Position numbers and translations under genes: made by a program. Shown here one piece after another: positions 1 to 64,000 of a stretch of 64,000 nucleotides of DNA. Below the pieces are notes generated by a model, which worked only from the letters and a program-made list of their open reading frames with translations, did no database searches and had not been told where the DNA came from. Source of the stretch: Piromyces finnis finn (taxonomy: Eukaryota; Fungi; Neocallimastigomycota); contig MCFH01000063.1 in the NCBI GenBank assembly GCA_002104945.1, positions 124,001-188,000 on the forward strand, written 5' to 3'. How positions within the stretch are numbered: the stretch's first letter is position 1; each line of letters starts with the position of its first letter.

Positions 1-2
1 CC

Positions 3-3000
3 GATTACTGTTATAATCGTTGTATAACACTCTCCAATAATGTCCCTGAATTTCCTGAAGAAAGATCTGCTTTTCCTGCAATGGAAGATCCTTCTTACGA
101 ACCTCCGCATGATTCATTCGCTTACCCTATATTTGTCGATAAACAAAACATCCAATCTCAAAACGAAACTAATCGTACTTGTACTATTCTCTGTTCGGGT
201 TCTTCTAAAAATATTAACAATTCTGTTTCTAAGAAGTCTTCTGTTAACTTTTCTACTTCGTCTCTCTCAAATCAAGAACAAACTTCTGTTTTGACTTCTT
301 TTTCTGATTCTAATATTCAATCCAATTCTATTCTCAAATCCGATTCAAACTCTAAATCAGAACCCAATTCTTCTATTATACTTCCGGATGTTCTCTCTGA
401 CTTTGCTGATGTCTTCAATGAATCTAATGCTGAAAAACTTCCTCCACACCGTCCATACGATTGTGAAATAAAACTCAAAGAAAATTCAAAACTGTTTTAT
501 GGACCGATTTATCCTCTAACAGAAACCGAATCAATTGCTTTAGAAGAATATATAAAAGAAAATCTCAAGAAAGGATTTATTAGAAAATCAAAATCGCCTG
601 CGGGAGCTCCTATTCTGTTTGTACCTAAGAAAAACGGTCAACTTCGTATGTGTGTTGACTATCGCCAATTAAACTCCATAACTATTCGTGATTCTTATCC
701 CCTTCCTCTTATACAAGATATGCTTGAACATCTTGGAAAAGGGAAGATTTTCTCAAAATTGGATCTTCGTTCTGCCTATAACTTGGTCAGGATTAAAAGT
801 GGTGATGAATATAAAACCGCTTTTACTTGCAAGTTAGGTCATTTTGAATACTGTGTGATGCCTTTTGGGTTGAAAAATGCACCTGCTGTTTTTCAACATT
901 TCATTAATGATGTTCTTGAAGACGTTCTTGGTAAATTCGCTTTCTCTTGCATAGATGATATTATTATTTTTTCCTCTGATTATAAATCTCATATATCTCA
1001 TGTCAAAACTGTTTTGAAACTCCTGAGGGATGCTGGGCTCTATGCTAAATTGGAAAAATGCGAGTTCTTTGTTTCTTTTATTGATTTCCTTGGTCATAGG
1101 ATTTCTACTGATGGTATTCACATGGACCCAAATAAAGTTTCTTCTATTTTAAACTGGCCTACTCCATCTAATGTTAAAGAGGTTCAATCTTTTCTTGGTC
1201 TTGCGAACTACTACCGTCGATTTATTCCAAATTTTGCAAAGATCGCTCATCCTTTGCATAAACTTTTGAAGAAAAATGTTAAATTTGTATGGTCTAAAGA
1301 AGCTCAAGATGCTTTCGATTCACTCAAGTCCTTATTTGTTTCTGCTCCTGTTCTTATATTTCCTAATCGTGAACTTCCATTCATAGTCGAAACTGATTCA
1401 AGTAACTTTGCCATTGGTGCTATTCTCTCGCAAGTCTCTCCAATTGATAATATGACCCATCCAGTTGCTTTCTTTTCTCGCTCTCTTACTGGTCCTGAAC
1501 GTAATTATCCAATATATGATAAAGAGCTCTTAGCTATCGTTGCTGCTCTTGAAACATGGCGTCATCTACTTAAAGGCTCTTCTTCTACTTTTAAGATTTA
1601 CTCGGATCATCGAAATTTACTCTATCAAAAGAAACCTGAAAAAATGTCTCAACGTCTTGTTCGCTGGGCTTTGTTTCTCTCTGAATTTAACTTTGTTATT
1701 ATTTATCGTTCTGGTTCTTCTAACGGTAAGCCTGATGCTCTATCTCGTCGTCCTGATTATGCTATCAATTCGAATTCCTCTTCTGATGTTCCTTTTAATG
1801 TTCTTCGCCCTGAAAACTTTTGTGCCATTGTGACTTCTGTTTCGTCCATTAGTGATTCTTTTCTTTCCGAATATATAAATGATGACTTTTACAATAAAAT
1901 CTGTGAATATCTTGATTGTAGGAAACCTCCAATACCTCACCCTCAAATTGACAAATTTTCCTTAAGCAATAGTTTTCTCCTTTTTACTGACAGAATCTAT
2001 GTTCCTCCAAATTGTCGTCTTTCAATTCTTAAACTCTGTCACGACTCTCCTTCAGCTGGTCATTTCGGAATAAAGAAAACATCTTCTCTTATTGCTAGAG
2101 ACTTCTGGTGGCCTTCTATTTCTTCTGATGTTAAAGACTACGTTCGTTCTTGTGAAGTTTGTTGTCGTTCAAAAACCTTTCGTCATAAACCTTATGGTCT
2201 TCTGAATCCTCTTGATATTGCTGAGCGTCCTTGGTCATCCATTTCAATGGATTTCATTACAGATTTGCCTTCATCTTCTGGTTTCACTTGCATTCTTGTT
2301 GTTGTTGATCGTCTTACAAAAATGGTTCATCTCATTCCGTTCAAAAGTATTCCTTCCGCCGCCGAAACAGCCACAGCCTTTATTGATAATATTTTCCGTC
2401 TTCATGGCCTACCTGAATCTATTGTCTCGGATAGAGGTTCTCAATTTACCTCTAAATTCTTCCAATCCATCTGTTCCTCCCTTGGCATTGAACTTAAGTT
2501 GTCTACTCCATTTCATCATCAATCAAACGGTCAGACGGAGAGGGTGAACTCCGTTATAGAACAATATTTAAGATGTTTCTCAAATTATAAAGGTTCAAAT
2601 TGGAAAAGTTTTCTTAGTCTTGCAGAATTTAGTTATAACAACGTGGTCCAAGAATCATCCAAATTTTCTCCATTCTTTTTGAATTACGGCTTTCATCCAA
2701 AATATTCACCAGTTATTCCAGACTTATCTAAAGTCCCAAGAGCAGAAGAGTTTACAAGAGATTTTAAAACTTTAATTAATACCTTAAAAGAAAATTTAAA
2801 ATCTGCCATGGAAACCCAGAAGAAGCATGCTGACAAACGTAGAAAAGAAGCTCCGAATTTTAAAGTTGGTGACAAAGTTTGGCTGGATAGTTCTTTAATT
2901 ATCCACAAAGGAAATAAAAAATTTAAGCCAAGAAAACTCGGCCCATACAAAATCTTGGAAAAAATATCAAATGTTACATTTAAATTAAGTCTCCCAAAAT

Positions 3001-3269
3001 CTATTAAGATTCATCCAGTTATTCATGTATCCAATCTCGAGAAATATGTCGAAGATAAATTTGGAAGATCTCAACCACCACCGCCACCTATTACCGTTGA
3101 CAATGAAGAAGAATACGAAGTTGAAGAAATTCTGGATAAAAGAAGACATTACGGAAAAATACAATACCTGATTAAATGGAAAGGGTATTCAATCAATGAA
3201 GCTTCGTGGGAGCCTGAAGAAAATCTAAATTGCAAGGGGCTACTTAAAAAATTTAATAGAAAGAAATAA
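3..3269 (+). CDS. Pol polyprotein (RT-RNaseH-integrase-chromodomain), 5'-partial
   Basis: Frame is open from position 3 (DYCYNRC..., upstream of the track's Met at 81). Motifs: [26 protein letters not shown]; RNase H VETDSS, DKELLA, SDHRNL; integrase [25 protein letters not shown]; chromodomain [27 protein letters not shown]. Confidence 0.96.
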
Positions 3270-3568
3270 AAAATAGTTAAAAAATTCAAATTATATTTAT
3301 TATTAATATTAAAATCACAATTATTATTATTATCAAAACTTATTAATATCATTATCAATATCAATTTTATTATTAAACAATTTATTAATATCAAATTTAT
3401 CAATATTTTATTTTTAACTTTAGTAATATTAAAAAAAAAAAAAATGTATTTTATTATATTATAATTAAGAAAATTCACTCCTTAGTTTAGTTTATTAAAA
3501 AAGAAAAACATATATTTAAATATTAAAATTCTAGATTCGTCTGGTATCCGAATCCTGGAGGAGGACCA

Positions 3569-4008
3569 TGTAACGAATACTAGAAATAACTAAATTGTCT
3601 TAGTGGTTAGTAGCTAAGACTTTGAGTCTGAATGACACTAGTTCGAGACCTCATAGATACTATTTTAAAAAAATTATAATTTTATTTTATTTTATTTTAT
3701 TTTTAAATTTTATTTTATATGAAGATTATTGATTGGTTAAGAATTTTAAGTTGAAAAAATTTTATAAATTAATTTAAAAAAATTTTTAGTATAAATACGA
3801 GTGAATTTTCCCAAATATTTTAAAGAATCGAGATTTTATTAATAAATAATTATATTATTAAACACTAACTTATTAAGTTAAATTCTATGTGTTTTTAATG
3901 ATATTTTTATAAATTAATAATTTACAGAATATTTTAAAGTGTTAATATTACTAAGTTATTTAGTAAATATTATAATTTGTTTTATTGTTAAAGACACATT
4001 TCTTTACA
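3569..4008 (+). repeat. 3' LTR of element A (440 bp)
   Basis: Starts with TG directly after the PPT and ends with CA at the junction with the element B LTR. TATAAAT at 3790-3796. The first 15 nt (TGTAACGAATACTAG) match the solo LTR at 46776 at 14/15 positions. Confidence 0.8.
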
Positions 4009-4507
4009 ATAATAGAATTTTAATAATAACAATTACATCGATAAAATGATGAAAAATATCTTCTATTTATATTTTTCCTAAATACATTTATATTATATTA
4101 TAACTATTTATTTCTTATATATTATTATTTAAAATCTACACTAAAATCTTAATTATTAATAAATATTTAAACTATAACTATTTTTAGTAAAATACAATTG
4201 GCAATTCAAATTAAGTACTATTCAATTTGAATATGTGCCCATGTATTATTGATATATTAATCATTTATTATTTATTTATTTCTATGAAAAAACAATACTA
4301 AAACTAGGGATTTAAATTGAGAATATTAATTTACTTGTTAAACATTAAAAATAAACTAATAATTTATTTTGTTTTAAACTTTAATTATTAATAAATAAAT
4401 TATGTCTCATTTTCTTTTTCTGAATATAATTTGTGTAACTTAAACAATAATACTTGTGGCTTAAGTTACATTAAAGATATCAAACAGAGGCGTTTGATAT
4501 CTTTACA
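4009..4507 (-). repeat. 3' LTR of element B, interrupted at 4009 by element A
   Basis: Matches 9653-9919 apart from an extra 232 bp. Begins TGTAAAG on the minus strand. The distal part (equivalent to 9548-9652) is missing and replaced by element A. Confidence 0.9.
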
Positions 4508-4543
4508 ATCTCTCTCTCTAAGTCGAGCTCCTGCGAGATTAAT

Positions 4544-7500
4544 TTATAAGGAATCTTTTCTCGAAGGAATTTCAATTACAAATGGTTGGTATCTGTGCTT
4601 GATTAGATTACCAACTTTATTCTTTCTAATTTTCATGGAGGAGTCGTTCGACTTATATTTTGACTTTTTAGAGTTTCTTTCAAACTCTTGTATTAATTGT
4701 TTATCTGGAATCTGATCTTCAGAAATCCAAGTGGATTTGTCAAATCCTTTCCATGATAACTTATAAAATGTTTCACCATTAACAGATTTCATCTTTTCAA
4801 TTTTCTCTGGAATTTTTTCAATTAAATCTGTGTTAAGATGAATATTTCTCTTCCTACTATTAGACCTATCTATAAACTCGTTTTCAAAGTATGGTTCTAA
4901 CAATGAAACATGAAAGACTGGATGACATCTCATTGTCTTTGGAAGTTTCAATTTGAAAGCAAGAGAACTAACTTTTCCAATTATCTCAAATGGACCAAGC
5001 ATTTGAGGTGCTAATTTCTTCTTCAAGTTAGTTCCCGGAGAATCTTTCAATAACCATACCTTCTTTCCCACTTCAAATTCCGGGGGACTCATTCTTTTCA
5101 TATCGGCATATTTCTAATATGTTTCTTTTGCTTTTTCTAAGCTTTCTTTTAATAATTTAAAGTTTTTATTCATATCAATTACTCTTTGTTCAGCTCTACT
5201 AGGTCTATCATTAGCCGGGATTTCCAAGCTGAACTTTGGATGAAAACCATAATTAGCAAAGAATGGGGATTGATTTATAGATTGCTGTAAAGTGTTATTA
5301 TATGCAAATTCAGCAAATGGAATAAGATCAACCCAGTTATTCTGCTTCTTATTGATAAAACAACGGAAATATTGTTCTAATATGCCGTTCACCCTCTCCG
5401 TTTGACCATCTGTCTGCGGATGGTTAGCAGTTGACAATGAATGATTGATATTAAGAAGGTCACAAAGTCTTGACCAGAAATCAGAAGTAAATTGCGAGCC
5501 TCTATCAGAAATGATGGAATCAGGAAGACCATGCAAACGGAAGACATTGGCAATAAAAGCATCAGCAGCAATCGAAGCAGTAGGAAGACAACGTAAAGGA
5601 ATGGCGTGAGCAAATTTAGTAAATCTATCGACAACAACCATAAGTGTAGTCATATCTCTGGACTTAGGAAGATCAACAATAAAGTCGATAGAGATATCAG
5701 ACCAAGGCCTACTAGGAGTGTCCAAAGGGGATAACAAACCATAAGGCTTATGTCTAGGGACTTTGGATTTGCAACAAGTCACGCAAGATTTAATAAAGGA
5801 TTTAACATCTGAATGAAATCTTGGCCACCAAAAGTTTCTTGAAATAAGTTCGACCGTTTTCTTAATGCCGAAATGGCCAGCAGCAACAGAATCATGATGG
5901 AGTTCCAAAACTCTAGTCCTAAGAGATTTAGGAACATAAATAAGATTGTTAAATAACAAAAATCCTTCACCATCAATAATAACTTTATCAATGTTTTTAA
6001 TAGGTGCATTACTTGTAGAACCATTCATTTTAAATTGAACAATGGAATTGTACAAATCGTCATTTTTAAGTTCTGATAAAATAGAATCTATTAAAGGTTT
6101 GTTATCGCTATGATGAAGTGAAATTGTAAGACAAGAAACATTAGAGTTAATATCATTCACTAAATGATCACTTCTACGAGACAGAATGTCAGGCTTTCCA
6201 GATTTCTTTCCAGCTCTATAGATGAGTTTAAAGTCAAATCTGGATAAGAACAAATTCCATCTAATTTGTCTCTGAGATAACATTTCAGGTTTTCTAGGAA
6301 ATGTTAAGTTCTTGTGATCGGTATAAATTATGAACTGATGGCGTGCACCCTCTAAGTAATGACGCCATTCTTCAAGAGCAACTATAATAGCTAAGAGTTC
6401 CTTGTCATATATAGGATAGTTTCTTTGACAACTCGTCAAACTTTTAGAAAGAAATGCAATAGGATGTAATTTGCCGTCAAACTCTTGAGAGAGAATATCA
6501 CCGACAGCATAATTACTAGCATCAGTTTCAACAATAAATTGTTTATTACTATCCGCATGTTTCAGAATAGGAGCTGACGTGAACAAAGTTTTTAATAAAT
6601 TAAAAGCGTCCTGATCTTCTTTCACCCAGTTAAAAGCAACATTCTTTCTAGTGAGTTTGTGAAGAGGGTTTGCAATTTTAGCAAAGTCTTTAATAAAAAT
6701 TCTGTAATAATTGCATAAACCAATAAAAGACTGAACCTCTTTAACATTCTTGGGAACCGGCCAATCGAGAATTGCTTTAACTTTATTTTCATCCATTTGC
6801 AATCCATCCTTTGAAATGACATAACCAAGAAAAGTGGTTTTCTCAACATCAAACTCACATTTTTCTAATTTAACATAAAGATTATTTTCAAGTAGTTTCT
6901 TAAGTACCTTTTTAACATGCTCATGATGTTCTTCGATATTATTAGAATAAATAAGAATATCGTCAATATATGAGATAACAAAATCGTCTAAATAGTCACT
7001 AAGGACATCGTTAATGAAGTGTTGAAAAGTTGCAGGTGCATTCTTTAATCCAAAAGGCATAACCAGATATTCAAAATGACCATATCTAGTACGAAAAGCC
7101 GTTTTGTATTCGTCACCTTCTTTAATACGAACAAGATTATAAGCGGATTTAAGGTCTAATTTAGTAAAAATCTTAGCATTTTTCACCCTATCCAAAAGGT
7201 CACTAATTAAAGGTAAAGGATATGAATTACGAATGGTAATATCATTCAACTTTCTATAATCGATACAAAGTCTTAGGGAGCCATCCTTCTTTTTAACAAA
7301 TAAAATTGGGGCACCAGCAGGAGACGATGATTTCCTAATAAAACCTTTATTTAAATTATCATCAATATATTTTTTAAGTTCCTCTCTTTCAACTTCAGTT
7401 AATGGATACAAAGGTCCATAAAATAAAGTCGAATCATCTTTAAGTTTGATTTCACAATCATAAGATCTATGAGGAGGTAACACTTCACAATTTTTTTCAT

Positions 7501-9094
7501 TAAACACTTCACTAAATTCTAAATATTGGGTTGGTACGGCGACCAATTTATCTTTATTAATATCTTTTCCATTATTATTATTATTACTACATGATTCGTT
7601 ATCATTATTACATGTTTCATTAATTTTTGTTACAATACATTTAACTTTTTTATTAAAACTAATATATTCATCATCGCTATCATCTTCATCATTGATGGTT
7701 CTAACAAGGCGGCCTTTAACATATTCTTTTTCTTCATTGTTTGGGACAGAGGGATCTACTTTCGGCTTTTTGGTCAAGCTTCGGTCGAGAACATCATGAT
7801 CTAACTGATCATTCTTTGACTTCTTTCTTGGTTTTCTCTTTCTTTTGCCTTTATTACAGTGTCTGGCACAATAACCAGAACTAAAAGCGATTTTCTTAGA
7901 GTCGTAGAAAGCATTTGGATTATGCTTCTTTATCCACGGCAAACCAAGAATAACATCAACACCGGGGACTTGTAATCCATAAAGTTGAATTACTTCGAAG
8001 TGATTTTTGCAACGGAGCATGCACTTCTCAGTCCTTTCCCAAACACTAACAACTCCATCACTAACACCTGAAACACGGAATGGTTCCACTTTTTCCAAAT
8101 TAATACCAAGTTCTTCAGCAAGACTTGGATTAATGAAATTTAATTCAGAACCGGAATCAATTAAAACCTTAATTTTAACTTCCGAAACTTCATTGGTACT
8201 CAAGTAAAAGTCCACAAGGTTTAAATCACTTTTCACTCCCTTGACTCCAACTTTGTAAATTTTTGGATTAACAATTTTTGGAGTCCTTTCTTTAACAATT
8301 CTTAACACTTTTCTGGGCTTTACTCTATTAGGACAATTAAACTTTAAATGTCCCGGTTGTTTACAAAGAAAACATAACCCCTTTTTCTTTTCTTCTTCAA
8401 AATTGTCTATGTTTTCATTGTAATTTTTACTTGATCCTTGGATATTCACATACCTTTTGCGTTTATTTTCTCTACTAATTCTAAATACATCCACATCCAT
8501 AGGATCGTTAGCCCTTCTACCATTAAAATAAAATTCACTTAGAGAATTTCTTTTCATCATATCTTCAACTAAAATAGTTGAAGAAATCAATTGTTCAATT
8601 GAAGTTGGGTTTGATTCAATGAAAGCCAACTTCTCCCTAAGTGGTGGTAATAAACCTTTCAGAAACATGTAGATTTTTGCGCTATCATTAAAGCTTGAAT
8701 TTTGGCTAATACGTTGAAACTCGGTAATGTAATCTAATACCTGACCAAGTTTCCTTTGGCGAAGATTATCTAATTTTCCGTTAGCTACAACGGTATCGTA
8801 TCTATAACTGCCAAAATTAGCCTTCAACCTATCTACAAATTCATCATAATGATTTAAAACCCCACTATTATTCTTCATCAACACTGAAGCCCATTCCAAA
8901 GGTTTACCAGAGAAGTATGATATAACGAATTCGACCTTGACTCGATCTGTATTATACAGTGTCGGTCGAGTACGAAATACCAACTCAACTCTGGTTAAAA
9001 ATCCATCCAATTCTCTTTGTTTACCAGAAAATATCGGTGGAGCATTAATAATGTTCCCCGAATTCCCAGAAACACCCACAGTCCTATCACCCAT
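4544..9094 (-). pseudogene. Gag-Pol polyprotein of element B with one in-frame premature TAG at 5114-5116
   Basis: Zn knuckle CFLCKQPGHLKFNC, protease LIDSGSE, RT YIDD, RNase H, integrase DDE. ORFs 5114-9136 and 4544-5101 are in the same frame (ETY*KYADMKRM). C-terminal chromodomain-like segment. Probable ATG at 9094 (the track start at 9136 is TTG). Confidence 0.9.
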
Positions 9095-9374
9095 CTCTAA
9101 ATTTAAACTTTCAAACTCACTAATTAAGGCCTCCAACGTAAACTATTAAATAAAATAAAAAATGTTTTCTTACTACTGTTTCAAGTAAGTAATCTTAATT
9201 TTTTTTTCTTTTTTTTTTTTTTTTTACACTAATACAATCTATTTAAATACAAAAGTTATTCAAACACGTTCTGCAAAGCAGTGTCGAACAAGTTTTGTAT
9301 CTATATATTGATTCCTTCGGTAGAATTCCTTTAACAAGGGCAGCAACAGAGTTTAACCTATAATTGTTTCAGTA

Positions 9375-9496
9375 ATTCTTCTTCTATGGTAGCAACCAAG
9401 TTCTTCTATAAATTCTTCTTCTGTGGTAGCAACCAAGTACTTCGGTAGATTCTTCTTCTATGGTAGCAACCAAGTTCTTCTATAAATTCTTCTTCT
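9375..9496. repeat. 37-bp tandem repeat (about 3.3 units) in the 5' leader of element B
   Basis: ATTCTTCTTCT(A/G)TGGTAGCAACCAAGT core starting at 9375, 9412 and 9449, with a partial unit at 9486. Units 1 and 3 are identical. Confidence 0.9.
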
Positions 9497-9547
9497 GACA
9501 GTAGTAGATATCCTAACGTACTCTTGAAGTAGTTAGGTAATTGTTAT

Positions 9548-9919
9548 TGTAATGGCGACACAGAAAGAATAGATTAGGATATCTATTCTATTACAATAAC
9601 ACTAAATTTAAAATAAAAATAAAAAATTGTTTTATTAAAAATATCTTTTATTATAATAGAATTTTAATAATAACAATTACATCGATAAAATGATGAAAAA
9701 TATCTTCTATTTATATTTTTCCTAAATACATTTATATTATATTATAACTATTTATTTCTTATATATTATTATTTAAAATCTACACTAAAATCTTAATTAT
9801 TAATAAATAAATTATGTCTCATTTTCTTTTTCTGAATATAATTTGTGTAACTTAAACAATAATACTTGTGGCTTAAGTTACATTAAAGATATCAAACAGA
9901 GGCGTTTGATATCTTTACA
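9548..9919 (-). repeat. 5' LTR of element B (372 bp, 232 bp shorter in U3 than the 3' LTR)
   Basis: TGTAAAG...ATTACA termini on the minus strand. TATAAA at 9715-9710. An 11-nt self-complementary PBS follows at 9547-9537. Confidence 0.9.
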
Positions 9920-11707
9920 TTATCAGCTTCCTTTAATATATTGAACTTTTGATTTTTATTAAGCATTTGGATTTCTGTCATATTCCTCTTAGTTATCATT
10001 TTTTTACTATTATTTTCTATATTATTTGGTGTTTCCATAATAGTTTCTTTTTGCTTAAGAGTTTTTGAAGTTTCTTCTATTTTATTAATCTTTGTATTTC
10101 CATCATCTTCATTATTTTCCTCCTTTCTATTAATGTTTCCTTTATTGCCTCCATTATTTTTATTGTTTTCCTCATTTATTTTATTTTCATTAGTTGTGTT
10201 ACTTTTATTATTTTTGTTGTCATTTTCTTCTCTGCTTTCTTCAACATAGCTTATTTCATTTTGGTTATCATTATTGTATAATATTTCGTTACAATTATAT
10301 TCACTTTCTTCTTCTGAGTCGATATCCATTATTCTTCTTCTTCTATCTCTGATTTCTTTCTTCTTTTGCTTTAATATATTAATTTTTGGTTGGTTCAAAA
10401 TGGAAGGTTTTATTATTGATTTATTAGTATTATTTATTTTATTTTTATCTAATAGTTTAATAGATGTGTTTTTATTTTTGTGAAGCACATTTATTGTATT
10501 TAGATTTTGATTTGGACGTGCAATTTTGTTTATATAGGGAGATTGCATACTCCCATCAATTAGTTTAAATAATTTTCTTCATCATAATTCTCAGGACATT
10601 CGAAGTCTTGATGACCAATACGTAAGCAATTTGCACAGAAGTTTATCTTAAGTTCTGACAATTTTTGCGTTAACTCTTGAATTTCGTCGTTGTTGTCAGC
10701 ATTATTTTTAAGTATATTTCTTCTTTCTTCCATTCTGTTATTGAATTGATTTCTATTATAATAATTACTTCTTTGTTCATTATTAATTATCTTATTATTG
10801 TAATTATTATTTAAATTATCATTGTTGTTGTTATTTTGATAATATTTATTATAACCGTTTTTATTGTTAGGATAATCATAATTTGGTACATTATTATAAA
10901 TTCTGTAATTTGGATTATTATTTGGATTATTGAAGTTAGAGACATATCTGTTACTATTATTATAATTTCTATATATGTTGTGATTATTATTGTACATCTT
11001 CTTAATTCTATCATTGTTGTCACTTGTATTTGGTAGTAAATAAGATGTACTAGTTTTATTCTTTGTGTTGTACATAATTTCACTATGATCTGTATTTTCT
11101 TGAAATTTGCTAAACTTATTTAATTTATTGAATTTTTCTTTGTTTGTTCCAGAGGGTATTGCCTTTCCTTTATTTTCTTTCATTAGGTTCATTATCTTCT
11201 CTTTCTTCGAAGTTATCTTCATGGCGTCTTCTAGGGTTGTTGGTTCTTCTTCCATAAGATTTTCATATATTTTTTCCCAGTTCCTGAAAGCATTAATATA
11301 ATAAGACGTTATAATTAATTCTGATAATGTGACGGTTTTATTTATTTGATTTAATAATTCCGTGAATCTTAAATCAAATTCAGAGATACTTTCATCTTTT
11401 TTATTGTAATAGAAGAGAGTTCTAAGATTTTTGAATTCTTGGAGGATGTTTTCTTGTAATGTTTACTGAGATTCTTTAAAATTGTCTCATAGTTATCTGG
11501 ACTGCTTTTGTTTAAGGAATTATATACAATTGTTCTGGCCACATTCGCAGTTATTGCTAGTAAATAATCAATTTTTTCTGCTTCTTCAATGATTTTGAAT
11601 GTAGAACACCAATGGTCAAAGGAGAATTTCCATGAGTCAAAAGATATATTTGATTCGCCTAATATAGGTAATCTATTGAAAGTAATAATTTTTGTCTGGT
11701 TGTCCAT
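9920..11707 (-). pseudogene. Gag (Zn knuckle) and N-terminal Pol of a different LTR-retrotransposon family (element C), interrupted by element B
   Basis: ORFs 11369-11707 and 10560-11255 join into one gag if one A is added to the A6 run at 11397-11402 (IKKDESISEFDLRF...). CANCLRIGHQDFEC is a CX2CX4HX4C knuckle. The downstream ORF is in the -1 frame and runs into the element B LTR. No RT or integrase is visible, so the class is inferred from gag alone. Confidence 0.75.
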
Positions 11708-12425
11708 TTTCTGTACTATTATTATGTTATTTCTTATATATTTTATATTTAAATAATTTCCTATTTTATTAATTATTATTATTTCTTATTTTTGTTTATT
11801 AATTAATTATTGTTGATATTATTGATAATAATTATTGTCTATACTATTATTAAATGATAAATTTTTATTATAATTTATTATTATTATCTTAGAATATGAT
11901 CGTCAAATATTTGTATTTTCAATATTATTACTAATTATTATTAATTATTACTAATTATTAATCATTAATTATTTATTATTTATTATTTATCCTTTTATAT
12001 TTATTATTATTATTATTCAATGTTTAGTAATATAATTATTTGTGATATGTTATTTACTAGTGTTTTAACTATTTTATTTATGATTATATAATTTCAATTT
12101 ATATATATATATATATATTTATATTTTTTATATTTCTATTACTTTAATATATCTTGCATAATATAATTTATTTTATTGTTAATTTTAATTTAATTATCAT
12201 ATCAAGTCACATAACAATTTATATATTTAAAATATTATTTATTATTATTTGTATATTTTATATTTCAATTGCTCGATTGATGTATATAAATCACTTTATG
12301 TAAATGTATTTATATAATTTCATATGTTTTATTATAATTGTTATTAAATATTATTATTCACTATTAATATATATTTTATTCAATAACATATTTTTTTTTT
12401 TTTTTTTTTTTTGTTTTATATATAT

Positions 12426-12547
12426 TGTAATGAGGTATATCTAATGATAAGGGTTAGACTAGAAAATCATTAAGGTTAGATTAATGAAAATTTCATAATT
12501 ATATTTTTATAACCAATCATTAAGTAATTAATTCACTTATCAAATTG

Positions 12548-12578
<31 letters not shown>

Positions 12579-12813
12579 TAATTTTCATGTATAAAAGAGA
12601 GAATAAGAAAGATAAAATAGTTCTTTAGTGTTTTTATTAATAATTAATAAAAATTAGTTTTTTTTTTGTTTCGTCTTTAGTTTGATAATACACTGACCTA
12701 GCGAGTTAGTCGTATTATAATAATAAATTTAATAAATAAACATTATTAAAAAAAAAATACATATATTTGATACATTAGAGTGTGTGTGTTTATTATTATA
12801 ATATTTCGTTACA
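12426..12813 (+). repeat. 5' LTR of element D (388 bp)
   Basis: Direct repeat of 17566-17954; TATAAAA at 12590-12596. Confidence 0.97.
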
Positions 12814-12882
12814 ATAAAAACACTCTAAGAAAAAGATCGCTACCTCAGTGCCTCGTTTATTTGCTTACTTCTAATTTTTTTT

Positions 12883-15800
12883 ATGGATAACTCTGCTGAT
12901 TTGAAGAACGGTTTTGATGGCAACCGTCGCTACCTGAAGGGATTCTTAGCCAAAATGGACATGATCTTTATGATCCATCCTGAAATAGGAAGGGACGATG
13001 GAGAAAAGGTCTTCTACGTCGTTAGTCGCCTCTACGGGGATGCAATGAATTGGGCTGCTACCTTGATTAACAACCATGATCCTTGCTTACAGGATTATGG
13101 CGCCTTTGTTGGAAAGCTGAAGGCTGCTTTTGGTTTTCAGGATATGGTCTATACTGCCAACCAAAAGCTCAAGAAGATCAAACAACATGGCCTATCCAAT
13201 ACTCAAGAGTATATCAAGGAATTTAACTACTATGCTGATGAATCCACTTGGAATGAACAAGCCAAGATGGATGCTTTTGTTGATGGGTTGGACGATAGAA
13301 TCGCCACCCATATCCTTCAGATGTTTCCTGGCCCTTCTACCTTGATAAACTTACAAACAATAGCCAGTCGTATAGGAAGTAGATTGGCATGCCACCAAGA
13401 GGAAATAAACAGAAGATCCAATAGAAGTTTCCGTTCTAAACAAAGCTTCCAATCCCGCTCCTCAGAAAGATCTACAAGTAAATCCACTCAGCCCAAGAAG
13501 GAAAATAATTTTGGCCCCATTTCAAGTGAAGAACGTAGCCGCCGAATGAAAGAGAATCTCTGCTTATATTGTGGTAAACCTGGTCACCGATTATCTGAAT
13601 GCCCTATTAGAACCAAAAAGGAAAACCATACTAATAATGCTGGGGTCCATGTTTTGAATGAACAAGAAAAATCCACTCGACTTTCGGATAACTCCTCTTT
13701 ACCTCAAACTGTTATCGATGTTGATGTTGTTCTTCCATACAAATCTGTCGGAACTAAAGTTCTCTTAGATAGTGGTTCACAATTCTGTTTGATAGACCAC
13801 GCCTTTGTTAAGGCCCATGAGATCCCTATAATTACCAAAGTAAAATGCCCACAAATTATAGGTATCGGAGGTCACCAAAAGATTATCGGCCAGACTTGGC
13901 CTATAACTGTGGAACACATGAATCACTCATGCCAGTTACAATTTTACGTCGTAGAATTGCCTTCTTACTGTTGTATTCTTGGCTCTGATTGGCTGGCCCT
14001 TCACAATCCGACAATCAATTTTGCTAGTAAGGACGTTTCCTATCATTCTGAATACTGTAAGGAAAATTGCTTAAGGAAAGAATCTGCTAGCTCTACCACT
14101 TCTGAACTCGAAGACCAATCGAAGGACGAAATGTCAGTTGGAAATACACCTGAATACCCTTTCAATGTATTCACTTGTTTAGAAGAACCTGAAGTTGAGT
14201 CACCCCAAATTCCAATTCACTACTCTCAACACTCCAAAGTGTTCGAGGAAAGGCTCGCTGATAAACTCCCTCCTCATCGCCCGTACGACTGTGAGATCAA
14301 CCTGAGACCAAATAGCAACTTGTTTTATGGTCCAATCTACCGACTTACTGAGAAAGAATCAAAGGTATTAGAAGAAACCATTAATGAAAATTTAAAAAAG
14401 GGGTTTATCCGCAAATCCAAATCGCCAGCTGGTGCTCCCGTTCTGTTTGTCCCGAAGAAGAGTGGAGAACTTCGTATGTGTATCGACTACCGCCGCTTGA
14501 ACGAAATCACCATTAGGAACTCGTACCCTCTCCCATTGATCCAAGACATGTTGGATCATCTAGGAAAAGCTAAGGTGTTCTCGAAGTTAGATCTTCGATC
14601 CGCCTATAACTTGGTAAGAATCAAAGAAGGCGATGAATATAAGACCGCCTTCACCTGTCAATTTGGCCATTTCGAATATCTGGTAATGCCTTTCGGTCTC
14701 AAGAACGCTCCTGCAGTCTTCCAACATTTTATTAACGACGTTCTTGAAGGCATTATCGGTAAATTCGTCTTTTCGTATATTGACGATATTATCATTTTTT
14801 CTGATAATATAGCCGAACATCATGAACACGTCAATGAAGTCCTTCGTAGACTCGAAGAAGCCGGACTGTACGCTAAACTTGAAAAATGTCTATTCGACTC
14901 TCCTTGTCTTGACTTCCTTGGTCATAGAATCTCTGCCTCTGGTATCGGAATGGACCCTAATAAGGTGAAAGCCATTGCGGAATGGCCGACTCCTAAATCG
15001 GTCCATGAACTACAATCTTTCCTAGGCTTAGCCAACTATTATCGTAGATTTATTCCTGGCTTTGCTAAGATTGCTCACCCACTCCACCAACTTTGCAAGA
15101 AGAACACCGCCTTCGTTTGGAACGATACCGCTCAAGATGCTTTTGATGCTTTGGTTAAGCATTTTATTAGTCAGCCTATCCTTGCATATCCTGATGTTGA
15201 CCTACCTTTCGTTGTCGAAACCGATGCAAGCAGCTTCGCCATAGGTGCTGTATTGTCTCAAGTCAACAAGTCCGACAATATTCTTCACCCTGTTGCGTTC
15301 TTTTCTAGATCCCTTACAAACCCGGAGAAGAACTACCCTATCTATGATAAAGAACTTTTGGCTATCGTCGCGTCCTTAGAAGTGTGGAGACATTTTTTGA
15401 AAGGTGCGAATCATCCTTTCAAAATTATATCAGACCACAGAAACCTCCTTTTTCAGAAGAAACCGGAGAAGATGACTCAGAGATTAATTAGATGGTCCCT
15501 TTTCCTTGCTGAATTCGATTTTGTCATTGAATATCGCCCTGGTTCCTCGAACGGGAAAACCGATGCCTTGTCAAGAAGACCTGACTATCTTGATCACTCT
15601 TGCAATTCCGATTCTAATAACTCTGTCTTTCGTCCCGAAAATTTCAGCTCCTGCTTTGCTTCATCCACTCCTTCTTCTCTTCTTGAAAAAATTGCTCTCT
15701 CTTGTAAACTTGACAAATTCTTCATTGAGACTTCTAATCAACTTCTCAATGATAATTGTTCTTCTGACTACAAACTTAGTAACAACGTCCTCCTTTTCCA

Positions 15801-17077
15801 AGATAAAATCTATGTTCCTAATGATTGCCGAGTTGAAATTCTGTCTTCTTGTCATGACTCCCCTGCTGCCGGCCATTTTGGTATTTCAAAAACTTTATCC
15901 TTGATTTCCCGTAACTACTGGTGGCCCAAAATGTATCAGGATGTTAAGGACTATGTCCGTTCTTGTGAGGTCTGCTGTCGTTCGAAATCCTCTAGACATA
16001 AACCTTACGGGTTATTATCCACTCTTCCTTTAGGTGAACGTCCCTGGTCTTCCATTGCTATGGATTTTATCACTGACCTCCCCTCTTCTCGTGGATTTAC
16101 CTGTATCTTCGTTGTCATTGATCGATTGACAAAAATGGCTCACTTTATCCCTCTTGAAAAAGTTCCCACTGCTGAACGTGCTGCCGAAGCTTTCATTAAC
16201 AACGTCTTCAAACTTCATGGATGCCCCTCCGACATTGTTCTCGACCAAGGTTCTCAGTTCACTTCAAAGTTTTGGAAGAAATTCTTTGCTACCCTCAAGA
16301 TTGATTTGAAATACTCTTCTGCTTATCACCACCAATCCAATGGCCAGACGGAGAGAGTGAACTCCGTTGTAGAACAATATCTACGCTGCTTCTCAAATTA
16401 CAAAGGCACTAACTGGATCGAATACTTAAGCCTAGCTGAATTTAGTTACAATAATTCAGTTCAAGAATCTGCAAAACAAACACCCTTCTTCTTGAACTAT
16501 GGTTTCCATCCTAATTTTAATCCAACAATTCCAACAACAAGTGAAGTTCCAAGAGCTGAAGAATACACAAAAGAATTAAAAGAAATTATCAGCACCCTCA
16601 AGAAAAACCTTTCGGAAGCCCAAAAGAAACAAGAACATTTCGCCAATAGACATAGACAACCAGGCCCGTCATTCAAACCAGGAGAAAAGGTATGGTTAAT
16701 CAATAATAATTTAGTTAAGGGAAATAAAAAATTCACCCCTCGGAAACTCGGTCCCTATGAAATTGAACAACAAATATCAGAAGTCTCATTTAAATTGAAA
16801 CTCCCTGGTAACATGAAGATTGATCCGGTATTCCATAAATCATCTCTCGAGCCTTACTTCGAAGGGAAAAGTACAAACCGAAAAGTTCAACCTCCACCAC
16901 CTGTCATTATAAACGAAGAGGAGGAATACGAAGTAGAAGAAATTCTGGACAAAAGAAGACGCTATAACAAAACTCAGTACTTGATCAAATGGAAAGGATA
17001 TCCTATTTCAGAAGCCTCATGGGAACCCGAAGAAAATCTGAACTGTCCAGCAAAGCTAAGAGAATTCAACAAGACCC

Positions 17078-17082
<5 letters not shown>
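12883..17082 (+). CDS. Gag-Pol polyprotein, 1399 aa (gag-ZnK-PR-RT-RH-IN-chromodomain)
   Basis: [42 protein letters not shown], integrase D-D-E, terminal chromodomain. Confidence 0.98.
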
Positions 17083-17140
<58 letters not shown>

Positions 17141-17478
17141 AATAATAATAAAATTAACTAATTTTCATTAATTTTTAGACACAAATGAGGGATATTAATT
17201 TTTAGAATAAACTTAACCGATACCGTTTTGGCGAAGCTCCCATAGGGATTTACTGGACTTACAAGCGTACCAAGAACAAGTACTATCAAACGGCCATATT
17301 GGAACCTTGCCTATGAAACCTCTAGTACTTGTTGGACATACTTTAGTCTTGGCGCCAACCCGCCTTACATCAAAGTTACTCTACCAACCCCGACTTCGAA
17401 CCCACAACCTTCTAGTTCATTGCCAACTACTCGACCATTGTACCACACCTTTTAATTCTCATATGAAGTCAACTGCCT

Positions 17479-17520
<42 letters not shown>

Positions 17521-17565
17521 ATTAGCTTATAAATTCGTCTGGAATCCGAATTTAGAGGAGGAGCT

Positions 17566-17687
17566 TGTAATGAGGTATATCTAATGATAAGGGTTAGACT
17601 AGAAAATCATTAAGGTTAGATTAATGAAAATTTCATAATTATATTTTTATAACCAATCATTAAGTAATTAATTCACTTATCAAATTG

Positions 17688-17719
<32 letters not shown>

Positions 17720-17954
17720 TAATTTTCATGTATAAAAGAGAGAATAAGAAAGATAAAATAGTTCTTTAGTGTTTTTATTAATAATTAATAAAAATTAGTT
17801 TTTTTTTTGTTTCGTCTTTAGTTTGATAATACACTGACCTAGCGAGTTAGTCGTATTATAATAATAAATTTAATAAATAAACATTATTAAAAAAAAAATA
17901 CATATATTTGATACATTAGAGTGTGTGTGTTTATTATTATAATATTTCGTTACA
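17566..17954 (+). repeat. 3' LTR of element D (389 bp)
   Basis: Direct repeat of 12426-12813, preceded by the PPT. Confidence 0.97.
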
Positions 17955-19133
17955 TATATATAAATATATGAAGTAAATATTAATACTTAGCTTCACCGGC
18001 CTTTAAAGGATTCTCCACCAAATTTGATAAGTGTTTAATATTATCTTAATTTATAATTAAATAATTATAAAAGTGATAATGTTCTTATCAATTTATATAA
18101 AAAAAAAAAGATTTAAAGTAAATTTTTATTATAAAGTTATTTGAAATATTTTAATTCGACATAACGATTATTAACAAAATATAAAAGTTATGTTTTAAAA
18201 ACACAATTTTAAAATATATTTTTGAATCAACTCTTTATTTAATACATTTATTAAAAGAATTGATTGATTTTTAAATTAGGAAATAATTACATGTATTTAT
18301 AATTTTCTTTCTGTTTTAACTTTTTAAAATAAAATATTAATATGTTTTAAAATAATAATGAATAATAAATAAAAGAAACAATTTATTTTAAAGTAATTAA
18401 TTTAATTAATATAACACTATTTTACTATTTAAAATGTTATTTATACTATGTTTATTTTATAACAAAAATATAATTTAAACTGAGTTTTAATAAATAATTT
18501 TTATACTTTTAATTAAACATTTAAATATTATTATTATTTATTATTTATTTTTAAGTTGTTTTGAGGGTTAGTTTATATCAAGATTATAATTTCATATTTA
18601 TTAATTCCAATTTATATCAAAATTTTTGTAAAAGGTTTATTATAATATTAGTTAATAGGTTATTAAATTAGTTAATTAAGTTAGTTATTACCTCTCTATA
18701 CGAGTTAATAACTAAATAAAGTTTTATAAAAAATAATAAAAGAAGGAAAATAAATATTATAACACTAAAATAAATATAAACACTTATATAAATATTTTAT
18801 GAAATAACTTTTACTTAAATAATTATATTTTAATTATATCTTTTATTTATTAATTATAATTATCTACATTAATTATTATTATAGTTATTAATTTACTTTA
18901 ATACTAACGCTAAAGTATTTAACGTTAGTTTTGACTATACTATTTAACTATATGAGTTTATTTTCTTTACCACTTGATTGGGTAAAGCAAATAAACTTCC
19001 TATTTAATTAATAACCATTAATATATGGTTATGCATATATTTGGCCAATAAATGGTGACCAGAATATATGGTTTCAATTGAAATATTTGTGGGCAAACTT
19101 ATGGCCACAAATATTTCTTACAATTTTGTAAAG

Positions 19134-19205
19134 AGCAGCGTAGCGCAGTGGAAGCGTGGTGGGCTCATAACCCACAGGTCGTATGATCGAAACATACCGC
19201 TGCTA
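19134..19205 (+). tRNA. Initiator tRNA-Met (CAT)
   Basis: Acceptor stem AGCAGCG/CGCTGCT with A1-U72, anticodon arm GTGGG-CTCATAA-CCCAC with three G-C pairs, T-loop ATCGAAA (A54/A60). All are eukaryotic initiator hallmarks. Confidence 0.97.
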
Positions 19206-19829
19206 ATAATTTTTATTAACTATTAAAAGAAAATACTTTTTTATTTAAAAGTTAAATATTAATTTTTAATTAATTGAAAATTATTTAAACATCTTTTAAA
19301 ATATATTTTTTATATATAAGTAATATTACTTTGATCACAATTACGTTTTCTAAATATAAAATATTAACAATGACTCTTTCATATTTACTAAAAATTAATT
19401 TTATATATAATTCTTTATTTTAGAATTTTTAGTTATTTAAAAATAGTATTTAAAAGTAATTTTTCTTTTAAAATTATATATATATATATATATATAGTAC
19501 AATTTTTATATTGCTCAAAAAAAAAATATAAAAATTATTATAACAATTATATATATTTAATTATATTTAGTTATATTATATATATTTAATATACAAAAAG
19601 AAGAATATACAAAAATTAAATTTCTTATTCTAACTTTCTAATTTTTTTTCTGTATCTTTTCTTGATAAAATATATAATAGTATTATCATTTAACGTCAAC
19701 GCTTATTAATAATACTTTTATTTTTAGATAAAAGCTAATTACTTTTATCTTATTGAATATATTGTAAATAAATTTTTAATTATATTTACTTTATATATTT
19801 CTTTAATTTTACAAAAAAGTTTAAGATCT

Positions 19830-21035
19830 TTAATTCCAAATCTTGGAACAAATATCATTAATTGATTGACATTTTTGGTAATCACTACCTTGGTAACATT
19901 GGTTAAGAGCAGAGTAACAATCATTAGACTTCTTAGTCTTACAATCCCAATCTTGAGAACCACAGCTAAGATAATCAGAAGAGTTAACATTACTGTTGTT
20001 GTTGTTGTTGTTGTTGTTCCAGTTGTTGTTGTTATTGTTGTTGTTATTATTGTTCCAGTTGTTATTGTTGTTGTTGTTGTTATTATTGTTATTCCAATTA
20101 GTTTGTTGGATAGACTTGGTAGTAGTAGTAGTTGGGAGAGTCTTGGAACCGTTGTTGTTGTTGTTGTTGTTGTTCCAGTTAGTTTGTTGAATAGACTTGG
20201 TAGTAGTAGTAGTTGGGAGAGTCTTGGAACCGTTGTTGTTGTTGTTCCAGTTGTTGTTATTGTTGTTGTTGTTGTTCCAGTTAGTTTGTTGAATAGACTT
20301 GGTAGTAGTAGTAGTTGGGAGAGTCTTGGAACCGTTGTTGTTGTTGTTGTTCCAGTTGTTGTTGTTGTTGTTGTTCCAGTTGTTGTTGTTGTTGTTGTTA
20401 TTCCAGTTAGTTTGTTGAATAGACTTGGTAGTGGTAGTAGTTGGGAGAGTCTTGGAACCGTTGTTGTTGTTGTTGTTGTTCCAGTTGTTGTTATTGTTGT
20501 TGTTATTGTTATTCCAGTTAGTTTGTTGGATAGACTTGGTAGTAGTAGTAGTTGGGAGAGTCTTAGAACCGTTGTTGTTGTTGTTGTTGTTGTTCCAGTT
20601 GTTGTTGTTGTTGTTGTTATTGTTATTCCAGTTAGTTTGTTGGATAGACTTAGTAGTAGTAGTAGTTGGGAGAGTCTTGGAACCGTTGTTGTTGTTGTTG
20701 TTGTTCCAGTTGTTGTTGTTGTTGTTGTTGTTATTCCAGTTAGTTTGTTGGATAGACTTGGTAGTAGTAGTAGTTGGGAGAGTCTTGGAACCGTTGTTGT
20801 AATTGTTGTTGTTGTTGTTGTAATTGTTGTAGGTAGTTGGAAGGGACTTTGATGAAGAAGAAGAGTAACCTGGAATAGTTTTTGCTACATTTATATAAAT
20901 ATAATTTTAAAATATTAATAATTTTATAAGTTTATATAATAAATATTTATAAAAAATTATTATTTTTATCTTACATGATTGACCAAAAACAGAAACGAGG
21001 CATAAAGCTAATAATGAAAGATTAATGTACTTCAT
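19830..21035 (-). CDS. Secreted Asn/Thr-rich repeat protein with a C-terminal six-Cys domain (371 aa, two exons)
   Basis: Exon 1 (21035-20975) encodes signal peptide MKYINLSLLALCLVSVFGQS. GTAAG...TAG intron at 20974-20885. Exon 2 (20884-19830) is open throughout, with 7 x GSKTLPTTTTTKSIQQTNW separated by poly-Asn, ending CGSQDWDCKTKKSNDCYSALNQCYQGSDYQKCQSINDICSKIWN*. Confidence 0.9.
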
Positions 21036-24000
21036 TTTCGTTATTTTATTGTCAACAATAAAACTTTTTTATATTTTTATTTAAGTGTATTAAATTTATT
21101 TTTATTATAAATTTTTATTATTTTTTTTTTTTTAAAAATATATCAAATATTTTTAAACTGATGAAAATTAAATTATGAAAAAAAATAAGAGTATTTATAC
21201 TAAATTTTTATTGTTTCATGTTATCTAATTATATATATGAACTTTGTTATTTACATAATTTTTTTTAATACTTTAATTATCAAACTATATTCCTGTTTAA
21301 TTTATTAATATATTAACATTAGTTTTTAATTTATTATTCCTTAAAAAACATATAAAGAGTATTTATATATAATATTAAACTATTATATAATATAAATATT
21401 ATATAATACAAAAAAATTGATTTTCAAAACTTTAATTTTTTTTTTCTACCTATTTTAATACAAAAAATAATGATATTTTATGCTATATAAAATGAAAATT
21501 ATATTAACATTTTAAATTTTATTTTATAGTAATTAAATTAAAATTATGGATAATAAAAATTTTAATATAAAATAAAATTTCAGAGCACTTATTAATTTGT
21601 ATAGTAGATTAAAAATGTAACATTAAGAAACCAATATTTTCCATGAAAATTATTAAATCAACAAATTGCGTTTACATAAATAAATATTTAATTTTTTTAT
21701 GATAAAATTATCATGAACCTTTTTATTGTTATATTGATAATGTTTATTACTTATTAACCTATTAACTGAAAATGCAAAGTCAATTCTATATTAATAATAA
21801 TGATAAAAGGAGAAACAGATTGATCATAAAAAGAATAAATAAATTTAAAATTAATAGTTTTAAAAAAATAATTTAACATGTTAATATTTTTATATAATAT
21901 TATGTTTTAAAATATGTATTTTATTTTTTTTAAAACATTAATTTTAATTAAAACAATTTAAACCTAGAATTAATTTATTTTAATTAAACTTTTTTTGTTC
22001 ATCATCAAAAGTGCATGATATATGTATATTAATTATTTACCATTTAATCATGAATAATATGTATTTTAAAAGAAAGGAAGAAAAGGAATATTGATTTTAT
22101 CAGTATCAATATTAAGTATAAAACTATTTAAAAGATCTCATATTCCTTACCATGAAGTATTATTACTAATCTTTTTTTAAAAAAGGAATCAATTTATATC
22201 AAATCTTAAATTTTATTATTGACATATATGGATTAATTGCGTTTCACTATAACCTATTCAAATATATTAAACTTTAGATAATATTATAACTAGCATATAG
22301 GAATTTTTTTTTTTACTCTATTTAATAATATTATCCCAATAAATATAATTTAAAATTAAGAAACTATTTGTCCCATTTATTTTTTATTTCATTCAACCTT
22401 TTTTATGGTTAATGTATTGTACATTTAACCAATAGTTATCAAGATCTTTATTAATAAAATTATTAAAATTTATATTAATAATCTTAATTACTATTAATTT
22501 ATCAAATTATTAATTTAAAATAATTCAATTAAAACAAAATTTAAAACAAATAAAATTTTTCAGTAGCCGTTGATTTTAATTAATATTGTAATAGAAATAT
22601 AAAAATGGTATAATTAAATTTGTACCAATACATTTATATAATAGCCTTTGAGTAATGTGAGAAGTAATAAATTCTTAAGTAAATAAGATTTAATTAGTTT
22701 TTTTTTTCATCTACCGTTTATTAATTAATTAATGATACTTAATCTTTTTTATGTCATGACGTATGACACATTTATAAAAAGTATTTTCATTAAAAAGATA
22801 TACATGTTACAAAATTATTATTATTAACAACTAAAATAAAAAATATCATTTTAATATTTTATTTTTAAAACCATTAATATTACCCTTTATTATTATTATT
22901 ATTATTCCTATATAGTATTTTTTATTATTATTTCCATTTATTATTATATAGTATAATTTGTGTTATTTCTTTTAGTATTACTATCACCATTCATTTTTTA
23001 TATTATAAAAAAATATGATTTTCACTATATCCTTTATTTTAAAAATATACAATATATATTATTGATTAGTAAATTAATAAATGATGTTTTTTTTTTAATG
23101 GATATTCATTAAAAAGTTGTATTGTATACTACTTGAAAATATGTTTTGAACTTTAAATTTTAATTATAGCATTATTATGTTCCAATAAATCAAACTATTG
23201 TTATTAAATAAAGTTATACCGAGCAATAGAATAAATTCAAAATGAACTTCTATAAAAGTCAATATTTCTATTATTTTTGGATGAGTAAGAATAGAAGGAC
23301 AAATTGAACATTGACTTTATTGAAACATAATAATTAAAAGGTTGGAACAAAATAAAATATTTGAAAAAAAAGGTTAAATTAATTTTATCTCTTTAGTTCT
23401 TTAATTTAAATAGTTTCATGCAACATTAGCCTTTTATGGTTAAATAAAAAAAAAAGAAAATAATTTATAAAAGGAAATTTTTAGCAAAAACTTTATTTTC
23501 ATACACTTTTTTTATTATAGTTTTAACTATTGTATTATGTGTTAATATATTACATTAGTAATACTATATATATATTTTTAAAAATGTGACTAATATTTAT
23601 TAATGTAAATTTAAAACAATTTTACCACTCTTAGTTTGACTAAATATATATTGTAAAAAATATATACAGCTCAATAGTTTATATATAATGGCATTTATAA
23701 AAGTTAATATAATATTATTATTGTATATAAATTCAAGTAGAATATATACATATAATGAAGTTGATTTACAAGAATGAAAAAAAAAAAAAAACATTAACCT
23801 TATTTTTACTAATCATAATCTTATTTAATATCATTAAATTAGTCATAGTTTTTAGTATATCATTAATTTATAATATTTTATATAAATTAAACTTTATAAT
23901 TAATGACCAACCTCTTAAATTTTTTTTTTTTTTTATTTATAATCCATATTAGAAATATAATTTAATTTTCATATCAATAATTAGAATTTGTGGGAAATTA

Positions 24001-24382
24001 ATCATCATTTTATTCATTATTAGCATTTATTATTTTAATAAACATTTTATATATTTCAATTCTTATAATTGAACAAAAACTTTTCAGTAAAAATATATAT
24101 TAATTACTTTGGAATGTATTTTATCGTTTTAATTACTGGTTATGTTACTATATTGTTTTCATATTTATTATTTATATATCTATATTATTATTCTTAACAT
24201 TATTTTTATATTCATCATATTTAATTGATTATTTTGTTTCTATTTGATGAAATAAGAACTTTTTTTTGGATAACAAAGAAACATTGTATATTATATATAT
24301 ATATTATATAATACATTAATATTATGATATTAGGAAAATAATTTATAATAAATATTATATACTAGTGTTAATTATATTATAT

Positions 24383-24849
24383 TTTTTTTTTAGACTTCCA
24401 TATATCCTCATCTAACCCCCCTGAGTTATATGGTATGTGATTGTACATTATTGTACATTGCCATATCAGAACGACGTCGGCACAATCATCCCTCTGGGCA
24501 GGGCTAATATGGAATGGCTTATTGCTCTTAACGATCCTATCACACAAAGACCGAGCTACCAACACCAGTGATCTCCTGAACCTTTATTGGCGAAGGATGA
24601 TTAACGATGAGAACAACCCTCAAAGACCATAGTTAGTAATCTGTGAATTAATTGATACCCCTTCCTACATATACTCTAAACTTCAGTGGGAAAACCGCTT
24701 GATACGGAGAAAACTACCAATCTGAATTAACTGCTTAGGGTAGAGTCCGGTGGTATAGTTATATTTACCTGAATTGACCTTTAACCCCTATACTTTAAGC
24801 GCAAACCTGAAACAGGAAAATCGCTAAAGAACTGTCAATGGCGGGGGTC
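24383..24849 (-). mobile_element. 5'-truncated SINE-like retroposon
   Basis: GC-rich island with a short A-tail. 14-bp TSD TAATTATATTATAT (24369-24382 and 24850-24863). Its 5' part is collinear with the SINE at 46168-46715, starting inside the B box. Confidence 0.75.
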
Positions 24850-26730
24850 TAATTATATTATATATATATTAAATATAACACATTTTTTTAAAAAAAAAAA
24901 AAAAAAGAAAATAATACATACTATCCATTTTTATTAAAAATGAACCTTAAATATGTTTATTAATGTATATATTTTATGCATTAATAAACATTCATAAACA
25001 CATAATTTTATTTCTCTATATCATATATTTATAAATGTACAAGTAGTTAATTTATAAAAATGTAAACATGTATTAAAACTGTTGTAAACGTAATGTTTAC
25101 GTGTTGTAGTAGAGAAAATTATTTTTTATTTATTTTACTTTATATTATATCATATGATCACATGATCACATTTCTCATGATATAACTGTAATATTTACAT
25201 GTAACTTTTTCTCTTTGTTAATCTTACTAATAAAATTATATTAATAAAAATCGATTTCGTATTTAAATAATTATATTTTTATTATAAAATAATAGTTATT
25301 TTAATTCTTATATTTCATTTTAAATTTTAAATGATATAATTGAAAAAGAATAATCAAAACTATTTAATTTTAAATAGGTAGAGAATAAACTTTGTGAAGT
25401 TTCAATAATTAAAGAAAAAAATTAAAGTAGTAAAATCTCATAGTATTTTAGAAGTTATATACTTCTTAATACCATACAATATAAAGGAAATAAAAAAATA
25501 ATAATATAATAATTATTATACAACTATATTTAATAAATAATCTAATCCTTAAATTAATTTCTTAACCTTTATTTTTTAATAATATTATTTTTTATGAAAA
25601 CTTTTAAAAAAAAAAAGTATAATATTTTGTATTGCTTTAAAGAATATATAAAAATAATGATAATGAATAATTAAAATTTAAATATTAAAATCATTAAAGT
25701 AAAAAAAAAAAAGGTAACACTTTAATAATTATGAACAATATAGTGAATTAAATATTTATATTCATACAAAAAAGAGTTTACGAATACATTACATATTGAT
25801 ATATAGTGAATATGAGAATAGTGAATACCTTTATAATATATTTTTATTAAAATTTTTTAAAGCCAATTAAAGTAATAATAAATACTTTTTATTAAGATGA
25901 TAAAAATATTGAAGTTTTTAATAGTTTTACTAAAACACTTTAATATATAAAATGGTGGAATTATAAAATTAACTTTGTATTAAATTTATGATGTGAACTA
26001 AAATTTTAGTTAACTTTTAAATCTATTAATTATTATTTATATAATATTCTTTATAAAAAAAAAAGTTCAAAATGCTTTTTTTATTATTTAGTAGCCTCAC
26101 TTCATTTTAAAAATTAAATCAAAAAAAGATCAAAATTTTTAAGGAATTAGTATATATTCTAGATTCTTGAAGGATTTAACCAGAAATTATAACCAGAAGA
26201 AATTTTATCTCTGGTTAAAATTCAGGCAGAAAAATTTATTTTAAAAACTGGATCAAAAAAAGATCAAAATTTTTAAGGAATTTTTAAATCATTTGCTCAA
26301 CTTCAACTCTAATTTTAATTGGATTAAAATATCATCCAATGTCTCCAATAACAAATGTATAAAATTTTAAAAAAATTAATATGTATAAATATAAAATTTC
26401 TATTCAAATATATAGTAATGTGAATGTAAATGAATATATTGATAATAATTATATGAATAATTAATTCATTATATATTATTATATATATTATAATCATTAA
26501 AGTCATATACAATTTATTGTTTATATTATTTAAAGTTTAATTAATATAAGTTAAAATAATAATATTACTTTATTTAGAAATAATCTATTTTTTTATAATA
26601 AGCCAAAATATTCCTCTTTTTTTTGTTTATATTTTTTTATATTCTAGTTCTTTGGAGAATAGTTACAGTTATATATTGAATATTTATATTTATTATTGTT
26701 TGTTATATTCAATAAACATATTTAAATAAT

Positions 26731-27621
26731 ATGAAAGTATTATGCTTTGGGTCATTAAATATTGATTATGTTTATAGTGTTCCGCATTTTGTAAAAGGAG
26801 GAGAAACATTAGCATCAAAAGCTTTAAATATATACAGTGGTGGAAAAGGTCTAAATCAATCTATAGCTCTTTCAAAAGCATGCTTAGAGGTATATCATGC
26901 TGGTGCTATTGGCAATGATGGAATGTTTTTATTACAGGAATTAAAAGATTGTAATGTGAATATTCAATACATTAAAATTTTAGATGATATAAAAACTGGT
27001 CACGCTATTATTCAAAAAAATGATGAAGGAAATAATTGTATATTGTTATATGGTGGAGCTAATCAAAAAATCACAAAGTCTCAAATTGATGAAACATTAA
27101 ACTTTTTTGAAAAAGGTGATGCTCTTGTTATTCAGAATGAAATCAATGAATTATTTTATTTAGTTGAGCAAGCTAAAATACGTGGTTTAATTATTGCATT
27201 AAACCCATCCCCAATGGATGATAATCTTATTCATTTATTACCAAATGTTGATTATCTTATATTAAACGAAATTGAAGCAGCACAATTTTTAGATGCTAAA
27301 TGTAATTCAGATCCAGAAATAATGATTAAAGAATTAAATAAAAAAATACCTTTAGCAAAAATTATATTAACAATAGGAGAAAAAGGTTCTTTTTACTCAG
27401 ATTCAAAGACTTTTATAAAACAAGAAGCAGAAAAAGTTCAGGCTATAGATACTACTGCTGCAGGTGATACATTTACAGGATACTTTTTATCTGGTATATT
27501 TAATGGACAATCACCTGAATGGTCAATGAAATTTGCAACAAAGGCGTCATCTATTGCAGTTACTAGACATGGTGCTGCTCCATCTATACCAGAACGTGAA
27601 GAAGTTTTAAAACAATTATAA
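26731..27621 (+). CDS. rbsK: Ribokinase (PfkB family), intronless, bacterial-type
   Basis: FGSLNID, GGKGLNQSIA, LQ/IQNEIN, LNEIEA, GEKGS and DTTAAGDTFTG ribokinase/PfkB motifs; 296 aa. Confidence 0.92.
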   Translation: MKVLCFGSLNIDYVYSVPHFVKGGETLASKALNIYSGGKGLNQSIALSKACLEVYHAGAIGNDGMFLLQELKDCNVNIQYIKILDDIKTGHAIIQKNDEGNNCILLYGGANQKITKSQIDETLNFFEKGDALVIQNEINELFYLVEQAKIRGLIIALNPSPMDDNLIHLLPNVDYLILNEIEAAQFLDAKCNSDPEIMIKELNKKIPLAKIILTIGEKGSFYSDSKTFIKQEAEKVQAIDTTAAGDTFTGYFLSGIFNGQSPEWSMKFATKASSIAVTRHGAAPSIPEREEVLKQL

Positions 27622-28132
27622 AATTTTATTAATCCTTTTAAAATGCCTTTTTAAATATATTAAGGTTTCTATCTAAATTTAAAAATATATATTTACGCAT
27701 ATGTTATATTAAATCCCCATTAAAAACTATAGTTTGTTTTGTTATTATTTTACTTTACATGCTTTTTTGTTTACCTACACTGAATATTTTTGTAAAATTA
27801 TATTATATTTAATTTATATCCTTGTTAATAAAAAAATGTAAATAATGTAAATCATACTGAATAAAGTTCTTACTAAAATCTTAAATAACTAACTTTATTT
27901 ATTTTAAAAATTTTTAAAAGTATGTTACTTAACATCTAACTATTTTTTTGATTTTTTAAATAATGTTTATATATATAAAAAAAAATAAAAACAAAAATTT
28001 AAATCATTTATTTAATATAGCTTAGCATTTTTTTTAACATAAACTTTGTAGAGATTGAAATTATTAAAATAATTATTTAGTACAAAAAAAGTAATATATT
28101 GAATTATACACAATTAGTCCAATAATAGAATA

Positions 28133-31100
28133 ATGTGGAGGTTCAAAATACATTTTTTTATATTTATAGAACTATTTATAATATTAAAAACATTAGCAAG
28201 TGAATTTATAGTCAGTTCAAGAGATGAATTTTTATCAGCATTAAACTCAATTAATGGCAATACAACTATTATAATTAATGGTCACGTAAAATTTGATGAT
28301 AATAGTTGTACTTATGTGACCTCGTCAACCAATTCTGGCGCAATTACAATAAAAGGTTTAAATGGAAAAGAATCAGTTTTAGAGTATAGAAAACATAAAA
28401 AGGGTTTTATATTCGCTAATATAACATCTATCGAACTATCAGATCTTACCTATTATGGATTGTTACAATTTTCAAAATTAGATTTAGTATATGTTCATGA
28501 TGTTGATCATATAGGATTAGTAGATACTTTTGGAACTACTGATGATGGATATATATTATTTAAAAATTATAATTTTACTTCAAGTGATTCACAATATTCA
28601 AGAGCAAAATCTGTTCAATTTACCGATGGTGGAAGAGTATTTGTAGAAGATTCAGTATTTACATCATCTCCTGGGTGTACAGAAGCACTTGTAAGATATA
28701 ATGGTAAAAATTCTGATATCCATGAATTCACTGTCAAAAATTCAATTTTTAATTGTGAACATTATTCCAATGGTATTATTGTACAAGTGGGTAATTTTAC
28801 ACTGAATGATTCAAAATTTTATAACGGATTTAGTAGTAAACAAGGGTAAGAGAATTAAATAATAATTTTTAGAATTTTTTTAATACAGTTGATTTTTATT
28901 GTTGTCATTAATAAATTTTATTTTTATTTTAAAAATAATTAAAAAATATTAATTAGTGCGTTTATGACTGTGCGTGATGCCTATGCAATAATTAAAAATT
29001 GTACTTTTGAAAATGGTTATAGTGAAGTTTCAGGCGGTGTTTTTAATACATTAAATAATATTTATTTCGAAGCATCAGATATAGAAGCTTACAATATAAC
29101 ATCATATTCTAATGTATATAATATTAATTAGTACAAATATTAATTCTTTATATTGACAATTTTTTTTTAAATAAAAAGGCTGGATTATTTTATGAAGAAT
29201 CAAAATATCCAGAATATATATCAGTATTAAAAAATATAAAATATGTTAATTTGTGGAAGGAACACCCAAATAATGGAAGCGGCTCTATAATAACGTATGA
29301 TTGATCATGAAAAAGATTATATATTATGTATAATTGCTTTTATTTTTATTAAAATGTTATATATAGTATATATAATTTAGCTACAGTATATATATATAAT
29401 TTATATTCTGAAGGTTTATATTGTATAATTTTTACGTGCACTCTATTTAATATACAAGACCAATCCAGAGCAATAATTGAGTATGCTATATAATAAATTC
29501 TTTATTATTTAAATTCTAACAACATAAACATATAAAAATAAATAATATTTAATATTATATTAAATTAATTTATAATTAAAAATATTCTTATTATTATTTA
29601 ATTTATATGTCATTAGAAATGTATATGTAAATAAAATACATGGAATAGAAACTGGATTAGTATTTTATATTGCATCCCCACAACAGAATGGATATATTAA
29701 AGCAAATAATTGTACTATTACTAATATTGAACAAGAATCATCTGAAGAAGGAACTACAGTTGTATATTCAGATGGTGGTACAATGGATTTAACAAAGTAA
29801 TTTTTTATATTTTATTAAATTAAAAACAAAAAAACTAGGAAATATATTAAAATAAATTTTTAAAAATATATTTATCATATAATTATTTTAAAGTATTCAT
29901 TTTGAAAATATTACAACCGATCATTCAAGGTACAATTTTCTGGTTATAATAATTACAATATATTTATAAATATAATTTATCTAATTACATAATCTAGTTT
30001 AATATTATCATATAATAATGGAACAGTAAATATGAAAGATGTTGAATTTAAAAATGTTAAGAATAGTATCCCATGTGAAGCAATTTTTACTCATACAGGA
30101 GGTAATATAAATATTTAAAAGAAGAATCATAGTGCTTATAAAATAAAAAACTTACAAATATTAATAATTATAAAAGGAACTGTTAATTTTGATAATGTAA
30201 AGTTTAGCAACATTATGTATAATGGAGGTAATTTTTTTTATTTTCTTTTTAAATACTAAAATATTTCAGTTATAAATATTTATCTAATTTAAAAATATAT
30301 ATTTAAATTAACAAATAAATAGCATTTATTAGGATTATAAATAGTGATATTTGGTTAAATAAAATGATTGTAAATATTTATATTATAGATAAATAATAAT
30401 AAATAATAAATAATAATAATAATAATAATATAAACAATAAATTAAAAAAGGTAGAAAATTATAATATATGTAGTAATAAAAGTGATAAAGATTGCATCAG
30501 AGAACAAATCAAATTAATTAATGATCCAGAAACTGTTTTCCTTAGAATTGAAACCGAAAATATAGTATCCATTACAAATTCAAATATGAAAAACTTTGAT
30601 TTAAGTAAAAATTATTTATAACATTTATTTTTTGTTTAAAAAAAATATATATATATTAAATATAATATACACAATTATATATTTCATAGATACCATGTTT
30701 AATTATATTGAAGGCTCTACCATTAATATAGACAATTTTAATATTGAAAATGGGCATTTTTTGAATGGTGCTATAAATTATGCTGAACCACATAGACTTG
30801 GATCTATTGACATAAGAAATTCAAGGTTTAAGAATATAAAAAGTGAAAATGGGCCAATTATCAGGATTGATGAAATGGCAGATAAATATGAATCAACTAT
30901 TAAATTTGATAATGTAGCCATTCAGGAAACAGAAGCCCAAGATCGTGGAGGTGTAGTTTTTTCAACAAATAAATATACAAATCAAATTTTATCTTTTAAT
31001 AATTGTAAATTTATAGATACAAAGGCAAATTCTGGTAAGATATAATAGTTATAAAATTAATTTTATAATTATGGATAAATGACACACATTACAAAATACT

Positions 31101-33776
31101 TATTATAAATTCATATAATAAATATTTTTTCTTTTATAAAAAGGTTCAATATGTTATGCACTTGATACTAAATCAGAACCCTATTTTTCAAATAAAAATG
31201 AAATATTTAATTATCATACTTTTTCAACAAATCCAATAAAACTTGAATTTGATACTGAAAGTGAAAGAGAATTTACAATTTTATCAGGCGATACAATACA
31301 TGATAATATTAAATGTAATTATATTTTAAGAACAAAATTAATAATATTATAATTCATTTTATTACCATTACAATTACTAAAATTTTAAATATTAAACAAA
31401 AAAATTTTTTTAAAAAAATATACATCAATAGTTATATTAGTAGATGACTATCACAATGGTAAATTTATTTTAACTTATAAGAGTTGAAATAATAAAATTT
31501 AATATAGATAAATATATATTTAATCTAAAATATGCAAATTAAAATATATAAACCACTATTAAATTTAAAATAAAATAATATTAAAATATAGCGATTGATA
31601 TTCAGACAGACATTGATTCAATTTCACTTGATAATTTAATATTTTTTAATATTACATCAAATGATCCAAGTAATTTAGCATTATTTGGACCAGTTGATGG
31701 GTACTGTTGGGATAATGCATGTTCAATATCTGAACTTAGAGGTTAGTTAATTTATGTCATATAAATATGTTAAATGTACTTAATGTATTTATTTTTTTTC
31801 ATATTTTTTTATAAAAATTTAAACAAGTTGTTGGAAATCCTGGACGTTATGAAATTTATGTGCAATTGGTAACTTTTGGTAAGTTGAAGCTCCTCTATTT
31901 ATATTATTAAAATACATAATAAACAAAAAAGTATCAATGATTTATAATTTATAATTTTTTTTAAAAGGAAAATACGTCCAATTTAATTCTAGCATAGCCA
32001 AAATTGATATTAATATTTCAAAATGCGTAGATTTAAGTTCATATATTTATCAAGATAAAGATAATATTAATTTAAAATCATGGTAATTTTTATATATATA
32101 AATATTTTTTATAAAAATATTATTTTTAATTAATATTATTATTCTTATTATTAGTTACAAACCATTATGCAATCCAATGTGTAGTAACGGGAAATGTGTG
32201 AATGACAATATTTGTGATTGTAGTGGAACAAATTTTAAGGGTGCTTTATGTGATGAACATTATACACTAAAAAGAATAAAAATTTTAGATTACTTTGTTT
32301 TCATTCTATCTATATTTTTGATTTTGTCTTCAATTGTTTTGATTATTGGGGTTTTATTATTTAGAAAAAATACAGTAATCAAAGCAGGTAAGATATACCT
32401 ATTTTAATTGAACTTAATATTTCATGAGTTTTTTTCATTATTTAACTTTTTAGTAAGAAAAAAAGATTATTAAATTGGTGGTGTTATTTTAAAATTAAAA
32501 AATGCGAAATAGTACAATTAATTAAATTTTAATAGATCAATAGTTTAGAGATATTAACTGGAAAAACAAAAAATATTATATTTTTTGAAAAAATTATGTT
32601 ACTATATTAATTAGTATTTTAACATATTTTTTTCTTAATGAACAAAAATTCATTTATAGGAAGTATTGATTTTTTAATTATAATTCTTATCGGATCAGTT
32701 TTATATTCATTATATATTTTATGTTTATCATTTTCAAGAACAAAATTTTCATGCATTTTCATATACTTCTTTAAAAATATTGTAAGTTGATGATAATCTT
32801 ATTTTTTTGTTTTATTTAATTAATTAATATATTAATGAAAAAATTATTAATCTACATATCTAGGGATTTTCATTAATATATGGTTCAATTTTAGTAAAAA
32901 CCTATCGTATATATAAAATGTAAGAATATTGAAATCATAATTAAAATTCAAAATTATATTTATTAATATTATCTATTTTTTATATAGATTTAAAATGAAA
33001 AGAAAAACACAAGTGGTTAAATCAATAGTAATGTATGGAATTGTTATGGGTATTACGTCAATTCATATCATAATGCTTTTATTATGGATACATTTTAACA
33101 AAATCAAATTAAGAAAAAAATATACCATTGTTACTGAAGAGGAATATAATTTTTGTGAAATACCAAAATCTGAGCATCTTGGGTATATTATATAATATAT
33201 TATAATATATTATATTACTCTTATTTAAAGTTATATAATTCTAATAAGATTATTAAATTTTATGTAACTTTAAAAACTTTAGAATCTTAATTAATATATC
33301 TATTATTATTATAAGTGCAATGCTATCATATTATATAAGAGATATTAAAAAAGAATATAAAGAAGTATGAAAAAAGTAATATATTATTTAATATATTTCT
33401 TAGAGTATTAAAATAATAATTTTTATATATGTATATAAACAATATTAAAATATATTAGCCCATGGCTGTTCCAATATATTTAGTTTTATTAGTTGAACTT
33501 GTATTATATATAATTAATTTACAGGAGGATATATCTCTATTAATTAAAGATGTTGTACAGGCTTTTGGATCAATTATATCTCTTATTTCGGTTTTATACT
33601 TTTTGTATGTTGATAAGTTTATAACAATGTTCTTTAGAAAGAAAGCCAAAGACATAAAAGAGAAAATGAAAATGAAAAAAAGAATGGAAAAGAGAAATAA
33701 AAAATTAACTTCTACAAGTGTTTCTGCCAATGATAATTCAACAATTAATAATTCAAGTATAGATATTTCAATTTAA
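28133..33776 (+). CDS. Multi-exon class C-like GPCR: signal peptide, beta-helix/pectin-lyase-like ectodomain, EGF-like domain, 7TM
   Basis: Signal peptide MWRFKIHFFIFIELFIIL; F-x-N and GGV repeats (AQDRGGVVFS); EGF-like CNPMCSNGKCVNDNICDCSGTNFKGALCD; 7tm_3-like GFSLIYGSILVKTYRIYK. Exon boundaries only partly traced. Confidence 0.8.
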
Positions 33777-34062
33777 TAGTTAAATACAAATTTTCTTTTC
33801 ATTAAGGAAGCATATATTATAATGCATTAAAAAGAAATAGTAAATTATTAAAAAAATATTGTTTTATTATTCTATTAATAGATAAAATAATTGGAGAAAA
33901 ATATACCATTTTAAGTTGTAATTAAGCTTCTAACTTTTTTTTTCTTTTTAAATTTTTTCATATAAAATTAAATTTAAAATAAAATAAAATATTTTAAAAA
34001 GAAATAATAAATATATATATATATTCTTATATTTATATAAATGTTTAACCTAAGATCTCATA

Positions 34063-35430
34063 ATGATATTTTCTATTTTTCTATTTAAATTTAGTCCTTT
34101 GTTTTGTATATTAATTTTTTATTTATTTATTTTATTGATTAATGCAGAAAATGATTATGAAAAATATAGCGTTAGTAGTGTAGAAGAGTTTCATGAGGTG
34201 ATATCTACATGTAATGGTAATTGTTTAATAATTATTGAAGGAATTATAGAAGGATTTAGTGAGGATGTAATAATAAAATCATCTTATCAAAATAGTTCAA
34301 TAAAAATCAGAGGACTTGAGAAGAAAAAGTCAATTATTAAATTCAAGGAATTACAAGTTGGTTTAATATTTGAAAATATTAATGATATAGAGATTGATAA
34401 TTTAACATTATATGGATATTTGAATTTTAAAAATATCAATGATATCAACTTACATGATATGGATCATATTGGATCATTAGATACACTACAAATGAAACAT
34501 GGTGATATTTTAATTAAAAACTATACTTTTAGTTCCAATAATGTAAATTCGAGACCTTATTCAATTGAATTTAATGGGAATGGAACAACTGTAATCGAAA
34601 ATTCAGAATTTATTTCAAATGTTGACATTACAGAATCTTTAATTAATTATAATGGTCTAAATCATAAGGAATCAAACATTATAATAAAAAATTGTAAATT
34701 TGAATGTCAACACATTACTAATGCGGTTTCGGTTAATGAAGGAAATTTTACTCTTGAATCCTCTCAATTTTATAATGGTTATAATAATAATTATGGGTAT
34801 ATATTATTAAAAACAAGAACTACATATAATATAATATTAAAAAAAAATAAATCCTACAAATTACTTACTTTAATAAATTTCGATTGTAATTAATAGAGGA
34901 TTTTTATCAGTTCATTCATCATATGCAATTATTAATAATTGTACATTTATTAATGGATATACTAAAGGTAGTGGTGGTGTATTTAATGCATTAGATAACC
35001 AATATTTTGAAGCGAACAACATTAAAGCTTATAATGTTACTGCATATAATGGGGTAATTATTTGAATATAAATAAAACTTTATTGAATTGCGTATAATAT
35101 TAAATTATATAAATTTTTAAAGGGGAGTTTTTATTATGGAAGAAATGATGATATTAAAAAAATATCAATTATAAATAATGTGGAATATATAAATTTATGG
35201 AAGGACTTTCCTATTTATGGATATGGATCAGCGATTAAGTAAATTTATATTAAATTATATAAATAAAAAGTTTTTAATATTTTTTTTAACATAAATAAAA
35301 TAACATTCAAAGTTTGGATTTAAATTCCAATTTAATAATAAAAAATGTTTATTCAGAGGGATTTTATTGTATATCTTCATGTCCTCTATTTGCTGTAAAT
35401 GATAGTTCAAAACTGGAAATATTGTATGCC

Positions 35431-35474
<44 letters not shown>

Positions 35475-38400
35475 TTTATAATATAATATATATATATATA
35501 ATATCTTTATAAATATGATATTAAAAAAAAACCTTAGAAATATAAATATGAAAAATATTCATAGTAATGAACTAGGAATTATTATACATGTAGATTCCAA
35601 TTCTTCTAATAATAATCAAGCAACAATTAAAGGAAGTAACTGTACATTTACTAATATAGAGCAAGAGTCGTCAAGGGATTCTGCATTAATATGGAATTCA
35701 GGAGGATTGGTTGATTTAATTGAGTAAAATATTTAATTTATTTCTATATTAATAAATTAAAATTTAAAAATAACCAAAATGTTATAAATAATTAAAAAAA
35801 AGGGCAATATTTGAAAATTTTAAGGCGAATCATTCAAGGTATCATCATATAATTATTAGTATTTGAGATAATAAAATATATTATTATTTTTTATTATTTT
35901 TAATTTGCAACTATTGAAAGAGCATTATATATTATTAGTATACTTTATGTGTATAATAGTGGTTATATATATTTACAAAAAACAAATTTTTGTAATATAT
36001 ATAATAAACAAACATGTAATGGAATACTTATGGAATCAAATGGTAATATATTTATCTATGAAATTATTAAAAATTGCAAAAGTAATTATTAATATGTAAT
36101 TTAAAATATACTATATAGGTTCTGTATTATCTGATTACGTATATTTTAAAAATATTTTATATAAAGGAGGTAGATATTAATATAATGCATATTTATTTTA
36201 TTTTGTTTCAAACTAATTATTATTATTATTATTAATTATAAGTATTTATAAGGGGTCTAAATAAAGAAAATAATGTTTATTTAAGAAAAATAAATGTAAT
36301 TAATATTTATTATATAATTAATTAATAATACATATATTTTATATTACATTTATTAATAATAATTAATATACATATATAAAATAAAGATTGAAAATTACAA
36401 TGTTTGTATAAACAAAAGTACAGAATGCCTTAAAGTACAAAAGGAATTAAATAATGATAAAAATACAGTTTTTGTGTGGATTAATGAAATATATGATTTT
36501 AATTTAGAAACACTTTATATGAATAATTTTAATTTATGTAATAATAATATATCAATGTTTATATTGCTATTATTAATATTTTCTGTTAATACCACAAACA
36601 TTAATAAAAATTTATATTTCAATAGATACTATGTTTATTAGTGACATAAAATCTTCTATAAATATTATATCATCTGTTATAAGTAATGGATATTTTCAAA
36701 TTGGAGCTATAAATTATTCAGAATCAAATATACCTAGAAAAATAAATATTATAAATTCATCTTTCAAATATTTGTATAGTTACAACAGTCCAGTAATTCA
36801 AATAAATTATTTATCAAAACTATATAATTGCAATACTCTATTTAAAAATGTAATTTTTGAAGAAGTTGTAGCTCAAGATCGAGGTGGCGTGATTTTTTCA
36901 GATAGTGAATATACAAATAAAATTGTTACTTTTGACCAATGTACTTTTATTAATACAAAAGCAAAATATGGTAAAACTTTGGCAATTAGAAATAAATATA
37001 GCATATAATATTTTTTTTAAATTTTTTAAAACTAAAGTATTAAATAACAATTATATATATAGGATTTATTAGTTATTCATATAACATTGATTCAGAGCCA
37101 CTTATAAATGGGAAAGAAAAACTTTTAGAAATATATGGTAATTCCGCATTTATGACAAATCCGACAAAACTTAAATTTAGTGAGAATATAGGAAACATAA
37201 CAATTTTATCTGGGGATTCAATTAATAGTGAAATAAAATGTAAAGACTTTTTAAAATATTTCTTAATAAGAAATAATATTAATAACAATTTTTATTTATT
37301 TATATAAAACAGTTTATCTTGTTGATGATTATGATAATGGTACATTTATTTATTATTAAATAAATATTTAAAATAATCAAAATTTAATATGTATTTTTAA
37401 ATAAAAAATTATTTCACATAATTAAATTAGTTGTCGATATAATTTCTGATATTAATTTAATGGATTTAAAAGATTTTATATTTTTTAATGTTGGAACAAA
37501 TGATCCTAAGAATACGAAAATATTAGGACAAAATTATAGTTATTGTTGGAAAAATACATGTGTTCTTCCGGATATTACTAGTAATATTTTATTTGATAAT
37601 ACATTTAATAATATATAATTATTTAACTGAAGTTGTTATTACAGTTGTAGGGAATCCCGGGGCTTATTCACTAAATTTAGAAATAGCTACATTTGGTAAC
37701 TTTACTTTTTATTAATACAAATTATTAATAAAATATTAATAATATTAACAATGAATTAACTATAATATAGGAAAATATGCATATTTTAATAACAGTAAAA
37801 TAAGTATAAATTTTAACATTTCAAAATGTAATGATTCATATATAAATCAAGATAGATATAATATTAATTTAAAATCATGGTAAGTTTATTATTATATAAT
37901 AATATATGGCATTATGTTATGATTAATATAATAAATGAATATATATTGTAGTTATAAGCCAGTATGTGATCCAATGTGTAATTCTGGTATATGTATAAAT
38001 GATAATATTTGCGATTGTAGTAAAACAAAATTTAGAGGAAAATTATGTGATGAACGATATCAATTAAAAAGAAACAAAATAATGGATAATTTAACGTTCT
38101 TATTATGTTTGATATTAATTTCTATCCAAATTATTTTAATTATTTTTGTTTTTAAATTTAGAAATAACAAAGTTATAAAATCTGGTAACTATATTGTTAA
38201 AAATTTTATAATTAATAAATGAGTCATTTTTAATATTTTATTTTATGAAATAATCTAGGAAGTACTGATTTTATGATAATAATCTTATGTGGATCTCTAC
38301 TTTACTCTTTTCATATTATATTATATTCTTTTTCTAGAACTCAATTATCATGCTATTTAATCTCAATATTTAAATATATTGTAAATTCTTTAAATATATT

Positions 38401-39294
38401 AATTATAAAATTTATATTTAATATTAATATTTTTTTTTAATTAATATATATTTAGGGGTTTTCATTAGTATATGGTTCAATACTAGTTAAAACATATCGA
38501 ATATATAAAATGTAATAGCAAGTAGAATTTAATATTTTAAATATTTAATATTTAAACTATATATTTAAATATATATGTTTATTTAGATTTGAGATTCCAG
38601 GGAAAGTAAAATTTATAAGACCTGATTTAATGTATACAGCAGTGATGTTTATTACATTAATTCATTTATTTTCATTAACAATATGGATAATTTATAAAAA
38701 AATACAATTAGAAATAAAAATCAATAATAATAATGAGGAATTCACATACTGCAAATTACCGAAATCAATAATAATAAAGTAGTATTAAAAATAAATTATT
38801 TATATTTTATATTTTATAATTTTGATTCATTCTAATCTAATCTATTATAACTTTTTTAAAAGTAATTTTTTAAATTTTTCAGTAATAGCTGCAAGCTCGT
38901 TATTGTCATATTTTATAAGAAATGTAAAAAAAGAATTCAAAGAAGTAAGTACTTGAGTTTTTGTGTTTTATATATGATTAATCAAAAATTAAATGTTTTT
39001 TTTTAATTATATTAGAATCTATCTATGCCAGTATATATATATTTTGTTGTCAATATTTTAGTATTTATTACTGATCAAGAAAATGAAATATCAATTAAAG
39101 TTAAAGATTTAATACAATCTATGGGATCAATTTTATCAACTATTGCTATAATTTATTGGATATATATTGACAGATTAATTACATTAATATTTAGATATCA
39201 GAAAGAAAAGCGAAGAAATCTTAAAAAAAATAAAATCTATCGTAGAACTTCATTTAGCTCTTCAACTGATTCAAGAAATTACTTAAGATACTAG
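34063..39294 (+). CDS. Second, paralogous multi-exon beta-helix/EGF/class C-like GPCR
   Basis: Same exon order and motifs as the upstream gene (AQDRGGVIFS; CDPMCNSGICINDNICDCSKTKFRGKLCD; FSLVYGSILVKTYRIYK). Confidence 0.8.
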
Positions 39295-42200
39295 TTATTT
39301 TATTTTATGTTAAAACCAACATTATTTTTTTTATAAGACAAATATTTCATAAAAATTACTATTATGAGGAAAAATATAAATTTAAAAAGTAATAATAATT
39401 TAATTATTATATTAATAATATTAATACCTATTTTTAATAAAAATAAAATAAATATTTTCTTTCTGTACTTGGGTTAAAATGAATAATATAGTAAAGATAG
39501 TGAAATATATAATTTAACTCATTATAAATAGAAATATTTAAAAGTTTCATATTTATTTATTATGAAATTACAGAAAAAATATTCATCTATCCTATTTTAA
39601 TAATAAATATGATGTGCGACTTTCGTGGCACTTTATAAATTATAACCCTTTATTAAAATTATTAACTACAGATATTGATAAGAATTTTAAAAATTCTTCA
39701 TTAAATAAAAATATAACCTTACAATAAATTTAGAAAATGAATTATCACAATTAAATGAAGAAAATCATGATATTTTATTTAGTGTATTTATTCCTTAATA
39801 AAACATGATATAAAAATTACTAATAATAGGTTATAAAATTGTTACTTTGATTAATGAAAACAAAAAACAATATTCCATTATTTATAAATAATGTATATTG
39901 ACTTTTTTTTTTGCTAAAAATTTATGTTAGAATATATCCAATTTTTTTAACCATTGATTTATAAAAATTATCCATAGAAGTAAAATTTAATTTCTATTTT
40001 TACTTTAGAAATGTCTTTTTTTTTTGTAAATTTAGAAAATAAAATTCATTTTAATAATAATAATAATACTTTATTATAAATTATTAATTTATAAAATAAT
40101 AATAATTATACATATTCTTTAATAACATAATCATAATTAAAATTATAATATATATTTTTTGTCCTGTTTCTCATGTTTTTTTTTCTCATATAAAAAAAAA
40201 GCAATAATTGATTTGTTTATTGAAATATCTCTATTTATATCAAGTAAATAAAAATACTATATTTGTTTATTTATATTAAACTCGTTTACAGTTCAAATTA
40301 TTTAAAAAAAACATTAATTTATAGAATATTTTATATCTATTTAATGTCCACATTATTGGTCATAAAATATCTCTGTAATGTAACTATATAAGGAACATAA
40401 ATATCGAATAAAAATAATAATTATAAAATTTTATAAATATTAATATTGATATTACAATAATAACAAATATAAATAATAATAATATTATTATTATTATTAC
40501 TATTAATACTACTATTACTAATAGTAATAATTAAAATTAAAAATATAACATATATAATATAAAAAATAGATTCATCAATGCAATTCAAAAATTTTTTTGA
40601 TAAATATAGAAAAAATAATTTTTTATCAATATTTAAATCTAATATAGATAAGAGATTAAGAGAGCTTGATTACCCTAGTGATGTGGATTGTCAACGTTGG
40701 GTCTGGGAATTAATACAAAATGCAAAGGATAGTATTGTTGGTCAAAAAGATAGAGATGGTGTAGATATTGAAATATTAGTACAATGTAATGTTGAAGTTT
40801 CTGCAAATGAAATAGGAATTTCGGATAATGATACAAATTCTAAATTAGTTGTGGATAAATACACATTTAAACATAATGGTGCACCTTTCATTGATAAAAC
40901 ATTATATGCTGTAATATATAAATTTAGTGAAGGTAAAAGTGATAATTCGGAAAGTACAGGTCGTTTTGGTACAGGATTTCTTACAACTCATTCTCTTTCA
41001 AAAATTGTAAACATTTCAGGTGATATCATTTCTGATAGTGGTAAATTAGAAGGATTTTCTATTACCATGTATAGAGAAGGTGAAAATAAAGAACTTTTAG
41101 AAGGATTAGATAAAACCGAGAAAAGTTTTCGTATATTAGATAAACCTATTGGATGGACAAGTTATGAATATTTAGCCAGAAACGAAAGAAACAAAGAAGC
41201 TGGTAGATTAGGAATTAAAAATTTTAAAGAAAATATTCCCAAAGTAATGTTATTCTGTCCTGAAATTCGTAGCATTAAACTTGATGATAATGGTACTATT
41301 CTAACAATTAAGCGTGGAACACCTTATAAAGATGAAGATGGTATATGTGAAAGATTACCACTTGATATTTATGATGGTAGTAATCACTTCGTTAAAACAT
41401 TTTTATATGTTAATTTTAATGAATATAGTAAAGAATTAAGTGATAGATTTAATTCCACCCGCAATCTTAAAATATGTTGTGCTATTGAATTAGACAATAA
41501 TAATATTTTTGTAAATACATCATCTCCATGTCTTTTTTCTTCTCTTCCATTTGTAGGATCTGAAAAGCATGAATTACCATTTATTATTAATAGTCCAGAT
41601 TTTGAACCTGACTCTGAAAGACAATCAATTATTCTTGAAGGAAGTGAAATTGCTAAAATTGGAAAAATATCTAATGCTGGGATTAACAAAATGATTCTTA
41701 AAAAAGCAGTTACAATGTTTACAAATATTTTAGATTGTATATGCAAAAATGACGATATAAAAGATCGTTATTTATTAGCTAGAGGTCTTAAATATATTTT
41801 AAATAATGATGAAATTGAGAAATTTGATCATGATTGGTATGAAAATGAATTTGTTAAACCAATGAGAAATATATTACTTAAATATCCTATTGTATGGAAT
41901 GGTGAAATATTTATTAAATTAACTGATATATATCTTCCATTAGTTAAATATTATAGAAATAAAGTTACTCAAAAACAAGCATATGAATTTATTTCTCAAA
42001 TATACAAAAGTAATGTTCCAACACTTGAAGAATCATTAAAATTTGAAGAATATATTTGGAAAAATGATAACAATATTAATTATATAATAATAAAAGAGTG
42101 TACTCAAGAATTATCAAGTTATAATAATGTGAATAATCTTGGTACTATTACTAAAGATATTTGGAAATTTATGAATGATTTTATTGCTTTTATTAATATA

Positions 42201-45200
42201 TATCATTCTTCCTATCTTCGTGATTACAGTATTATCCCTAATATGAATTGTGATTTTGTTAAATTGACGGATGAAATTACTACATCGAAATATGTTCCTG
42301 AAAATATAATTGAGTGTATTGAAAAGTTAGGAATTCGATGGAAAATAAATCATATTCATAAAAATATTGAAAATTATAGTCCTGGTATTGATCATAACAT
42401 TGAATATGCTGTCTCCGTAATTAAAAATAATATTAAAGAATGGTCGAATAATGTTTTAACCTTAATTTCATATATTCCTAATGATAGTGAAGATAAACTA
42501 TTTATTGAAAAACGACAAATAATTTATGAATTGTGTTCAAGAATATGGAAAGATTCGATTCCTAATAAAAATAATGGTGATTCATTCCCAAAAGAATTAT
42601 GGAATGGAATTGATGATATTGTATTTGATAAATTAATTAAAGAAATTGAAGATGCTAAAGAAATTGGAGGTGTTTATACTATTGAATTTATGAAAATGTT
42701 TTTAAAATGTATTTCACAATATTATCCAAATTTTAGAAATCATTCTATTATTCCTAATCAAAATGGAGAATTCCGAAAAATCCATGAATTATATGAAGAT
42801 GTTAATATTCCATCGTTATTTAAACAATGTATGAAAGAATGTTTTAATTACGATATCAAAAATGAATTAATTGATGATAATTTAATATCAATTGAAACTT
42901 TAATTAATGGAGGAGAAAAGTCAATTTTTAATTATATTGATAAATTAAATGCTTATTTTTCACAAAAATGTATTTCTGAAGAAATGAAAGAAATGAAAAC
43001 AAAAGCAGCCAGATATTTAATAAGAATCATTCCTAAAAACAATGAATCTATTATTGAAGATGAAAGTAACAATAATTGGCAATATAATCAAAGAAAATTA
43101 TTTGAAATATATAATACATTTAGTAAAAGAAATGATGAAAGTATTGAAATTGATGGTAATGAAAGAAACAAAGAATTATGGTATAATGTAAATAAATATA
43201 TTTACGAGGAAACTAGAAATGTTATTGAAAAATATGAAAATATAGAATCATTAATAAATAAATTAAATGTTGATAAATCAAAATATTTTGAATATTTAAA
43301 TATTATTTTTAATATTTTCAGTGAAAGTAATATTTATGGAAAAGTTATTCCAAATCAATATGAAATACTTTGTAATATAAGAACGCTTAATAACGAAGGA
43401 ATAAAAAATACAGAAACAAATGATATTGCATTAATACCAGAAACATTAAAAGATATTGCTAAAAAACTTGATTATGATATAAGAAAATATCTTATTCATC
43501 CAAAAATTATAAGAATTAACTGGATTGACAATGTTTCTGAAAAAGATGTTAATGAAGAAATTTCAAAAATTATCGAAAAAAATAATAATGACCCAAAAAA
43601 AGTTCTAATTCTAAATATATCGAGACATTAAATAATTTAAATGAATATAATTTCAAAATGATTAGAAAAAATACTTTTGATGATAAAATGATGGATATTT
43701 TCGGAAATGTTTATGTTGCTAATATTAATAATAGATTAAGAGAATTAGAAAATCCTACAAAAGAAGATTGTCAACGTTGGATATGGGAATTAATCCAAAA
43801 TGCTAAAGATAGTATTGCTGATGATAAAGATAGAAATGAAGTTGATATTGAAATATTTGTTCAAGATAATAAATATGTATTTAAACATAATGGTTCACCA
43901 TTTACAAATAAAACACTTCCAGCTTTACTTTATAAATACAGTAAAGGCAAAGGATATAGTTCAGAAAGTACAGGTCGTTTTGGTACCGGATTTCTCACAA
44001 CACATTCACTTTCCAAGGTTGTTAATATATCAGGTGAAATTGATTCGGATGGACAATTAAAGAGATTTATCGTTACATTATATAGAGAAGGAGACGAAAA
44101 AGAACTTTTAGAAGGATTAAATAAAACCAAAAATAGCTATAAAGAATATGCAATTGATTCAATTGATTCACATCAATGGACATGTTATGAATATTTAGCC
44201 AAAACACAAAGAAATAAAGAAGCAGGAGAATTAGGTATTAAAAATTTCAAAGATAATATAACTAAAGTAATGTTATTCTGTCCTGAAATCAATAGTGTTA
44301 AACTTAATGATAATGGCAAAATATTTGAAGTTAATAGAGAATATAATATCGATGATGTCAATACAAATGAATGCAATACATTAACCATTAGTGTTAATGA
44401 TGATGGAAATAATTACAAGAAAAATTCATATATATTAATAAAAAAGAAATCAATAAAGAATTAAGTGATAGATTTGATACCGAACGTTATCTCAGGATAT
44501 GTTGTGCTATTGAACTAGATAATGACAATAACATATTTATTGATCGTTCATCTCCATGTTTATTCTGTTCACTTCCACTTGTAGGATCAGAAAAACATGA
44601 ATTACCATTTATCATTAATAGTCCGGATTTTGAACCTGACTCTGAAAGACAATCCATTCTTCTTGATGGAGATGAAATTGATGAGAAAACAAAAAAAATA
44701 TCTAATCCAGGAATTAACAAAATGATTCTTCGAATTTCACAAAATCTTTATGAAAAAATTATAAAATTTATTAGTCAAGATTGTAATATTAAGAAACGTT
44801 ATTTATTAGCTAGAGGTCTTAAATATATCCTAAACAATGATGTCATTAAATATTTTGATCATGATTGGTATGAAAATGAATTTGTTAAACCAATGAGAAA
44901 TATATTACTTAAATATCCTATTGTATGGAATGGTAAAATATTTATTAAATTAACTGATATATATCTTCCATTAGTTAAATATTACGAAGATAAAGTTACT
45001 CAAAAACAAGCATATGAGTTTATCTCTCAAATATACAAAAGTAATGTTCCAACACTTGAAGAATCATTAAAATTTGAAGAATATATTTGGGAGAATGATA
45101 ATAATACTAATTATATAACAATGAAAGAGTGTACTCAAGAATTATCAAGTTATAATAATATAGAAAATCTTGATAAAATTATTGAAAATCCATGGAATTG

Positions 45201-46163
45201 GATCAATGAATTTATAAAATTTATTAATGATTTCCATTATAAATTCCTTGAAAAATACAGCATTATTCCTAATATGAACTGTGATTTTGTTAAATTAACA
45301 AATGTTCTTACATCATCAAAATCTGTACCAGATAATATGATTGAATGCCTCAATAAACTCGGAGATTCATGGAAAGAAAACCACATACACAAAAATATAA
45401 ATAAATTTGATTATGGTAATAAACATGATATTTCTGATGCAGTATCTAAAATTAATAAAAATCTAGAATTAAAACCAGATTTCAAAAATTATTTAATTGT
45501 AATATCATATGTTCCTAATGATAATGAAGATAAAATATTTATTGAAAAACGACAAATAATTTATGAATTGTGTTCAAGAATATGGAAAGATTCGATTCCT
45601 AATAAAAATAATGGTGATTCATTCCCAAAAGAATTATGGAATGGAATTGATGATATTGTATTTGATAAATTAATTAAAGAAACTGAAGATGCTAAAGAAA
45701 TTGGAGGTGTTTATACTATTGAATTTATGGAAATGTTTTTAAAATGTATTTCACAATATTATCCAAATTTTATAAATCATTCTATTATCCCTAATAAAAA
45801 TGGAAAATTCCGTAAGATCAATGAATTATTTAAAGACGAAATTAATCCTATATTTAAAGTATGTATGTATGAATGTTTCCAAATAGATTTAAATGATGAA
45901 TTAATTGATGATAAATTAGTACCAATAGAAGCATTAATTAAGGATAGAAATAAGACCACATCAAGCTATATTCGTAAATTAAATGAATGTTTTGAATCAG
46001 AGGAAATATCCCATGCAAATAAAGAGAAAGCAGCAAAATATTTAATTAGATTTATTCCAAAAATTATAAATACTATTTTCGATATAGAATGGATAAATGA
46101 TCAAAGAACACTTTTGTCCATATATAATATATTTACTAAAAGTAAAATAGAATTTATTGAAAT

Positions 46164-46167
<4 letters not shown>

Positions 46168-46197
<30 letters not shown>

Positions 46198-46715
46198 TTC
46201 CGAGTGCATTTCTCCCATCGATCAGAGTTAGCTCCAATGGTGGTTCTTAGAGAAACGTTGGCTCATTCCTATTGCCCTCCTGGTCTGTCATACTGTTTCT
46301 TCAGCTTCGACGCTCACTTAATCCATGTACATTAGATGCATGTCGTTGTACGATATTTCACAACTACAATGCTAAGCCTCTTATAGTCAATTTGATCACG
46401 TGTCAACCGCCCCCTAATGTTTACACTTAAATTGATTAAGGAATATTATGTGTTTTTGGCATAGCCTAAGTCACCACTTATTAAGTTCTAATTTGGAATG
46501 TACCATGTACACTAGACCCTCTCAGGCCGGCTAGACGAGTGTTATTATCATAGTAGTAAATTAGAAAGTTCATTTATACTTACCTGAATATCATAACCCA
46601 ACCCATGGCAAACCCAGTGGGAAAATCAACAGGCACTGACATCTGCGGGGTCGAACCAGAAGCCTTATGTATGCTAAGGAAACGCCTTAACAACCAGGAT
46701 AAAAACTGGAACGAC
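46168..46715 (-). mobile_element. tRNA-derived SINE (548 bp) with poly(A) tail
   Basis: Poly-T at the left end on +. 13-bp TSD TATTGAAATTGAT (46155-46167 and 46716-46728). B box GGTTCGACCCC (46657-46647) and D-arm-like TGGTT(GTT)AAGGCG on the minus strand. Confidence 0.88.
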
Positions 46716-46775
46716 TATTGAAATTGATGGAAATAAAGAATTTTGGTATTATGTAAATAAATATATTTTTGATGA

Positions 46776-47806
46776 TGTCACGAATACTAGTGAAATTACA
46801 ATTTCAAGATCACTTGGAATTGTGAAATCACTTATGAAAATTCAAAATCAACAAATATTTTATTTTCAAATAAATTATAAAATTTTATTAAGAAATATTT
46901 AAAAATTTAGAAAAGGTTAAAATATGACCTTAACCCTTAATAATTTTTATAATAAATAACTTTAACCCTTATCGTTAAAATGGAATAAGAAAAAACACGC
47001 GTATCTCCTCAACGAATGACGATTTTTGAATAAAAATATTTTGGTTATAATTACGTTCGTTAGAAAGCCACGCTCGAGACAAACAACATATCTTAAAATC
47101 AGGTCAATATCTCTGCTGGTTCACGAGATATTCCAATTTAAAGATATTTTGTTAGCAATGATTAATTGTTTATTCAGAGAATGATCACCCCTGATATATC
47201 AAATATAAATCATTCACTCAAAGTATAAAAATTATTGTTTAATTAAATTAAAATTATTTTCCGGAACTAATTAACTTTATTTTATAATAATTATTTCAAT
47301 AACATATCTTATAATCTTTGAATTAAAAGATTATAATTATTAATATTATATTCAATGAATTATATTATAATTAAGAAATAATTAATATTATAAATATATA
47401 AACAATAGTTATTTTTAATAATTAGTAGTAAGTCTTAAGTTTAGCCTTAGTATTATAAAATATATTATGAATATAATCATGTACTAAAAAGTTATTTTAG
47501 TATTAAATGTAAAATTACAAATAGTATAAATAGTTTAGAATAGTTTTATGAATTAAATCTTTGTAAAGATTATTATCTTATTAATACTTAATAAGTATTA
47601 CTATTAAATAATCTTATTATTATATATATTCTTTAAATAAAATAAAAAGGAATTATTTTAACTATAATACATAATATAATTATTCATTTATAAATCAATT
47701 AAGATTATTTTAATAAAACATTTTTTTTTCTAACCTAGTTATCTTTTAACCTTTTATTTAATTTGATATTTTAATATTAAATTATAAGTTTAGTAAAACT
47801 TTTACA
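46776..47806 (+). mobile_element. Solo LTR (1031 bp)
   Basis: TGTCACG...TTTACA termini with a 5-bp TSD GATGA (46771-46775 and 47807-47811). Excision restores the reading frame (YIFD-EIKII). Strand inferred from similarity to the start of the element A LTR. Confidence 0.88.
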
Positions 47807-50800
47807 GATGAAATAAAAATTATTATTGAAAATTATAATAATATTGAATCATTAGCTATAGATTTTGAACTTGAAAAGAAAGACCTTTTTAAATACCTGA
47901 ATATTATTTTTAGTATCTCTACAGAAGGAAAAATAATCCCAAATCAAAATGAAGAATTTTGTGAAAATGAACATCTTTATAATGAAGGTTTAAATGAAGA
48001 TTCCATGCCAAGAGAATTAAAAGATATATTAAAAGATTTAGATCATGATATAAGAGATTATCTCATTCATGAAGATATTAATATAAAATCTTATCTAATA
48101 AGAGGTTATAAAGGATATAAATATATATGTGACAGTATTGATGAAATAATGGTAAAAAAATATGATGAATACATGGATGAAAAAAATAAGGATTCAGGAA
48201 AGCAGCCTAATTTTAATTTTGTTAGAGCTGCCAGTAATTTGATTGAATTATATTTTGATAAATTAATAAAAAATCAGAAAAATCCTCAAAAATTATTTCC
48301 ACTAGTATTTTCAAAAAAAGATAGTATCTTATTAAATGTTATAGTTAATAAGGAAACTAGAACAAGTATTATAGAATTAAGAGAAAAATGTAATGAAAGT
48401 CAATTATTGTCAAAGCTTTCAAAAAATGAAAATATATGCAAAATGATTATTAGTGGAGAACTTAGTGATGACATTGATTTAATTAAATATATTAAAATGT
48501 TTAACAAAACTGAAGGTGATAATAATGAACAAATTATTCAAAAACTTTCAAAAAATGAAAATATTTGCAAATGGATCATGAATGAAAATCTTGAAGATAA
48601 CAGTGATTTAATTAAACTTTTTGAAGTTCTTATAACTTGTGATAAATTTACTATTAAAAAAATTATTGAAAATGCAGAATATTTAGATATGTTTACATAT
48701 GGAAAATTAAATATAAATAATTATATGTCTTTCAAAATGAATAAGACAAAAATAGTTAGTACATCCATAGAAGGAAGTATTACACAGTTTACTAAATCAT
48801 CTGAAAAATATGATGAGGAAACTATTAATAAAATATTAAATAATCCAAACATTATCGACATGATAAGAAGTAATGAATTAAATGATAGTATTCTTAAAGA
48901 TTATAAATATTATCACGATTTATTTACAACAAATGAAAAAACCGGATATAGTGGTGAAGCATATATTTATGAATTATTAATGAATCTTTTAAGATTAGGT
49001 CAACTCAAGTCAGTTGAATGGAAAACATTAAGTAAAAATGGATGCGGAACTAAATTAGATTATCATGGAAAAACATATTATCTAAGTCCAGATGGTGCTC
49101 ATTATGATATTGTTGTTGAAACTAATAATGGTCGAAAAATATATATTGAAGTTAAATCAACTAAGCACAGTTACAATGAAAATAAAGTTCCATTTTTCCT
49201 CAGTCAAAAACAAATAGACATGATGAATGATATTAAATATCCAAATGAATATATTTTAGCAATAGTTTTTGATGTATTTTGTAATCCTAAGCATTTCTTT
49301 ATGAGTTTAAGAAACAATGTTGTAGAAAATAAAATTTGCAATGATGAAAACCATAAATATATGATAAAGATGGAAAATGAATATGAAGATGATTATTTAA
49401 CAAAAATTTTTCAATAATTAAAAAGTAATAATGAAATGAAAAAGGTAAAAAGAATGAAGATGAATATCACTTTTTAAATAATATTATTCTACCTTTTATA
49501 TAAAAATTAATATAATTTTTATAATTTTTTAAAACATATAATTTCTTTATATATAATAGTATTAATATATTTCTTAATTTTGATGATAAAATAATAAAAT
49601 AAATATAATAATAAAAAAAATAATAAATGTTAAAATATTTTTTATTTTGGGTGTTTATAATTAAATAATACATTAAATATAATCCATTATACTCTTATTA
49701 ACAAAGAATATAAAAGAACATAAAATATTTTTAATTTTAATTCTTTGTTAAATTAAACTATATCAAATAATTTAAATTACTAATATAAAAAAAAGCTAAA
49801 AATAAATATTGATTTCTTCTTTTTAATTTTGAGTGGTATCAAATCAAAATATGTTTTAATGGCAGCAAACATTTTAAAATCTTTATAATTATTTTAATTA
49901 AAAGTTTAGCATAAGAATTACGATCTCCTTTGGTTGCGCTGGCCCTACTGTTTCTTTAACATTGATGTTCTTAGTTGATTACTTTAAACCTTTTGAGCAT
50001 TAACTATTACTGGCCAATGATAAAAGTTATTATTATGAATAAAAGTTTCTCAGTGACTATCATAATTTGCATTATGTATATTTTCTAAATTTAAGAATGT
50101 AATTAGCTAAGTTAAGAAAAGATACACTTTAAAATTTCCTATTTGTTGATTTAATCTGAACTAAAGTATAAGATTTTTCTTGCTTTAGGTTTCTTTATGT
50201 TTTAGGTTGAATCACTATTGTTGAGCATTTTTTGATACTAAAATCTATTTTATTATTAAATAACCAAATCATTAACTCTATTTATCAATATTTTTTATAA
50301 AGAGATTAAAAAGAATTGTAGAAAGTGGAAAGCTAACTTTAACGTACTCCTTTCTAAATATCAAAAGGAGCACTGCCTATTTCATTTGAAATTAACCTAA
50401 GATATTAAATATATGTTTTTGATAAATTATAAACATTTACCAAGAATGCCTAAATAATCTTATTTATAGAGAATATTACAAACAAGCATTAAATCATATG
50501 CTTTTCTAAGATTTAAAAAGACTAAATATATTTCTTTATTATCTAATTGATGTCTATAACATTGGATTGAAATGAAAAGACTGGTATTTTCTTCCTTTTA
50601 TGCGAAAACCAAATTATGAACAAATTATAAAAAAAGAGCAAATAATGAACAAATTAAAGAAAAATATGGTATTTACTACTTTTATAAAAGTAATGAAAAT
50701 CAATTTAATTCTGAAATATAATAATAATATTATTATTATTGCGGAACCGTTTTAATTATAAATATCAAATAATTAAAAATTTTAATAATAGTATAATTCT

Positions 50801-50987
50801 AAAATTTTTAGTAAAAATATTTTTATTTAACTTTTATTTGATGATATAAAAATTTAAGTTTTTATCTTATAAATATTTTAATACTACTAATTATTAAGTA
50901 TTGATTAATGAATATGTATTTCAATAGACATAAGTGATGATGACTCATCCTTTTCTATAATAGGAATACTAAAGTGATAAAGATGAT

Positions 50988-53657
50988 TTAATTTAATGAG
51001 AGAATAGTATTTAACATTAAAGAATAGACTTTTTCTAAAAAGTTAAGATAATCTTTATTCTTTATATCAAATAACTCATTAAAGATAGACTCTCCACCAT
51101 TTTCTTTAATATAATCAACCATAGAATAAAATGCTTCTTCCCAACTATAATGATACATTGTAAATAGAGAGTTAAATTCTTCTTTAGCATCATTGAGTTT
51201 TAAAATTTGCATAAGTTGGCAATTTCCAAGCAATACATTTATGAATTCGGCATAGATTTGAACTGAATTACCAAATTGAGATATATCATTATGAATTTTT
51301 TTTGGGAGCTTGCTTCTCTTTAGTTTAAGGCTTCTGTTATAATGCTTTGTTAATATAGTAAAAGTGTTGCTACAATCCATTTTATTTTCTTTTAAATTAT
51401 TTTCAATAGAAAAATTAGATAAATTTTTTGGAATGTCTTTTACATACTTTCTACTTTTGATATAGATTGATTTATGTAAATAGGAAAATGATAATGCTGC
51501 CACACATGATGCTACTAGAGCTTCGAATTCATAGGTATGAAGAACCGTCGTTTTGGTATTAGAAATATTTTTTTCATCAGGGATATTCCTTTCATTGTTA
51601 TTTTTATATGTATTATAGAATTGGATATAAGAATTGCTACTACCTTCAGGAGCAAAGGTATTATTTTTAATTTTTTCAATTAAATAGAATCGAAGATTAG
51701 CTACTCCTACCATAAGATAATAAGGTAATTTTTTAATTGAATCAATATTACTATGAAAAGTATCTAAATATTTGATAAATTTTTCCTCTAGAGTGGTTGG
51801 GAATGTTTTTGTTGAATCAATAGGAATAATTATTTCCTTATGAGCAATTTTATTATCATCTGTATAATATTCTAAAATAGAATATTCTTTTGGTATTGTA
51901 TTATTATTGGATTGAGTTTTATTTGTTGCTGTTGCTGTTGCTGTTGCTGTTGTTGTTGTTGTTGTATGGGATGGTTTATATTCTTGATAATTTCTTAAAA
52001 GTAATAATTCATAAAGCTCAAGTCTTAATTTTTTTGTTATTAACCAACAATTTTCTTTATTTAAATTTTCAAAATATTGAGTACATTTATAAAAATGGTT
52101 ATACAAAACTTTTAAATATAAATAAAAAAAAAGATTCTTTAGTTTAACAATAATTATTATTTCCTTTTTAATTATAAATTATAAATGCTAGATAATAGGT
52201 ATTAAGTGATACATTACCATTTAATAATAAATCGTATATTTTACCGTTATAATAACTATGAAGAATATCTTTATTAATACATTTTATATCCGTATATTTT
52301 AGTGCTGTTAAGTTATATTCATTGACTGAATTTACTAAATTGGTGTAACACAATTTTTCTAAATCTTCATTTTTTTCCTTATTTTTAAATTTAAATAATT
52401 CACTAATAATTAATTTTTGTTTTTCTTCAACAGAGGTATCAGGAGAAGAACATTTTTTATCTACATTTTCTTTAATTTCTAATAAAAATTTTGAGACACT
52501 AATATATTTATTACTCTTGACATCGTCACCATCCCTATTATTATAATGATTTATTTGACTTAATAAAGATGGATATTTACTAAGTGTAAAATAGTCATTA
52601 TCACATAAAGTTGCAAATATTGGTAAATATTCCTTAGAAATTCCCAAATATTCGGTAAGAGCGGTATTTTTATAGATTTTATAATATATTTTACTAGATT
52701 TTTGAGTAAAAGTAAATATTAATGATTCTATATTAATATATCCTGGTATATCATAAATATAAAAATCAGAATCATTACTAATAACATAACTTTTTTATTT
52801 TTAATCAAATGATATATATTTTTAAAAAAATATTTTAGTTATGAATAATATATATGAATATATATAATAGTAATAAATAAATTAAAAAAAAAAAGTGTTT
52901 TAGTTATAAATGGTATGAATAATATATAAATAATAAAAATAATAACTAATATAAATAAAAAGAATTTTATCTTACCCATTATATTTTTTGGCTAAATATG
53001 CAATATCAGAATCGGCTTCAAATAAAGAAAATCTTACATCAAGTTTTTTTAAATAATCCTTTGCATCAAATAACAATTGAGCATAAGCCACTTTTAATAA
53101 TGGTGTAGCACAAATCTTTTCTGGTTTTAAGAAACCATTCTTTTTTTTGTTTGAAACAATTTTATTATAAAATTTTTTAATAGATTTAACTCTTTTATCT
53201 GCCCTACCTAAGTTTGTATTTTTTTTAATATCAGTATCCATACCATCAAATACAAAGAATATCTTTTCAAGATTGTTGATAGCTAATAATTGAAAAAGAT
53301 ACTATATATTGATTAAGATAAAAAATAAAAAAAAAAAAAGAGAATTATTTTATTTAGAAAAAAAATCAAACCCTTTTGAATCGTGAAAAATATTATTTAT
53401 ATGGAGTAATAAAAAACCTTTTTTAGTAATTTGAAAAAAGATATATTATCAAAAACAAACCATTTTAATTGGTTTGCTAAGTAATAAAAAAAGGAGTTTG
53501 CATCAATAATTAAATTTAATTCATTTTTTTCATTCTTATTATCCATAGTGTATTCATTATTTTGTAATTGATAGTATTCCTTTTTGTCTATATTCCAGTG
53601 AGAATGTTCGAGTTTTATATTTTTTGTCATAAAAGCATTAAGTTTCTTTACACCCAT
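50988..53657 (-). CDS. Asteroid/XPG-like PIN-domain nuclease family protein, multi-exon
   Basis: MGVKKL start, LIIDANS, FVFDG, FEADSDIA, VISNDSDF and FATLCDNDY match the XPG-N/I acidic motifs, followed by a long C-terminal exon. Confidence 0.8.
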
Positions 53658-56600
53658 TTTTAAAAATATCAAAATTTATTAATATGGAATTTACAATAAG
53701 CAAAAGTAAAAAAACTCTTTCACTTTATATATATGCCTTTTCTTTTGGACATACATATAAATTGAAAAAAGAAATTTGGACATATAATTAAAAAATTGGT
53801 TAATATAGTAATAATAAAAAAAATATAAAATGCTATTAGAAAAAATTTTTTTCTTGTATAAATGATAAAATCTTTTTAATACCATATTTATATAATAAAG
53901 TTTTTTTAAATTTTTTAAAAGTAAAAATGGTAAATATATATAATTATTATTAAATTCTTTATGTATATTATATTTAAATTTAAATATTTATATGGAAAAA
54001 GAAAGGAAATAGTTTCTTTTTTTCTTTTTTTTTTTTGTATTATAAAAAGATTTATTTAATATTAAAGGAATGGAAATGTTTTTTAAATTATAATAATTAA
54101 ATCTAACCCTATTCAATAAATAATTTTAAAAGTGGATTATTCATTATTCTATTACAACGATGTACAACGATGTACAACAAATATAAAATAAATTAAATTA
54201 TATAAAATGGTCATAAAAACCTTAATTAGTAATATAATTGAATATTACTATAAATGTTATATAAACATAAATTAATGTAATATTGGAATAGATTATCATG
54301 TAGTTTTTAGTACATTTTATTTAGTACATTAATGTATTTATCATATTTTTATAATTATGTGATAAAGCATTTATAGTAATTATAGTATTTAATATATAAA
54401 CAGATAAACAAACTTTATAGTTAGACTTTAGTATAAATTAATAGAAAATAGAGTAAAGGAGTCTTTATCTAAGAATATAATAGTTAGGAAAAGACATTCT
54501 TACGCTCATATAATATTAAGAATGTATTTGAATAATTTATAAAGTATAAAAGACAACCCACAAATCCTGAGTCAATTAAACTAGAGTTGTATCACTATAT
54601 AATTACAACTTTTAAATATTTTAAATTTTATCATCAAATACTTTTTTTTTTGATAATAAAATAGAAATTTTGTAATAAAGAAATGAAATGTGTTTGTTGA
54701 AAATGCATTTTTCTATTTAAAAATAAAATAAAATAAAAAAAACCTTTTCAAGATTGATACCACTATTAATTTTTTTTTTTAATTATTGTATCAAAGAAAA
54801 TGAATTTTTTCCGATGTTAATAAAGTACAATAATAACATTTAAAACTTTAATTTTCATATGAATACAAAAAATTAATTTATAAAGATTATGAAAAAAAAA
54901 AAAGATGAAATATTTATTTAATCATAAAATAAAAAGATAACTTTCTTTAATTGAAAATTTTTTTTAATTCTATAAAATATGCCTTTATTTAACTGCATGA
55001 ATAGATAATATTTTTTTTTCTCCATGCAGTCAGATAAAGAAGACGTTTTTCCATTTCAATTTTCAATTTTAGTCACTGGCTAAATATAATAAAATATATG
55101 CTTATTAATGTGATTTCCAATATTTCTTTTATAAATTAAAATGAATATTTTGAATATTTCAATTTTATATATTAATTTATTAATAAATAATTATTAATTG
55201 AATAGGAACCTTAATTATTATTAAAATATTATTAAAATATTAATTATCCATATTAAAAATATCTTTATTTAAATTTTTTAATTTATAATTTCAAACATTT
55301 TTAAATATCTTTAAAATATATTATTTTTAATATTTATTAAAGTTTAACATCAAAAAATAAAACATTTTGTTAATTTAAAAAATAAATTAAAACTTGATTA
55401 AAAAATTTTAATTTTAATGAGCTAGAACTAGAAACAAAAATATACCAAATATAGTAAATTAATATTATAAATTAGGAAATGTTACATTTTTTAATTTATT
55501 TTAATATTTCATACGACATAAATCCAAAGTTGAAAAGGAAAAATAAATTGGTATTTACAAAAATATTTTATTTTTAGTAAAGCAGGTAATTAAAAGTAAA
55601 ACTTATTAAATAATAATAAAACCTGTAATATAATAAAATAATGGATTTCTTTTTTCTATTCTTCTTCATCACTATTTATATTAATATAATTGAAAAAATA
55701 ATCATAATTTTATTTTTATTTAAATGAATTAAATTGTTTGTAATGAAAACATTATGAAATGTAATATAAATAAAGAGTATTATTCATTTTATCTTTTTCA
55801 TTGGTAATCATTTTAATATAAAGCTAATTAATTAGTTTTAATTAAAAATTATAGGTCAATTCATTTTATTAAAAGGATGTTGGCTAGTTCTTTTTATTTA
55901 TCTAACATATTCATTTAATTCTATATCTATTTATATTTTATGCTATTATACTATTCTTATTTATGTACTAACTAGTTTACTAGTTTTATTGTTTTAATGC
56001 TTTATTTCTTCATAATAAAAGTAGAGGAAGGTTGTTACTAATTCATCTTTTTTTTATCATTTCAAAAATTATTTTTTTAATGGTATCGGAATTCAAAAAA
56101 AAAAGAGTACAAAATATTAAAAGATCAACAAACTTTCTTTTATGAATTTTAAATTTCAATTAAAAACAATAGTAATGAAATGATTATCCAAATCGATAAA
56201 AAATGAATGAATAAAATAAATAAATTATTATAAATAAATGAATAAAAAAGTAATAAATGAATAAATAACTATGTTCTAAATGATATTAAATAAATGAATA
56301 CATTATAATAATTATAAAAAAATAAATAATAGATGGATAGATAATAATTTATAACAATACCATTTAATCATTATAATTTAAAGTATGAGTAAATTAATAT
56401 AAATTTTTTTTTTATCAATAAAATATTATAATTTTAAAACATTAATAAATAATAATTAAAAAGAATATGTGATAATACCTTTATGTGTTTTAAAATATTC
56501 ATTTCATTTTAATTCTATTTTCAATAAAGTAAGTGATAAATAAATAAAAAAAAAACCAAAGAATCTAGCTTTTTTTAATACAGTTTTTTTATTATTATTT

Positions 56601-57704
56601 ATTCATTCTTTATTTTTGTATTGTTCTTTTCCACCTACTAAAATTCAAGTTCATAATGATTGAGATGGAAGAGCCAAATTGTGAAAATATTTTTTATAAT
56701 AATTAAAGTTTTTCATTCATGTTTAATTGGTTTTACCCACACATTAAAAATCTTCGGGTTTTCTAGGCCAAAAAAATTTTTTTCATTTATCCATTTCATT
56801 ATATTAACTTTGGATACAACCTTAAAAATTATCAAAAAAAAAAAAAAGTAAGCACATTTTTAACTTTAAATTAGTAAAATGCAAAGCAACTTTATACACT
56901 TTTATTAACATTTCAAAGTTAAACATTTTCATATATAAAAAAAACTTTTTAAATATTATTATTAGTTATAATAAATAATATTAAAAATAATAATAAAACA
57001 ATTCTATTCTTTTTTTTTTTTAAATAGTTTCATTTTTGAAATAAATTTTCAATATTCTTTTTTAATTAATCGTAAAACCAATGTAAAAAACATATTATAT
57101 ATATTAAAAATTTTAAACTTTAATAAATAATATTTTGTTAGTTTTTTTTTAGTTTTAGCCATGGAAGTTTGGCTAGATTTTTTTTTAATTATTAATTAAT
57201 AGAAATAAATAAAATTTAATTTATAATAATAATATATTAAATTTAATATGTTTAATGTTTTAAAAAAAAAAAAAAAAACAACTTTTTATTAATAAATAAC
57301 AATAGTTACCTACTTACCTACCTTTACCTATAACTTTATTTATACTTCATAATACTAATTTTTATTTATTACTAATTAATCGTAATTATTAATAAAATGT
57401 AGTTATATAATTCTTTATATAAGTAATAATTAAATTTAATTTATCTTACCAAAAAACAGTAATTTTTGAATGAATATAAAAAGAAGTGAAAAAGTCTATT
57501 TTTTTTTTTTTTATTTTGTTTATTTTGTAAAATTATTCCTATTAAACTAATAATAATAATAATAATAAAAAGAAATAATTAATTTAAGAATATTTTGTAT
57601 AAAGATAAAAAAGAAAACAAATAAAAAAAATATTTATTAATATTTTTTTTTACACTTACACTAGTAGTATTTTTGTATTATAAAAACCAAAAACAAAAAA
57701 AAAA

Positions 57705-59030
57705 ATGTCTCAGGAAACTATAAATACTTTATATACTAACAATTTATCCGACAAGTATGTTGAAACTATATATGTCAATGATAAAAATGGACATTTATAT
57801 CAAGATATTAATGAAAAGAATTTTGTAGGAGCAAGATTAATTATGATTATTATTATTCTTAGTTGGTGGTTATATGGAAAATACGCTTATTTATGTATTC
57901 GTGGTTTAATAAGACACAAAAATTTCAATTTTATATTCCCATTTACAGCTGCTATTTTTGCTTTTGCTAACAATACAAATGATATTTTCCATTTTATTTA
58001 TCATCCAAAAAATTGCCATCCATTTTGGATTATATTTACTGCTTCAGCAACTTTAAATTGGGCTCCTATTTCTTGGTTACAAGCTTATCGTTTAATTCTC
58101 ATTGCTAAAATTTATTTATCAAAAAAGGGTTATTACTTTATAAGTTTTCTTGCTGTTGCTTTCAGTGCTACCTATTCTACTTTTTACTTCCTTAATCTTA
58201 ATGCATTTAACAGTGAAAGAAACTTTACTAATGGTTGCTCTCCAACTAACCCAGGTACTTACACTCGTCAAGTCATGATTTTTGATATTATTGATTCTGT
58301 ATTTTCTATTGCAATGCTTTGTGTTTTGGTTTACAGATCTGTAAAGAATTTAAAGGAAATGAATACAAGAAATGAAAGATTAAATGATTTAGTCGGACAA
58401 GGTGTCATTGAATTAATTATTATTGGTATTGCTAAAGTTATTATCTATCCAATTATTATTGCTACCTCTGAAAAGCCAGGTTTTGATTGTTTCTGGGATA
58501 TTTTATCAGTTATTGTCATTATCAGTGCCTTTAAGATGGTTAACTTTCCTTATGAAAGAAATGATTTCGATAAACAAAGACGTAATAATTTAAGAAAACG
58601 TGTCTTTAATTTCATTGACTCTAACGTTGGTAAATCAAGCTCCAACGAATTCCTTGGTAGCAGTATGTATAATAAATTTCCAAAGATTGAAACTAGTAAT
58701 GGTTATAATTCTCCAAATAAGGAATATAGTTCTTCTTACAGTGTAAATAGTTCAAATTCTACAGCTTACAGTCCAAATTACAATTCAAATTTCAATCTTT
58801 CTGACCCAAAATCTTACAAACCAATCATTAAGAATGACATATTTAATAATCCAAATTATAACTATAATAATTTAAATAGTAATAATAATAATGCTAATGC
58901 TTTCAATAATGCTACTGCTGCTACCACTACTACTACTACTACTATTAATACTACTACAAATGCTACTATAAATAATAATTCTTACAATTTAAAATATAAT
59001 TCTCTTAAAAGAAATAATTATAACGTCTAG
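57705..59030 (+). CDS. Orphan 7TM (GPCR-like) membrane protein with a low-complexity C-tail
   Basis: Seven hydrophobic segments in residues ~43-282, Cys before TM3 and in ECL2, N/S/T-rich tail; single ORF. Confidence 0.7.
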   Translation: MSQETINTLYTNNLSDKYVETIYVNDKNGHLYQDINEKNFVGARLIMIIIILSWWLYGKYAYLCIRGLIRHKNFNFIFPFTAAIFAFANNTNDIFHFIYHPKNCHPFWIIFTASATLNWAPISWLQAYRLILIAKIYLSKKGYYFISFLAVAFSATYSTFYFLNLNAFNSERNFTNGCSPTNPGTYTRQVMIFDIIDSVFSIAMLCVLVYRSVKNLKEMNTRNERLNDLVGQGVIELIIIGIAKVIIYPIIIATSEKPGFDCFWDILSVIVIISAFKMVNFPYERNDFDKQRRNNLRKRVFNFIDSNVGKSSSNEFLGSSMYNKFPKIETSNGYNSPNKEYSSSYSVNSSNSTAYSPNYNSNFNLSDPKSYKPIIKNDIFNNPNYNYNNLNSNNNNANAFNNATAATTTTTTTINTTTNATINNNSYNLKYNSLKRNNYNV

Positions 59031-59700
59031 AAGAGGACAGTGAAATGAGTAAAACAACAACAAAACAATATTTTAAAAATTCATTTTTGAAAAAATTAAA
59101 GATAAAAATAAAAAAAGAATGAAATAATACCTTTCATTTTAGATTTTATTTTTATTTTTGTATAGTAGTTCTGAAAAATAAATTTTAAATTTTATAATAA
59201 ACTATCCTATTTATAGATAATTACTAAACCATTAGAATATAGCTATAAAATAAAATATAAAATATAAAAAATATAATAATATATAAATTAAGAATGCATA
59301 ATTATATATATAATAATCATAGATATTATAATTATTCTATGATATAATAAGTAATCTCTTGAAGGGAAAACTATTAATTCATTATAGCATATAACTATGT
59401 ATAATTAAAAATTTTATCATAACATTTATTTCTTTAATGTATTATATTATTAAATCTAATAAAATAGTAACTCATATAATTTAAGCAAATTTAAAAAATA
59501 CAAATAAATAAAATATTAAAGAATATTAAAAAAAAAAGAATATTTCATTTTATTTTTTGCATTGTTACTATAATTAATAAATATAAAAAAAAAACAATGA
59601 TTTTGATAATAATACTAATAATACTAATAAGAATAATAATTATAATAATATTAATACTAATACTAATACTAATAAGAATAATAATTATAATAATACTAGT

Positions 59701-59994
59701 ACTAATACTAATACTAATACTAATACTAATACTAATACTAATACTAATACTAATACTAATACTAATACTAATACTAATACTAATACTAATACTAATACTA
59801 ATACTAATACTAATACTAATACTAATACTAATACTAATACTAATACTAATACTAATACTAATACTAATACTAATACTAATACTAATACTAATACTAATAC
59901 TAATACTAATACTAATACTAATACTAATACTAATACTAATACTAATACTAATACTAATACTAATACTAATACTAATACTAATACTAATACTAAT
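59701..59994. repeat. (ACTAAT)49 hexanucleotide microsatellite
   Basis: 294 bp of uninterrupted repeat with degenerate flanks. Confidence 0.97.
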
Positions 59995-62973
59995 AAGAAT
60001 AATACTACTAATAATAATAATAATGATGATGATAAATAATAAAGACTGCTATAACATTATAACTATATTACTACATCTACATCCTAATATTAAAATGGAA
60101 AAATTCACTTTCTAAAATATTTCAAGAATATTCTTGTATATTATAACAATGTGGTATATAAATTTAAATTTATTTAATATATTATTTAATATATATTAAT
60201 TAAAGTATATGTTGATTTTGATTGATGATGAACAATTAGAAGACTATGTAAATGCCATGAGTAGTATTTATGAATATATGATGATATCAAATAAAATAAA
60301 CAATTAAATAAATAGACAGTAGTGGATAGAAAAGGAGAAATTCAAAATATTAAAGGTGTTGGCAATGTAAAAATAGCATCAATTTGTGATCAAATTTATC
60401 AATCAATCCAAAAACAAATCAGATAAGAAAGCATTAAAAGCATTGATGAAGACACTTTCTCAAAAACAAATGAATATTTTAGATTTTTCTAAATTATTAT
60501 TAAAATCAATTGACTTTGATTTACAATCATTAGAAAATTCATCAGAAAATATATTTGAAAGTCTTTTTTCAGGAATGGATAAAATGCATGATCAAATAAA
60601 AACAGGAATAAAGATCTTTCGAATATTTCTAGCGAAGATATTCTTCAATATTCAGAAAATACGATATTAAAAAGTATAATTAAAACACCCAAGATTAATG
60701 ATATCTTTGTCAAGTTTATTGAACCCATAATAAAAATAAAATTGATTCTATGAAGAAAGGAATATCGGAATGTATGATTAAATTATTTGCAGTCAACAAT
60801 AATTTTCCAAAAAATATGAAAATGTAATCAATTCATCGAATGAAGACAATAGCATTGAAGATGCATTAATTGGAAAAACATAAATACATAATCCTTTTTA
60901 GTAAAATATTAATAATTGTAAAGCTTAAAAAATTAATATATATATTCAATAATTCAATATTGATATTAATTTATAGTAAATGCTATGCAATCTCAATATA
61001 ATAAATGTTTAATCTGTTAAAAAAATATCACCACATTTAAAACAAAGTATTTTAAAAGTAGTAGTATCAAATTTTAAATTAAACTATTTAATTAGTATCA
61101 AGTCTTTATACCTTTTTAGGTTTAAAACTCTTTTTTATTTAAAAAAAAAAAGGGGGAAATTTTTTTATTTTGAGTACTTTCAAGAAGCTAATAGCTAAAA
61201 AAAAAAGTGCCTAAAATAAGAAAATAAATCCATTTATATTATTTATATTATTATTATATATTTATAATATAAAAAGCGATAAATTAAAAAATAATTTTAA
61301 AACAACTTTCTGAAACATTTTTTATTGGATGTTTTTCTTAAAAAATGTTTACAAACCTTATTTATTATTAAATATTTAATGAATAGTAGGATGTAAATTA
61401 AAAAATTTAAAAAATTTTAAAGTTTTATTTTTCATATAAATTAAAGTTTATATTCAAAATGTTTTAAAAAATTTTTAATTTAATTAATACAAATAACTTT
61501 AATTTATATTAAAAAATAAAACATCTTAATTAATTTCATAATAAATGAATTTTTAATTAAAAAAGTATTGACATTTTATTTTACTTTATAAAAATTTGTT
61601 TTTGAAAAGCTTTTTGTATTATAGATTTTAGATAAAAATATAGTATTATTATAATTATTCTTAAAAATGTTCATCATGATATAAATAAATAGTATATAAT
61701 ATTAATATATAAATATAATTTATATACTAATTAAAAATGTAATTATAATTATTTTTAATTAACAAAAGTTTAATCTTCTTTCTTAGCCATCATTATATTA
61801 TAATTAATATTAAAACTTTTTAATGTTACACTAATTTATTTAATTAATTAACAATATATTAAATTTAATTATGTAATATATAATAAAAGTTAAGGTAAGA
61901 GTGTGACACAAAAACGAATTTAAAGAAAATGAGACAAAAAATGTATTATTTACAAAATTTTATGTTAGTATAAAAATAAAATAATGATTTAAAATGGATT
62001 ACAAAGTATCATAATGTAAATATTAGTTTCACTCTTTAAAAAGTTCATTGATGTTAATTTATACAATTTGCATATATATATAAACTAATAATTAGTATAA
62101 AAGTTAAAGACATATTAAAAACTTATTACGTTATTAATAGAAGCTATTTTAATTTTAATAGTATTTTTTTTTAAAATAAAAATTTTATTCCTCTATCAAT
62201 GAACCTTTGCACTTTTTTAAATTTAAATTATTTTTAACCAATAAAATTAATGGAAATTTGTAAAAGTTAAAAAAGTTTTGAAAAAAAGAAATAATGAAAG
62301 CTTTTATAATAATTATTATTTTCATTTGGTATATTACAACTATAAGTGAAAATAAATGTGTAATTTTTATTAATAAGAAATATTTATGATTTTATTTTTA
62401 TTTATTGAAAGGTTAAATAATAAATAAATAAAAAAAAACTTTATTCAAATGATTTTGAGCTATCGGTTAATGCTACATCATTCAACTTTTTGCATTGACT
62501 ATTAATATCTTTTCATTAAAAAAAAAAAAACACCTAATGATTTGAATTGCTAAAAATTCAATTGATCACTCTAGCTTTTTTATTACTATAAAATACAAAT
62601 AGAATCAAAAGGTATCAAAAATGACTTTTTAGGTTCATCTCAAAATGAAAGCTCAATACTACATTTATTACTTGAGGAAATTATCGAAATTTTGTATTTA
62701 GCAAAAAAAATATTAAAATATTTATTACTATTATCTTTATTTATTAATAATAACAACATCAATAACAATATTGTCATTATTATTATAGTTATAGTTAATA
62801 TTAATATTCTCTTTCAATTCATATTTCTTTTTAAATTCATATGAGAATAAAATTTATATTAATAACTAACTAAATAACTAACTAACTAACTAAATAAATA
62901 AATAAATAAATAAATTTTAATATACTAAATGACTAATTAAATTTTTATTAAAAAAATTCAAAATTCAAAATTC

Positions 62974-63005
<32 letters not shown>

Positions 63006-63223
63006 AAATCTTAAAAAAAAAAAAAAACATTTTTCGGTTGAATCTTTTGAATCAATTAAAAAATAAAAATAAAAATAAACCGAAAAATAGAAATAAGAAT
63101 AAAAATAAAAATAAAAATAAACCGAAAAATAGAAATAAGAATAAAAATAAAAATAAAAATAAATATAAAATATAGAAAAAAATTAATGTATTATATGTAT
63201 TATAATAATTAAAAGTTAATATT

Positions 63224-63849
63224 ATGAAAACAATATCAAGTTTGTTTGTATTATTTTTCTTTTTTGCTTTAGGCTATGGTACAATAATTTGTTATTGATT
63301 CTAAATTCATTATATAATTATATGTATATTTATTCTAATTTTAATAATGCATTATAATTAATTACATATTTGTTTTTTTACTATTATGCAATCATTTATT
63401 TTAATTTAAAATTGTAATTTTTATATAAAAATTAGCAAAAAATTACAAATTCAATGTTGTTTCTATTTTAGGGGAAAATTCATTTATAGGTGTTAAATAT
63501 GGCAATGTTATAACACCTTTAACACCACAACCATTTCCATGTAAGAATGTATAAAAATATTATTTTTGATATATTATATTTAAAATTCCAAATGTTTATT
63601 CAAATAATACATAAAAATAATTATTGAAAATGTTTTTATAATTATTAATAAAAATTTCTTTTGACGGTAATATATATACCAAAAAAAAAAAAAAAAAAAA
63701 AAAATAGTATTTAGTGGTTTAATAAATGCTGATAAAATTGAAGAATATAAATATGTCGAACTTAACAGTCTTGGAAATGTTGTTGGTGAAGAATCTTTAA
63801 CTAGAACATATTCTGATGAAAATTCAAAAATTAATGAAGTATATAATAG
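63224..63849 (+). CDS. 5' exons of a secreted protein, probably CotH-kinase family (partial)
   Basis: Signal peptide MKTISSLFVLFFFFALGYG. Spliced exons give ...PFPLFSGLINAD..EYKYV....EESLTRTY....INEVYNR, which resembles from recall the N-terminal domain of gut-fungal CotH proteins. The kinase domain lies beyond the window. Confidence 0.55.
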
Positions 63850-64000
63850 GTAACTATTCGTGATTTTGATGATAGTCTATTTATTTATTATGGAAGTTTA
63901 ATCATTTTTATAATTCATTTTGAATTATCATAATTTTAAAATTTTAAAATCTTAAATTTAAAACAACAACAACAACAACAACAAAAAAAAAAAAAAAAAA

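What the first reader, a model, noticed from the sequence alone, without database searches (positions are those of the whole stretch)
40578..49417. Hidden 2,414-aa intronless tandem-GHKL-ATPase/nuclease gene with a Tiamat/NO VEIN-like architecture
Seen: four ORFs plus gaps rebuild into one frame once two TSD-flanked insertions are removed and two A-run frameshifts are corrected. The product has two ~1,000-aa repeats, each starting with a sacsin-type GHKL module, and a terminal D..EVK nuclease (GEAYIYE / YDI / IEVKST / FFLS). Known: HATPase_c plus NOV_C(DUF3883) is the domain content associated with the bacterial single-gene anti-phage system Tiamat and with plant NO VEIN; sacsin has tandem ATPase repeats but no such nuclease. 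Inference: no introns over 7 kb in an intron-rich region suggests a horizontally acquired or recently mobile gene, possibly an ATP-gated anti-virus or anti-transposon nuclease in a fungus. The doubled ATPase repeat fused to the nuclease looks unusual.
Basis: partly seen in the sequence, partly recalled or inferred. Interest (0 to 1): 0.75.

Follow-up and report, generated by a model that had tools for sequence, protein, structure and literature searches.

The report
Broken two-unit Tiamat defence gene
This stretch of the gut fungus Piromyces finnis holds a bacterial-type "Tiamat" ATPase-nuclease gene with its ATPase half duplicated in one reading frame; two jumping elements and two small frame slips have recently broken it, and intact doubled versions in other gut fungi show the layout is real.

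Summary
Window 40578-49417 (+) reads as one ~2,414-codon frame once a SINE-like retroposon (12-bp TSD), a solo Ty3/gypsy LTR (5-bp TSD) and two A-run frame changes are discounted.

The product is [sacsin-type GHKL ATPase + helical core] x2 followed by one NOV_C PD-(D/E)xK nuclease. The pieces hit the PADLOC Tiamat model TmtA (E 1.9e-104, 3.4e-55, 3e-33), NCBIfam NF047352 (both ATPase modules) and Pfam NOV_C.

The genome is Piromyces finnis. It also holds two intact single-unit paralogs of 1,294 and 1,295 aa. The doubling is not a local accident. Multi-unit proteins with the same linker occur in Piromyces sp. E2, Orpinomyces and metagenomes, and an unrelated 2,200-aa group doubled independently. 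The frame-2 text between ORF1 and ORF2 matches those linkers, so this was one gene. It is now a pseudogene.

Tiamat in anaerobic fungi, with Bacteroidota as nearest kin, was already reported in an October 2026 preprint (Yuan et al.). What is new is the double-core architecture and its concerted evolution. In passing, close relatives sit on telomere-capped rumen-ciliate nanochromosomes nested among the fungal genes.

The scan had already noted another Tiamat homolog elsewhere in this genome (s1-176539).

The parts
40578..43601 (+). Unit 1: sacsin/Hsp90-type GHKL ATPase (about aa 1-260) plus transducer and helical core. It is an intact 1,008-codon stretch in frame 0; the mechanical ORF runs on to a stop at 43629-43631.
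   Evidence: PADLOC TmtA E 1.9e-104. NF047352 55.6 bits. AlphaFold model pLDDT 84.6 with Hsp90, TRAP1 and GRP94 as top Foldseek hits, E 7e-8. Family-invariant motifs are kept.
43595..43601 (+). A7 run where the reading frame changes from 0 to 2 (break 1).
   Evidence: Three-frame translation: frame 0 ends in DPKK and then reaches a stop after 9 unrelated codons; frame 2 continues into linker-like text.
43601..43657 (+). Inter-unit linker, readable only in frame 2.
   Evidence: Its translation aligns with the linker of continuous multi-unit proteins P0010, P0003, P0002 and P0005. The Met of ORF2 sits where those proteins have K or E, so it is not a conserved start.
43658..44440 (+). Unit 2 GHKL ATPase module (ORF2, frame 2).
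   Evidence: PADLOC TmtA E 3.4e-55. NF047352 68.3 bits. Pfam HATPase_c_3 is below threshold. All ATPase motifs are kept.
44441..44446 (+). A6 run where the frame changes from 2 to 1 (break 2).
   Evidence: the paralog alignment switches from frame 2 to frame 1 at 44416-44422.
44446..46167 (+). Unit 2 core (frame 1), 574 codons without a stop.
   Evidence: PADLOC TmtA E 3e-33. 78% DNA identity to unit 1.
41856..42095 (+). Gene-conversion tract 1 (unit 1 aa 427-506; its partner in unit 2 is about 44870-45109).
   Evidence: 93-96% nucleotide identity and 88-97% third-position identity, against 62-78% elsewhere.
42456..42737 (+). Gene-conversion tract 2 (unit 1 aa 627-720; its partner in unit 2 is about 45470-45751).
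   Evidence: 94-98% nucleotide identity and 95-100% third-position identity.
46168..46716 (-). SINE-like non-autonomous retroposon inserted antisense. Its poly-A tail reads as poly-T at 46168-46194. The 12-bp TSD lies at 46156-46167 and 46717-46728.
   Evidence: At least 871 candidate copies in the genome; all 40 scored copies are full length at about 97% identity. It is absent from unit 1. No Rfam tRNA match at E<=1.
46729..46775 (+). Short coding remnant of unit 2 between the two insertions (frame 1).
   Evidence: Aligns to unit 1 at 43142-43203; translation.
46776..47806 (+). Solo LTR of a Ty3/gypsy retrotransposon, with TG..CA ends and a 5-bp TSD (GATGA) at 46771-46775 and 47807-47811.
   Evidence: At least 397 candidate copies at 96-100% identity, many in same-strand pairs 5.6-6.6 kb apart. 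Between one such pair (L104) lie gag and RT/RNase H/integrase genes.
47807..48928 (+). End of the unit 2 core and a helical spacer (frame 2).
   Evidence: tblastn to paralog aa 849-1101. The model is helical with low to medium confidence.
48929..49417 (+). NOV_C (DUF3883) PD-(D/E)xK nuclease domain and stop codon. The E, D and E-x-K residues are in GEAYIYE, YDI and IEVK.
   Evidence: Pfam PF13020 E 5.5e-12, 46 bits against a cutoff of 22.1. Model pLDDT 85-95 over aa 310-435. VIA Z 9.7 to the SPARDA DREN nuclease and Z 8.4 to Hjc; all top rows are PD-(D/E)xK enzymes.

Best explanation
The locus is a recently inactivated member of a double-core subfamily of the Tiamat (TmtA) / NO VEIN-type ATPase-nuclease family in the anaerobic gut fungus Piromyces finnis. 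As built, one chain carried two complete Hsp90/sacsin-type GHKL ATPase + helical-core modules in tandem and then a single C-terminal PD-(D/E)xK (NOV_C) nuclease. By homology to Bacillus cereus Tiamat, an ATPase that cuts single-stranded DNA and nicks duplex DNA and protects against phage, the intact protein most likely was an ATP-driven clamp whose helical cores sense a foreign or aberrant molecule and whose nuclease then cuts DNA. The second ATPase-core module plausibly supplied, within one chain, the partner that single-unit Tiamats get by dimerising; this step is inferred. The family reached gut fungi from bacteria, with Bacteroidota as nearest kin (shown at the level of nearest relatives). 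The unit was duplicated in-frame in a fungal ancestor, and the two units have since been partly homogenised by gene conversion (shown). In P. finnis this copy was then broken by two frame changes in A-runs and by very young insertions of a SINE-like retroposon and a Ty3/gypsy solo LTR (shown). The nuclease can no longer be made from this locus. Only the 1,017-aa unit 1 ORF, which lacks a nuclease, remains open.
For: Family: PADLOC TmtA PDLC03967 E 1.9e-104, 3.4e-55 and 3e-33 on the pieces, and 4.2e-121 and 2.5e-118 on the intact paralogs. NF047352 is above cutoff in both ATPase modules. NOV_C is above the gathering score. Hsp90-like fold for unit 1 and PD-(D/E)xK fold for the tail. Both ATPase modules keep every family-invariant motif. 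One gene, not two: the frame-2 linker is homologous to linkers of continuous multi-unit proteins. The multi-unit layout recurs in P0004 (Piromyces sp. E2, 2,265 aa, two NF047352 stretches plus NOV_C), P0003 (a 2,176-aa metagenome ORF; cluster members of 2,168-2,176 aa seen on 18 contigs in all), P0010, P0002, P0005 and P0006. These form their own subclade together with the window units. Concerted evolution: the units of one protein cluster together (100/100) and there are two near-identical tracts. Past constraint: dN/dS 0.37-0.62 between the units. Breakage: TSDs, absence of both inserts from unit 1, and copy numbers and identities of the two repeat families. The frame changes are probably real: 69 A/T runs of 6 or more in nine open reading stretches (about 30 kb) of this assembly are all in frame. 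Origin: the best non-eukaryotic hits are Bacteroidota at about 31% identity over nearly the full length, in agreement with Yuan et al. 10.64898/2026.09.30.754977. Biochemistry of the prototype comes from the same preprint.
Against: No expression or activity data exist for any fungal member. The match to the TmtA profile covers only positions 6-626 of 1,063. The two A-run frame changes could be homopolymer errors of the assembly, although the two insertions would still break the gene. Continuity of those ORFs therefore rests on database protein records, and some of these are eukaryotic gene models (P0002, P0004, P0005, P0006). dN/dS of 0.4-0.6 shows only moderate constraint. The intramolecular pseudo-dimer idea is untested.
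Confidence: 0.85

Rival explanations
1. There are two separate tandem genes, not one. An upstream ATPase-plus-core gene without a nuclease (ORF1, a 'Type II-A' Tiamat-like protein) is followed by a complete single-unit Tiamat gene that starts at the ATG of ORF2 and is now broken.
For: ORF1 ends in a stop and ORF2 begins with ATG at exactly the position that corresponds to ORF1's own start. Nuclease-less Tiamat-like proteins exist (Yuan et al.). Single-unit genes of about 1,295 aa are the commonest form in the family.
Against: The 57 bases before the ORF2 ATG have no stop in frame 2, and their translation aligns with the linkers of continuous multi-unit proteins. The 9 codons that end ORF1 in frame 0 match nothing in those proteins. 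The ORF2 Met is K or E in the homologs. The window units fall inside the multi-unit subclade.
Confidence: 0.08
2. The gene still works. The A-run frame changes are assembly errors and the two insertions are removed from the mRNA as introns.
For: Homopolymer indels are a known error type of long-read assemblies (my own knowledge that this assembly is long-read; not checked here). The SINE insert plus one TSD copy is 561 bases, a multiple of three. An earlier scan note (s1-186098) says this SINE family carries a 5' splice-site-like motif.
Against: Neither insertion has GT..AG at boundaries that would restore the frame (inspection of the sequence). The only GT..AG pair at the LTR edges gives a stop straight after the junction. 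The SINE is antisense to the gene here. All 69 other A/T runs checked in open reading stretches are in frame.
Confidence: 0.05
3. The region is bacterial contamination or a very recent transfer, not a resident fungal gene family.
For: The gene has no introns and its nearest non-eukaryotic relatives are bacterial.
Against: GC is 22%, like the rest of the window. The gene lies on a contig with Ty3/chromovirus elements and is itself interrupted by fungal high-copy retroelements. Paralogs sit on three other contigs of the assembly. Orthologs occur in five other gut-fungal species across four genera. Identity to bacteria is only about 31%.
Confidence: 0.01

Closest known systems
Tiamat (TmtA), the single-protein bacterial anti-phage system (Millman et al. 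2022; biochemistry in Yuan et al., bioRxiv 10.64898/2026.09.30.754977)
   Same: Hsp90/sacsin-type GHKL ATPase, helical (DUF3684/TPR-like) core and a C-terminal NOV_C/DUF3883 PD-(D/E)xK nuclease in that order. The match to a PADLOC TmtA profile is strong. The catalytic motifs of both enzymes are kept. The preprint already lists anaerobic-fungal homologs (Neocallimastix californiae) with Mangrovibacterium as the nearest bacterium.
   Different: Here the ATPase+core module occurs twice in one chain before the single nuclease, an architecture not among the preprint's Types I-XI. The host is a eukaryote. This copy is broken. Only profile positions 6-626 of 1,063 align.
Sacsin and the plant sacsin-like protein AT5G23110 (three tandem 'sacsin repeat' supradomains)
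   Same: Tandem repeats of the same ATPase + helical-repeat supradomain in one polypeptide. NF047352, the sacsin N-terminal ATP-binding model, matches each module.
   Different: Sacsin ends in J and HEPN domains, and AT5G23110 ends in a zinc finger. Neither has a NOV_C nuclease. The repeat number here is two (three in one Orpinomyces model). The fungal repeats arose by a separate, much younger duplication inside the bacterial-type Tiamat clade.
NO VEIN (NOV) of plants and animals
   Same: The ATPase, helical repeats, beta-sheet fold and NOV_C nuclease core are shared with Tiamat.
   Different: NOV has a long eukaryote-specific N-terminal region, and LOTUS domains in animals. The fungal proteins start directly at the ATPase. 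No plant or animal NOV appears among the best 120 relatives. The NOV preprint also reports that fungal homologs carry only the Tiamat-like core.
Single-unit paralogs in the same genome (BCR36DRAFT_581012 = P0001; BCR36DRAFT_579284 = P0026)
   Same: Same family and same domain order, with no introns; 45-49% identical to unit 1.
   Different: They have one ATPase-core module (1,294 and 1,295 aa), are intact, and belong to other subclades of the fungal clade.

Membership tests
Tiamat (TmtA) family | N-terminal Hsp90/sacsin-type GHKL (GHL) ATPase with motifs I-III | tested here: met
   NF047352 at 55.6 bits (unit 1) and 68.3 bits (unit 2) against a cutoff of 50. Foldseek top hits are Hsp90, TRAP1 and GRP94, E 7e-8. 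The E-x3-N-x2-D, H-N-G-x-P-F and G-R-F-G-T-G-F blocks are kept in both units.
Tiamat (TmtA) family | Match to a curated Tiamat profile across the ATPase and central core | tested here: met
   PADLOC PDLC03967: E 1.9e-104 (ORF1, profile 6-617), 3.4e-55 (ORF2) and 3e-33 (ORF3 piece, profile 344-588). The profile's C-terminal 40% is not matched.
Tiamat (TmtA) family | C-terminal NOV_C/DUF3883 PD-(D/E)xK nuclease with E, D and E-x-K | tested here: met
   PF13020 at 46 bits against a gathering score of 22.1. VIA Z 9.7, rmsd 3.1 over 105 residues to the SPARDA DREN nuclease, and Z 8.4 to Hjc. Residues E318, D368, E382 and K384 of ORF4 are invariant or nearly so in the family alignment.
Tiamat (TmtA) family | One ATPase-core module per chain (canonical single-protein architecture) | tested here: not met
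   There are two modules in this locus, in P0004 and in P0049. This is the respect in which the locus is a variant.
Tiamat (TmtA) family | ATPase and ssDNase activity; protection against viruses | not testable with these tools
   Shown only for the B. cereus protein (Yuan et al.). No fungal member has been assayed.
Functional gene (as opposed to pseudogene) | Uninterrupted reading frame from start to nuclease | tested here: not met
   There are two frame changes and two retroelement insertions.
Sacsin | C-terminal DnaJ and HEPN domains after the repeats | tested here: not met
   Pfam finds only NOV_C in the tail and no DnaJ or HEPN.
NO VEIN (plant/animal NOV) | Eukaryote-specific N-terminal region ahead of the ATPase | tested here: not met
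   ORF1 and the paralogs begin about 40 residues before ATPase motif I. No upstream exon is needed to match the family N-terminus.

The most novel reading that the evidence does not exclude
Gut fungi maintain a distinct double-core Tiamat subfamily in which two full ATPase-sensor modules feed one nuclease. This gives a built-in ATPase pair, a young and independent re-run of the route that produced sacsin, and gene conversion keeps the two units similar. The whole bacterial-type Tiamat clade has also been passed between rumen eukaryotes: close homologs lie on telomere-capped rumen-ciliate nanochromosomes nested among the fungal genes. That would make Tiamat a shared, horizontally circulating immune gene of the rumen eukaryome.
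Probability: 0.45. Interest if true: 0.65.

Novelty: new variant of a known kind. Interest (0 to 1): 0.5.

Why it matters
Tiamat has just been shown to be an ATPase and single-strand DNase with homologs across eukaryotes, but how its ATPase clamp and helical core control the nuclease is unknown. A natural variant with two ATPase-core modules and one nuclease in one chain, found in several gut fungi and independently in another lineage, is a ready-made tool for asking whether the ATPase pair can work within one chain. It also lets one ask whether the two cores sense different things. It shows how a sacsin-like multi-repeat protein can arise from a single-unit ancestor, with gene conversion caught in the act. 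The locus itself illustrates the birth-and-death turnover typical of immune gene families: here a putative anti-invader nuclease was disabled by retroelements. The side observation of fungus-ciliate sharing adds a defence-type gene to the known traffic of carbohydrate enzymes among rumen microbes.

Tried and rejected
- Sequence searches of the PDB with ORF1, ORF4 and a 33-sequence family profile found nothing at E<=1. Fold comparison was needed instead.
- The search for related loci with P0049 in genome contigs and with P0003 in metagenome contigs confirmed no relative.
- The follow-up scans with alignments returned only single-unit loci. No doubled form was found among the 80 best bacterial loci or the 80 best metagenome loci.
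- The organism behind the independently doubled group P0048-P0051 stays unknown. Plasmids gave only distant single-unit hits and phages gave none; cluster look-up gave no names.
- The SINE-like insert has no Rfam match, tRNA included, at E<=1. I therefore do not call it tRNA-derived.
- A mixture-model tree of all 124 units did not finish. FastTree and LG+G4 IQ-TREE were used instead.
- I looked for a GT..AG reading of the two insertions as introns and found none that keeps the frame.
- I did not establish that the neighbourhood is intron-rich. The flanking ORFs gave no Pfam hits.
- The read-through of the broken gene was never sent to a tool. Pieces were searched apart, and in scripts unit 2 was joined only with X at each break for the trees.
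- The large representative-protein search was not used, as the family scans had already settled the identity.


Full report
**What is in the sequence**

The window is G000:C193:124001-188000 of a 56.5-Mb, 232-contig assembly. GC is 16-24% over most of it. Three Ty3/chromovirus elements fill the first 17 kb. One paralog of the gene studied here is 100% identical to a Piromyces finnis protein record, so the genome is that anaerobic gut fungus.

In 40578-49417 the + strand holds four long ORFs. tblastn with an intact paralog covers paralog residues 6-980 once (40590-43517, frame 0). It covers residues 6-1293 a second time, in pieces in frames 2, 1 and 2. DNA comparison shows that the two copies are 78% identical. 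Two blocks, 46168-46716 and 46776-47806, are present only in the second copy.

The first block starts with a long T run and is flanked by a 12-bp direct repeat. The second has TG..CA ends and a 5-bp direct repeat. The other two breaks are frame changes inside an A7 run (43595-43601) and an A6 run (44441-44446). Summing the in-frame pieces gives about 2,414 codons.

**What the insertions are**

The 549-base block has at least 871 candidate copies in the genome. All 40 scored copies are full length at about 97% identity. It has a poly-A tail on the minus strand and a long target-site duplication, so it is a SINE-like retroposon. Rfam finds nothing in it at E<=1, so I do not endorse 'tRNA-derived'.

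The 1,031-base block has at least 397 candidate copies at 96-100% identity, many of them in same-strand pairs 5.6-6.6 kb apart. Between one such pair lie gag and RT/RNase H/integrase genes. The block is therefore a solo LTR of a Ty3/gypsy element. Both insertions are young.

**What the gene is**

- The three N-terminal pieces hit the PADLOC Tiamat profile PDLC03967 with E 1.9e-104, 3.4e-55 and 3e-33.
- Both ATPase modules pass the NCBIfam sacsin-type ATP-binding model.
- The tail passes Pfam NOV_C.
- An AlphaFold model of unit 1 (pLDDT 84.6) has Hsp90-family chaperones as its best structural matches.
- The modelled tail has a confident alpha/beta domain at residues 309-442. It aligns to PD-(D/E)xK nucleases: Z 9.7 to the SPARDA DREN domain and Z 8.4 to Hjc.
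- Both ATPase modules keep all family-invariant motifs. The nuclease keeps its E, D and E-x-K residues.

**One gene or two?**

ORF1 ends in a stop and ORF2 starts with ATG, which could suggest tandem genes. However, the 57 bases ahead of that ATG are open in frame 2. Their translation aligns with the inter-unit linker of proteins that carry two or three units in one chain: P0004 (Piromyces sp. E2, 2,265 aa), P0003 (a 2,176-aa metagenome ORF; cluster members seen on 18 contigs in all), P0010, P0002, P0005 and P0006.

The ORF2 methionine is lysine or glutamate in those proteins. The window units fall in the same subclade as these multi-unit proteins.

Their continuity therefore rests on protein records.

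**History of the doubling**

In trees of the units, the two units of one protein group together: window 100/100, P0003 100/99. A sliding comparison of the window's units shows two tracts with 93-98% identity, third positions included. Identity elsewhere is 62-78%. This mosaic is the mark of gene conversion, so concerted evolution after one old duplication is the simplest reading. Repeated duplication is not excluded.

dN/dS between the units is 0.37-0.62, so both were under some constraint for most of their history.

A separate group of about 2,200-aa proteins of unknown origin (P0048-P0051) is also doubled. There the first units and the second units form separate clades, which points to an older, independent doubling. 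None of the 80 best bacterial loci is doubled.

**State of the gene**

The nuclease cannot be made from this locus. The two A-run frame changes might be assembly errors. However, 69 other A/T runs of six or more, in nine open reading stretches of the same assembly, are all in frame, so they are probably real. The insertions break the gene in any case.

P. finnis also has two intact single-unit genes (1,294 and 1,295 aa) and degenerate fragments on two contigs. This is a birth-and-death pattern.

**Origin**

The best non-eukaryotic relatives are Bacteroidota (Mangrovibacterium, Chryseobacterium, Prevotella; about 31% identity over almost the full length). No plant or animal NOV or sacsin is among the best 120 hits. 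This agrees with Yuan et al. (bioRxiv 10.64898/2026.09.30.754977), who already name Neocallimastix californiae and Mangrovibacterium marinum. It also agrees with the NO VEIN preprint (10.64898/2026.09.30.755639), which finds that fungal homologs carry only the Tiamat-like core. Tiamat in gut fungi and its likely bacterial source are therefore known.

**Mechanism**

B. cereus Tiamat hydrolyses ATP, cuts single-stranded DNA at preferred sites and nicks duplex DNA. It is predicted to dimerise through both its ATPase and its nuclease. By homology the fungal proteins should act likewise.

For the double-core form I infer that the two ATPase modules can pair within one chain and that the two diverging cores may widen what is sensed. 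Neither point is tested. Neither preprint, nor the other papers found, describes two ATPase-core modules ahead of a NOV_C nuclease. Sacsin and a plant relative have three such modules but different tails.

**Seen in passing**

The closest metagenome relatives (45-51% identical) lie on 4-4.7-kb contigs capped by (CCCCAAT)n. This is the telomere of rumen-ciliate macronuclear chromosomes (Li et al., bioRxiv 10.1101/2022.01.05.474053).

In a careful tree, one ciliate clade is sister (100/100) to a Piromyces sp. E2/Orpinomyces pair inside the fungal clade. Fungal monophyly is rejected (p-AU 0.0018), with the caveat that the group was named after the tree was seen. A second, more distant ciliate group encodes proteins of 1,786-1,946 aa. 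The Tiamat preprint does not mention ciliates.

**Verdict**

This copy is a pseudogene, and the general finding of Tiamat in anaerobic fungi is already published. The double-core architecture and its concerted evolution make it a new variant of a known kind.

In the tools the pieces were searched apart. In scripts, unit 2 was joined only with X at each break for the trees.

Noticed in passing
L106, L108, L109 (telomere repeats at both ends); L107, L110, L115 (one end): Metagenome contigs of 4-4.7 kb each carry a complete single-unit Tiamat gene 45-51% identical to ORF1 and are capped by (CCCCAAT)n, the rumen-ciliate macronuclear telomere. In trees these ciliate genes sit among the gut-fungal genes: 100/100 with a Piromyces sp. 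E2/Orpinomyces pair, and fungal monophyly is rejected at p-AU 0.0018. This implies gene exchange between gut fungi and rumen ciliates.
   Followed up: partly
L118, L121, L122, L125, L126, L133: A second group of telomere-capped, very AT-rich contigs (GC 18-23%) encodes longer relatives. Five ORFs are 1,786-1,946 aa and the L126 ORF is 1,161 aa; identity is 33-38%. They branch outside the fungal clade, next to two proteins of unknown origin (P0086, P0096).
   Followed up: partly
P0048-P0051 (no locus available): Four proteins of about 2,200 aa from Logan/ENA assemblies have two ATPase-core units plus NOV_C. Their first and second units form separate clades, which indicates an older and independent doubling. 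Their organism is unknown, and no close relative was found in species-representative bacterial genomes, plasmids or phages.
   Followed up: partly
P0002 (Orpinomyces gene model, 2,123 aa): This model holds at least three units. The middle unit has degenerate ATPase motifs (motifs I-III altered), so unit number varies and some units may be catalytically dead or pseudogenic.
   Followed up: no
window 46168-46716: This SINE-like retroposon family has at least 871 candidate copies at about 97% identity.
   Followed up: partly
window 81-17082: Three Ty3/gypsy chromovirus-type elements (RT, RNase H, integrase, chromodomain) lie on both strands, at higher GC (30-41%) than the rest of the window.
   Followed up: no
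window 19866-20852 and 19134-19205: A 328-aa ORF lies in a stretch with strong GC skew (+0.42). It gives an odd Pfam DUF6538 hit with no stretch that passes on its own, which suggests a low-complexity repeat. It lies about 660 bases downstream of the window's only tRNA gene (tRNA-Met).
   Followed up: no
G000:C211:55508-59158 and G000:C24:436140-437590 (L005, L007-L009, L011): Degenerate fragments of further Tiamat-family copies (40-58% identity, with stops, on both strands) lie in the genome. One lies immediately upstream of the intact paralog on contig C211.
   Followed up: no
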